A stretch of DNA of 61,141 nt, the filler included, from Bipalium vagum (lineage: Eukaryota): assembly GCA_037834085.1 (NCBI GenBank). It is 3 parts of 3 records of this genome, joined end to end, with 100 filler letters (N's around TTAATTAATTAA, not from the genome) between each part and the next. Parts side by side here need not be neighbours in the genome. Positions count along the whole stretch, not along the records: positions 1 to 17,612 come from JBBMKC010058855.1; 2 more parts are not named here. The stretch is one strand, 5' to 3'. The position numbers and the translations under genes were made by a program. The notes under the pieces were generated by a model. It searched no databases and was not told the origin of the DNA. It saw only the letters and a program-made list of their open reading frames with translations. Below, piece by piece: positions 1 through 61,141 of this stretch. Each line of letters opens with the position of its first letter. Within the stretch, counting starts at the first letter, position 1.

Positions 1-73
1 TATATTATAAATCCAATAATATATGTATATAAAACAGTTGTATTAGCAATATTCACATAGAAATATAAATTAC

Positions 74-3000
74 CCAATTTGTTCAAGTAAACAACATTAG
101 TTTCTCCCCAAAAATGATTGTCACTAATCGCCCGAGGTCTTTTAGAAATGTAACAACCAAAATTAATTTTCAATGGAGTTACAAAATGTGTTTTAGGTAA
201 ATGAGCAGTATCATCATACCAGGATTTATTATAATCCAAATTTTCATGCATTGGAGAAAGGATGAAGTCTCCATCACCTTAACAGAATTATATTGTAATA
301 TAATTTATAATTATAGCTATATATAACTACGATCAAAAAGTAATATGAATTATGAAAAAAAAAATTCACTCAGACATTTTTTTAAAACAATGAAATGGGT
401 TGTGTTGGCATATGTATCATAGATATATATCTAATTTTGACTTTATTTGTTAAACCAATGAGAAGTTAAAATGTGTTATGTGATATTTATCTTTTTAGAT
501 GTCAAATTTTGTGGAACAAAGAAGCTATTAAATTTTGCATAAAAATGAAATCAAATGCTCGGAAGCATATAAAATGATGCAAAAAGCTATTGACAATTAA
601 TAATTGTCCCAAAAACAAATTTACAAATGGTAAAAAGACTTTAAAGAAAGACGCGACTCAGTGAACGACGAAGACCACTCCATCAACATCTGGTACTAAT
701 AAAATTATCAACCAAGTCAAAGAATAGATCACAAAAAATGCTCGATTGACTGTTAAAGAAATTGATGTAGATACTATAATATGGTATGGATCCTACCATG
801 CATCTTGACTGAAATATTGAGTTTAAGGCGTTTTGAAAAAATGAATCTTAAGGTGAGAATGTTACTGTTAATATCGATCGGTTTATACTCAGAATCAGAA
901 GACATTTTTAAAATAGATTTTATTAAGTGATAAAACAAATAATATTTAAACAAATTTTCTCAGATTTGAAAATTCCTTTTTTATTAAATTAAAAAAATTA
1001 GTTTTTAAAAAAATTTCATTCATACTTTTTAAATTTTTTTTGACTGTTTTCTTAGATTACAACGGATTGGTGCACTATGAATTTGTTCCACAAGATCAGA
1101 CAATCAATACAGAATATTATTTATTTGTCGATTACGTGAATCAATTCGTCTTTGGGAGATTAACACATGATAACGCTCAGTTCCATGATTGTCATTATTT
1201 TTTGGCAAAGAATTCAATTACAGTCGTTCCAAAACTACCTTATTCACAAGATCTGGCAACTAGCGACTTTTTTGTTCTCGAAATTCAAAATATCATTGAA
1301 AGAAAAGAGATTTCAAGTAATAGAGGAGATAAATAATTCGGTTGCACAGCGAATGTCCAATACAAAAATTTATTATCAAAGATGTTTTGATACTTGTTCA
1401 AAGAAAACTATCCTAAAAAATGGATATTTTAAAATTACTTTTACTTAACATTATCTTATATATAATTATTATTAAAATTATTATAAGCTGAAAACCCGAC
1501 AGTAAAAATATTAACAGAAAAATAAAGTTATTAATCTAAGTGAAGAATATAGATAAAATCAAAAATTGTGCTTTAATATAAAAGTTGATACTTTTAAAAA
1601 GTTGATACTTTTAAAGTTGATACAGTCTGATAGATTAAATTTTCCAGTACAAAAAATTAACACTTTTCTCAATCAAATAAATTTATATAGGCATCTGGTG
1701 GAAATGTTTCCTCTATAACTAAAAAGAATACATTCCTCACGTTCAGACATTGTCAGAAATGTTAATTTTTTTCAAAAAGTCAAAGATGTTGTTATTGAAA
1801 GTCAACATCAATAAGAGAAATTGCCCATCAACTATCGGTTTCTGAGTCAACAGTACGACGAAGGGTACACAATGATTTAAAATGCAAGTCCTACGCCATG
1901 AGAAGAAGACATTTTGTATCGGCAAAAAGCAAAGAAAATCGTTTAATCCGCTCGAATTGTCTTTTAAACAAAATCAAGCATCCTGATCATCCAAACATGC
2001 TATGGTTCTTTTCTGATGAAAAACCTTTTACTCAAGATCAAAAGGTTAATAGGAATAACAATCCCCAATGTTATGCACACCAAGTTTCCATCATCTTTAA
2101 TGATATTGGGTGTTGTCAGCAATGAAGGTCATGATATGCTTCCGTATTTCTTTCCACAGGGACTTGGAATTAATGAATCTATTTATATCGAGTGTCTGGA
2201 TACATATGTGAAGCCCTAGATTGAAAAAGTTGCCCACGGAAGGTCTTATGTGTTCCAAAAAGACTCCTTGTCATACAGCATTAAAAACACAAAAATTGCT
2301 ATGGCTAAATTTTAACGACCATGTCACTCAAAACTTATGGCCACCTGGCTCACCAGATTTAAATCCCTTGGACTATTACGTATGGGGCGTCGTAGAGAAG
2401 GAGACGAACAAACATCATCATAATATCAGAGATTCATTACGGGCTTTTATAAGTTCTGCTATAAATATGAACAGAAACCATTTGATCGCGACTTGTAAGC
2501 TTTTAAGAAGCCGTCTTGAAGCTGTAATTGACACTGAAGGCGATTTTATTGAATAAATAAAACTTGTGTACTTAAAACAAATAAAGTTTCTAATATTGCT
2601 TAAAAATATACATTCTTTTTTCATTTCAAATATCTAGCGCACCCTATATAATATAAATGTAATTTTTTACTGGACAATTTAATGTATCAGACTGGATATT
2701 CTGCCTCAAAACTATAAAAATTGGATTTTTTTAAGCTTACCAATTTTCATAAAATGAGTTATATGTTCTTTTAAATAGCCATTTTTATTTGATTTTAAGA
2801 CTTTAAAAAAAAGAATAATTCATTTAAAAACGGCCGAATTATTTCACACACATCTAAAATTAAAAGAAATCTGATCTGAAAAAATGTAAGTACCACTAAC
2901 GATCTGTGAACATTGAATTAGTATATCAAATCATATCACATTTTTCACTAGAAATATGAGATATCAATAAAAATGTAGAGACGTCTTTTAATACGTCTTC

Positions 3001-6000
3001 TATAATGAATTTCATACAATTTTTTTACGAATCTATATTTTTAAAAGAAAATTACTTTGATTTCCAAAAACTTGAATTAACTTTTTAAGTAGTGTGCTTG
3101 TTTAACTCGATATATCTTATCATTATTCATTTGATTAGCAAAAATAAAATATTTAGAAAACAAAAAATATATATATTAAATTATAGATTTCCTTGTCCTT
3201 TTTGTTGACACAAATTTGACCATTGGTAAAACAGTTCATTACAAATATTTGGCACAGTTTTATCGAAATTCAAAGGGAAATATGTGAATAGCACTACTTT
3301 TATCAATGAAATAGAAAAATATACAAAGTACAGTTTTTGTACAATAATTTTAAAAATTACTTACAATGACGGTACCTGATATATTTTATTTCATTTTGAC
3401 TGAAATATGCTTTACAATTTAAAACACGTTTCAGCTTTAAAACAGTGAAAATTTTCTTTGGTTTATTATTGATTTTATTATAATCAATAATTCAACAACG
3501 AAGATATATACAGGATTTATAGGTTTCAAAATATGGAAATCTTATTTTGTTTGACCAAGAAAATAATCTCTTTATTCTTAAAAATTAAAAAAATTTTAAA
3601 AAAATCTCTCTAACTAAATCTTCCGTAAAGATATTTCTTTGCCGTCATCGTTTTCAAATCGAAACTGATTTCAGTGGGAATATATTTGAAGCCGATATCA
3701 TTTTTACAAATCCTCAACATGAAACTCTGTCAAAGCAACAGAGTAACATTTTAAAATTGTTTTTAATAACAATCTCACTTGCCACGCGTTTCTATCTTCT
3801 TGGTTGTTCAATCCGTATTGATTATTAATTTCATGACCAAAGAAGTACAAAAAATTATCCATTTCTTTGACTTTAATGAAACTTACATCACCTTAACACA
3901 AATATGATATTCGAAATTTAAAAATCAAGAGAAAATATGATGATTTCTTATCATCACAAACATACTTGAAAGTACCCAACTCATTGCCGATGGCAATGTG
4001 AACAAATTCCTATATAACCGCCAATCAGAGTACAGCATTGTTGAGTTATTGTCAGGAACATCGGGGTTTTTCTTATCCGGCCTGTATAGGCCCCAGCCTG
4101 AAGCCACATATAAATCGTTATTGTCTCTGTATGTAACCACTGGTTCATCAACATATCGACCACAACTCATTAGGTTACGATCAATGTATTCAATGAATTT
4201 AAGACTGGTTCTATTCACCGTGAAAGCCTTTGGTAACAATAATTTCATTTTATCAAAAATGAGATAAAATTAACATAAAGATGTAAAAACTAAAACCTAT
4301 CAACGAGTGTCATTCAGTTTATGAAAAGACCGAAATTAAGTTTTTAAAATGATAGTTTTGTTATCTATTAGTACAACCATCTTGTCATTAATATATTTTT
4401 TGTAATTTTACTGAAAAGGTAAATAATTATTTACGAATTTAGCGTTATCATTTAACTATTTTTATACTGATGCAGTATTAAATATATTCAACACATCCTT
4501 GTTGATAAGTGGAACTGATAATAATCTACATATAATATAAAAAGTTTGTTTAAAATTATAATTCGCAAAAATTTAAATTTATTTATTAATTATAATTATG
4601 AGTAAAATTTAAATACAATCAAATCTCGTTACTATACCACTATTGTGTGACGGTTAAAAGGCACTAGTTGTGAAGTCTGTATTTGTGCGTGCCAGGGTCT
4701 AGCACGAGATGCTTCTCCAGATAACAACTACAAAAAGCCATTAGGGGCTCAGAGTGCTCGTCTGTCTTGATAACTTTGCTGACCACCCTTAGTGTTCCAG
4801 CTAAACAACATTTAACTATTCTTTTTCCCACCCGACACGACAGCCAACTCACAACCAATGAATCCAAGTATTATAGAGAACCTCAAACGCCACTACAAGA
4901 AGCTCCTGTTAAGCCAACGACTTGAGGCCATGGATGAGGGAAAGGAGTTCAAGTTTACGTTGCTGGACTCTTTACAACCAGGAACTGCTTCGCGAAGTTC
5001 AAGTTTATTGAAGAGGAGATTCAAACTGAGGTACAAAATGCAGAGCTGCGCGATATTTTGGAATCCTTGTCTGCCGAAGAATGGACGTACCAGAACGAGG
5101 AAATTGAGGTAACTGACTTTCTTAAAGGCGATGAGCGCCTCATGACTGACAGGTCTTTCACGTTTAATTAGAAGAGATGGTGTGCAGTGAAGAGTAGGTT
5201 GGAAGCGAATACGATGTTATAACTCTTGGGGAATAAGTCCATTGTGATGCAAGCGTGCGATCAGTTAGATAACAAGATACACTTGATTAGCCAAAAGGTG
5301 TGCTAGTTGACGATTCTTAAGAGTTTTGGGCTGATAAGTAACTTTAGAAAATAAATTCGTTTTTACAGACTCTCGTTTCTATACCATTCTTGCTCAGTCC
5401 TGACAGGTGGCATAGTAACGAGATTTGATTGTAAATAAAAATACTTTAATCTAAAATTCAGTAGTAAGCAATAATTTATTCAAAATAAAAGTAACTAAAA
5501 ATTCTGAATTGCATTATACAAATTGCAATTTTTTTAACAAATAGATGAATTAGTTGAAGAGATTCGACTTATATATAGAAGTCCTTTATCAAAAATAATA
5601 TTCAAATGATCAATAAAAATGGAAATCCTTATTCAGCCTTAACTTCCTTTCCGATTCATTTAATGAAAATAATTCAAAATAAAGATTCAGAATCATATTT
5701 TAGAAAATGTTACATAAATTACTAAAGATTACTCTAGGAAAAGATCCAAAAGTCCCGCACACCCACAGTCTATTATCATCTAAAAGTTCTACTGCTTTAA
5801 TAAAGCTGTTCATGCAAGTGTAATTCATAGTTTCCCAATCACCGCTAGGAGTATGGTAATTCCAATGTTGATAATCAAACGCGTCCTCTCTAACGGACTT
5901 ATCTTTGCTAAATTTTATGCATAAATTATGAATACCAAAATATGAAATTTATGATTAACTGTTCCTGTTTCCAATTAAGACAAGATTCAAAAGCATATGA

Positions 6001-6360
6001 TTTTGGAAATTCTGGAAAATTTAACGGCCAGCTTTCTGTTTTAAACTGGAATCCAATAGATGATCCGTTCATTATTCCAGATTCCCAAGCATATGTTTCT
6101 TCACAAATAAATTTGAACTGGGATTTACTACACATAAATGAGATGATGATAATACACTTACTTCTTTATCCACTATTTTATACTTAGCTAAATAATTTCT
6201 AAGTTATTAAAAGTAATTTATTGAAATATATTATTGAAATTACTTCCCACCAACATAAACCTCGTTTTCAATTTCTTTTATCATAGAAAAATCTAATTTG
6301 TAATAAATTTGTTGATTCAATTAAATATACAGTAAAAAATCTAACCTTTTGATAAAACAT
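74..6360 (-). CDS. Divergent Sema-domain protein (semaphorin/plexin family), multi-exon, partial at both ends
   Basis: Manually spliced GT-AG exons, all phase-compatible and stop-free: 6360-6346, 6292-6244, 6198-6162, 6117-5960, 5907-5733, 4227-3966, 3891-3779, 3726-3615, 277-74. The translation shows Sema motifs in canonical order: EVYVGGKNYL, CMNSFIKAVELLDDNRLWVCGTFGSFPR, SCGRYVDEP..DLYVASG, SWVLS-DVSFIKVKEMDNFLYFFGHE, SFMLRICKNDIG, FVTPLKINFGC, VYLNKL. The signal-peptide exon and C-terminal exons were not found in the window. Confidence 0.85.
320..1450 (+). mobile_element. Degenerate mariner (DD34D) transposon, in a Sema-gene intron
   Basis: Broken transposase from ~499 (MSNFVEQR..IKF..KCSEAYKMMQKA..QIYKW, HTH region) and ORF 1040-1336 with VFLDYNGLVHYEF, HDNA and PYSQDLATSDFF. 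Boundaries are approximate. Confidence 0.85.
1623..2694 (+). mobile_element. maT/DD37D transposon remnant (~1700-2646) enclosed by a separate ~36-bp TIR pair
   Basis: FFSDEK ... QKDS..CHTA ... WPPGSPDLNPLDYYVWG gives DD37D spacing after restoring one small indel. The maT-type end ctagcgcacccta is at ~2634-2646. Outer inverted repeats cagtctgatagattaaattttccagta (1623) and tactggacaatttaatgtatcagactg (to 2694). Confidence 0.85.
4616..5431 (+). mobile_element. Internally deleted pogo/Tigger-type DNA transposon, in a Sema-gene intron
   Basis: TIRs caatcaaatctcgttactataccac / gtggcatagtaacgagatttgattg flanked by TA. Remnant QPMNPSIIENLKRHYKKLLL matches the pogo DDE_1 C-terminal motif QPxDQGII..LK..Y. 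Confidence 0.85.
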
Positions 6361-6620
6361 CTGCAATGTAACAAATAATTAAATATAATATATAATACAT
6401 TAAAAAATAATAAAATATATTATATAATTCATTAACAAAGGTTACAAGAAGATTATTAAAACTAAATTGTTTTTTAATCAATTATTTATTTACATGCAAA
6501 AAATAAGATAATTTTAAATTTCTTTTAATTTAGATGTTATTAATGATGATGAAATTCCTTTAATTATAAAACTAAACAAATTTCAAAAAAATTTTTATAA
6601 TAATAAATATAATAATAAAG

Positions 6621-6651
<31 letters not shown>

Positions 6652-6879
6652 TAATAATAATTATAATATTGTTGTTAAAGATAATAATAATAATTATGAT
6701 AATGATAATAATTATGTTGTTAACGATGATGATAACGATGATGATAATAAAAGTATTTTTCTAGGATCTGTGGTAAGTAAACTTAAATATCCTTCATTAA
6801 ATTCAATGGATTGAAATTTCTATTTATATAATATTAAAGTATGTAAGTATAAGTTTTGTTTTAATATTTTAAAATTAGA

Positions 6880-8011
6880 TTTAACAAATACCGCTTGATT
6901 TGAAGTTAAGAATCAAAATTGTACTTTTAATGGCCGAATTCAAATCAATTTGTGTTGTTAAACGAAAATTAAATGCTGAATTTGGGAAAATATCACCAAG
7001 AGAAAGTGCTATAAGAGAGACTTTTCATCGTTTTGTGAGATTGGCTCGGTGGAAGATCGTGAACGTTCTGGAATACCAGCAATGACTACTGAAAATGAAG
7101 TTCAGAAAATGAGTGAAAGTGACCCAAAATGCAGTGTTCGATCTGTTGCAACCACCTGCTTCATTTCGCAAACCACAACCCATCGAATTATGAGAGAATA
7201 GTTATCATTGAAACCCTTTAAGGTCCATTTCACGAAGGAATTACATGAAGAGGATTTGCAAGACAAAGTTGAGATGTGCAAAACCCTAATTCCAATGATA
7301 GAAAATGTAGATATTCAGGAAAATTATTTTCAGATGAAGCAACGTTTTTCCTCAAAGAATTAGTAAATAAACATAACGTCAGATATTGGTCAGAAAGTAA
7401 TCCACGTGTTACTTTTGAAACTGATAGAAATTCCCAGAAGGTAAAAATTTGGTGTGCTTTGTCAAAAAATAAAATTATCGGTCCGTATTTCTTTGAATAT
7501 GAGATTGTTAATGGCCAAAATTATCTATCAATGCTTCAAGACTATTTTGTATTTAAGGTGAGGAAAATGTACAAAGTATGTTGTCTGGTATATCAGCAAG
7601 ATGAAGCTCCTGCGCATTTTCCGAACAGGTGGATTGGTAGAGGTGGTTCAATTTGATGGGCTCCACGTTCAGCAGATTGAACTTCTTTTGGCTTCTATTT
7701 ATGGGCCCATTTAAAGAATAAGATAAACAAACCTGAAATCAAAAATATTGACAATTTGAAAATAAAAATCACCGAAAAAATAAAATGTGTTAGAACAGAA
7801 ACTTTGAATAGCGTATTTTAAATATTGTAAAAAGGATGAATTTATGTGTATCAGTTAATGGAAATCATTTCGAACAATTGTTGTAAATATTTTTATTTGA
7901 AATAAAAATTTGAAGATTTGTCTTTAATTTTATAAAGCAAATGAATAAATATCTCAATTTGCTTAAGAAATATTTAAGTTTATTTTCCGCGGGGACTAAT
8001 GGGACACCCTT
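6880..8011 (+). mobile_element. rosa/DD41D-type Tc1/mariner transposon, degenerate
   Basis: FSDEATF, VNKHNVRYWS, IIGPYFF, QQDEAPAHF, RWIGRGG..WAPRSAD motifs; 3' end ggggactaatgggacaccct. A close relative lies at 32413-33232. Confidence 0.9.
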
Positions 8012-8149
8012 TATACAATAAAACTTTTCTTTAATTACCGAAACTTTGCGCACCGAAGGTTCAAGAGCTGAGGACTCGGGTTTCAAAAACGAAGTTTGCA
8101 TTTTTTATTATCATCAAAATTTAACAAATAAAAAGTGTGATATTTTTAG

Positions 8150-10350
8150 AAATTTCTTAATCATCTACAACGTCAACAAATATAAATAAAAATGGAAATT
8201 TAACTTTTACTTTATTGCAAATGCTTTAAATCTTTCAGAAGCATATATAGTTTTTGAAATAAAAATAACTGTTATAGATGCAAATGAAGATATAACTTTA
8301 GAAAATAACCTTTTCCCTTATTTATTTGATAATGCAACTTTAAATTAGGATCAACAGAAGTAGAAACAAATCAGTATTTAGGTATTTCTAATTCTATAAC
8401 GAATTTTATAATGATTGATAAAAATAATGATGGTAAATGGTAAAAAGAAAACAGATAAAGAAAATTAAGGATATAAACTATAAAAGAATTATATGAAAAT
8501 AAAAGTTTATAGGCCTGCTTCCATTAAAATTAATGTTTGAATTTTTGCAATTTTATAAAAGAGTGATTTATAATATGCAAGGAGAACTAAATTTTATGAG
8601 AAGAATAGATATAACTAAAGAAATATTTTTTGCAGTTGGTAATACGGAAATTAAATTAAACTATATGATTTTATTTTTTCCTGAATTAATTCTAAATCCT
8701 TCAACAGAATTAAATCTTATAAGTACCGAGTGCGTCGTATATTATATATATTAATATTAAAAGTCTCAAAAACAATGATCTATAAAATTAAATCAAACCT
8801 GGCAAGCTATGGCAGCGACTTGAAGCCCAGAAAAGCACGAAAAAGGACAGTAAGAACAAAAAAATTGATTGAAAAAGTCAAAAACAGGATACGTTATAAT
8901 CCTGTGAGGTCAATGCGCAAAATGTCCAATGAAATTAGTATTTCAGAACCTACAATGAGAAGAATTATTAAAGAAGACCTTAATTCAAAGTCAAGAGCAA
9001 TAAGGAAATGCCAGTTGCCAACTAATTCACTCAAAGTTTTCAGATTAGAGAAATGTAAGAAAATCAAGTCAATGATGAAAAAAATGAAAGGAGAAAATCT
9101 TGCTCTATTCAGATGAGAAATATTTTACTGTTGACAAAGTTCAAAACAGTAGAAATGATAGGTACATCACAGATATACCTGTGATAGATGTCCCAGATCA
9201 TATTAAAAGCATTTCCAGGTCAAAACATTCCAGATGGTTTTTTGGACTGGTGTTATCAGATGGTAAAAAAATGCCTCCAGTATTGTTTGACAAAGGTTTT
9301 AAATAAAATACTGAAGGTTATCTGAAAATTTTATAAAAAAATGTTCTCCCATGGGTTCGAGCCAACTATGAAGACATGGGAAAAGTCATTTTACCCAAGA
9401 TATAGCCCCATGTCATATCTCAAAGGCAACCCAAGCGTGGCTCAAAGAAAATATGAAATTCTGGGATAAATCAATATGGCCCCCTAGCTCACCTGATCTC
9501 AATCCTCTAGATTTATCAATATGGGCTTCTGTTCAGACAGAGGCCTATAAAGTACAGCACCCTAATTTGAAGTTCCTAAAGAAAGCTTTAACGAAGGCAT
9601 GGAACAATCTATCTAAGGAGTACATTCTCAAGACTTGCTCCAGATTCAGGTCCAGGGTTCAGGCCGTAATTGATGTTGATGGTGGTCTTTTTGAATAATT
9701 GTTTTATGTATGTATAATGTAATAAAATATATGTTCATATTTAGTTCTCAATAAAATTTTACTTCATAAATTTAATTCTTTTATTTGTGCATTTATTTCC
9801 GCTATTATGCGACGCACCCGGTAGAATAGATATTGGAAATCTATAAATGTTAATTTTTTATGTTGAACATTTGAGCAAAGAAATTTAATAGATGGTAGTA
9901 CAGAAACATTGCAATTATATAATATTCCTAATAAATCTATTTATTTATTTATTGCTTTTAGAGAATCAGATTTTGACTTTACAAAAAATAATAGTTTACT
10001 TAATCAGGATTAAATTAAATCTTTAAGAATTCAAGTTAACAATTCTTATTATCCAATGAATCCTATTAAATTTGAAAAAGGTAAAAATCATTTAACATAT
10101 TCGAATTATGAAAAAGCTTGTGAATATTTCAAAAATGCGAGCGAAGCTCTTAGAAGTTATACTTCCAATCCTCAATTAAGTTTTTTAGATTTCCAAAATT
10201 TATATTCTATATTTTATGTTGATTTAACAGATCTAGATAATAAAAATCAAATGCACACCCTAAAATTTGTTCTGATGGTTTATTATGTCTTTGTTCTATA
10301 TTAAACCTCTATTATGGCTGAAATATAAATATTGTAGAAGTTTTTACATT
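8150..10350 (+). pseudogene. Polinton/adintovirus-like major capsid protein (double jelly-roll) pseudogene, split by a transposon at 8726-9821
   Basis: Frameshifted translation: LNLSEAYIVFEIKIT, ITLENNLFPYLFDNATL.LGSTEVETNQYLGISNSI, PLKLMFEFLQFYKRVIYNMQGELNFMRR, PELILNPSTELNLIS|RIDIG, YLFIAFRE, IKSLRIQVNNSYYP, PQLSFLDFQNLYSIFYVDLT. This motif series is recalled from Polinton/adintovirus MCPs. Confidence 0.8.
8726..9821 (+). mobile_element. maT/DD37D transposon inserted into the capsid gene
   Basis: TIRs ccgagtgcgtcgtatatta / tattatgcgacgcacccgg with TA duplication (8724-8725, 9822-9823); motifs YSDEKYF, QDIAPCH, WPPSSPDLNPLDLSIW. Confidence 0.92.
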
Positions 10351-10571
10351 AGATTTTCTTGTTTTCTATTTCTATTTTATTTTCTGGAATATTTTTATTT
10401 TTTACAATTTTTACATTTATTCATTTTTGAATAAAATTTAGAAATAGGTTTTATTCGAGAACACTGTTAAAATGTTTTAAAATTTACAGCTTGACAATTT
10501 TCAGCAATGAAATTCGGATTCGCCATTTTTTAAAAAATAAAAATTGATGTTTTTATCACCTTTCAAAAATA

Positions 10572-11866
10572 TTAGGTGTACAACTATGACCCTGGCTTTT
10601 TTTTTAAATGATAATAAAATTTTGTTTGCATATATATCTAAATTATATTAAATTGATTTATAAACAAAATTATTATATAATTAATAATATAATGAGACAT
10701 TTGTTTTAATATTCTTTGTTTAAATATTATAGCGATTCAAAATGTCAATATTCATCATAAATAAACGAAATTTGTGAGAAGTAATTCTACATTACTTTAT
10801 TGCCAAGAAAACTGCAGCCGAAACGTACCGCTTGCTTCAAGATACCTATGGAGAACATGCTCCTTTGATGACTAAGATTGGTTTTCCGTTTTTGAATTGG
10901 CCAATATGATACGAAAGGACAAGGAGCATTGGAAGCCACAAAAAAATTTGAAGATAGAGATTTGAGAAGGCTGTTGGACGAAGACCCAAGCCAAACACAA
11001 TCTATTCTGGCTATCGCATTAAATGTGACTTAGTAATGCATTTCAAAACGTCTGACAGCTTTAAGAAGTATTCAAAAATTAGGAATTTGGATCCAACATA
11101 AATTGACAGAAAGATGCATTGAACAGAGAAAATTAATTTGTGATGTCCTTCTTCAGAAAGAAAAAAGGAAAAGTTTTTTTGCATCGAATTATCACAGGAG
11201 ACATAAAATGGATTAGTAATGACAATCCAAAACGCAAAGCAGTTTGAGTGATGCTAGGTGAACCAGGTCCATCAACACCGAAACAAAATGTCCACGGTTT
11301 GAAAGTTATGTTGTGTATCTGCTGGTATCAGAAAGGAGTGATCTATTATGAATTTCTAAAATCTTCTCAAACACTAACTGGTGAACTTTATTGATCACAA
11401 TTAATTCGTTTCAAGCAAGTTTTGAATGAAAAACTACCGGAATGGGTGACTAGACACGAAAAGATAATTTTACAACATGATAACGCAAGACCACACGTTA
11501 ATTCGGTTGTAAATAATTACTTAGAAGGTACAAAGTGAAAAATCTTACCTCACCCGCCCTATTCACTAGACATCGCTCTTTCGCATTACCATTTGTTCCG
11601 CTCTTTACAATCAGCACTTTCCGGAGAGCGGTTCAGTTCCCTTGAAGACCTCCAAAATTGGATTGACAGCTGAATTTCATCAAAAGAGCCAGAGTTTTTC
11701 TTTCATGGAATTCATTCGTTATCTGAAAGGTGGGCAAAGGTTGTAGCTTCCAATGAAACACATTTGCAATAAATGTTTTTCAATAAACTTTTTAATAATA
11801 AATGTCTTTGTTTTCTTCTTCTCATTATTATTAATAAAAAAGCCGGAGTCATAGTTGTACACCTAA
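10572..11866 (+). mobile_element. Full-length (1295 bp) but inactivated mariner, Mos1/mauritiana-like
   Basis: TIRs ttaggtgtacaactatgaccctggctttt / aaaagccggagtcatagttgtacacctaa with TA flanks. Transposase ~10742-11772 has stops and frameshifts but retains WIQHKL, ITGDIKW, LQHDNARPH, HPPYSLDIALSHYHLF. Confidence 0.93.
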
Positions 11867-11969
11867 TAATATTATATAAATTCTGATGATCATACTAAAA
11901 GACTATAAAAAAATTAAAATTTTGTTTAATTTAAATATTTTTTTTATTTGGTTTAGACGCAGTTTTGTT

Positions 11970-14900
11970 GCTAAACACCAAAAGATGTGGATTCAATATT
12001 TTTAAAATAAAATCTCTTATCATCAAATTGATCTAATATTGTTTTATTTTACACATTTTTTCTACAAATTCATTTTTTGTTATTTTTGGATTTTTTAATT
12101 TTTTTTAAAATCTTCTAACTTCAATTCATTTTTTAATATACATTTTTGTATACCTTTATTTTTAAGCTTTTCTGTTAGATTATCAGTAGAAACGTTTTTT
12201 GATTTATATAAGCATATGATTTGGATTTTAATGCTGCAAATTCTATTAATATTTCTCCTATTATTTGATCTGTGAACTTTCCTAATACTTTTTAATATAA
12301 TCATCTTTTTCTAATTTTAAACTAGCAGAAAATTCATTTTCCTTATATTCAGAAAAACCATCCAATCTTTTAACTCATTTAAATCTTCATAAAGATAATC
12401 TGTTTTTATATTCATTATAAATGAATCAGTGTCTTGATAAATCAATTCAATATCATCTTTATATTTTTCTTTTAAAACATCATAATGAAATTCATACAAT
12501 ATTAATTTTGATAATTCTAATATACAAAATCCTAAATAAATTGGTTTATTCATTTTTGTTTTATACTTTTTATAATGAATTGCCATTAGGTTATTTGAAA
12601 AGATTTCTCTTCTTTCAAATGTTGTCTTACTTATTTGTTTCTTTGCTTTGTCTGAATCTGTGACTAATTTTACATTTACTCTTTTTCTTATATTTTTCAT
12701 AGTTTTTCCAAAGAAAGAATTATTCATTAATTTATAATTATCTTTTTCAAAATCAGAATTTGCTTTTTTTCTTAAGTCTGTAATATGTTCTATATATTCT
12801 TTTAACCATGTTTTTGTATAAAAGATATAACTTGAGGAACTTTTGTCACCTTCATAAATCTAAGATAAAATTTTAAAACTTTATAATGAACTGTATAATT
12901 CTTTTTTGGTTTTCAATCTAATAATAATTTTGGAACCTTTGTATGATGTTGATTATTTATTTCTAATAAATATTTTTGATAATCTGATGATTCTTCATCT
13001 TTTACAATTATAGAAACTTCAGCAAGAGGATATGATTCACAATATTTTTTTGTTTCTTCATCTTTATATTCTAAATCTACTTCACAAATAAATCCTAATG
13101 TTGTCTCTGAACTTTCACATTTAAATTCACATTGAGATAAATAATGATCAATCATCTGTGAATAATCTTTTTCGGAAAAAAAATCTTTTTTTTATGTTTG
13201 CAGCTCTGCTGCTTTTTAATTGCGAAACTTTGTTTCTAAACTCTTCAGGTTGATCTCTATATTCATATTTAAAATTTTTATATGGCAATGATTGACACAA
13301 TGCATTTCCATAAAGATTATTTGCATAATATAAAATAAATAATTTGGTTTTAAAAATCCTGTTAAATCTTTTTTATCAGTTAAAACTTTCATTATTTTAG
13401 GTAATTCTAGTTTATCTAATTCAAAGTAATGTTTTGATTTTTCTGTATATTTATTATGAGCTTTAATATATCTAGTTCCTAATATTGTTGATATTCCTCC
13501 TCTTATTCCTTTTTTTAAAGTTTCAAACATATTTTGATCAGTAATTAAATCTAATTAATAATCATAACCATTTTTAATAATCATAATTTCCAAGTTAAAC
13601 CAGGAGTTGATACAAAATAACAAGGATCTAAAATAAATAATTTTCTAAATTTTTCAAAAATATCTGCTAATGACTTTACATCTTGTTTAAGATATAAAAT
13701 TGTATAATCCGAATGATTTCTACAAAACTTTAAAAAACTGTTTTATATCTTTCATATTCTTGATCAGAAATATTTGATTTATTTAAAATAGTATAATATA
13801 CTTCTTTTGGTAATAATTCTGTTCTATTATATTTTTCAAAATCTTTAAAATAATCTTAAGGATAAATTCCTTTTTTATCTAGTAAGTTGAAAATCTTGAT
13901 AGCAAATGCTTTTAAATATTTTTTATCATTTTTATCTAATGCTTTTGCTGCTACATCTAAAGAAAATAAAAAAATCTTAATGAATCAACAAATGTAAAAG
14001 TTTTTATATAACTGAAAGAATTATATTTTTCATCTTTTTGGGTATTAAATAAAATATGTCATTTCTCGATAATCACTTTTTAATTTAATTTTTTTTACTT
14101 TCTGATTAATAAATTCAATATCAGCATAGATTACAAAAGGAAGTTTAATTTTATATTTATAATTCGTAAAAGATAATTTTGAACCGGGATTAGGAAAAGT
14201 ATATTTGTTTGTTTATTTAATATACAAAAATCATAAAGTTTTTTATAAGAAGATTCACAATTGTTTATTGATAAACATCTTTCACAAATAAATAATTCCT
14301 CATCTTCACTAGGTTTAAGTCTATTTCCAATTTCTTCATTGATCCATGCTTTAAAATCTTTAATTAAAATATAATGATCTTGATAAAATTATAAAGATAT
14401 TGTTTTATAATTATTAATATCCTTTAAAGATATATATAATGGGTATGATCTCCAAGATTTTCTTAATTCAATTTCTAGTTGATTAATGCAATCAATCATA
14501 TATACATTTATTCTCAAGTCATTTCCTTTTTCAAATTGATTAATATTATTTATTTTCATTGGGATATCTTTTTCATTATAATTAAATTTATATTCATTAT
14601 TTTTATACCAAATAATTCTTTCTTTATGATGAGGAATTTGATAATGGATAAAATAACAAACGATTGACCATAAAAAACATTTATTATCTTGGTTCTGAAT
14701 ATTAATAATTAAATGTGATTGGAAAGGTAAAGGAATAAATGTTCTTTTAAAACTTTTATATCATCAATTGAAAGAGTTAAATGAGAAAAACTATTAATTG
14801 TTCATCCAGATTTTTTTAATCCTTGCCAAGTGTTTTCCATTTCTTCTTCTAAATTTATAATATTTTTTGTTTCTGATTTAATATTATTTATTGTTAATAC

Positions 14901-15180
14901 TGTTCCAACAGCACAAGATGTTTTAAAAGTAAAATATTCAGAATCAGTTGGATGAAAAACATTTTATATTTAAGTTTAATGAGAATTTAAATGGTTTAAA
15001 AAATCTTCCATCTTGAATATGATAAAAAACTGTTTCTTTAATTTTAGGCAGAAAAATACTTAAATAATCTCTGACATCATTTCTTTCTTGTACTTGTTTG
15101 GAAATTAAATAATTCTTTGAAGAATTATAGGATTATTTACCGTTCTCGTACCCCCAAAGCGAGGTTTGTTTTTATTCATC
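11970..15180 (-). pseudogene. Protein-primed family B DNA polymerase (Polinton/adintovirus pPolB) pseudogene
   Basis: Motifs in order on the minus strand: INIQNQDNKCFLWSI, PFVIYADIE, FVDSL, KKGIYP, YLKQDVKSLADIFEKFR, DPCYFVSTPGLTW, KGIRGGIS, ANNLYGNALCQSLPY, GFICEVDLEY, LMNNSFFGKTMKNIRKR, NKPIYLGFCILELSK, YQDTDSF, LDQFDDKR. Many frameshifts, stops and deletions. Confidence 0.93.
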
Positions 15181-16739
15181 ATTTTAATCATTTATCACCA
15201 GATTTTTTTAATTAATAAATTTTAATATTTTTATAATTTTTAAATGTAATTACAATATTATAATTAAAACTTTTCTAGATGAAGTTCAAGTTATAGATTT
15301 AACAAATAAAACTAATGCAATATATGCTCATTAAATATTCCAGATAATATTATGGTTCAGAGTTCAACAAATCATTTAATTTACCAGAATTTAATTGAAA
15401 TCAGAAAATTTACCATTGTGGCAATCCTAACTGTTTATGTATGATACATAAACAGGTCGACTTTCGTAAAAATCTTTTTAAAATGAATCAGTGGTTACGA
15501 TTCTAAATGTAATCGAGTTTTGAATGACTTGGAAAAATCAAAAACATCTGAAAATAATTCAACAACGAAAATCTCTTGTATCCTGAACAACTTTATCTAT
15601 GCCGACAGTCTTTGAGCAGATCTAGTGTTTCACTGTAAATCGCTTCTCGAGGTCTTTTTCATTATGTGTATTGATATACCTTATCAAGTTTTCAACAGGT
15701 ATTCTGAGTGGATTCTTTCTCAGAGATGCCAACAAACGGAAATGTTCAACTGCTTAAATTTTCATAAAGTTTTAAAATAATCAATAAAATTGTGTTGATA
15801 TAGGTTTTATTTCGTTGAATGTACAAAAAGACCTTAATATTTTGTCAAATTTCATCAGACTTTGCTCTTCTGTATATATATAAAATATATGTAAATCAAT
15901 TTTAGTCCTTTTTTAATTATGACGAAACAACGATCTTTTTATATACGTTTTACACTTAGAATCAGTGTATTTTATATTTATCATAATGGTGGTGCGATTA
16001 TAAACTTAAAGTTAGAAGTTTTTAATTTTTATGCTATAAGAAATAAAAGAATTTATATAAAGGTCGATTTTCTTTAGTAATCTCATTTTAATTTGTTCCT
16101 TTATTATATTTTCAATAAAATCATAATTTTATGTCACTAATTTATGGCAAATTTAGTAGATTTAAAATTTTTTTAAAAATATTTAAATAGTTACATATAA
16201 TCTATTTAGAATAGATAAACAAAAATGACCCTGGGGTATGAGAACGGAATTATTATATTTTTGTTCTATTTCTTTTTTAAACTCAACCTTATTTTCAACT
16301 TTTATTAAATATTCTAAATCTTTATTATATTGATATAAATTTTTTTGTTGTATTTTATTATGTATGATGTTCATGATTATTTCATAATATCTGTTTTGAG
16401 GAAATTTATTTGATATTTTCATGATTTCTTCGTCAGTTAAATTATTTAGTTTTATTCGAAGTTTTGCTATTGTTAATTGATTTTGCGAAGCCTTTGGTTT
16501 CAAAATCTAGTCTTGCATTTTTAAAGAGAAAATATGATTTTTTTTCTTTTATATTTTTATATACTTTTAAGAAAAAATATAACTTTTTTGTTAATTTTAT
16601 TTTTTAATAAAAATTTGAAAAATTAAAAAAATATTAAAAATATAGATATAAAAATAAATAAAATATATTTAATGTAGTAGGGAAAACCAGATTTTGAAGA
16701 AAGAAAACGAACAAATGTGATCGAAAAATAATTATTAAA

Positions 16740-17612
16740 AACGTGCCCCCGAAACTATTTAAACTATTTTTCACTTTGAACGAGCGTATCCAAACACTTT
16801 GAGGTCGATTAAACTGAAAACTTTCTTGTCCTTGAATCTGCCAATTACGTCTGGGCGTAGCGTGGTTTTCACTCTCGTGTAGACGTACAGTCATGTCTAC
16901 GTCCAATCAGGATTTCCTTAGAAAGTTAAACAGCGTTTACACGTGATTGTGTTTCCCTGTTGGTTAGTGTGGCCGGAAGTGGTAGTGATTTAACACATGG
17001 GCTTGTGTTTCCACTGTGGGTTTACAGAGTCTACAATGGATGCCAAATTGTTGCTCCATGATTTAATCATGAAAAACCAATGCGCTGTAGGTAATGTATT
17101 GGTAATCATGATTTTATCGAATCGAACGCTCATTGAAGAACAACCCAAAACCTGATATTGTCTCACATGACTCATTTACCTGTTGTAGTAGTGAATACCC
17201 AGTCCTTGATGAAGTCATTTTGATCTCGTGTATATTCTTGTTTCCGAAAAAGTAATTTCTTGATTCACCGTTAGTCAATTTTATCATTACTTTTAGCTGT
17301 ACCTCCTCTTCAAAAATAAAGAAATCGCATTCTATACTTCTGGACCGGAAAGCCTTCGTGAAAACCCGTACCTTGATTCACCACGTGGTCTGAGAATGAA
17401 AATCACTTTCGAGGTTATCGTTGAGCCACCTAAATGCTATAGCTAGATTAACAGACGTGTCTATACGGAACCTTTTCCTTACATTATTGTTAAGTTTTTG
17501 CCTAAAAGGTTGATTTTACAAGAACTTAACTATGACTTTTAGGTCACTTAACAAGATTTAGACTCTCAGAAGGATTTACGGATGAACGTTAGGAACACTA
17601 CTGTCACAACAA
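16740..17612 (-). mobile_element. 3' part of an RLE-type non-LTR retrotransposon (R2/R4/NeSL-like), degenerate, cut by the contig end
   Basis: Minus-strand translation across frameshifts: TNTLPT, CRLCKPTVETQAHVLNH (CCHC knuckle), KHNHV (RHN motif), LRPDVIGRFKDKKVFSLIDLKV (PD..D restriction-like endonuclease). Confidence 0.75.
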
Positions 17613-17712
17613 NNNNNNNNNNNNNNNNNNNNNNNNNNNNNNNNNNNNNNNNNNNNTTAATTAATTAANNNNNNNNNNNNNNNNNNNNNNNNNNNNNNNN
17701 NNNNNNNNNNNN
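17613..17712. other. Artificial contig linker
   Basis: 44 N + TTAATTAATTAA (stop in all six frames) + 44 N = 100 nt. Confidence 0.99.
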
Positions 17713-20700
17713 ACTATTGCAATTATTATAATATTAAATAACATATCCTAAATTTTATTTAAACAAGCATACATATTTACTGAAATATGATGCCTTATGA
17801 TAATGACATATCTGGTTTAATATATAATTCGGCATTGTATGTCTGTTATAATAATGATCGGATAATCTGCAGATGGTTTGTTTGTGAAATAAAAAAAATC
17901 AGCCTTTTTCACCACCGATAGGATTTTATATTAAGGGAGAAATAAAAAAAATAATAAGTTCAGAATATTTATTTGTATATGTTTAAATTCTAAAAACCTA
18001 AACTGAAGTGTAATATGCAGATCAAACAGTACTTATTTCCATTAATTCTACAAAGTATTAAAATATTGTTCACTTAACTGAAGATAAATCTCGAGAGAAA
18101 AATAATTTTATTTTTTTAGTTTCTAAGATTTTTTACTAAAAGATTCCATCAATCCAATGAAGAACGGTAATTTAACCTTTTAGGAATTAGGTCATACCAT
18201 TGGAATCTTAATATTTTTTATTCTTCATAAATCAAATTTTAATAATCAAAGTTTTAATAAAAATATAAAATTGATAACAGAAATTACGATTCTTAAATAT
18301 TTTAATGTTAATATCTCGAAAATTAATTGGAAAATTATTTTCTCTGAAATTATATTATTTTATATTTTTCTAAGCTTAAACAAGTATGAAATCAAATAAA
18401 AATCAAAAATGTATAATTTAAAGTAAATATATAATAAATAAAAATAAATATTTAATAAATAAAAATACATATTTCATAATTAAAAATAAATAATTATTTA
18501 TTTAAAGTAAATAGTAAATAATTAAAAATAAATATTTAAAATTACAAAAAAATTAAAAATTAATTCCAAAAAAATATAAAAATATAAACATTTTGAAAAA
18601 AAAGATTTTACACCAAGCGTCTGAAAACGCGATATATTTTTATATGGACATTCATTTCTTTGAATTCGCTCTTCTAACAGAAAGAGAAAAAAAAACAAAT
18701 TTATTGTGATAATATAAATATTCGTTTTCTTTATCAAACAATTTTTTCAAGCTTCCTTTCAACATCGAACTGCTTTTATTTTTTTCAATGAGCCGTGCAA
18801 AAATAATTTTATATTTCGTGCAACACTGATTTCAAGGGAGATTTTTTTATTTCTTCATCTCTTCCAGTTAAATTTTATATTTGAATAATTAAATTTCTAA
18901 GATGAAAAATGTCAAAAAATATTTAAAATACTCCGCAATGAAATTCTGTCAAAACAAATGGTGGAAAATATTTTATTAAAATAATATATTTCATTTCATT
19001 TCATAATTTTTATGGGGAATATTTTTGTTCATGCCCATTGATTTTTTTGATGAACCTCGTTTCAATGGGATATAATTTAACAGAAATAAATAAATAATAA
19101 AATAAATAAAATATAAAATAATTACAAGATATTTTTCCAATAAATCTATTAAATCATTTGATTGAAAACTTACTAAATAATTTTCGATTTTCGATTTTCA
19201 ATATCTATTAGATAACGAGAGGTCATTTTCTGAAAGATTTCTATCAATGCAATTAGACTTAATCTTAAATAACAGAAATCATACCAAAGTTTATCAAAAA
19301 AAAAGGCTTAATGAGCAATCAATAGTTAATTGTAAGGAACACTAATAGAAAATTCATAGAGAATAATAGAAGATTTATGCTAAAATGTTGTCTGTGTGTG
19401 TTTTGTTGTCGTCTGTTGTTTCGCATTTCATTCGATAGGGACACTTTCAGATCTGTAACTCTTTTTTTCTTGCAACTATGCCTGTGCTTACAAACAATAC
19501 TTGTGATTATCCAAGAGAAAAATTTTGCAAATGGAAAATTTATGTATACCTTGGGAAACTTGCTTATCAATATTTGTTCAGCATATTTCTATATATAAAC
19601 ATGCTTTAATAGGTAAATGTCTGAATGGGTTTTCGTCTGCTAAAATTTAAAACAAATAAATAAATAAAAACTTTCAGATGTGAAGTTGACAACGCTTAAC
19701 ACTAACTGCAACCGAATAACAATTGTTTGTTTTAATTTTCTTTAAAGTAAAATTGTTTCGATTATCATGTTTTCTTAGCAGTCAGCGAATTTGATCTGTT
19801 TTAAAAATTTCTTTTAATTATGAATGATTTCTGTTTAAGATCCTCATAAATTCTATCGTTAAGTATTGGGCTGTCCGGAAAATTCGATCGTTTTTTATTA
19901 TAAAAATCAAAGGAATTTTTTTTACAGAAAAATTTTTATTAACAATTAGAAGCACAATTCTGTACAATAACTTGTTGCCATCTTTCAAGTAATGCCATAA
20001 TTCAACTTTCAAAGAAATATTTATCTTGCTGTTCCACAAAGTCAAGTGGAACAAGTCATTTTTTATTCAAGTTATATAATAGAACACGGAAGATATGTTC
20101 ATTTTCATTATCCATCTGGAAATGTTATCAAATATAAATATATTTTAATCGATTAAAATAAATTTTAAATATGAGATGAATAATATTTAAACTTTTAAAC
20201 TCCATATACATTATATATTTCTCTTTTATTTTAGTGCATGATAATCAAACAAAACTGATTTGTGTAACAAAAGGCACACACTTTCCGGGCAACCCAATAA
20301 TATTTGGATATTTCACAATTTCCAAATGTTCGTTAATTGTTAGTCTAGTAATCTTCTATACATTCTACCAACGGTTAAGTGTTAGGTTTTATTCTTGTAG
20401 ACAATTATTTTATTCTGTTTCAATTAGTAATTACAAGAGATATAAGATTTTTTCTGCTTAAGGATTTTTTTACGTTACGTATACTTTTATAAAAAGAACC
20501 TTGTTTTATACAGTTACTTTACATTCAAGTATTATGACAACGTTTCCTTGGAACTATCGGTATTATTATTTCTGTTAACCTGTGGATTCATTTTAGTATT
20601 GAAATTATTAGCATTAACTTACTATCTGAGGTACTCGTGTTATGATTTTCTTTTAATATTGTAAAAAACAAAATAAGTTATTATCAGGTTGTGTAGTATT

Positions 20701-21040
20701 AAATTTGTAGGTAATGAAATTGCCAACTTTAATTGTTGTTTATTTAAAAAAAAGCATGTTTATTTGTTGAAGGTGAATACACTTTTAGCAAACTTCCATT
20801 ACTTTTTATAGTTCTAGACCTTCCAAAAAGAAGATTTTTATCACTGAACGATATTCAGTAATTTCAATATTAAAAAAATAATTATAGGTAAATTTCAAAT
20901 GTCTTGTAAAGATAGAAAGAATTGACAAATTATCGATGAAAATTCACACGTGTTCATGGAAGGTATTATAATTTTTATAAAAATAAATTGACGAACTAAG
21001 TAGCACAATCGAAAGACAAAACTTATCAACTGACCTAGTA

Positions 21041-21840
21041 TTAGGTTGTCCTGTATGAAATTGCGGATTTTTAAAATTAATTTTCAAATTAAAGTTAATC
21101 ACAAACGTTAACAATAAATTGTTTGTTTCTATATACCAAATTAAAGAATAACTTTCAAATTTTAATATAAATATAAATGTGAGCATATTAATTTAAAGTA
21201 AAAGTTTTTTTTATCGTTCTTTACAAGACATGGTTGATCAAAAAATTCGAGTATGCATTTTAAAAGAGTTCAAACTTAACCACAATGCATCAGAAGCAAC
21301 TCGAAACATTAATGCTGCATGGGGTGAAGGTAGTATAAGCGAAAGAACAACAAAGATATGGTTAAAAAATTTTCGAGACGGGGATCTAAGTCTCCAAAAC
21401 CAAGACCATGGAAGACCCAAGTCCCTCTTAAATGAAGCCCAATTGAAGTCTGCTGTCGAAGAAAATACTCGAACAAATGTGAGAGAACTTGCTAAAGTTC
21501 TCAATGTGTCCAAATCAACAATTTCTACCCATCTAGAAGAGATTGGTAAGGTTAAGAAGATTGATTTATGGATTCCTCATGATTAACCAGAAAATCAACA
21601 AACATATTGATTGCAAATCTGTTCGTCATTAATAAATCGGAACCAAATTGATCCCTTTTTGTCTCGTATTATAACATGCGATGAAAAGTAGATTGTGTAC
21701 AACGATCAGTTAATATCCCGATGGCAACAGTGTGTCAAAAGAGATGGGAAATATTTTAATTAATAAAATTTATTTACAAGGTGTTTTTGACTTTTTTAAA
21801 ATAATATTGAAAATCCGCAATTTCATACTGGAACACCAAA
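21041..21840 (+). mobile_element. Internally deleted mariner (cecropia-like)
   Basis: TIRs ttaggttgtcctgtatgaaattgcggatttt / aaaatccgcaatttcatactggaacaccaaa; ORF 21230-21586 encodes the HTH region to WIPHD, then ITCDEK; most of the catalytic domain is deleted. Confidence 0.9.
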
Positions 21841-23369
21841 TATATAAATCCATATTTCAGTTTTAATTAAACAACGTGCAAAATATTTAATATTCTCTTC
21901 TTTTGAAAAAAATATAAAAAAATAGCAAAAGATTATATAATAAAAGTTCAAGTTATGATATTTATTGTTCTAAATGCAATAATATTTGACAATAGCAATA
22001 TTCTTTTTATACTATTGTATGAAGGATTGTGAGAAATTTCTTTTTTTCAATTAATTATTTTAAACTGACTTAATATGTTTTTTGATCTTACTTCCTAAAT
22101 TATCTTAAGAGTATAGTAAAAGCTACTCATTTATGTAAAGTATTTACTCAGTTCTGAAATATATGTTACTTAATTTATTAGTATAATAATAATGTAAATT
22201 TAAAAGTTATATATAATTATTAAGATGTACAAGTATGACTGTACTGTTTTTAGAGTTTAAAAAAATCAATGATTAAAGAAAAAAGTATGAAAATTTGATT
22301 ACAAGTATTAATATTAGATCATTGGAAAGTTCTGGTTCGATTTGAGATAGCGTATGGTATATAAACATTGAATAGTTCAAAATATAGTTTGAATAATAAA
22401 ATGTTTAATTCTGATAAAACTGATAAAAACTTTTCTTGTGGACTTTCCAAAGAAAATTCAAGAAATTTCTATAAAAATGGATTTAAATAGCTTCTAAAAC
22501 GTTAGAAAATACTTGTACAGTGGATTGATGTTTTATTAATAACGTTATTTATTTAAAATATTTTTAATTTTTTAAAAAAACTTTTTCAATCTCTAATATT
22601 TTGTAAAAATAATAGTTTCTCAACAATATAACATGCAATATTGATGAAAATTTATTCTTAGCGTTTTTGTTTATCCTGAAATATGCCATAATATTTTATA
22701 TTTTGATCAAATTAAGCAAATAAATCTGAAAAATTTTATTAGTTAATAAATGTTTCACATACTTTTTTGATGAAGTTTTGGCTACTGATTTTAGACTTTT
22801 TATACTATTATCTAGGGATTTCTTCCCTCTTTTACCCTAATTTGTAAATACTGAAAATTGAAAATATAATATTATTTGTACTCTGGATAATTTGTACTCT
22901 AATAATTTAATTCAAGTATACTTAAAAAATAAGTAGAATAAAGTTTATAAAAAAATTAAATTAAAAGTTTATTAAAAATAAAATACATTTTAAAGTAATT
23001 CAAAAAATGTTATAAAAATTTAATTATCACCTGAAAAAATATTGTTCGGATTTTTGGAAGTAAATTAAGATAATTTCTTTAAAATACTTAAAATTTTTTT
23101 AAAAAAATGAAACACAATAGTTAAGACATCCCACCAACATTCAGAAAATTTTATTCTGTTAAACATGTGCTATTTTGATTAATAACATTTATTTTCTACT
23201 GGATTTAGTTTAATAAAGGAACATTGAAATCAGAAAATTATGCAGTCGATTTGTCCAATATCTTTTTAGGCAACAGAATCCAAGTTTTCCAGGAACATGT
23301 CTCTATTCCATGCTCTTGGACAATATCTTTAAAAGAATATGATGTAAAGAATAAGATGTCATTGAGTCC

Positions 23370-23600
23370 TTATGTTTCCAGAGTAAAGACACAAAAATAT
23401 TTCGTTAAAAAATATATCATGATTAGTGTGTTTTGGGATGCAAAAGGGATTGATCAAAATTAACTTTACTGAGGAAAATATCGACTCGAGTTACTATTGC
23501 ATACTAGTTAGTGCTGCGAAATAGTTACTATGGAAGCCAAAGAATCAATAGCTCTTTTACACAACAGCTCTCAAATTCACACATATCAGTGAAGTATAGA
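23370..23600 (+). mobile_element. Mariner catalytic-domain fragment
   Basis: MISVFWDAKGI..IDSSYYC, similar to MLSIFWDANG in the 24704-25599 element. Confidence 0.55.
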
Positions 23601-23779
23601 TGTTTGGTTGGATGTTAGTTATTTACATAATAAATTTCGGTTCACGATTTTTATTAAAGAAATTATTTAACTTGAAAAGATAATGAAATATTATTATATA
23701 TTTAAATATTATTTTATTAGATATGTGAATTAATTTCTATCATATTTAAAATTTTTTTTTGATGTTTTCGTGGTTAGCA

Positions 23780-24701
23780 AGAGAATACTGCATGGAGCGA
23801 AACAAGTGGAAGTCAAATGATGCGTTGGGTAGGGTAAAATCCCCAATTACGTATTAATATTTTCAATTTTTTAAAATAGTATTGCAATATAATATTGTCG
23901 TGTCTGTGACTATTGTACTCTCTTGAAACTCATTAGTCGAGTAATTATTGTTGATATTGTTCACCAGTTACATTTTCAAACAGCTGTGACTATCAAAAGA
24001 TACATAACAATATTTTATTAATATTCGTTGATTTTCGCAATGTCGAAAATTGATGGTTCACAAAATATTATTCACGCTTTCTTTGGTTTAGGATTCTCGC
24101 CAGATCCTATTTTTTATCACAAGATACAATTTGAATCAAAAATTAATACATCGTACGAAGGATTTCGCAAACAGTTTTACAATTTTTTTGCTGCTTTACC
24201 GTGAATTCATTCAGTAACAATTTATCTTGATTTTGTTTAATTGCCATTACATACAAACGTTTATCAAAAGATGATTTTTCAACATTCAATGTTTGAGCCA
24301 TTTCCTTAAGTATTTTATAGGGATCTTCTTGGATTAGTGCTTTAAAGTTTTCATCTGTAAACTTCGGTTGGCCTGATCGCTTTTTGTCTTGTATGAGATA
24401 GTCACCAGAGAAAACAAATCTTTGCTGTAGCTTCAAATAGCCTATGTTCGCCATAAATTTGTGAAAATTATCTTACTGATTTCCTTAAATTAAAATAAAC
24501 TTACACTGTTTCCGGAAAATGATATTTTGTCGGTATATAATCATGTATTTCCACTTAAAATAATAACTAAATTAATCAACTTAAACAAATGATCGATTTT
24601 AACCTTTAATATTACATTTTAGTTTTATTTTTGTTGATAAGTACACAAAAATGTATAATAAATTATTTTATTACAAAACGATGGAAACTGATTTCCACAC
24701 C
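23780..24701 (-). mobile_element. Degenerate mariner (mauritiana-like)
   Basis: ORF 24143-24454 (DKKRSGQPKFTDENFKALIQEDP..EMAQTLNV) plus downstream decayed DDD motifs; TIR-like ggtgtggaaatcagtttccatcgtttt at ~24675-24701 on the minus strand. Confidence 0.75.
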
Positions 24702-24703
24702 GA

Positions 24704-25599
24704 CGTGGTGTGCCCAATAAGTAGAGAGCCTAATGTAAAAAGGTTAATGTAAATTAGAAAATATTATAATTATATAAAGTGAATGTAAATGTAAAATATT
24801 TGTTTTAATAAATTATTTTATGTTTTCAGGTAAATCGCGTTTTTTTAAAATATCTTTAGAAAATGTTAAATATCGGAAGGTCATTCGTTTTCTCTATTTG
24901 AAGAAAAAAAGTCGAAAAGAATTTCAAAATAAATTAGATGATGTTTACTTTGAACAAAGTCCTTCATGGGGTGCAACAAAACGATGGTACAATGAATTTA
25001 AAGTTGGAAGAACTTCCGTGGTTGAGGTAAAAAAATCAGGAAAGCCATGCGAAATCAGCGAAAAAATAACTGAAAATATACATGAAATTATACAAAATGA
25101 AAGAAGAATCACAACAAGAGATCTTACTGTGTGTCTAAATGTTAGCAAAGGTACTATTCAGTCATTAGTGGCATTAGAAAGTTGTGCTCACGATTCATAC
25201 CACGTTTTCTAACTGCTGATATGGAGTTTTGAGTCCGGCCAATAGAAATTGGAAACTTTACAACGTGTTGGGGAACACATGCTGGATTAACATCATCACA
25301 ATGGATGAGACGCCTCTATCTCCCTATATTCCAGAGTCTAGAAGAGAATCAAAAGAATGGAAACGTCCAAGAGAGATCAGTTCAAGAAAGATGAAGATAT
25401 CATAACACAAAAAAACATTAATGCTCTCCATTTTTTGGGATGCTAATGGCATGATTCCCACCGATTTTGTTGAATCACGTGTTCGTTTCAACAATGAATA
25501 CCATATCAATCTTGTGTGACACGCTAGGACACTGAGAGGGAAAAATGTGATCGTTTCTTGTTTTCTACAATATGCTTAGTACTTATTGGGCACACCATG
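24704..25599 (+). mobile_element. Internally deleted mariner-like element
   Basis: TIRs cgtggtgtgcccaataagta / tacttattgggcacaccatg; ORF 24820-25212 (YRKVIRFLYLK..ATKRWYNEFKVGRTSV..SGKP), then ITMDET and MLSIFWDANG. Confidence 0.88.
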
Positions 25600-27735
25600 T
25601 AATAATAACCTTATCAGCCTCAATAAAATTCGTAAATCGTGTAAAGTCGAATAATTTTTTATATTACTATTACCTGTGAAATGGAATTAATAATAATAAT
25701 AATAATAAAATTAAGTTTCATAGAAATTTATCCAAGAAATAAATGTATTACTTTTTAATATTTTAATTTAAATTTAATTAAAAATAGTCTTTAGTCATTG
25801 CTGTTTAAACGCTCGGTTAGAATGTTATTAATTTTTAATTAAATTTATCCTAATATTTAGAATTTTTTATTATGCATATTAATTTGTTTTGCTAAAATCT
25901 GTCCAGTAACTTTTTAATTCTAAAAGATTAAAATATAACTAAAAGTTAAAATATAACTTATTAAAATTATTTCTAAAAAATGTCGACGATAGATTGAAAG
26001 TTTTATCAATCAATCTTTTATTATCTAGAATGACACCTGTAATCCTTTCTATAATACAAACATCCTAACAGAAACGTTATTTTATAATTCTTGGATATTT
26101 TTTTAGAAATTTGTTATAAACAATTTGAAGAAAATATATCTTATTATTTTATAATATTGCCGGGGTTTCATTATTACTAACTTAAAAGTCAGCATATTAC
26201 TTTCTCCTGTTATATATCTGTTATATGCTAATTATAAAAATGGATAATAAGAGAGTAATGAGAGAAAATGGAATTAATGATAATAATAACAATAATAATT
26301 TTAATAAAAATGAACTAATAATAATAATTATAAAAATAAAAAGTAAAATCAAAATATTAAAATAAATATAAAATTTTTGTCTCTGTATGATTTGATAAAG
26401 ATTTAACTAAATATCCTTTCATTTAAAGATAATAATTAAAATTATTATTAATTAAAATTATGATTTTTTCATAGAGTTTAATTTTTTATACTCAAAGAGA
26501 TCTTTAATAAATCCAAATTAATCAAGATTCTATTCATGACAATCTGATGGATGCTTGGGTGTGAGGCGTTAAATATATTATTAGCTTTTTATTGGTTAAA
26601 TGTCATTAAAGATTAAAATTATTAACGGATTGATTTTTATAATAAAATTAAAAAAATATTTTCTGAATTTTTGAAATATTTTAATATATTTTATATATCG
26701 ATAGCCTTGTTTTTTATTTCTAAATTAAGATAAAATTACTATAAATTAGACAGTAAAATTTATCCCTAGACAGTAATTTTTATCTCTATGATGAAATAAT
26801 AAAATCCGTACAAATTTCTTTCATCGTTATAATATCTTTCCGGTTGAATCAGATCTTTTAATGCCATTAATGATTTGAAGACTAACAGAACGAATTTTGC
26901 TCGACGATGAAAGTCTCTTTCAGAGCAATGTTAAGTAAAGAGGACTGGCTGTTACAGATGTCTGACATTTTATTTATACAAATATTTCCATCTGATATTC
27001 CGTTTCTCTTAAATGTACAATTGATCCGTGATTTGTTTCAGAGAAGAGATGCCGTTGCCAATATTTATAAAACAAAAATAAAAATACATTGCTAATCTCT
27101 GTCCCATTTTTATTAGAAATATTATTATGTGAAATGTGAAAGCGTTTAGACAATATTGCTTTTGATCGGAATGGTATTATCTTTTCTGAATCTTTGTTAA
27201 TAAATTGTCACTAGGTAATGATTTTTTTATCATAACATGAATTTAACAATTAAACAGAATAGTTTTTTCAGTGTTTAATGAAAAATAAAAATGAAAGAAA
27301 GCTACAGAGTTGTCAAAAACTGAGATCTGAACTTATTTCTATTAAATCTTCAAATTGACAATTCTACAAGCTATATTCTTCATTTTTTAATAATATAAGA
27401 TCAAAGCAATAATAATGATATATTTCATTAAATCCAATTACTTAATCAAATTTTCAACATGGACCTCATCTTTTTTAAAAATTAAATTATTTACTTTATA
27501 AGAGTTTACCAATATTTATTGTGCTATTTTTATTTAAAATTTTAACTAAAAATATATAAAAACTAACTTAAAAAAATTAATAATTTTTAAAACTTTAAAT
27601 TAAAAACATTTAATAAACGTTAATTTAGGTTTGAAGTCCTTATTTTAAAAAATCCAACCAAAGTAATTGTTCGAAATACTTCTTTTACTATACATAGTAT
27701 TATAATCATTTTTGAAAAAGACACAAGATTTATTA

Positions 27736-28190
27736 TTAGGTTGGTGATTATGAAATGTCGTCTTTTGTATAATTTTTAGCTATCAAAATATCTTAATGAA
27801 TGTGAATTATTACATATTTTCTTTAATCTATCTTCCACTCTATATGATTTCTCCATTTCATGTAAATGAATTCTTATCGTCTCCGTATAACAATCAAAAA
27901 TTGTAACCAGTTCTTCAGTTGTATTTGTATTTGTTCTGTATTTTCATCATTCAATCGCTTTAGCTTGTAAACGTCGACAACGAATGAACGGTCTGTTTTC
28001 GAAAGATCTCAAAGACCTCTGTTATCATCCTTAAATTTTCTAAGCCATTTTCTGCATTGACTAACAAAGAAATGTTCATGAGGATAGATTTTCAGAATGT
28101 TTCGTGAGGTCCCTTTAGTTATGGTCCATTGATCATACTCATACAAAAATCAGTGCCTGGTATGAGTATTTGTATTATAATAATATATAT
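27736..28190 (-). mobile_element. Deleted mariner remnant
   Basis: TIR-like ttaggttggtgattatgaaatgtcgtctttt at 27736; minus-strand HTH remnant RH*FLYEYDQ..SRNILKIYP..VSQCRKWLRKFK. Confidence 0.65.
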
Positions 28191-28379
28191 AATACTTTTT
28201 GCCTTTAGGGTTTCAATAAGAAATATCAAATTATTATCTAAATTTAAATATGATACACAAATTGTATTATTCAAACAAGTATAAGTACATTTTAACAAAG
28301 AATTCCAAATGTATTTATATTAATTTTATTATAATATAGCGTTTAAGTTTTGAAATATAAAGAGCTGGCAATTAGATTA

Positions 28380-28620
28380 AATCCATAACATATTCTAATG
28401 ATACTCTCTGAATTACAGCCACATGGTTCCTTCAAGCTTGGAGTTAGTCATATATTTTTAAAGGTTAAAGTAGACCCAATAGAAGCAGTCATGATAGATA
28501 ATCACTTCATTTAGCAAAAACTATCTTTCATCTGACCATACGATTTTTTAACCATGGAAGAACAATTTCCTAATTGTAATAACACAAAGTCACAAAGCTC
28601 GATTCTTTGGTCTTCTGGTT
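28380..28620 (-). mobile_element. rosa-like transposase fragment
   Basis: RIELCDFVL..KIVWSDER*FLLNEVI..HDCFYW resembles the rosa consensus WSDE..F.LNG.VN.HN..YW. Confidence 0.6.
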
Positions 28621-29491
28621 TTTAATAATATTGTTATTGATATTCTTTATAATTATTATGATGATTAAAAACTTTCTTTGTAACCAGTTCTATTTTTCCA
28701 TTTAAAAAATTATGAAAATATGATTACGATACTTATCATAAGAATTATTTTCTTAATTTTTTAAAAGAAAGATATTGGCACTATTTTATTTTATAAAAAT
28801 ATATGGAAATGAAATATTTATATTTATCATTCATCTTGTAAACCACATGGAAACGAATTTTATCCAATTTTCTTTCAATCCCACATTGCTGCAACAGTTT
28901 TCGAGATCTGTGTAAATCATGAAATAATCACGTTAATGGATTTAGTAATGGATATAACACCTGCAAATGAATTTACAGATTCAGGCGTTCCTAAACTCTA
29001 ATTACATTCCCAGACAAAGTTATCCATCTATCCACATATGATCACCAGTTCGACGACTTTTATCCCATCTGAAATAGCAATTAGTCCTCAATTATGCAAT
29101 GGACATTTCAATAGCTGAAAAGAATTTACCTTCGTTTCACAGTTACCAGTGGTTCTTAATACAAATATTCTTCCCAGCATAATATATTTGTAGTGTTGAT
29201 GGATCTAGGTGCTTCTTTTCCACAAATTATTTCAAAAACAAAAATAATGGACATTTAATCAGAATTAATTAGAGATTAATGAAAATTAATAACCTGTTTG
29301 TCGTGTGTATTATATTATATTTGTATATTTAAGTATGTTAATAAAATATTTAAAAGTAGAACAATGGAAAACCGTAATATTTACTTTAAATCTCATGGGT
29401 CCTTTAAAAAATATACTTGGTGCAAATAATATAGATCCAGCTGATATTAATTTGAAATATTACTTTATGAATATAACATTTGAAATATATA

Positions 29492-31075
29492 CAGGATGTG
29501 GACAATGAAGTAAGTAATTGGAAAACGAGATATTATAAATGCCCCAACGATCAGACGATCAACACGATTAAATCAACTGTTTATTAATCTGATAGTATTT
29601 AGTCCGAAGTTGTATTACGATTTAATTGGTACATATTTATTTAAATGTTTAAGAATTTTAAAACTTTTAGTATACAGATGTAAATTATGTAAAAATAAAT
29701 AACGTAAAACAATCAAAACATTTATTTAATTCAGATGAACAGTTTTAATAGTTTGTATTGCCTCCACGGCTTCTAATAACAGCTGCTATTCGTTTGGGTA
29801 TTGACTCAACAAGTTTCTTGAGAAATTCCTGGAGGGTAATATCCCATTCTTCCTTAAAAAATAATTTCATTTCTTCAACGTTTCTGGGTTTCCGTTTTCC
29901 TATTCTAACTTTAATATTTGTCCATTAATGCTCAATAATATTTAGATCAGGTGACTGTGAAGACCAATCTAATATTTTAATTTCATTATCAATCAACCAA
30001 TTCTTGTTAATTGCAGCTGTATGCTTCTGATTGTTATCTTGCTCAACGACAAATCGACGTTTGAGTCTTGCTTTACTAGCTGATTGAAACAAATTCAGGG
30101 CAACATTTTATTTTAAACTTCCCTTGTCATAATGCCATGAATTGAAAATTACTCATTCTATTCCCAGAAATTGATCCCAAAACTAAGATACAATTACCTC
30201 CCTGTTTCACTGTTAATCGAGTACATTGTGATATCAGTTTTTCCCCTTTCTTTACCACGTCCTAATGATTCCGTCAGACCCGAATTGATTAAGCTTTGTC
30301 TCATCGAACCATAGAACTGTTTCCCATTGTTCTAATGTCCACCTGGAATATATTGTCTCCCACAAGCATCTTCATTTTCGGTTGACACTACTAATCAGTG
30401 TTTTCCGTTTAGCTATTCTATACTTGTTAAATCTGCCTCCTTCAGTCTTCTTCTCAGACGATGAGTCTTCTTTTAATTTATGTACAGATAACCGTCTATT
30501 AATAAGAATGTTCTTCACAATGAGTCGATTTTGTCTCTCTGATGTGTAACGCTTTATCCCAGACTTCGGCTTGCTAGCTGCTGTTCCAGTTTTTAAATAA
30601 TTTTTTATGATGGAATTTATTGGCGAAACAAAAATTAGTTTTTTCTGCAATTTTTTTCAAAGGCATTCTATATTTTCTGAAAAATATAATCTTATATCGA
30701 ATTCCTTTTAGTATTGATTTTCCCCTCATTTCCCAAATATCAGGAAATAATAATAATTATAAAATTTTAAAATATCAACGAAATGTTTTCAAAAAGAAGT
30801 ATTACTGATGATTAATTATATACTCAATTTTCACAGGTTTATAAATATATACTTAGTAAAGTCAAAGGAAGTGCATCTTATTAGTTTTTTACACAAAAAT
30901 CGACAATATTAGACTTAAAACAGTTTATTTACCGAATTAAATATTTTTAATTTGAAACATAATTTCACATTTTTTTCCATTTGTGTGCAACAGATAACAA
31001 AATTGCAAGAATTAATTTGTAAGTTGTGAACACAATAATTTACGTTACAATAATGACTTCATTGTCCCCATAGTT
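29492..31075 (-). mobile_element. Tc1 (DD34E) transposon, near full length, degenerate
   Basis: Inverted termini caggatgtggacaatgaagt / acttcattgtccccatag; motifs KTGTAASKPKSG, WFDETKLNQFGSDG, EQDNNQKHTA, WSSQSPDLNIIEH. Confidence 0.9.
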
Positions 31076-32231
31076 TTACATATAAGTATTAATTATAATA
31101 TATCATATAATTTTTATCTTAATTTCATATATTAGGAAAATATTAAATTATTTAATAATTTAAAATATGATAAAATATTTCATAGAAAAAGGTAAGAAAA
31201 ATGTTCAGGAAAGTTTAAGAGAAATATCAAATTCGCTTTTCTAATTATACAAATATTATTATCCATATTAATATAAAAAAACAAATATTTCTCAAATGAA
31301 ACACGTTCCATTTAAACAAAATTTTATATTACAAAATTTCAAAATTTCCTAATATCATAATTATCAAAAATAAAAACAAATAACAAAATAAATATTAATA
31401 GTAAAAATATCCTTTCCTAATTTTTAAAGGTTACTTTTTATTATTTCGTAAAAAATAATCCCAGTAAAAATAATTAAATTTAAAATTCATTGTGATTTAT
31501 ACAAAACAATATTTATATATAAAATAATTTATACAAATAAATATTCAGTCAATGTAAATTTAGAATTATATTATATATTTATCAGAATATCACAACAGAA
31601 CAATATTCTGTCAGTTTACATTTTAACATTAACAATATTAATTTCTTTAATAATTTTAAAATGCTAAAAGGAAATTGTGATTTTAAATCATCCCTTGAGG
31701 CATTAAATATCCTTGCCGGAAAGAGCGCTCATAATAATTATTTTCTGAAGATATTTTCTAGATAAATTAGACAAAATAATTATGACCTTGAAGACAGCAT
31801 AATTTATTGTAATATAATATAAACAGTTTATGGAATAAGCAGTCAATATCTCACACCATATATTTTCGAAACATATAATTACATCTGCAGCCATTTTCCT
31901 GTGAATTTGTAAAAAAATTCTTTGAAGTTTTAATTAGCTTTTTTTATATTCATTTGCAGAACTTTCTTAAAATATTTATGGTTTAAAAATCATTCAATCT
32001 TGCTCTGTTTTATATTTTCTAAAAAAATATTCAAAATATTTAAAAAGCATAATATAAAATAAAATAAAAATATTCGTATCAAAAACTTTTTTCTCATAGA
32101 TTAAAATAAAGGGGAAAATGTATGTGACATTTAGAAAAAATATATAATACAATTTGCAGATGCTAATCTCTATAACTTAATATATTAATTATAATATTTA
32201 TTTATTATTATGTAATATTTATTATGAGAAA

Positions 32232-33275
32232 TTGGGTTGTTCAGAAAATTACTTCGTTTTTTTATAATAATCCTTAAATCTTAATTTAAAGCACCTAAAT
32301 TATTTTTAAAGTTGGGATATTCAAATTGCCTGGTAGATGGCAGAGGGTCGGAACAAAAAGGACAATAAATCATTGATTAAAATATTTATTACTAATAAAA
32401 CTTTTGGTCTCTCTTTAAGGTCCATTTCACGCAGGAATTACACGAAGAGGATTTGCAAGACAAAGTTGAGATGTGCAAAACCCTGGTCCCAATGTTAGAA
32501 AATGTGGATATTCAGGAAAATATTTTCCTTTCAGATGAAAAAACGTTTTACCAAAAAGGATTAGTAAATAAACATAACCTCAGATATTGGTCAGAAAGTA
32601 ACCCACATGCTACTTTTAAAACTACTAGAAAATCCCGGTGTGCTTTGTCAAAAAATAAAATTATCGGTCAGTATTTCTTTGAAGATGAGACTCTTAATGG
32701 CCAAAATTACCTATCAATGCTTCAAGACTATTTTATGTTTGAAGTGAGGAAAATATGCAAAGTACGGTCCCAGGTATTTCAGTAAGATGGAGCTTCTGCG
32801 CATTTTTCAACAAATGTACGATAGTATCTTGACACTCATTTTCCGAACAGGTGGATTGGAAGAGGTGGTTCAATTCGAAGGGCTTCAAGTTCACCAGATT
32901 TAATTCCTCTTGATTTCTATTTATTGGGATATTTAAAGAATAAGATATACAAATCTGAAATCAAAAATATTGACGATTTGAAAAAAAAATCACAGAAGAA
33001 ATAAAAAGTTTTACCACAAAAACTTTGAATAGCGTATTTTTAAATATTGTAAAAAGGATGAATTTATGTATATCAGTTAATGGTAGTCATTTCAACAATT
33101 GTTGTAAATATTTTTATATGAAATAAAAATTAAAAGATTTTTCTTTAATTTTATAAAGCAAGCGATTAAATATCTCAACTTGCATAAGAAATATTTAAGT
33201 TTACTTTCCGCGGGGACTTATGGGATACCCTGTACTTTTTACTAAAAATGCGAAGTGACTTTCCGAAAAACCCAA
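32232..33275 (+). mobile_element. 3' portion of a rosa/DD41D element (32413-33232) inside a mariner-type TIR pair
   Basis: LSDEKTF, Q*DGASAHF, RWIGRGG, SPDLIPLDFYLLGYLK; rosa end ggggacttatgggataccctg-TA. Outer TIRs ttgggttgttcagaaaattacttcg / cgaagtgactttccgaaaaacccaa. Confidence 0.88.
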
Positions 33276-34559
33276 TATATCAACCACAGGCGACATAGAG
33301 AGGTTTGACTTTATTTATTATAATATTTCGTATATAATTTTTCAAATGAATGATAATGAAAATAACCATTTTTACAAAAAATAATATTAATATATTTTAT
33401 TAAAAATAATATTATTAATGATATGTCCATGACAAATGTTCTTATCGAATATTTAATTTCAAAATGTATATTGAAAGTAGCCCTACCTTGCAAATCATTT
33501 GTAACGCTAATGACAATTAAAAAATATACAAGAAATAGAGAGGGTCTTGCATTTCGCTGTTTGCATGCTGTTCAAACTAATTATTATTATTAGTATAAGA
33601 ACGGGTCAATATTTGAAAGATATCGGAAAAAAGTATATGATCCAAATATTGTAAATAACATAAGGGTGACATGAAATATATCTCATTTTCATAATCTATT
33701 TCATTAAGAGACCATTATTAAGAGATCGAATTGTCTGAACTTACATAATTTATTAAATAAATAAATAAATGTGAGAATGGTTAACTCGAAGATGTGCAAT
33801 ATCAAAATAGTTAATGAAAGTTTTTTTCTATAGGAAAATAAAGTTTACATGATAAACAAAAGTATTGAAAAACATTTGTTAAAGAAATTGAAAGTATTTT
33901 CTGACAATTTCAATATTAATATTTTATCATCTACCAGAATAATTCAACGAAAATAGCTCATTTTGTGTTAACCTTCATAAGTCATTCGAATTATTCTTGA
34001 CTGTAAGCTGACCATGTTTTGAATTTCACCTTTGAGGTTACTATGTTCTTTGTATCTTTCGCTGTTATTTATTATATAAATGTATTGGTTGTGAAGTCTA
34101 TATAGTGATCATCTTTACAATCTTTGTTTGTCGATTAAGTCACACTAATATTATTTATATTTTGTTATTTTACAGTGAACCAGTAATAGAGCATCACATA
34201 TCAAAATATAATTACTATTAGTCTTTATTCATATCACAATTTGTCTTGGGATAAAATTTTCCTTTCACTTCCTATATCTTTTGACAGCCTTACAAATTAT
34301 ATTGTCCACTCAGGATTTATTCAGAATTACAATTTATATACCCTTATCATGGATAATCAAGCTTTAAGAATATTTTGTTTATTTCCTTCAGCTCTACCAA
34401 TTCATTTTATTTAGCATTCATTGAAATTATAAAATAATTTTAAAATGTAGTTTCATATAATGTTATTAGATTCTAATTTACGGGGTTATTCATCATTATA
34501 CTTAAAACTATTACATATTATATTGAAAAAATTATTTATTAATGGAAAATTTTTATTAC

Positions 34560-35560
34560 ATACACACCATTTACAGAATTGAATAAAATTTTCTTTTGCC
34601 ATTTGCCATTTCATCAAATCTTCTCACATGATTGAAGAAACCACTTAAGCCCATAGTTTCATTTGTCAAAACATTTGTAATCCTCCGCATCATTTCATCT
34701 TTACCTTGGATAACAGTTTAATACCAACTAAAATAGCTTTAAAATAACTAAAATACTCCTCAATTGGCCTAAACTATGGCGAGTAATGAGAAAGATAAGA
34801 TGCTGAATTTTGTGTAAATTCATTAATTCGATAACTTCATGCTTATGGTGAAATTTCTGCGTATTTACGGAAAAATATGGAACTAGTTTTTCAGTTATAA
34901 ACTTCACAAACTTTTACCCATTAAAAGCACCGGATGTGTTTTCAAATACCATCCTTTTTGATTGCCACCATAATACTTATATTTGTCCCCTCAGTCGCCT
35001 TTAACTATTTTTACCCCTTAATATTTTTGGGTGAATAGCCGTAATTTCTGGTATTGTGGAGGTTTACACCAGTTTCATCTGAAACAATAATATTTTCATC
35101 AGAGATCATTTGTATCTCTTTTGTAAATTGTTGCCGAATATTTAGTACCCTTTCAAAATTCCGTTCCTCGGGAATTCTTACCAACTTTTTTCTAGTATAA
35201 TCTATTTTTTTAGTATATTTGAAATTGATGCCTGCGATTTCATAATTCCATTTTTTGTAATTCAAAGGATATGTCTCCCTGAGTAAATGTTGAGTCACTT
35301 ATAAGCAGTTGCGCTATTTTGTTGTGGACATGAGTAACTCCTTGTACTCTTCTGCTATTCTTTATTCCGGTTATTTCTTCATCCGACCTACCATTGCTTA
35401 TTTTGTTTGCGATATTATAGACTGTCATCGCGGACAAATCTTCGCCTTCAGCGATCCGTTTTATTGAGAGCTCCTTAGAATACTCTTTATCATATTCAAT
35501 GTAATACTTTGCCTTATCTTTCATCCTGAAATTTATCGTGGATACACAAATCTTTTTGTA
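34560..35560 (-). mobile_element. IS630-like/Tc1 DD34E transposase pseudogene
   Basis: YTRKKLVRIPEERN, VSDETGVNLH..YGYSPKN, GAFNG, YLSHYSP*FRPIEEYFSYFKA (equivalent to LPPYSPxLNPIEE.FS). Confidence 0.82.
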
Positions 35561-38500
35561 AAAAACATATTAAGTAATATTTTTACGTATATTGTGTAAT
35601 AATTTTAAATATAATAATGAATAATCCTGTATTTCTATTTGTAATATAAAATAATTAATGAGATTTAATTAATTGATTTAATAAAAATTATTTAGAAAAT
35701 TGAGATTTATTTGAAATTATGATATCATATTAACCAATCAATGTTCCTTCATTTTAAAAATTAAAATTAAACTAAAAATACACTTGTTCTCTCCCTTTCC
35801 TTGGTATATCTTCATTATCGATTAAATGCAGTTATTTTTTATTCTCTTTTTTATAAATAAAAAATAAAAACATTATGTCTTCATGGTAACTGAAGTGGTT
35901 ATATATTTCTACAGAATTTAAAGATCATACATTTAGATGCTTTTTCTATTCTGTTTTTCATTACTATATTAAATAATTAATAAATAAATAATAATTATTA
36001 ATTTATTAAAAATCCGAATAAGTAAAATTCATTTTAAGCAATAAGGATATATTTTCAAATTTTATCTGTCTTTAACGTTCAAAGGCACACGGTTTCGACA
36101 CGAAGTCAGCTGAAAGCGAACAGGGTCAAAAACGTAACAAATGCAACTAACATAACCAACTAAAACCATCTATACAGTACATTATTTCATAAAATAGGGA
36201 TCCATATATGTCAAACTTGACTTGCTTCGATCATTACGAGATAAATAAAATATAAGATAGATATACATTTCATAACATAAATGTTAAGGTCTGTAGTAGG
36301 TTACGTCCTGCTTGATAAATAATTTTTACATCTTTCATGCTAATTTTGGAACTTTTGATGAAAAAGTTTTCTTTAGATAAAATTATTATTTTCATTAAGA
36401 AACTCTCATAACGGTTCTGATGCTAACAAAAAGCGATTAAATAATTTTCACGAATTCTTTGTGCAAATGGAATAAGTTTTGAAAAGGACATTTTCTAAAT
36501 AGCATTTGATGTCATTCTTTATTTCGTAAAACATTTTATTATGCAAATGAGTAAAAGTATTTCGTCGAATAAAACTTTTCCAAACTTTGTATATAATAAA
36601 TCTTATTTTCTAAATCTTTTTTTAAATGATAAAATTTTTTGGATAATTTTATAAATTATATATTTATTTTTAATTCGTAAAATTGTGATAATGTTCTTCT
36701 AAGCATTTTTGAATTAAATTAAATTATTGTTCTCTCTTTTTTTATAAAGAAAATGATAAAAAATTCACAGAAGTTTATCTATTTTTTTTTAATTATGTAA
36801 AAATACAATAATTAAAGAATAAATAAAATCAATAAAAGTTATTAATTTACCCGTTATTCAATACTTAGGCCTATCTGAACAATCGACTTTAGGCTATGTT
36901 TCGGTAAAGAATTTAATCATTCATCATTCTAAGCGGGTTTACATTATAAAACTAACATTTAGATAACCTAATACATAATATTTCAAATTTATTTAGTAAT
37001 ATTACGAATAATTTTAGTGTTATTTTTAATAAAATAAAAAGTTTTCAACATTCAAACATTATCAATATATCCTCATTACCCTTAAATGCTCAATTCTGTA
37101 TATTGTAAATATATTAAGTTCATTCACTGTAAATTTCACAAGATATTATTTCATGAAAACATTGTTTCCTTTATTTTTAACAAGTATTTTTATATGTTTA
37201 TGAAAAAAACACGAGTTCTGAAAAGACTAAAAATTATTAAATAAATTTTCAAAAAAATCCATTATGTTAAAATGAATAAGATTAAGACAATAAAACAAAA
37301 ATTAAATTAAATTAAAATGAACAAAAAAAAACTATGAGGAGATTAAACAGACCATGAAAATTTCTAATTATTTTTTTTTAATATTTATAATGTAATGTTT
37401 TATTAATATTAGAATTCTTTAAAACATAATAACTGGATAAAAATTTAATTAGTAATTTTTTAAAATACTATTAAGTATTAAGTATTAAATATTATGTATT
37501 TTAAAATAGCTTTTTTGTTATGTTTTAATTGTATTATAAAATTTTAAATGTTTTAATCTTATTATCTTTAAATGTTTTTGACAATTTAATAAATTAATAA
37601 TAGTAAAATTTAAAGGTAATAATGATATGAAAATCCCATGATTTCATAAAAGTTAGTTAAAAATTAAAATGATTGGGAGCACCAAATAAATTATCTAAAC
37701 ATGTCTTGACTTGATTATAAATCAATAGAACTTTTTTATTTTTGTTTTAATCATAAAATATTTACAATAATATTAAAAATTTCAACAAAAAAAACCAATA
37801 CAAAGCAAAAATGTCACTAAATCTAAAATAAGTCTTTCACATTGTCAAAGTAATTAGAACTAATTAATATTATTTAATTTAATTTGTATTAATCCTATTG
37901 TTAAATTTGTGAAAATTTGTGAAAATTTAATGATTATTTACTTTTCTATGGAAAAAGAAATTAAATTGATGAGCTATCATTAGGATGTCATTCAGCTATT
38001 GCAATTTTAATGGTTAGCAATATTATTCTTATATGATAAAAGATAAAATTAAATAATTTAATATTACATAGTTCTTATTTTGTTATTATTATTTATTTAT
38101 TATTATATTATTAGACATGAAAATATCAATTTTTTTATATTGGACTGTTAGATTTATCATTAAAAGAAATAATGTAAAAATGTTTCAACATATTAATTAA
38201 TTTTAGCGAAAATAACACAATTAAAACAAAACTCATATGAATCCAACCCACACATATTTAGTAGATGGGTTTTAAAAGTCCCGATATTGTAATAGGAAAA
38301 TAAAAAAGATTAAACCTTTGCATTTTATTTCATCTTGATGATTATAATCTGAAATTTATTTATTTATTGTTTATTTATAATTTATTCCATAAATGCTTCA
38401 TCTGATAAAACAGGATCTTAGTTTTTTCTATTTTAGAGGGCATACATATATAATGCTACCAACAATTTCCTAATCCAAACCAGAAGCCATAATTATTAAA

Positions 38501-38789
38501 ATATTTAATTATTTCTTTGATTAGAAAAAATTTGTGTTTGACCGATTTGTATTAATATTTACTAATCCTTTGTACAACGTTTTAGTGATTGGGAATTCTG
38601 CAAGTTTATTGAAAATAATGTTATACCGTGGAAAAATATGACTTCATACCAATCATGATAAAACTTTAAAAATAATTTTAATAAACTTTTATTTTAAATG
38701 AAAAATTTTTAGAGAGTTTTTTAATTATTAATGTTTCTCATAATTATTTTATATTGACTGTTCTTTTATTTTAAGTTAGTCTTAAGAAA

Positions 38790-39842
38790 GATGAAAAAAC
38801 ATTATTCTCAATAGATGAAATGAAAGCTCAACATCTGGTCTTAAATGAAAGACTAGAGGTCCTTGGTAGGATATACCATAATAAGCTTTTAAAAGAATGA
38901 ATGACATATTACTTAAAGTCTTTGAACTAAGGATTTATAAGGGGTACAAATAAATAATGTGGATTTATCTAAAATAGATTTAGTGAGATGTCGAAATATA
39001 ATTGTTAATTGAAATATAAATCAATCTGTTCGAAAAATATCTAATTAATATATTGGATGAAAATACCTGTCAATCGCAAAATCAACTTGCCATAAGATTA
39101 GGTTAAGATTGCCCAGAGAGCAATAAACGCGCGCTTACATGGTATGGGTAAAATTTTAAAGGATGGAAAATGGTGGCCTCATTTTTTCTTTCTTCCATCG
39201 ACTATTGACAGGAAAAGAAAAGTGAATCTATTTTAAAAATCCTAAACGTACGAAAGAAATCCCCAAGTCAACCATTAAAACAAACTGTCAGACCGCTTCG
39301 GAAAGAAAACAATGCTCTGCGTCTGGTGGGATCATGAGCTTCCCAAATCAGAAGAAAGTGTTAACTCGGAGGGATTGCACAATTACATTGTACTTAATTA
39401 TTAACAGCTTCAGGAATTCTATATGGCTTAGAATTCAGTAGGTTTTTCAATGGTCTCTTTCCCATGTCCTCCAATGAACGAAGAAGATTTCAATTCTTTA
39501 ATAGACTAAATTTGTCTTCCATCTTCAAAAACTTCACGAACAAGCATTCTTTATAAGTTTTCTGACGGATTAATGTTTGGTAAATATGATTTTTATTTAT
39601 TCAATCTTAACTGAATTCTCTGTATAGAAGAATCTTCAAATCTTTAGAGGATTGCCGAAAACACCTGAATAAGTTTATCGATTTAAAATTCTTGAAGGAT
39701 GTGATTTTCAAATTAGCTGGCAGATGGCGAAAAGTCGTTGATTTATATGGTGAATAACATTGTTGAATAACATTTGTTTATAATAATAAAAAATCTACTA
39801 TGAATTTTTCATAAAAATACGAAGACTTTTTAATCAACCTAA
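38790..39842 (+). mobile_element. Fragmented mariner (mauritiana-like) with an internal foreign segment
   Basis: LDENTCQSQNQLAIRLG..RLHGMGKILKDGKWWPH, TMLCVWWD, LAGRWRKVVD..GE; 3' TIR-like end ttaatcaacctaa-TA. Confidence 0.75.
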
Positions 39843-40049
39843 TATAAAAAAAACTATTTATACTACTAGTATATTTTGGATTTTTTAATAACATTATATC
39901 ATTCTTTTAATATAATAATATACAATTCTGATGGTTTGATAAAAAATTGTTTGAATAACATAAAAGAAAACATTAATTAAAAACTTGAATTTTTAACATA
40001 ATTATATAGAATTTGATTTTTTCTCTAAGGCAATATATAAAGCTCTTTA

Positions 40050-40250
40050 TAGAATTCTGATGGGCGAACGGTCACAGTTTGTCAACTACATTGATGTCAC
40101 CTTCGTTGAAGTGCTTTAACCTGATTGCCACGGTATTTCGATGAACTATACCTTACCTTCAACTTCACAAAGTTGTTCGGCTGTAGCTTTTGTACTTGCA
40201 CTTTTTTCAAATAATCGTGCAATAGTGCAAGAATTGGTATTTTATATTCA
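40050..40250 (-). mobile_element. Mariner N-terminal (HTH) fragment
   Basis: STKATAEQLCEVEG.GIVHRNTVAIRLKHFNEGDINVVDK..RP. Confidence 0.6.
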
Positions 40251-41524
40251 TTAATTTCAAGCTAGACAAATCTTAAAAATAAACTTAGATCTCTAAATTT
40301 TATGATATTTTTACTAGGGCAAAAAATTTTTGCATGTATGCAAAAATTTTCGAAAAAGTGCAATTTCTTCAGAATAATGCAACAAATGTAAACTATTCTA
40401 AAATGAAAATTTGCAAAAATTTCAAAACCTATTGAGAAAATTTTTTTTATCAAAAATTAGATATGGATTAAAAACTTTATTCAACCTTACATGTATCGAT
40501 ATTTAAATAGGAAATAAAATAATTCCAGGAATTTTCTCTAAATGGCTTTTAGCATTAAAAAAAACGCCTTTCTATTTGAATTGAAATTGAAGCACATTTC
40601 ATGATATTGGAGTAATCGCTTGGTTATATATTTTAAATTTCGTATGCAATAATTTTTTGGAAATCAAATTTTCCAATCTTGAATTAAGATATTCATTTAA
40701 CTTTATTGGGTCTTTATCAAAATTCATTATTTTATGAAAGTATAATTAAAATCTATCTCCTTATCGAAATCCTCTAGGAAATAAATAAATCCTGTGAGAA
40801 TTCCGTGTGAATCTTTTATGGCAATAAGGTCAACTATATAAAGACTCATGAAAACAGGCAAAGTTTGCTCTATGATATAGTATATCTGCGGAAACAAAGG
40901 CGTTTTTTAGTATTATTTAAAAAAAATTTCATTTGATTTCCTTAATTATTACGTTACATGAAAATCGTGCTTTAAAATAATTTATAACACAACAAAACAA
41001 AATGTAATTTACTTTAAAATAATTATGTTAAATTAGTAAGTAATTATGCACAAAGATTTTTCGGACAACCTAGTATTAAATGCTGATCTTGTTACGGAGT
41101 GATTACCTAATGGTTAATATTCAGAAATTTATTATTCAATGTATAAAATATTTCAGGTTGAAAGAAACACCAATAAAACGAAAAGAGGACTTATTGTCTA
41201 AGTTTAATCAAATCCTTTAATATTTTAAAAATATTCAACACATTAAAAAATGTCATTAGATGCAGTAAAACAAATGATTTTATTTGATATATTAGAGAAT
41301 AATAATTATTTTATAATGTAACAAATCAACAAAGCTAAAATAATGAAAACAGTCGAGACATGGTCACTGTAATAATTATACAAAATAAAAAAAATATAAT
41401 GTAATAAAAAATGCTTTGATGATAAAATAAAAAATATATTTCCAAGACAGATTTCAAGTCCAATTTCTCTTCGTAAGTATTATAATTATTTTTTTTGTAA
41501 ATTTTAATAATATTCAATCATATA

Positions 41525-41624
41525 NNNNNNNNNNNNNNNNNNNNNNNNNNNNNNNNNNNNNNNNNNNNTTAATTAATTAANNNNNNNNNNNNNNNNNNNN
41601 NNNNNNNNNNNNNNNNNNNNNNNN
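41525..41624. other. Artificial contig linker
   Basis: Identical 44 N + TTAATTAATTAA + 44 N spacer. Confidence 0.99.

Positions 41625-41693
<69 letters not shown>
41625..41693. repeat. (TTA)n microsatellite at the contig start
   Basis: Perfect TTA array. Confidence 0.97.
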
Positions 41694-41694
<1 letters not shown>

Positions 41695-42754
41695 CGATTA
41701 TCATCATCATCATTATTGCATAATCATTGAATTGGGATCATTCTTTGACCTTTTCGGCCCTCTACCAACAACAATCACTGTAAAACTGCTCCCTTTCAAG
41801 TCCACTGAATCGATTCACTCCATCACATTGAGAAAACGAGTGGGGAAATGTAATTCTTTGCAAGCAAAAAGTCTGGGAGCGAAAAATTCCCAGTCTTGAT
41901 CATGGCCGGGCCGAGACAGCAGGGGCCATTGAAAGACAATCCGGAGATCCAGGAAGACAGAAGAAAACGACTCACATCAAAATGAAAAGAAACCCACTCA
42001 AGTGGAAAATAAAAATTCTTTGTTGCCAGGAGATAAAAGTCTTTTCTCTGACTTTCCCCAAAATTTATTGCCCACCGATGGATCGATCGATCATTTATGA
42101 TCCAGATCTCAATGTTTTTCTTACTGATTATCTTGACCCTAACGTAACACATTGGTCCATTGTAGTTCCGTAATGAAAGATTTATCAATTGGGCCTGTTC
42201 TTAGCAACGGCTTTCACACGTCATAATTGGTGTCCTTTATCGTTTTCTGGGGCGAAAGCACTCAGGCGCCTCATTGTTTCGCGTTTCACTTGCTCTATAT
42301 CAGTTTTAGTACTAATAGTTCTCTTCGGAACACAAGACCTGTAGAGAAAGCGCAAAGAAGAGATTGACAGTGGAAATAGGCAAGGAAAATTCGAGTGGCA
42401 CTCATGGCACACGATTTAGGACTAAGGTTTTATCTGTTACCCGAGGTTCAGACGAAAATTCAGATCGACACACTGTAGAAATTTATCATTACTCCGGACA
42501 AATAATTTTTTATCGGGAAATTCTTCCACCGCTCTTCTCTCCTCGACAATCAAACGGTTCAAAGTCTCAGCGAAAAAACGATATTGATTCACTGGTTTAA
42601 TTTGATCTCAAAATCAATCGGATTCATTATAAAATATTAATATTCGATTCTTCAATTAATTGATAATGAAAAATCAATATTAATTTAATATTGATAATTA
42701 TTGATTTTTTTAAATTTTCAATGATAAAAGATATCAAACTACTCCTTAAAAATA

Positions 42755-42756
42755 AT

Positions 42757-42812
<56 letters not shown>
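42755..42812. repeat. (AAT)n followed by (ATT)n microsatellite (self-complementary pair)
   Basis: Directly visible in the sequence. Confidence 0.9.
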
Positions 42813-42815
<3 letters not shown>

Positions 42816-45047
42816 TAGTAATAATATTTTTTGTGCAGTAATTTATATATTGATATTGAAGGTGATTATTATTTTTGTTTTTCTTTGGGACTTGGACATT
42901 TTTTTGGAAGGACAAGTAATGATTGATTTCTAAATATATTTACGTATTAATAAATAAAATATCTGTTCCAAAACCACGGAAGAGAGCCATGTGAAAGAAT
43001 GTGTCAGAAACTGTGTTGAGGGGAAATATCCCGTCTAATCATCAATCACCATGAATAATGGGGTAACATTATTCATTTTCTCTCTCTTTGGACATTTGCT
43101 TCTGGTAATGAATTCCCCGCGTCATTATTCCTCGAGGTCATGAGTCGACCAATGGTTTCTGATAGATAAATCAATAAGAAAAGAAAGGTCGATGAAAATA
43201 AAGATATTGACAGAGATATTTGTCGGAAGGAATTTCCCGTTGGAAAAGGTCACAGCTTAGGCCGCAAAATTGGAAAGAATGTGGATTATGGAAAAAAAGT
43301 CTCCGTGTCCTTTTTCTGGAAGACTTGACTGCACTATTGTTACATTTCTGTCAGGACAGGACTGAGGAGAGACCACCGTTTTGAGCCAAGACAAATATCA
43401 GTGCCTCACTTCTGGCAAAGATTTTAATTGATAATAACTAAAAGACAGCGGAGCCCGTCAGCAAATAATATATCAATTAATTGCGATATTTTCAGACCCG
43501 AGACGACAATTATTGATTAATGTATAATAGTTGACGATGTACTGCGGTCAAATGCAACAATCCATGTTTCAAGAGACGATTGCATTCGTTGGGGGTAACT
43601 GAGAGGAGATCATTGTCATTAGGCAGGACAGCTCAAGTTTCCAAATGAGCTCAGATAAAGAGAACTAAAAGAGATTACACTATTGATTTTGTGGTTTAAT
43701 TATCCTGTTTGCTCGGGACTGTATGTTTGGTGTGGAATCCCATGCTGCCAATGTGAGTGAAGAGCGCCTTCATAGTTGAGAGGGACAACAATACAAATCA
43801 TCTTCCGTTCCCTTGTACTATTAACCGGAATTACAGAACATAACGAAAGGACAGAGCACAGGGGAACTCCCTATCCCTGAGCTTCCCTGTCCATGATATG
43901 TGATGCCAAGAATTAATCAATTATTTTCGCCATATCATCTCGTCGTATTATTTCACATTATTGGCACAGAAAAAATTGACGTTGGCCAAAAATGCCACGC
44001 AAATCACTCATAAACAACCAGGAATGATTGGCAAGTAACGTGAACTGTGGTAATGATTTGTGCATAATGATTTGAATGAAAGCGAGGACTGAAGATCTCT
44101 TGGACTGCGACTTCTCACAGGTCAGAAAGGACGGAAATCGTCGTGGAATGTTCAGAGGACCTTGAACGGTTTCGACAAAAAAGCTGTTCATTTATTTAAT
44201 TATTTTTAATATTATTATTATTATTATTGATTTATTATTATTATTTTTTAATTATAAATTAGAAGAGGAATTTAGCAAAACAGTAATATATGCCACTGTG
44301 TAGCAATGTCGAAGACGTATGGCTAAAAGTCCACAATTTGTTCTGCTGCTGCTGTTTCTGGTGATGATGATGACAACGACGACGACGACGACGATGACAG
44401 AGAGCTGCCACAATGGTCTGTGAATACAATGAAAGACAACAGCGAGGACACAAGTGTCACTGAGGCCAAGGAAATGGAAAATAAATTATTGTACTGTTTA
44501 TCGTTATTGTTTGGGCCGTATCACTACTACTTTTCCCCGACATTATTTTTGCTACTCCTCCTTGCGAGCAATTAATTTAATCAAAATTTACAATTAAAAC
44601 TTATAACGATAACTTTTGCTTTTTCCACAAGATAATTCTGGAAAGGATTCCGTCCAATGAAAACCTGTTGTTTTTCTGCGATGCCAATGGAACTTTCGTG
44701 TTTGTGTGCGTCAATATCCAGATGGGAAAAGTCAACAATGTTTGCCAGTTTCCACTCATGTCACTACGAAAATCGTTACGAGAATCATAAAATCTCGCAG
44801 ACCACAATTTGATTTCGTGGAAATCGTTTCAATTTTATAATTATTTTCATTATTTTATTACTATTATTATTATTATTATTATTGACATAATTGTTGCTTT
44901 TAAATAAATCAATAATTAAATAATTCGGAAATTAATTAGAAAATCAATAATAATAAATGATAATTAAAAATCAATAGTGAAATTAATTTTATAGTAAAAA
45001 TTAGTATTAATCGATAATTATTATGAAATTATAATAAATGATAAAAA

Positions 45048-45048
<1 letters not shown>

Positions 45049-45128
<80 letters not shown>
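45049..45128. repeat. (TTA)n microsatellite
   Basis: Perfect TTA array. Confidence 0.97.
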
Positions 45129-45129
<1 letters not shown>

Positions 45130-45642
45130 ACAAATATAAGAAATAAGTGTTGATTAAATTAAAATGTCATGGAACCAAAATATGATAATAGACAAGCCAA
45201 GGTATGTACACCATTAATTAATAAACTAAACAATACAATTAACCTAATAAGGTTCATCATCATCACCATTACCCTCGTCATCACCAACACCATCATCCAC
45301 CATCACAATTATCATCCACCCATTATTATACAGCAATAAAAATGTCAAACGAATCAGCACTATCAGTCATCGTCTGTTCGTGTGGCATGTGCACGGATCT
45401 GTAACAGTAGCGGACTGGTGGCTGCACGCCATTCATTGTATTCGTCGGTCGGTCCGTCCACTCATCCATGCACTGCACACACACAAACACAGACTAGTTT
45501 CTACAGCCTGCACACACCACCTTGAACATAAAGGCAGCTGCACACAGGCAAAGTAAGGTGAAAATCAATGATGCGAAAACAAGATCAATGTAATTGGCAC
45601 TCCTTTATTCATAGATAATAAATCAATGCATCTCAAACTCAC

Positions 45643-48600
45643 GCGACTCAAATGCGGCATTTTCCTCCGACGGCGCAGCTGTCTCCGTTGTCGGCCGTAT
45701 TTTGATGACATCGTTGTTTCGGTGGCACTGGAGAACCTGTGGATGACGAGAACAATTACAATAAAATCGTTATTTTTTAAATAAAATCAATTAATTTGAT
45801 ATTGAAATGAATAAATCTTGTGCAGATTTTAATTAAAACTGGAAGGAAGAGCTTCAAGCAAGTTGTTCTATCAACCCAATGCAGAGCTTTAAATAAATTA
45901 TGCACTTCCTAGTCGAATCGATTATACCACACTGGTCTTTTCCAAAGAACATGTCAATCCTTTAAACCACGCTATTCTACACAATCCAGGCACATTTCAT
46001 TGTTACTTTCTTTCGTTAATTCACGACCCCACACCTCTTTGCATTCAACATTAATCAGGTCAGTCTATGAAGGTCTCTTCAGTTAAGACTTTTCAGTAAA
46101 ACAATGAATATTTCCGTAAGAAATTAACAAATCTATTTGTCGTTGGTGTCTTGAGACTCGGGGATTCTTTAGAGATGTCTGGGATTGGAGAGATATCAAC
46201 ATCAGCTCGTATAAATGAAAATTACACCAAATATTTGATGTAAAGTTTTAATTGGACACCAAACCAAGAAAAAGAACCAACCTGCTGGAATCATCTTCTG
46301 AGTCGAAGAAGCTTGTGGTGTCAAGATCACTGCTCATCATAGACGACGAGGACTCGTAGATGGGCTGTTGCTTCCCGTGACAATTATTTGGAGCATTGTT
46401 AATGTTATTGCCGTTGCCGTTGTTACTGATACTGTTGTTATTGATCGAATTGGGAGCTTGGGAATTGCGCATCTTTTTCAATTTTACTACTGCAAAAATA
46501 AGACGGTTTTACTTTTATCGCTGACAAGAGACGGAAAAAATTTTTAAAAAAAAAAGGAAAATGTAAAAATGTGTAGAGGAAACCCCAACTGACCTCCAGT
46601 CAATATATATCAATAAAAACCGGGATCGGAAACAATAAATAATAAAAAATAATAATATTTCGAAAAATCGATTAAAGTCTGAACATGATTCCGATTATTT
46701 ATTTCGCAGACAAAAAGAAGGATGACAGAGCGCTGAATCCAACGGTCTCCCGTGTTGCTATGTCACTCCGTGCACGGTCGCAGAAACAGATACAGCACAC
46801 TCACACGCACACGCACACAATCTCTAACGCAGCACTCAATCACAAACTCACACACACAACGGCACGCACACACTCTGGGCAATCCTCCACCAACGTGAGC
46901 TTGCCCAAGGCAGTCTGGCATTATGACGGGCACCGTCACTTCCTGAATTACGTAAGGGACCTCTGGGAGAAAACAGCACAGTCTCACCGGCTGGAGGTGG
47001 TAACCGATCCCAGGTAACATGGACGAGTTGAGATGTGAGGGAGCAAGCGTTGGGAAAAAGCACGAATCGATGATACTTTTCGAAAGCCACATTCATCTCT
47101 GGCAGAAGATGGGAAACGTTATATTTTTTTGTAAAGGGCATTATTCCCTAAAATAAATATTTACTTAATTATTGAAAAATTTTTCTCGTTCCTCCATTTT
47201 TTATTGGTAAATTAAACCGTTGGACATTCCATTAACTTTCGCGTTGGCCAATTAATCAATTCTCCGATTTTATTATCATTGATTTTTAATATAAACGATT
47301 ATTGTTTTATTATTGATTATTGGCGATGATAATAATTATTGGCTTTATCATCATCGAAACGGGCTATAATCACAAAATTGACAAAAAGGTATCCCAATAT
47401 CGTCGAAAGGGTCGACGACCAAATCCTCATCGCACCTCATCCAGCAACACCATCACCCTGGAATCGGCCATCGGAGGCAGAAATGCTAATGATGCTAATT
47501 ACGAATGATAATTATAATTGTCCACATGAGATGTAGGGATCTGCGAAGCTCGCGACTGACGAGACGAGACGAGCTGCTGCTTCTGCAAATGTCGAGCAGA
47601 TTCGTGTGGCCAGTGATACGTCACTCACAAAGTGGTTAGTACTACTTTCACCACATTGTGAAGGGGCAGGGGAGGGTTGGTCGTTTTGGGCGCGATTTCC
47701 TTCGACAGCGTCGTAAAGGGCAAAGAAAAGTGACGGGTGGAGCTGAGTATTTGGGTTTCTGGTCGCGAAAAACATTGTCGAGTGAAATGAGGAACATGTA
47801 TCTATCATCAGTTTTATGTATATATATCCATATCAATGTCCAAAAATCGATAACTGATGTTTCCCTTTTTTCGTTGAATATTATCAATTTCTGGGATATG
47901 TTTTGGGAGAGAGGAGGGGAACTTGTAGAGAAAACAACGCAATAAGGACAAGATTGTAGAGAAGATAAAGAAATGACGAGTAAATCTAGATGGTCTTTGG
48001 AGTCAAGTATCTCAACTAAAAAGGTCTGAGAGATCAGGACCCGAGATGAAGAGTGTGTTAGGAGAGAGAAGTTAAAGAGAGAAAGTTGCTGAACGGAAAG
48101 GGGGTATTGTAGAGAGAGACTGAAAGAAAGGTCATAGAGTTACTACTGTGTCCAATCGGATCTTAGCAGTCAAGTGTCTCATCTCAGATGAGCTGGAGAA
48201 ACAAGATCCGAGACGAAAGATCTGTAAAACGAGAACTAAATAGAATCACTTACTGTGTTTGAAATCACTGAACTTTCGCAACGGCGGAACCTTATCTGAA
48301 ACAACAAAATACAGGCTCAACGACAAGAAGCGCAGCATATCATCCATCACCTTCGTTGTAAATCGAATCGATCTCATCGAACGCATCATCCGTTTCATCC
48401 AGAGTGATCTTTTCCGGACCGGTGAACTTGTGAGTCTGCTTTTGAGCTTTGCCAGTGTTCTCATCCGGTTTTTTGCTGCCGGCTGACGGTTTGTATTGAG
48501 ACTGCTTGCTGAAACTGCTGCACATTAATCAGAAACCATTTCCAAACGGAAACATTTCAAATACCGAAAACTGGGCGACTTGGGATCGTTGGAATCGACG

Positions 48601-48986
48601 ACGGCGGGCTTGTCTTTGACTTTGTCTGGCTCGTTAATCAAAATATCCTTGCCCGACGATGAGTGATTATCCGACTGAGTACTGCCTTCGGAAACGACCA
48701 GCCACGAAACGACTCGTCCATTCACGTAAGGTAGCTTGGCATCGTCGTCCGTTATTTCCTCCTTCACCACACTGCAACAGACACCAACACGTAAACCATG
48801 ACGGCGTTAATGACAGAAAACCAACCCGAAATCATCGTCGAGAGACTTGAAAAAGAATTTGTAATTGGGACGATTGAGTGCATTTTTGAAATCGCCCAAT
48901 GTAATTTGGTCTGGTGATGAGTGGAATTTTATGAGATAAGGCGTTTCCTCGTCGTCGACATAATAAATGATTCGTGTTTCCTCCAT
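45643..48986 (-). CDS. dvl: Dishevelled, 5' half (DIX domain, Ser-rich linker, basic region); PDZ and DEP exons not found in this contig
   Basis: Exons 48986-48826, 48771-48565, 48517-48351, 48295-48254, 46489-46282, 45736-45643, all GT-AG and phase-compatible. Translation: [54 protein letters not shown]|[25 protein letters not shown] (DIX), [23 protein letters not shown]|[31 protein letters not shown]. Confidence 0.96.
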
Positions 48987-49929
48987 GTGGCGGGCGTTAG
49001 AAACCCCAACAAAAATTAATATTCAATAAAATTAATAAAAATTTATTTATATTTAAAACGGTTTAGTGCAGCTAAACAAAACGTTTAAATTATCAATTTA
49101 TTTGTTAACATTAACAAATGGACATTAAAAAAAACATTTTCTTTTTAAATCAGCCAATGATAAATGTTGTGATCAATTTTTAACCATTAAATCCATTTTT
49201 GAATGTTCGATTTTTAATTAATTTTTGTGACTGTTTTTAATTGATTTCAAAATGATTTATCAATCGATATTTTCTTTTCTAATCGAAAATGTTTCTCTTT
49301 TTTATGATCTCTAGTGTCAATCGATAAATTCTTATTTAATTATATCTTAAATATTAAAATCAATTTTTTATAAAGAAATTTTTAATCGATTTTGTGGCAC
49401 GTTTCACTTTAAAAATCAATTATCCCAAATTTTTATGTTTTTAATACTTTTTATTTCATAAAGATGAAATGAGATCATCCCAGATCCGACCACGTTGTTC
49501 TTTTCAAGTTTGTAAGATTATTTGTCAGACCCTTTTTACTGGTAATTCTTAATTCCTTTACAAATCAATTGATACTGGAATTTACACACCCGTTCCCTCT
49601 TAATGTGTTCAATCAAGAGTACATGTTATCTCTAACTCTATTATAAAACCACAACATAAGTACTATCGATTGATTTGAGCTAAAGACTTTAGATGCCTCT
49701 GAACCTCAGGTGGAATGGTGAGTTTAAGGTCCTTTCGCGATTTCACATGTGTGTATCAAAAGACAGGTTCATAAAGAGAGGAAACTAATAATGAAAAACG
49801 AGACAAAGATATCCAATGTTTATTTTGCAAAAATTGAAAGTTTTGTCCATCGGCTCTGGGGCATAAATCGAAACGGTTTACAAAATTAACAGAAAGGTCA
49901 GCGAAGATCCAATGAAAATTTGTTTTCAT

Positions 49930-51030
49930 TTCTTCTTCCACACTTTCTTTACAAATCTCCATGGAAACTAATTTATTGGTCTTATATCTGGACATCTGGG
50001 TAGGCACAGAACTGGTCTAATACACCCAATCCACTTTTGATGAAAATTGTGATTTAAGATATTCCTGGCAGGTTTTCTTTGTGAGAGGGACTGTGCCTTG
50101 TTGAAGTATTGCCTTGGAATATGTTTCTTTAGCCTTGAAAATAGGAATCAGATATTCCGTTAAGATTTTCAAATAAAACTACTTAGTCACTGTTCCATCA
50201 AAGAGTATGACCAATGGTTTTATTGTGAACCATTCCAGCTTAGACCTGAAAAGGACCTGGAGGACAACCTGGAGGCCCCTTGTCGCTTCGGGTGGGGCTA
50301 TTTTTGATTATGTCTTGTTTCTTTATTTTTATTTTGATATTTAATCTTTACTCTAAATTTCCCTTACACCATCTGTTATTGAATTCTTGCTTTGAATTGT
50401 TCATTGGTGTGTTGAGTTAACGATTGCTGAAGAGTTGATAAGAAACCCGGCTCAGATATTTGATCAATTTTGATTTCTGATCGGATTGTGGTTTTGTGAT
50501 GAGTGCAAAGGTTGTTTTGGATTATTTAATAAAGTTTTATTGTGATTGTTTTGATTCAATTTGGGGAACGAACAACCTTTGAGTGCAATAGTAATATGAA
50601 CACAACTTTGAAGCGTTTATTGATTGTGAGCGAAAGCTACTTCTTTCAGCCTAAGGATTGTAATAACTAATGAACTGGGGAATGGTTAACTCACGTGAAG
50701 ATTTATTATTGAATGTGGTATGTTAAGTTGAGATGAAGTACCTTTGAAAGACATTTTTGAATGTTCCTCATACAAAGTACAAATTGAAGACAAATTTTGG
50801 CAATCACATGGTGATCTTCCACTTCTAGGTCTGTCCAGTACTGAACGCGTTTCATAAAATTATTAAATAAAACTCACACGACGTTAGTTTTGGGAGGCGT
50901 ACTCTTCATAAACAATTTTTATTGTCACTGCACTAGCATCACGGAACAAAATACCACTTGATACCCTATTGAAGTAACTTCGCTTGTCTATCAGTAACTT
51001 CTCACTAAACGATATTGTGCTCGAAATTCA
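49930..51030 (-). mobile_element. Old rosa/DD41D remnant interrupted by a dispersed repeat
   Basis: N-terminal FYETRSVLDRPRSGR at ~50815-50865; catalytic part TIGHTLFDGTVT..YLKILTEYLIP..LQQG..KWIG..PRCPDIRP at ~49960-50235. Confidence 0.65.
50240..50640 (+). repeat. Dispersed repeat family copy A (5'-truncated)
   Basis: gacctgaaaaggacctggaggacaacctggaggccccttgtcgct aligns with 54031-54090 and with the reverse complement of 51430-51486; ttattgtgattgttttgattca is shared with copy B. Confidence 0.7.
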
Positions 51031-51039
51031 TTATCTCCT

Positions 51040-51720
51040 CGCAAACTGAATCAAAACTACACAAAAAACTTTACCCTCTGTCTATATGAATCGAAGCCCC
51101 CAACAATAAAACTTTATCTGCAGCCTGAAAAGTGAATCAAAACAGTCACAATAATATTTTATTATAAATTCAATAACATCCTGATGCAACTGCAAAATTC
51201 TCTTCAGTACTCGATAATCACCCAAAAATATGTCCAATAATCACTCAAAACAAATTATCTTCAATGTCAATTAAAGAACTCAACGATAAAAATCGAGTCA
51301 ATGGTTAAAGTAATAATAATCGAACACAAGAAAAAAAGAATAATATTAATCTAATTAAATAGCTTTGAGGAAAAGGACGAGAAGAATAATCACAAAGGGA
51401 AAGAGTTCGAGAGTAACAAAATAAAACGGTCTTACCAGGAGCGACAAGGGGTCCCCTGGTAGTCCTCTAGGCTCTTCACAGGTCACAAAGGGATTCCAAA
51501 ACTAGATGGGTCACCTTGGTAAATTTTCTTGCCATAGCACATCCACAAAAAAGAATACGGGAATCCTTGAATTGTTTTCGGATCTTCTTGAAAACTGCGT
51601 CAAATCGTATAAATCGTCCTTCTGAAATTCGTCTTTTTATATAGTTTTAGAGATTGGTCTACGATCAAAAATTCCCACGACTCAAGATGACTATTTCCAT
51701 CAGTAGCCCTTTATCTTTAA
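51040..51720 (-). repeat. Dispersed repeat family copy B (inverted relative to A and C)
   Basis: The reverse complement contains gggaatttttgatcgtagaccaatctcta..tataaaaagacg (compare 53872-53922) and gacctgtgaagagcctagagg..gaccccttgtcgctcctggtaagaccg (compare 54031-54088). Confidence 0.75.
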
Positions 51721-52339
51721 CCTTTACCCCAACGCTGAGACAAAGTTAGACAGTTGATCACTTCGACGACGGAGCCCATTCATCATAATCCTCTTCAAAT
51801 TACGCCAAAGTCAGCACAAAGACTTCAATGTTTCACTCTCATTAAATTTGCTAACCATAAATTTTCAAAATTAATTGATATTAATAATAATAATATTATT
51901 ATCATCATTAACCTCATCATTTCATCTTTTTATGCATTTGGCAAACCCAACACAAGTAATTAAAGTTTAAACAATTTTGATAATTCTTGGGACAAACGGT
52001 ATTCATCTTGCTATGCAAAAATCGTTATATCAATAGTATACCAACGGATTGTATATCGATTTTTTATTGATTATTAAAAAATCGAATGGACTTTAATAAC
52101 CAACTTGAAGATTAATCGAATATGATATCACCCCACCAATTCGTTGATCATTTAAATAAAATTATTAAATTTCCTTTCATTTTAGTAAAATCATTATTGA
52201 TTTTTATGTAACTATTGTTTTAATAATCATAAAAAAGCAACACTTTAAACGAATCAAAAAATTTAAAGAGTTACTTAATAAAGAAAACACAATATAACAA
52301 TATTAATTAATTAATTGAAAAATTCTCAGTACTAAAATT

Positions 52340-52452
52340 ACTCTAGCCAGGTAGGACGATTTCTTCACTGAGACTTATCACCTTTGACGCTAGAGCTGTT
52401 GAGCCTGGTGATGCATAAATTACACAATCACTTACCACTGAGCTAGTCTTGA
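52340..52452 (-). repeat. Possible tRNA-derived SINE head or tRNA pseudogene
   Basis: Minus strand reads gactagctcagtggtaagtg (Pol III A-box-like) with a degenerate B-box-like ggctcaacagc about 30 nt later; no cloverleaf can be formed. Confidence 0.35.
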
Positions 52453-53759
52453 TTATAATCTAATTAAGACAGGCTTACGTAATGTTGTAAGAAAGGCATT
52501 TCAGTGTTGCCCTACAGCTAATAAAGATCTGTAAATATCTAGGTCAGACGTAATGAAATCTCTATTAAAGTTACTCATAATTCTCGGTAATAGAACTGTA
52601 ATCGATAAAACAGGTAAGACACACTCATAATTTTTAATTAATCAATTGATTACTTGTGTTTTTCGACTTTCTCGGTTGAAGTTCTAAAAATTTGTCGGTC
52701 GAAACGTAATTATTATCAGCGGATATTTCCGAGTAGTTCTGAAAATTTTCATTGCTTTAATTAAACGTTTTTTTTATATTTGTATTTTTTGTAAGCAAAT
52801 ATATTTTCATAAACAATTTTAATTTAGTTTATTTTCATTAGAATGAACGTAGTTAAGTTTTTTATAAATCAATCAATCTAAATGAAATCAGCCAAAGATT
52901 ATCATTAAAACTATTTGAGACATTTATTATAAAATTTTAATTTTCTTGAGATCAATATACATTTATTGATTTTACGTTGTTGTTGAAAATTTAATATTTT
53001 TAATAAAAATGAATTAATCACAATAATGATTTTGGTAATAAGAGTAGTTAAACATTCAAAACTGGTAAAACTGCTGTTGTTTGTGTACAAGCTAAAATTG
53101 AGCGTTTGACAGAAATAAAAGCGTGTCACAGCAAAATACGATTTTGAGTCTCAAGGAAACCTCTACAGGTTTTTAAAATAAAGCAATGTTGATCATCGAG
53201 AACTCATCTGAAGCAATTAGGATATGTGTATGTTGACTGAGAAATATTTATTGAATAACTTAAGAAAAAAGAGTAGATACTGAAGACATATAGATTAGAG
53301 ACGAAGGGCGCTGAAAACAGAGGCTGGTTCTCAAACCAACCTCAACTGATTCACAATTCACTTCTGAAAACGAGACATGGAGGGGTCGCACCCCGAAAAT
53401 GGGTAGGCCAAAACAAATTATACCAGAGCGAACAGCTACATGGAATTTGATTTTTACGACCATGATCCCAAATCCACCTTGGAGTCACTGGCTCAATACC
53501 ATCTCTATCCCCACCAAAAGGTGATAGGGGTTGTGCCTCTACAAAATATTGAAAATTATCGTAATTATAAAAGAACTTTTAAAGTAGAGAAGAGTCAGCA
53601 TGGCTGGTATTATTTTCAAGTAGGGTTTTGCGAGTTTGTCTGGTTTTCAAAATAAAAAAGGCATTCCGCAGTAGTGTTGGGTTTGAAGGATAATAATAAT
53701 AATAAAAAAATTATTTTTCAAAAAAATGGGAAATTTTTTCTTATTAATTATTAATTATT

Positions 53760-54290
53760 TGTCATGGGATCAGGCTAATGGATTTCTTGACAGGAATCCA
53801 TTAGCCTCGATAAGGAGACGATCTCGGCGTGGAGATAGTGAGAGGCTATTAGGGCAAATAGCCGTCTCTGAGCGTAGGAATTGGTGATCGTAGGCCAATC
53901 TCTACGCCAATAAAAGGAGACGGCTATTCACGTTAATAGCAGAGAAATCAGTACGTCAATTCCGAAATAATTAATTATGATGCAGCTGGATTTATACAAG
54001 GGGACCCAGCGAGCTTGAAAACCCCTAGGCGACCTGAGAAGGGCCTAGAGGGTGACCCGAGGACCCCTTGTCACTCTTGGTGAGACCGATTTGTTTATTT
54101 CTGTTTTTCATTTTTTTTCAATTATTTTTTTATTATTATTTAATTTCAGAATTTTGGGTTATCCATAGTAACTTTTTGTTTTTTTTGTGATCGATTTAAC
54201 CATTTAATCGCTGTATTAGTACGAAAAAAGTTTTATTTTAAAGATTTATAATTGGTTCTTAAGAGTGCGGATACAATATAGTGGAGGGTG
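53760..54290 (+). repeat. Dispersed repeat family copy C with a 5' hairpin cluster (LTR-like)
   Basis: Begins TGTCATGG; four to five stem-loops in 53772-53940; CCAAT followed by AATAAAA; homologous to copies A and B. Confidence 0.65.
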
Positions 54291-54299
54291 TTTTAAAAT

Positions 54300-54810
54300 A
54301 AAAAGGATTGAGAGGGATTTCGAACACAACGAGTTATAAAAAATGAGGAGTCACGATCAGATGAGCACACGTTGCTAAGTTTCAGTATAATAGAAACAGT
54401 AGCATCGATTGACATTGTCAAAATCGAAAGATGTCGAACAGTTGATTCGCGGGAAATCTGAACTTTTTCTTCTTTACCAAGAAATACGACAATCATGTTC
54501 CACAACTTTTCCCAAATTTCCTAAACCAAAGATTATGGTGTCTGCTTAGCACTCTCCAGCGGGTGTGATTTTAATAGCCTTTCTAATGATACATTCATTG
54601 GATGTTCCAATTATTGACCGACAGAACACCAATACTTTAACTCTACACCAGGCGAAAGATTTTATACCCGACTCCTTTAAATTTGGGAACATTTCCCAAC
54701 ATAAACTATCACTTTTACAAATATGTAGAAAGCTTCTCAAAGAGATCAATGTGTTGCAATGATAACGGGACTGTGCACATGGTAGCAAAAACCTGTCTGT
54801 TCTAATTAAC
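54300..54810 (+). mobile_element. Highly decayed mariner remnant
   Basis: PKPKIMVSA*HSPAGVI resembles mariner PKKVMVTVWWSAAGVI; other motifs are barely recognisable. Confidence 0.4.
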
Positions 54811-55059
54811 TTTTAAAACTTAATTTAACATTTTTTCGGACCAGAAAGATTTTTTGTCACATTAAATTTTGTAAATTGAAAAAAAATTTTAATTTTAAAA
54901 TTAGTTTTGCACTTTAAAAGTAAAATTGCATTAATCAATAATTAATCGTTTACAGTGAAAAACAAAGTTTTATTGATTAACGATTTTTTGAGAGCGGCTT
55001 TGTTTTAACGCACCAAAGTTCGATCAAAGACGGAATAATTTTCAAATTATGCGATTGTA

Positions 55060-56029
55060 ATGTCTGACGTGAAGAAGAGGTTTGAGGCAGCCGTTCAGGT
55101 GATCAGGAACCTTCCCAAGAACCAAACGTACCAGCCGTCGAAGGAGCTGATGCTTCGATTTTATTCATTGTACAAGCAGGCAACAACCGGCCCATGTGAG
55201 CTACCTCGTCCGGCCTTCTGGGACGTCGTCAACAAAGCCAAGTGGGAATCGTGGAACAGTTTGAAAGACATGTCGAGCAGCGAGGCCATGGTGCTGTACG
55301 TGGAGGAACTGAAGAAGGTGATAGAAACAATGCCGCATTCCGTGGATGTGGGAAATTTCCTGCAGACGCTTGGCAGCTTTTACGAGATCGTCGATCTGGA
55401 CTCGCAGAAAGATATCGCGAAAGAGGCAACGAAGTGTCAGTCGGCAATCTCTCGCAGTCTTGAGTCTCTGACCGACGACAAGTGCTCCGAGGACTCGTTC
55501 TATGAGGTGGCTCCCTCGTACTTTGGACAATTTGACGTTCAAGAAACCATCAAAAAGCTCCAGGTAGCTTTCTTTTTCAATGGGATCTTGGGGAGAGGTT
55601 ACTTTTTTTTCTTCCATTGATAGAGATACGTGGTTTGGGGCCAGGTTGGTCATTGTGAGATTCTGAGAAACAGAAATAAATAAAAATCAATAGCATTAAC
55701 AAATAATAATAATAATAATAATATTTTTGGATCGCTTTCCTTCGATTTTTTTTCCAGTCGCGGTGTGACGTTAATCGATAAAAATATTTTGACAGGGTGA
55801 CATGGACGCTCTCAACCAAAGGGTGGCCATTATCGAATCGAAGCCAAGGCCTCATATGTGTCTGTGTCAGTTTATCGACAAGATGCACCGTTATCTACGC
55901 AAATTCCCCGTGGTGTTACTGATTGGAATGACACTGCCGCTCTGGACGCTTCTGTGGTTCGTCATGTTTCGAATTGTGCCGTTGCTGAGGAGGCTTGTGC
56001 TGGGAAGACGAAGCCGACGATGTCCATGA
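55060..56029 (+). CDS. ACBD5: Acyl-CoA-binding domain protein, ACBD5/ACBD4-like, tail-anchored; 2 exons, 245 aa
   Basis: Exon 1 55060-55563 (CAG|GT), intron 55564-55795 (ends GACAG), exon 2 55796-56029, phase 0. ACB domain RFEAAVQVIRNLPK..MLRFYSLYKQAT.GPC..PRPAFWDVVNKAKWESWNSLKDMS; acidic FFAT-like DDKCSEDSFYEV; coiled coil TIKKLQ|GDMDALNQRVAIIE; hydrophobic C-terminal segment followed by an Arg-rich tail. Confidence 0.9.
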
Positions 56030-56649
56030 CGCTGAATGAGACGGAGGATTATCCGAGTGTGACATAGTGATTCGATTTTTAATCGATTTGTTGAATAAAT
56101 CGATGTTAAATACACTCCCATTTGAGTTTTCGTTTTGTTGGGCCCTCTGTATCGATTGATGATTGTTTCTTTAGTACTCCTTGTTCGACAAGATAAGCGC
56201 CTTCATTTTATCACGTCAGACTACAAATGGATTCGAACTGGGAAATCATTTCCTTCTTTTGTCACCTAGGTAGGCTTGACCAAGGTAGACTTGAAAAAGT
56301 TTTTGAAAGGACGAAGAAAGACAAATTACATATCGTTGGAAACCGTTACGAATAAACAATTCTTCACACTGTCCGAACTCATTTAACTGTGAGGAATGTA
56401 TCATAGGAGATTGTCCAGGAAGTACCCAAAGACGAAAAGGCATTCAAAGAAGAAATGGAAGGAATTTCTGATCGGATTTGACAATCTTTTAGAGTGACAT
56501 TTTCAATTCCGAAAGCATTGTTCCATTGTCGGCCGTAAATAGAAAGCGGCGGTTTTGTTAAGTGAGGGATAGAAAGAGACGTTGTCTTCTGAGTTGGGGG
56601 GGGCTGAAAAACCGTTTCCTGTGACAATAATAGTAATAATATGTCTTCG

Positions 56650-57109
56650 CGGGTTTTATCCGCTTACTGATCCAATCAAATAAATTTTTTTGTCCAGGCT
56701 GCTCTCCTTTTTTTGGAATTGACTTCCTTTGTCAAAATAGGTCACTTTCGAAGTACACATGCTTTGTAACATTGTAAGTCATTAATTACCGCTCCACTCA
56801 CAGTTGATGTCCCGCTCCCAGATCTTTTGACTGCCATCATCGATTTTAATTTTCAATTTAACCAAAGATTCTTTATTTCGATCTGGATCACATCTTTTAT
56901 TGTCACATTTTCTTTCGGTATTGAATATACCTGTGTCCTTGGTTTCGGTATACCTTTTTGCCAACTCGTAAACCTGGGTCTTGCTGTAGCCAAACCACTC
57001 AAAGAAATACAGTACACGAGTACGTAACACTATTTTCCAACACGCTTATCGCTTTTTCCAAATAATCGTCATTGGCGTCTAATACAGTCTAAATCTGGCC
57101 CGCAACCCG
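56650..57109 (-). mobile_element. 5' fragment of a maT/DD37D-type element
   Basis: Terminus ccgggttgcgggccagattt at 57109 (minus); HTH-like FGYSKTQVYELAKRYTE. Confidence 0.65.
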
Positions 57110-57119
57110 GAGCATGCTG

Positions 57120-57990
57120 ATTATAAATTTTCTCTGGGACCTGTCTCAATTAACTACTTTAATTCTGTCGAATAAGTGAAGATTTTTCTAGTATGGGGAC
57201 GACGATTGGTGTCTTTCTCGACAGCTCCCCACACATAATATTCGATCGAGATAAAACCTGGGGAGTTCGGAGGCCAAACATTGGAACGGATAAAGTCGTG
57301 AAAATTGGCTAATAACCATTTACCATTAGACTTTATCCTGAAATGTGCCAGGGGGGCTGATTACTGCTGCCATACCTATTAATTATTGTTAACTACAATG
57401 GATAACAAATCAAGGTAGGCATCTGAATTTAACCTGAGACTCCTTTTAAAATAACAGTGAGGCAGCACATCACATTAGAAAACTATGACAGTTTGTGGAA
57501 ATGTGGCCCACATGATTTGAGGAGTACGCATTGTACTGTATGCAAACCACCTGTCGTTCTGTATGTTGTGGTTTTGATTCTCTCAAAAGTCCTTCTCATT
57601 CGAAAAGAATCAGGTCGCTTGTGCACGATGTTACAATTCACTCAGAAGTGTCTTTGCAATTTTCCCGGGCGTTTGGGGATTGAAAGGTGACCTCTTGACG
57701 CTTGTGAATGCTAGAGAAGGTCTTCATTGAGTGCAAGCTTCATGGTAGATGCTGAAGCATTCAATTCATGGGACAAGGCCAGAATTCCAGGACCCAATAC
57801 CAGGGTCCTCAAAGACTTTCTTCCTCAGATTATCCATGAAATAAGAAGTCCGACTGTAATCAAATCGTCTGATATGTTACATTCATCTTGCCACAGTCTC
57901 GTAGTCTCCATTGTACGTAGTGGTCATTAAAAGACTGATCTATTTAAAATTGATTTAAAATTGAATATAATAATGATTTTTTAAATTGTT
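57120..57990 (-). mobile_element. maT/DD37D transposase pseudogene
   Basis: LRKKVFEDPGIG..ALSHELNASASTMKLALNEDL, FFSNEKDF..QNHNIQNDRW, LRLNSDAYLDLL, WQQ*SAPWH, VWPPNSPG..YVWGAVEKDTN; same clade as the 1700-2646 element. Confidence 0.85.
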
Positions 57991-58039
57991 TAGATAATAT
58001 TAAGCATCCTTTGAAGATTTAAATGAGTATATATGATAA

Positions 58040-58396
58040 TCAACACCAAGGAAAACTAAGAATTATTATATTCGAATGACAAGTCTATTGTTTTGACACA
58101 AAGAAGATATTGGACATATTTTAATGTAAAAATATCTCCTACCCTAAACATGATTGGGAATCTAATCGCTCGTCTTAAAAATACTGGATCAGTCGCAGAT
58201 CTTCTCGGAAGAGGTCCTTGTCGGACTGTGCATAATGATGCAGCCGTGCAATGTGTAGACCAGAGTGTGCTACAGGATCCATATGCGTCTACTCGTCGTC
58301 GCTCTTTCATGAGTCAGGTAGGTTCCAGTCATCCGTTGTCTTTGTCATTATGTATCTGAATTAAAAAGGGAAATAACTTTTACCTCGAACACCCTG
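58040..58396 (+). mobile_element. Internally deleted rosa-type element
   Basis: IGNLIARLKNTGSVADLLGRGPCRTV..QDPYASTRRRS; terminus aactttacctcgaacaccctg-TA. Confidence 0.75.
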
Positions 58397-59399
58397 TATA
58401 CTATTTCCTTCTAAGTGGACTTTAAGAGTGCTGATGAACGAGTTACATTTCTAACATTTACAGAAGCTACCACGGTAAAGGCCACAGATACCTTGTCGCT
58501 CACTTACAATATCCTAATCTCTTTATTTTGAGTTTTCCTTTTGACTTAGGGACAAAGAAAACTTGACGCTTTCGTTGATTCTTTCGAGCGGTAGGATAAC
58601 TACTTGTGGAATGAAAGGAAGGTGGTGTTTGGGTTTGCTTTTCAACCATTCCGACTTATTTCAAGAATGACCATGACTGAACTCACACCTAAGCTCTTTA
58701 AGAACGTGACCAGTACAGCTGATTATAGAAGCACGTTGAGATCCTGTCACAATTCGAAGGTTAACGAAAACGTTTCAGTCTCCTAGTATACTAATACAAA
58801 TGATTATTTAGCTCAATTCTTAATTTGAAAAGGGCGTGGAACGTTTGAGCCAATCAAGCGCACACTGAAGGAAGTGCAGTTGAAAGAGCACTAATCAATT
58901 GATGATAAAAGTAAATTCTTTCTTCACCATTCTTTTCCAATCGATTCTACCTCGTTCCAGGTGACAATACTTATTCCTAACAAACGGAATTCTTGACCAT
59001 CTCCAAATCAGGAAGGTTTTTATTAATTAAATAATGTTAATACATTTTAAAGACTCTTTGTACAAAGAAGGAATCTTTTGTAATAGTGTTAGACAAAGTA
59101 AATTTTTGAATTGGGTGCACACGTTGAAAATGACGCGGTTTAATGAACGATATTTCCGTTTAGTAAAACAATTTGTTTTAATATTCATATTCAACTGCTT
59201 ATACATTAGTTTTCGCGCGCTTTAATTCTAAATATATATTCGACATGACAAAAGTTTGTAATACCGGGTACCCATTGGTCGGGCAAGAAATAAATAGATG
59301 ACCTTTGGTTTGTATAGCCGAACAATAATGAGTTCAATTTCATAACGGTATGGGAAATATATTCGGGCTTATTTAATGCAATCGATTTTTATTTAATTG

Positions 59400-59700
59400 A
59401 TATTGATTATTAGACACGTATCAAATTAGTGGAGTTATATTTAGGAAACAATAAATCTGCTGTTGCTGTCCTTCGTGCTGATAAAAGTCTGCACAAATGG
59501 CACACTATGATCCTTTCAGTGTAACAACTGTTAATCAGATTAATCAGAGAATCTCAGGAAACGAGACCGGTCACTGATAGACGTCGTTCTGTCAGATCTT
59601 GTTTGGAGAAAGAGCGAGAGTCAATTGTTGAAGATGAATTCAAAAGACAACAGAGCAACAAGGAATTCGAGTATATCTCACAGCCTCCCTACGAGTAGTT
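59400..59700 (+). mobile_element. rosa-like N-terminal fragment
   Basis: TRIKLVELYLGNNKSAVAVLRA..DPFSVTTV.RLIRE.QET.PVTDRRRS. Confidence 0.55.
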
Positions 59701-60516
59701 AGGTTACACTAAATCAGAAATTAAATAAGTTAGGGCTTTGGGCAATAGGTTGATGTTGATGACAAGATGTATTTCCAGATTTTTTCAGGAGCATTTCTGA
59801 GCAAGTGGACTAGGTAAGGACAACATCTTTGGTTTGATCCAACAAGTTTCTTCCATCTTTACTCTATCGACGTCTGGTCACCTTGGTACTACCAGTCGAC
59901 ACTTCAAAATGAGTTCAAGACTATGAGGGAGTCACCGTGTCGGAAAATAGTCTCACAGACCGCCAGAGAAGACGTCGAAGAATGAAAATAGAGACCTGTT
60001 CTCAAAACAGCGAGACCCTTTTTACAATAAAACATTAAAAATCTCACAGAATTCATTGGGTTTTTTCCTCCTTCAACAAGGGATTTCACCCTCACAACGT
60101 TTCCTTCATTAGAATAGCAAGTGGGTAGGAGGTATACCATAGTTTCTCTCAGGGAACGGGATGATTTTGCAGGAGCTCAACAAGTGTAATATCATGTTTT
60201 TACCAATAACCATGCCTCGTGACACTTCATGCGAAAAGTACTCTGCACGTGAAAGGCGAGGCCATTCTGTCGTGTGAAGGCAGCTACGGTCATTGATTTC
60301 ATGCGTTATCCTTCACGGCCCAGAAGGAGCCCGGTCGCCAACTGGAAGCATGATCGATAAAAACCCGATCAACTCTTTCCCCTTCGTGAGGCCGTCGTAA
60401 TTTGCTCATAAAACCGTTTTCCTTGACATATAAACATCGAATAAATCTTTAATTGGCCCAACGAGGTGGACCGAAGGCAGTCATGCTCTATCGCACCCTC
60501 CGTGCAGTGAGCGGGG

Positions 60517-60783
60517 ATGGACGGGTCGACGGAGGTTGTAGAGCAGAACACCAACCACATGGCCATCGATGGACAAGTACCACGCTCTCAGGGCAGCTGC
60601 GTACACGGTGAAGAGGACCTCTCAGCTTTCACAGCCCGCAGCTTGACCGAGGGGAGAGGCGCTGGCCAACGCCTTAGCGAAGTCGAGGCCAGATTGAACG
60701 AGGGCAAAAGTGAATTAAGCTGTCAACTTCAGTCGAAAGGGGAGGCCCTTCGGTCAGTGTCAGGTCACTTTCGGTTTAATTGA
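60517..60783 (+). CDS. Possible first exon of an unidentified gene
   Basis: GC-rich 88-codon ORF with a coiled-coil-like end (LSEVEARLNEGKSELSCQLQ) and a candidate short intron ending ..ccccgttgcag at ~60812; no homology recognised. Confidence 0.3.
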   Translation: MDGSTEVVEQNTNHMAIDGQVPRSQGSCVHGEEDLSAFTARSLTEGRGAGQRLSEVEARLNEGKSELSCQLQSKGEALRSVSGHFRFN

Positions 60784-60817
60784 AATATTCTCTCTCCTTA
60801 CCCCCGTTGCAGAGGAA

Positions 60818-60916
60818 ATAATAATAATAATTTTATTACTAAACCAAAATAATAAATATTATTACAATAAAACATATATAAAAATAAAATAATAATAAAT
60901 AATATTACTAATAATA

Positions 60917-60966
<50 letters not shown>

Positions 60967-61141
60967 TAAATAAACTAGCGATGATAATAAAAGTAATAAG
61001 AATAAATAAATATGTTAATAATGATAATAATAAAAAAAAATAATATAACAAAAAATAATAATATAAATAATAATATAAAAAATAATAATAAAAATAAAAA
61101 TAATAATAAAAAAAATAATATAAAATAATAATATAACAAAA
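60818..61141. repeat. (AAT)n-derived low-complexity tract at the contig end
   Basis: Perfect and degenerate AAT arrays. Confidence 0.95.

Follow-up and report, generated by a model that had tools for sequence, protein, structure and literature searches.

In vertebrate Polintons (Mavericks; class Polintoviricetes), as described in the accessible text of PMC8097293, two inward-pointing modules lie on opposite strands between (AGT)2 termini with a 6-bp target duplication; 96% of the copies are decayed, and some hosts carry hundreds of defective ones. In the family described below, the common layout has the integrase and capsid genes on one inward-directed arm and the polymerase on the other. According to established Polinton biology, the ancestor of a copy of this kind would have been inserted by its own integrase, would have been copied as linear DNA by a polymerase primed from a terminal-protein domain, and its genome would have been packaged by an ATPase into a jelly-roll particle.

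The locus considered here lies in the genome of Bipalium vagum (GCA_037834085.1). The window, i.e. the whole analysed stretch of 61,141 nucleotides, consists of three joined parts, and the locus belongs to the first of these (JBBMKC010058855.1, positions 1–17,612). DNA to the right of 17612 was rejected as part of the locus, the spacer being an artificial linker. With a probability of about 0.9, positions 8012–16794 are the right-hand part of a Polinton/Maverick (adintovirus-like) element, broken up by three transposons and by deletions. The family to which it belongs shares with the vertebrate elements the inward modules on opposite strands, the (AGT)2 termini, the 6-bp duplication (a single case here) and the mostly decayed state (PMC8097293, accessible part). 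It differs in that the ATPase is on the capsid arm here but with the polymerase there, that the capsid represents a distant lineage (46–48% identity to the closest database proteins), and that the end motif has a second, inner copy in inverted orientation, a feature of which we found no mention in the accessible text of that paper.

Organization and decay of the locus

The features recognized are as follows, with coordinates in the window; related copies elsewhere in the genome are called siblings.

8012–8106, no strand assigned: leftmost recognizable element DNA, non-coding, 5′ of the capsid gene (four other matches, 77–95% identity)
8109–8725, plus: 5′ part of the major capsid pseudogene, with two frame changes and at least one stop (tblastn with homolog P0121; weak PF21738; 73–87% DNA identity to siblings)
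8726–9821, plus: Tc1-type DNA transposon inside the capsid gene (inverted ends, TA on both sides; DDE_3 E 4e-4, below cut-off)
9822–10233, plus: 3′ part of the major capsid pseudogene, with two stops and lacking about 55 C-terminal residues (tblastn with P0121)
10225–10571, continuing at 11867–11923, minus: accessory gene remnant, zinc-ribbon/HNH-like as labelled by eye (tblastn E 6e-13 with a sibling ORF)
10572–11866, plus: mariner transposon between the capsid and polymerase genes (TA-flanked inverted ends; Transposase_1 E 1.6e-13, above cut-off; empty site in siblings)
11975–15129, minus: protein-primed PolB pseudogene, with ten or more frame changes and without the N-terminal zinc-finger part (tblastn with intact homologs)
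15130–16250, no strand assigned: high-copy repeat of 1.12 kb, independent of the element, with inverted termini that end in GG; it occupies the place of the PolB N-terminus in siblings
16252–16506, minus: small ORF conserved in the family, without its 3′ end (505 candidates; 150 of 150 scored matches)
16673–16696, plus: AGTAGT-type terminal motif, inner copy facing outward (conserved block)
16795–17488, no strand assigned: piece from the interior of another repeat, adjoining the element at the expected place of the outer terminus

The capsid pseudogene (8109–10233, plus) and the protein-primed PolB pseudogene (about 11975–15129, minus) were both confirmed, and they face each other as the sequence-only reading had stated. 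Its proposal of an endogenous Polinton/adintovirus-like relic is supported, as intact homologs of the capsid are predicted to fold as a double jelly roll and the polymerase is closest in modelled structure to adintovirus, MELD and bidnavirus PolBs and phi29. The copy at 8012–16794 carries stops and frameshifts, has lost about 600 bp and contains three nested transposons; it is dead and encodes nothing functional. On the left, Polinton sequence accompanies each of the four matches to 8012–8106 in its locus, and two of them directly precede the 5′ end of a capsid gene. On the right, siblings L148 and L150 have about 500–660 bp of element DNA where the window has the repeat at 15130–16250, for which 52 matches with 76–98% identity came from 40 scored of 2402 candidates. 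Element similarity to the right of the motif at 16673 fades by about 16794, and an outer partner of this motif was not found on the contig of the window. The sequence-only reading had missed the motif, having recognized no AGTAGT-type termini, and had also missed the HNH-like gene remnant at 10225–10529.

An integrase, ATPase, protease, minor capsid protein, outer terminus and target duplication are absent from the window, so that membership of the family rests on the siblings. It had been suggested that the element is truncated or that its other genes are too diverged to be seen; truncation is the right option, since ATPase and integrase are easily recognized in siblings and missing from the window contig. 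A putative host gene at 3928–6165 gave no matches.

Capsid and polymerase genes

The capsid gene was aligned with P0121, an intact natural homolog of 413 residues. Residues 12–228 match 8109–8721 (E 2e-25) and residues 234–356 match 9834–10229 (E 7e-30), in the same order as the window pieces, and sibling L062 runs uninterrupted across the position of the Tc1-type transposon. The earlier claim of a hidden plus-strand capsid gene split by a transposon thus holds for gene, strand and transposon; the span of homology is 8109–10233 and not 8150–10350. The double jelly-roll (DJR) profile PF21738 scores below cut-off on one window piece alone (E 0.0017) and above it in sibling copies (30.6–41.3 bits) and P0121 (91 bits). 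An intact natural homolog of the capsid is predicted to fold as a double jelly roll (pLDDT 92.8). The best PDB matches of this model are the PBCV-1, iridovirus, Sputnik and mavirus capsids (E 3e-15 to 1e-11, TM about 0.6), and a PDB sequence search with P0121 gave nothing relevant. The modelled folds here and below are those of relatives of the window genes (50% and 66% identical).

Intact PolB homologs match 12107–14745 by tblastn with E values down to 1e-95; the frame changes were counted by eye from the frames of these alignments. Homology ends at 15129–15138, beyond which the independent repeat begins. Conserved stretches that we take to be Exo I (14114–14134), Exo III (13677–13694), Pol A (13307–13324), Pol B (12701–12733) and Pol C (12419–12439) are present. 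By eye, Cys and His motifs can also be made out at 14665–14685 and 14359–14379, which may be OTU-like; an N-terminal OTU domain on PolB is a trait of the proposed Adintoviridae. About 600 bp is deleted at 14061/14064, where siblings hold an endonuclease-VII-like insert and the Exo II motif, and the exonuclease region is therefore only partly present. Of the minus-strand polymerase read earlier at 11970–15180, the gene, strand and polymerase motifs stand, with the end moved to 15129–15138 and the exonuclease region partly lost.

Pfam searches with single window fragments of PolB gave weak matches only. Homolog P0001, 66% identical to the window PolB piece, has a predicted phi29-type polymerase fold. 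With Foldseek its model matches the MELD virus, Drosophila-associated adintovirus 3 and Adintovirus sp. (E 1e-35 to 1e-32), followed by bidnavirus-like PolBs (E 5e-31 to 5e-28). Against phi29 the model gives Z 21.1 (rmsd 3.3, 331 aligned residues), and the next structure Z 10.7. In modelled structure the window-type PolB is thus nearest to adintovirus, MELD and bidnavirus PolBs and to phi29, far ahead of cellular B-family enzymes; a grouping with plasmid or cellular polymerases, which would have spoken against the earlier proposal, was not found. A tblastn search with P0001 in plasmid and phage collections gave no match, and a PDB sequence search with the PolB alignment and the nuclease-insert ORF gave nothing relevant.

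Both the closeness to bidnavirus PolB and a PLA2-like gene ahead of the integrase are shared with the Alpha adintoviruses as presented in the accessible part of PMC8502044. However, Alpha is described there as the pfam03175 archetype, with a PolB that clusters with the Mayetiola exemplar, and just 2 of the 61 homologs of the window PolB match PF03175. An endonuclease-VII-like insert, found in 10 of these 61 homologs, also occurs in Spodoptera Mavericks (PMC5803895, accessible part). Assignment of endonuclease-VII-type PolB to the Beta adintovirus class was considered and dropped in view of the structure matches.

The family in the genome

A search of the assembly for further copies, proposed with the sequence-only reading, gave 150 of 150 scored matches for the capsid and likewise for PolB, as well as siblings with more genes. 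By sequence matching, this animal genome has at least 150 related copies, the window copy among them, and as one decayed copy of a very abundant family the locus itself is ordinary. A little-described lineage, as had been proposed, is partly borne out, namely for the capsid. The assembly is fragmented (272,664 contigs), and a whole 12–25-kb unit with both ends and all genes was not encountered among the fetched loci. Loci were picked by matches to particular genes, so the tallies below are not random samples.

In many sibling loci the capsid gene is immediately preceded by a gene for an A32/FtsK packaging ATPase (Pox_A32, above cut-off). The rve integrase (E 4e-6 and 5e-5, below cut-off on fragments) is linked to capsid genes in L076, L128, L129 and L136, and one sibling carries a PLA2-like gene (Phospholip_A2_4, PF08398, above cut-off). 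A candidate ORF for the adenain-like maturation protease matches the single above-cut-off PF00770 protein of the genome with E 7e-8 over 37 residues only, and no protease match was obtained in Pfam or PDB. The conserved ORF ahead of the ATPase is a candidate minor capsid gene, so named from gene order; sequence searches of Pfam and PDB gave it no support.

The HNH-like accessory gene has no clear Pfam or NCBIfam match, and siblings L138, L224 and L233 run across the mariner site within it. The small ORF at 16252–16506, which has no noteworthy Pfam match, occurs in siblings close to the ends of elements, where it precedes either PolB or PLA2/integrase. It was considered as the PolB N-terminus and dropped, being a separate ORF in siblings. 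An AT-rich ORF at 16183–16503 had been thought possibly to belong to the element; this is correct from 16252 onward, and 16183–16250 is repeat.

Terminal stem-loops

The AGTAGT-type end motif has 117 exact matches in the genome (control 0), and 38 outer ends with unrelated flanks were found. One element with both outer ends, L273, is surrounded by a 6-bp target duplication (n=1). Paired end motifs were also considered as an independent miniature transposon, which was dropped: one flank is conserved element interior and the other unrelated host DNA.

Near 27 of 33 element ends an inverted inner copy of the motif is present, 87–307 nt from the tip to its end, as compared with 0 of 35 outside and 2 of 660 shuffles. 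In all 14 folded ends 19–24 of the last 24 bases are paired, and outer and inner copies carry the same variant in 22 of 28 ends versus 6.5 in permutations, which ignore the relatedness of subfamilies. Each end can fold into a stem-loop; most probably this structure is not a primer but has been maintained as an end signal for copying by protein priming. These same observations could suggest a self-priming hairpin, in which the 3′ tip folds on the inner copy and primes synthesis in a partly parvovirus-like manner, so that the choice of polymerase matters less. We consider this unlikely. The elements have retained AGTAGT tips and a complete protein-primed polymerase, as is typical of protein priming (PMC8097293, PMC11071308, accessible parts), the loop varies more than threefold in length, and concerted change of the arms can arise by fold-back copying without a priming role.

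Fold-back sequences at element ends are shared with Halocafeteria virophages and PLVs according to the accessible text of 10.64898/2026.07.28.741278, although the palindromes there mostly accompany non-pPolB elements, which also argues against self-priming. Terminal palindromes therefore have a precedent in protist elements; in the openly searchable literature on Polinton end motifs and hairpins, that preprint was the one relevant paper. The Polisuviricotina (10.64898/2026.10.13.758929, accessible part) likewise show reshuffled replication and capsid modules and elements with two replicases (compare L226). The present family differs from both in having an animal host, pPolB, and a stem of about 24 bp that includes the tip itself and closes a long loop of variable length.

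Two polymerase classes and a likely exchange of arms

Two PolB classes occur in the family, with 1279 and 764 first-look candidates. They share no BLASTP similarity and interleave on the capsid tree (AU p=4e-5); the second class does match PF03175. Among 60 large loci, a capsid gene occurs with the second PolB in 15 and with the window-type PolB in 12. Searches for longer homologs of the second polymerase found none, which is weak evidence; P0003 patterns in viral_contigs gave nothing, and a PDB sequence search with P0003 gave nothing relevant. Co-resident elements that carry different polymerase classes have likely traded their polymerase arms on several occasions. The window copy is likely a hybrid from such an exchange, since its HNH-like gene goes with the second class in siblings (counts below). 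Exchange of this kind has a precedent in nematode Polintons (10.1101/2023.08.22.554363), where, in the accessible text, two distant polymerases, pPolB1 and pPolB2, sit on otherwise close elements and interleave on trees of the other genes, and the polymerase has nuclease inserts. The differences are the host and the abundance of both types here.

The capsid and polymerase parts could instead be remains of two Polintons that were joined after insertion by nesting and deletion and never formed one active element. In agreement with this, the HNH-like gene beside the capsid goes with the second PolB class in 6 of the 8 loci that have it and with that of the window in none, it is absent from all 20 contigs picked by the window PolB, sibling matches of the window switch between 11923 and 11943, and nested and jumbled copies are common among siblings. 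However, the convergent layout and spacing are usual for the family (20 of 25 loci with both genes within 3.6 kb; the other 5 are not convergent), the switch lies in the small interval separating the two arms, at which an exchange in an active element would be expected too, and both parts are equally decayed (about 82–87% identity to the nearest siblings). The joining of two remains is thus quite improbable. Just as doubtful is a mechanism in which the fold-back ends act as a polymerase-independent self-priming origin and so allow the capsid arm to combine with either of two very distant polymerases; the polymerase arm would then be a freely exchangeable cassette and the window copy a fossil of one such exchange.

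It is hardly credible that the contig represents a free virus or DNA of foreign origin, that the genes are host-domesticated, or that the polymerase is from a linear plasmid. In favour of such readings, a run from a second organism holds related capsid sequence at high depth and the window joins unlinked contigs of different GC. Against them, host-type transposons lie inside and around the genes, both genes have many lesions, the structure points to adintovirus/bidnavirus PolB, and a capsid gene is adjacent. Three junctions are also spanned by contigs of run X1 with no differences, at a depth of 18–21 that equals that of other unique pieces of the locus (evidence that is not independent because X1 may be the source data).

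Implications

The new element is a member of the known Polinton kind, and the locus is without a function of its own. What the family shows is an animal genome heavily loaded with Polintons, a capsid lineage less than 50% identical to its nearest database relatives, a polymerase exchange that was likely repeated outside nematodes, and stem-loop arms at the ends that change together. Its many copies could inform how Polintons start replication and how they swap replication modules.

Capsid and Polymerase Pseudogenes

The proposal that the capsid gene can be read only with a transposon removed was borne out by comparison of the window frames with P0121, an intact natural capsid protein of 413 residues (PF21738, 91 bits). 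Its residues 12-228 correspond to window 8109-8721 and residues 234-356 to 9834-10229, collinear on both sides of a Tc1-type element. The reading frame of the pseudogene changes twice and is broken by three or more stops. The capsid of the sibling locus L062 is uninterrupted at the Tc1 site, and in X2, a sequencing run from a second organism, one contig likewise joins the capsid across it. With window 7900-17400 as query, X2 also contained the capsid and polymerase family. The features of the locus and its borders are as follows.

Features at the Polinton locus
about 6885-8013: Tc1-type element bordering the left edge of the relic, 83% identical to a copy at 32413-33234
8726-9821: Tc1-type element with TA flanks, within the capsid gene
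10225-10529: HNH-like accessory gene remnant, overlooked in the sequence-only reading
10572-11866: mariner separating the HNH-like remnant from its upstream sequence; empty sites in siblings
15130-16250: separate 1.12-kb repeat with GG-ended inverted termini, in place of the PolB N-terminus
16252-16506: conserved family ORF, ahead of PolB in the sibling loci L148 and L150 and ahead of PLA2/integrase in others
16673: end motif, an inner copy of the terminal motif
from 16795: fragment of another repeat, adjoining the right side of the element

A word search matched 2 of 617 capsid candidates, only P0121 and its fellow database relative P0122, which are 46-48% identical to a sibling. The exhaustive search gave 667 proteins at E ≤ 0.001, only 19 of them at ≤ 1e-30. 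The fold called for in the sequence-only reading was run on the relative P0121, together with 91 natural relatives (pLDDT 92.8), and structure comparison showed that the model resembles the capsids of PBCV-1, an iridovirus, Sputnik, mavirus and PRD1; it also matches various viral capsids, one of them from a MELD virus. An Atlas search was concordant: it pointed to the PF21738 cluster (score 0.98); the recognition value lay below its threshold.

Intact homologs of the polymerase span 12107-14745 with E down to 1e-95, and DNA similarity to siblings extends from about 11943-11990 to 15129-15138. The main body of the PolB suggested at 11970-15180 stands; the part from 15130 on belongs to the separate repeat. 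This repeat, with 2402 candidates in the genome, may be akin to a non-autonomous Merlin-type element. The AT-rich ORF suggested at 16183-16503 is likewise part of the element from 16252 only. At least 10 frame shifts were counted by eye between the polymerase HSPs. Exonuclease and polymerase motifs are present as proposed: we located what we take to be Exo I and Exo III along with Pol A, Pol B and Pol C, as well as OTU-like Cys and His motifs. Exo II falls in a stretch missing at 14061/14064, where six of nine siblings tested are longer by about 580-645 bases and one by 315, and the remaining two carry their own lesions; in siblings this stretch contains Exo II and an endonuclease-VII-like insert. 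The insert matches PF02945 in 10 of 61 PolB homologs. PF03175 was matched by only 2 of the 61, which counts against a neat class label. The intact homolog P0001, 66% identical to the window PolB piece, gave a model (pLDDT 85.9) whose nearest viral structures are the PolBs of a MELD virus, Drosophila-associated adintovirus 3 and Adintovirus sp., followed by bidnavirus-like PolBs; the only solved structure that stands out is phi29 polymerase, at Z 21.1. A polymerase of the Polinton/adintovirus kind is thus supported.

Surroundings of the Element

No further element DNA was found left of 8012, beyond the Tc1-type element, and the outer terminus of the window copy was not found on the contig. An element whose inverted ends lie between TA flanks occupies 4616-5431 and has a DDE_1 match over the cut-off. 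Broken or spliced minus-strand frames at 3928-4269 and 5703-6165 appear Sema domain-like by eye; database searches gave them no support. Runs of N with a six-frame-stop linker (17613-17712 and 41525-41624) join three unlinked contigs. The relic is on the first of them (G000:C58855, 1-17612); the third (C1401, 41625-61141) is richer in G+C, mostly 0.3-0.45 versus 0.2-0.3. The third carries Dishevelled exons with DIX and Dishevelled domains (46251-49022, minus), an animal host gene, and an acyl-CoA-binding protein gene (55039-55617, plus).

Family and Termini

In the genome (440.8 Mb, 272,664 contigs), queries with PolB, capsid, ATPase and the small ORF each gave at least 150 matches, all 150 that were scored, out of 1279, 1225, 2307 and 505 candidates, respectively; these do not equal copy numbers, and many bear stops. 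Siblings contain Pox_A32, rve and PLA2-like genes, probably a protease gene and, without support by sequence, probably a minor capsid gene. Among 60 gene-selected loci the usual order is integrase, protease, minor capsid, ATPase and capsid, opposed to the polymerase; close capsid-polymerase pairs are convergent in 20 of 25. The Maverick plan described in PMC8097293 shares with this family the modules that point inward, the (AGT)2 ends and the 6-bp duplications. A 1.67-kb mini-element at L273 (G000:C106225, 3668-5340), nested among other Polinton pieces, has two outer ends and a 6-bp duplication. At L272 (G000:C206809, 1-4012) only a polymerase lies between two element ends, either a derivative formed by deletion or a polymerase module that stands alone. 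L131 has a Hox-type homeodomain exon, by eye, at 192-608, and a Polinton remnant lies about 2.6 kb away; the homeodomain, like Dishevelled, marks the host as an animal.

AGTAGT-type termini had not been recognized; the motif at 16673 corrects this. The terminal motif gave 117 exact matches and its reversed control none. By a rule derived from the sites themselves, the 88 distinct sites in 291 loci comprise 38 outer, 42 inner and 8 unclassified copies, outer ends having unrelated flanks (mean identity 0.31) and inner copies conserved ones (0.69). The ends can fold back: an inverted copy ends 87-307 nt inside 27 of the 33 outer ends with enough sequence, compared with 0 of 35 outside and 2 of 660 shuffles, and the first 14 ends folded at -22 to -48 kcal/mol versus -9 to -18 for base shuffles. 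Of 39 outer ends, 28 entered a comparison of outer with inner copy, and in 22 of these the two share a three-site variant, against a permutation mean of 6.5 (0/5000) in a test that takes no account of relatedness. Terminal palindromes are described for Halocafeteria virophages and PLVs (10.64898/2026.07.28.741278).

Two Polymerase Classes and Possible Mechanism

A second PolB class (764 candidates; PF03175, 56 bits) occurs on the same capsid lineage as the window's type. BLASTP of one 340-residue piece against the protein P0003 detected no similarity between the classes (best E 0.13). Inserts of the second class (L221, 296-898; L234, 4953-5492) look VSR nuclease-like by eye; databases gave no match. 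In a capsid tree built from 412 columns and 19 rows, with the window added and 7 of 25 sibling loci left out as short or unmatched, the polymerase type switches 8 times, at least 5 of them forced by strong branches. A 1188-column tree of 14 of the 20 convergent loci has 5 switches. Of these, 4 or more are forced, and the AU test rejects one clade (p = 4e-5). The interleaving could also stem from misassembly or from recombination after insertion. Comparable interleaving in Caenorhabditis briggsae (Jeong et al., 10.1101/2023.08.22.554363), hybrids between polymerase and capsid classes (Starrett et al., PMC8502044) and replicase mosaicism (Barth et al., 10.64898/2026.10.13.758929) have been described. 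L226 (G000:C253634) has both classes on one contig, opposed across the protease-to-minor-capsid block.

The HNH-like accessory gene accompanies the second class in 6 of 8 loci and the window's type in none. Because it occurs here with a first-class polymerase, the window copy is likely a hybrid. Arm exchange could proceed via recombination between co-resident elements. Insertion would be driven by the integrase, copying would be primed by a terminal protein (compare PMC11071308), and the element DNA would be packaged.

The decayed capsid and PolB, the family gene set, the ends and one target duplication uphold the proposed endogenous Polinton/adintovirus-like relic, which also displays nested insertions in a family with fold-back potential and interleaved polymerases. 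It may belong to either the Alpha or the Beta adintovirus class. The element works like a Polinton and, at the family level, is one.
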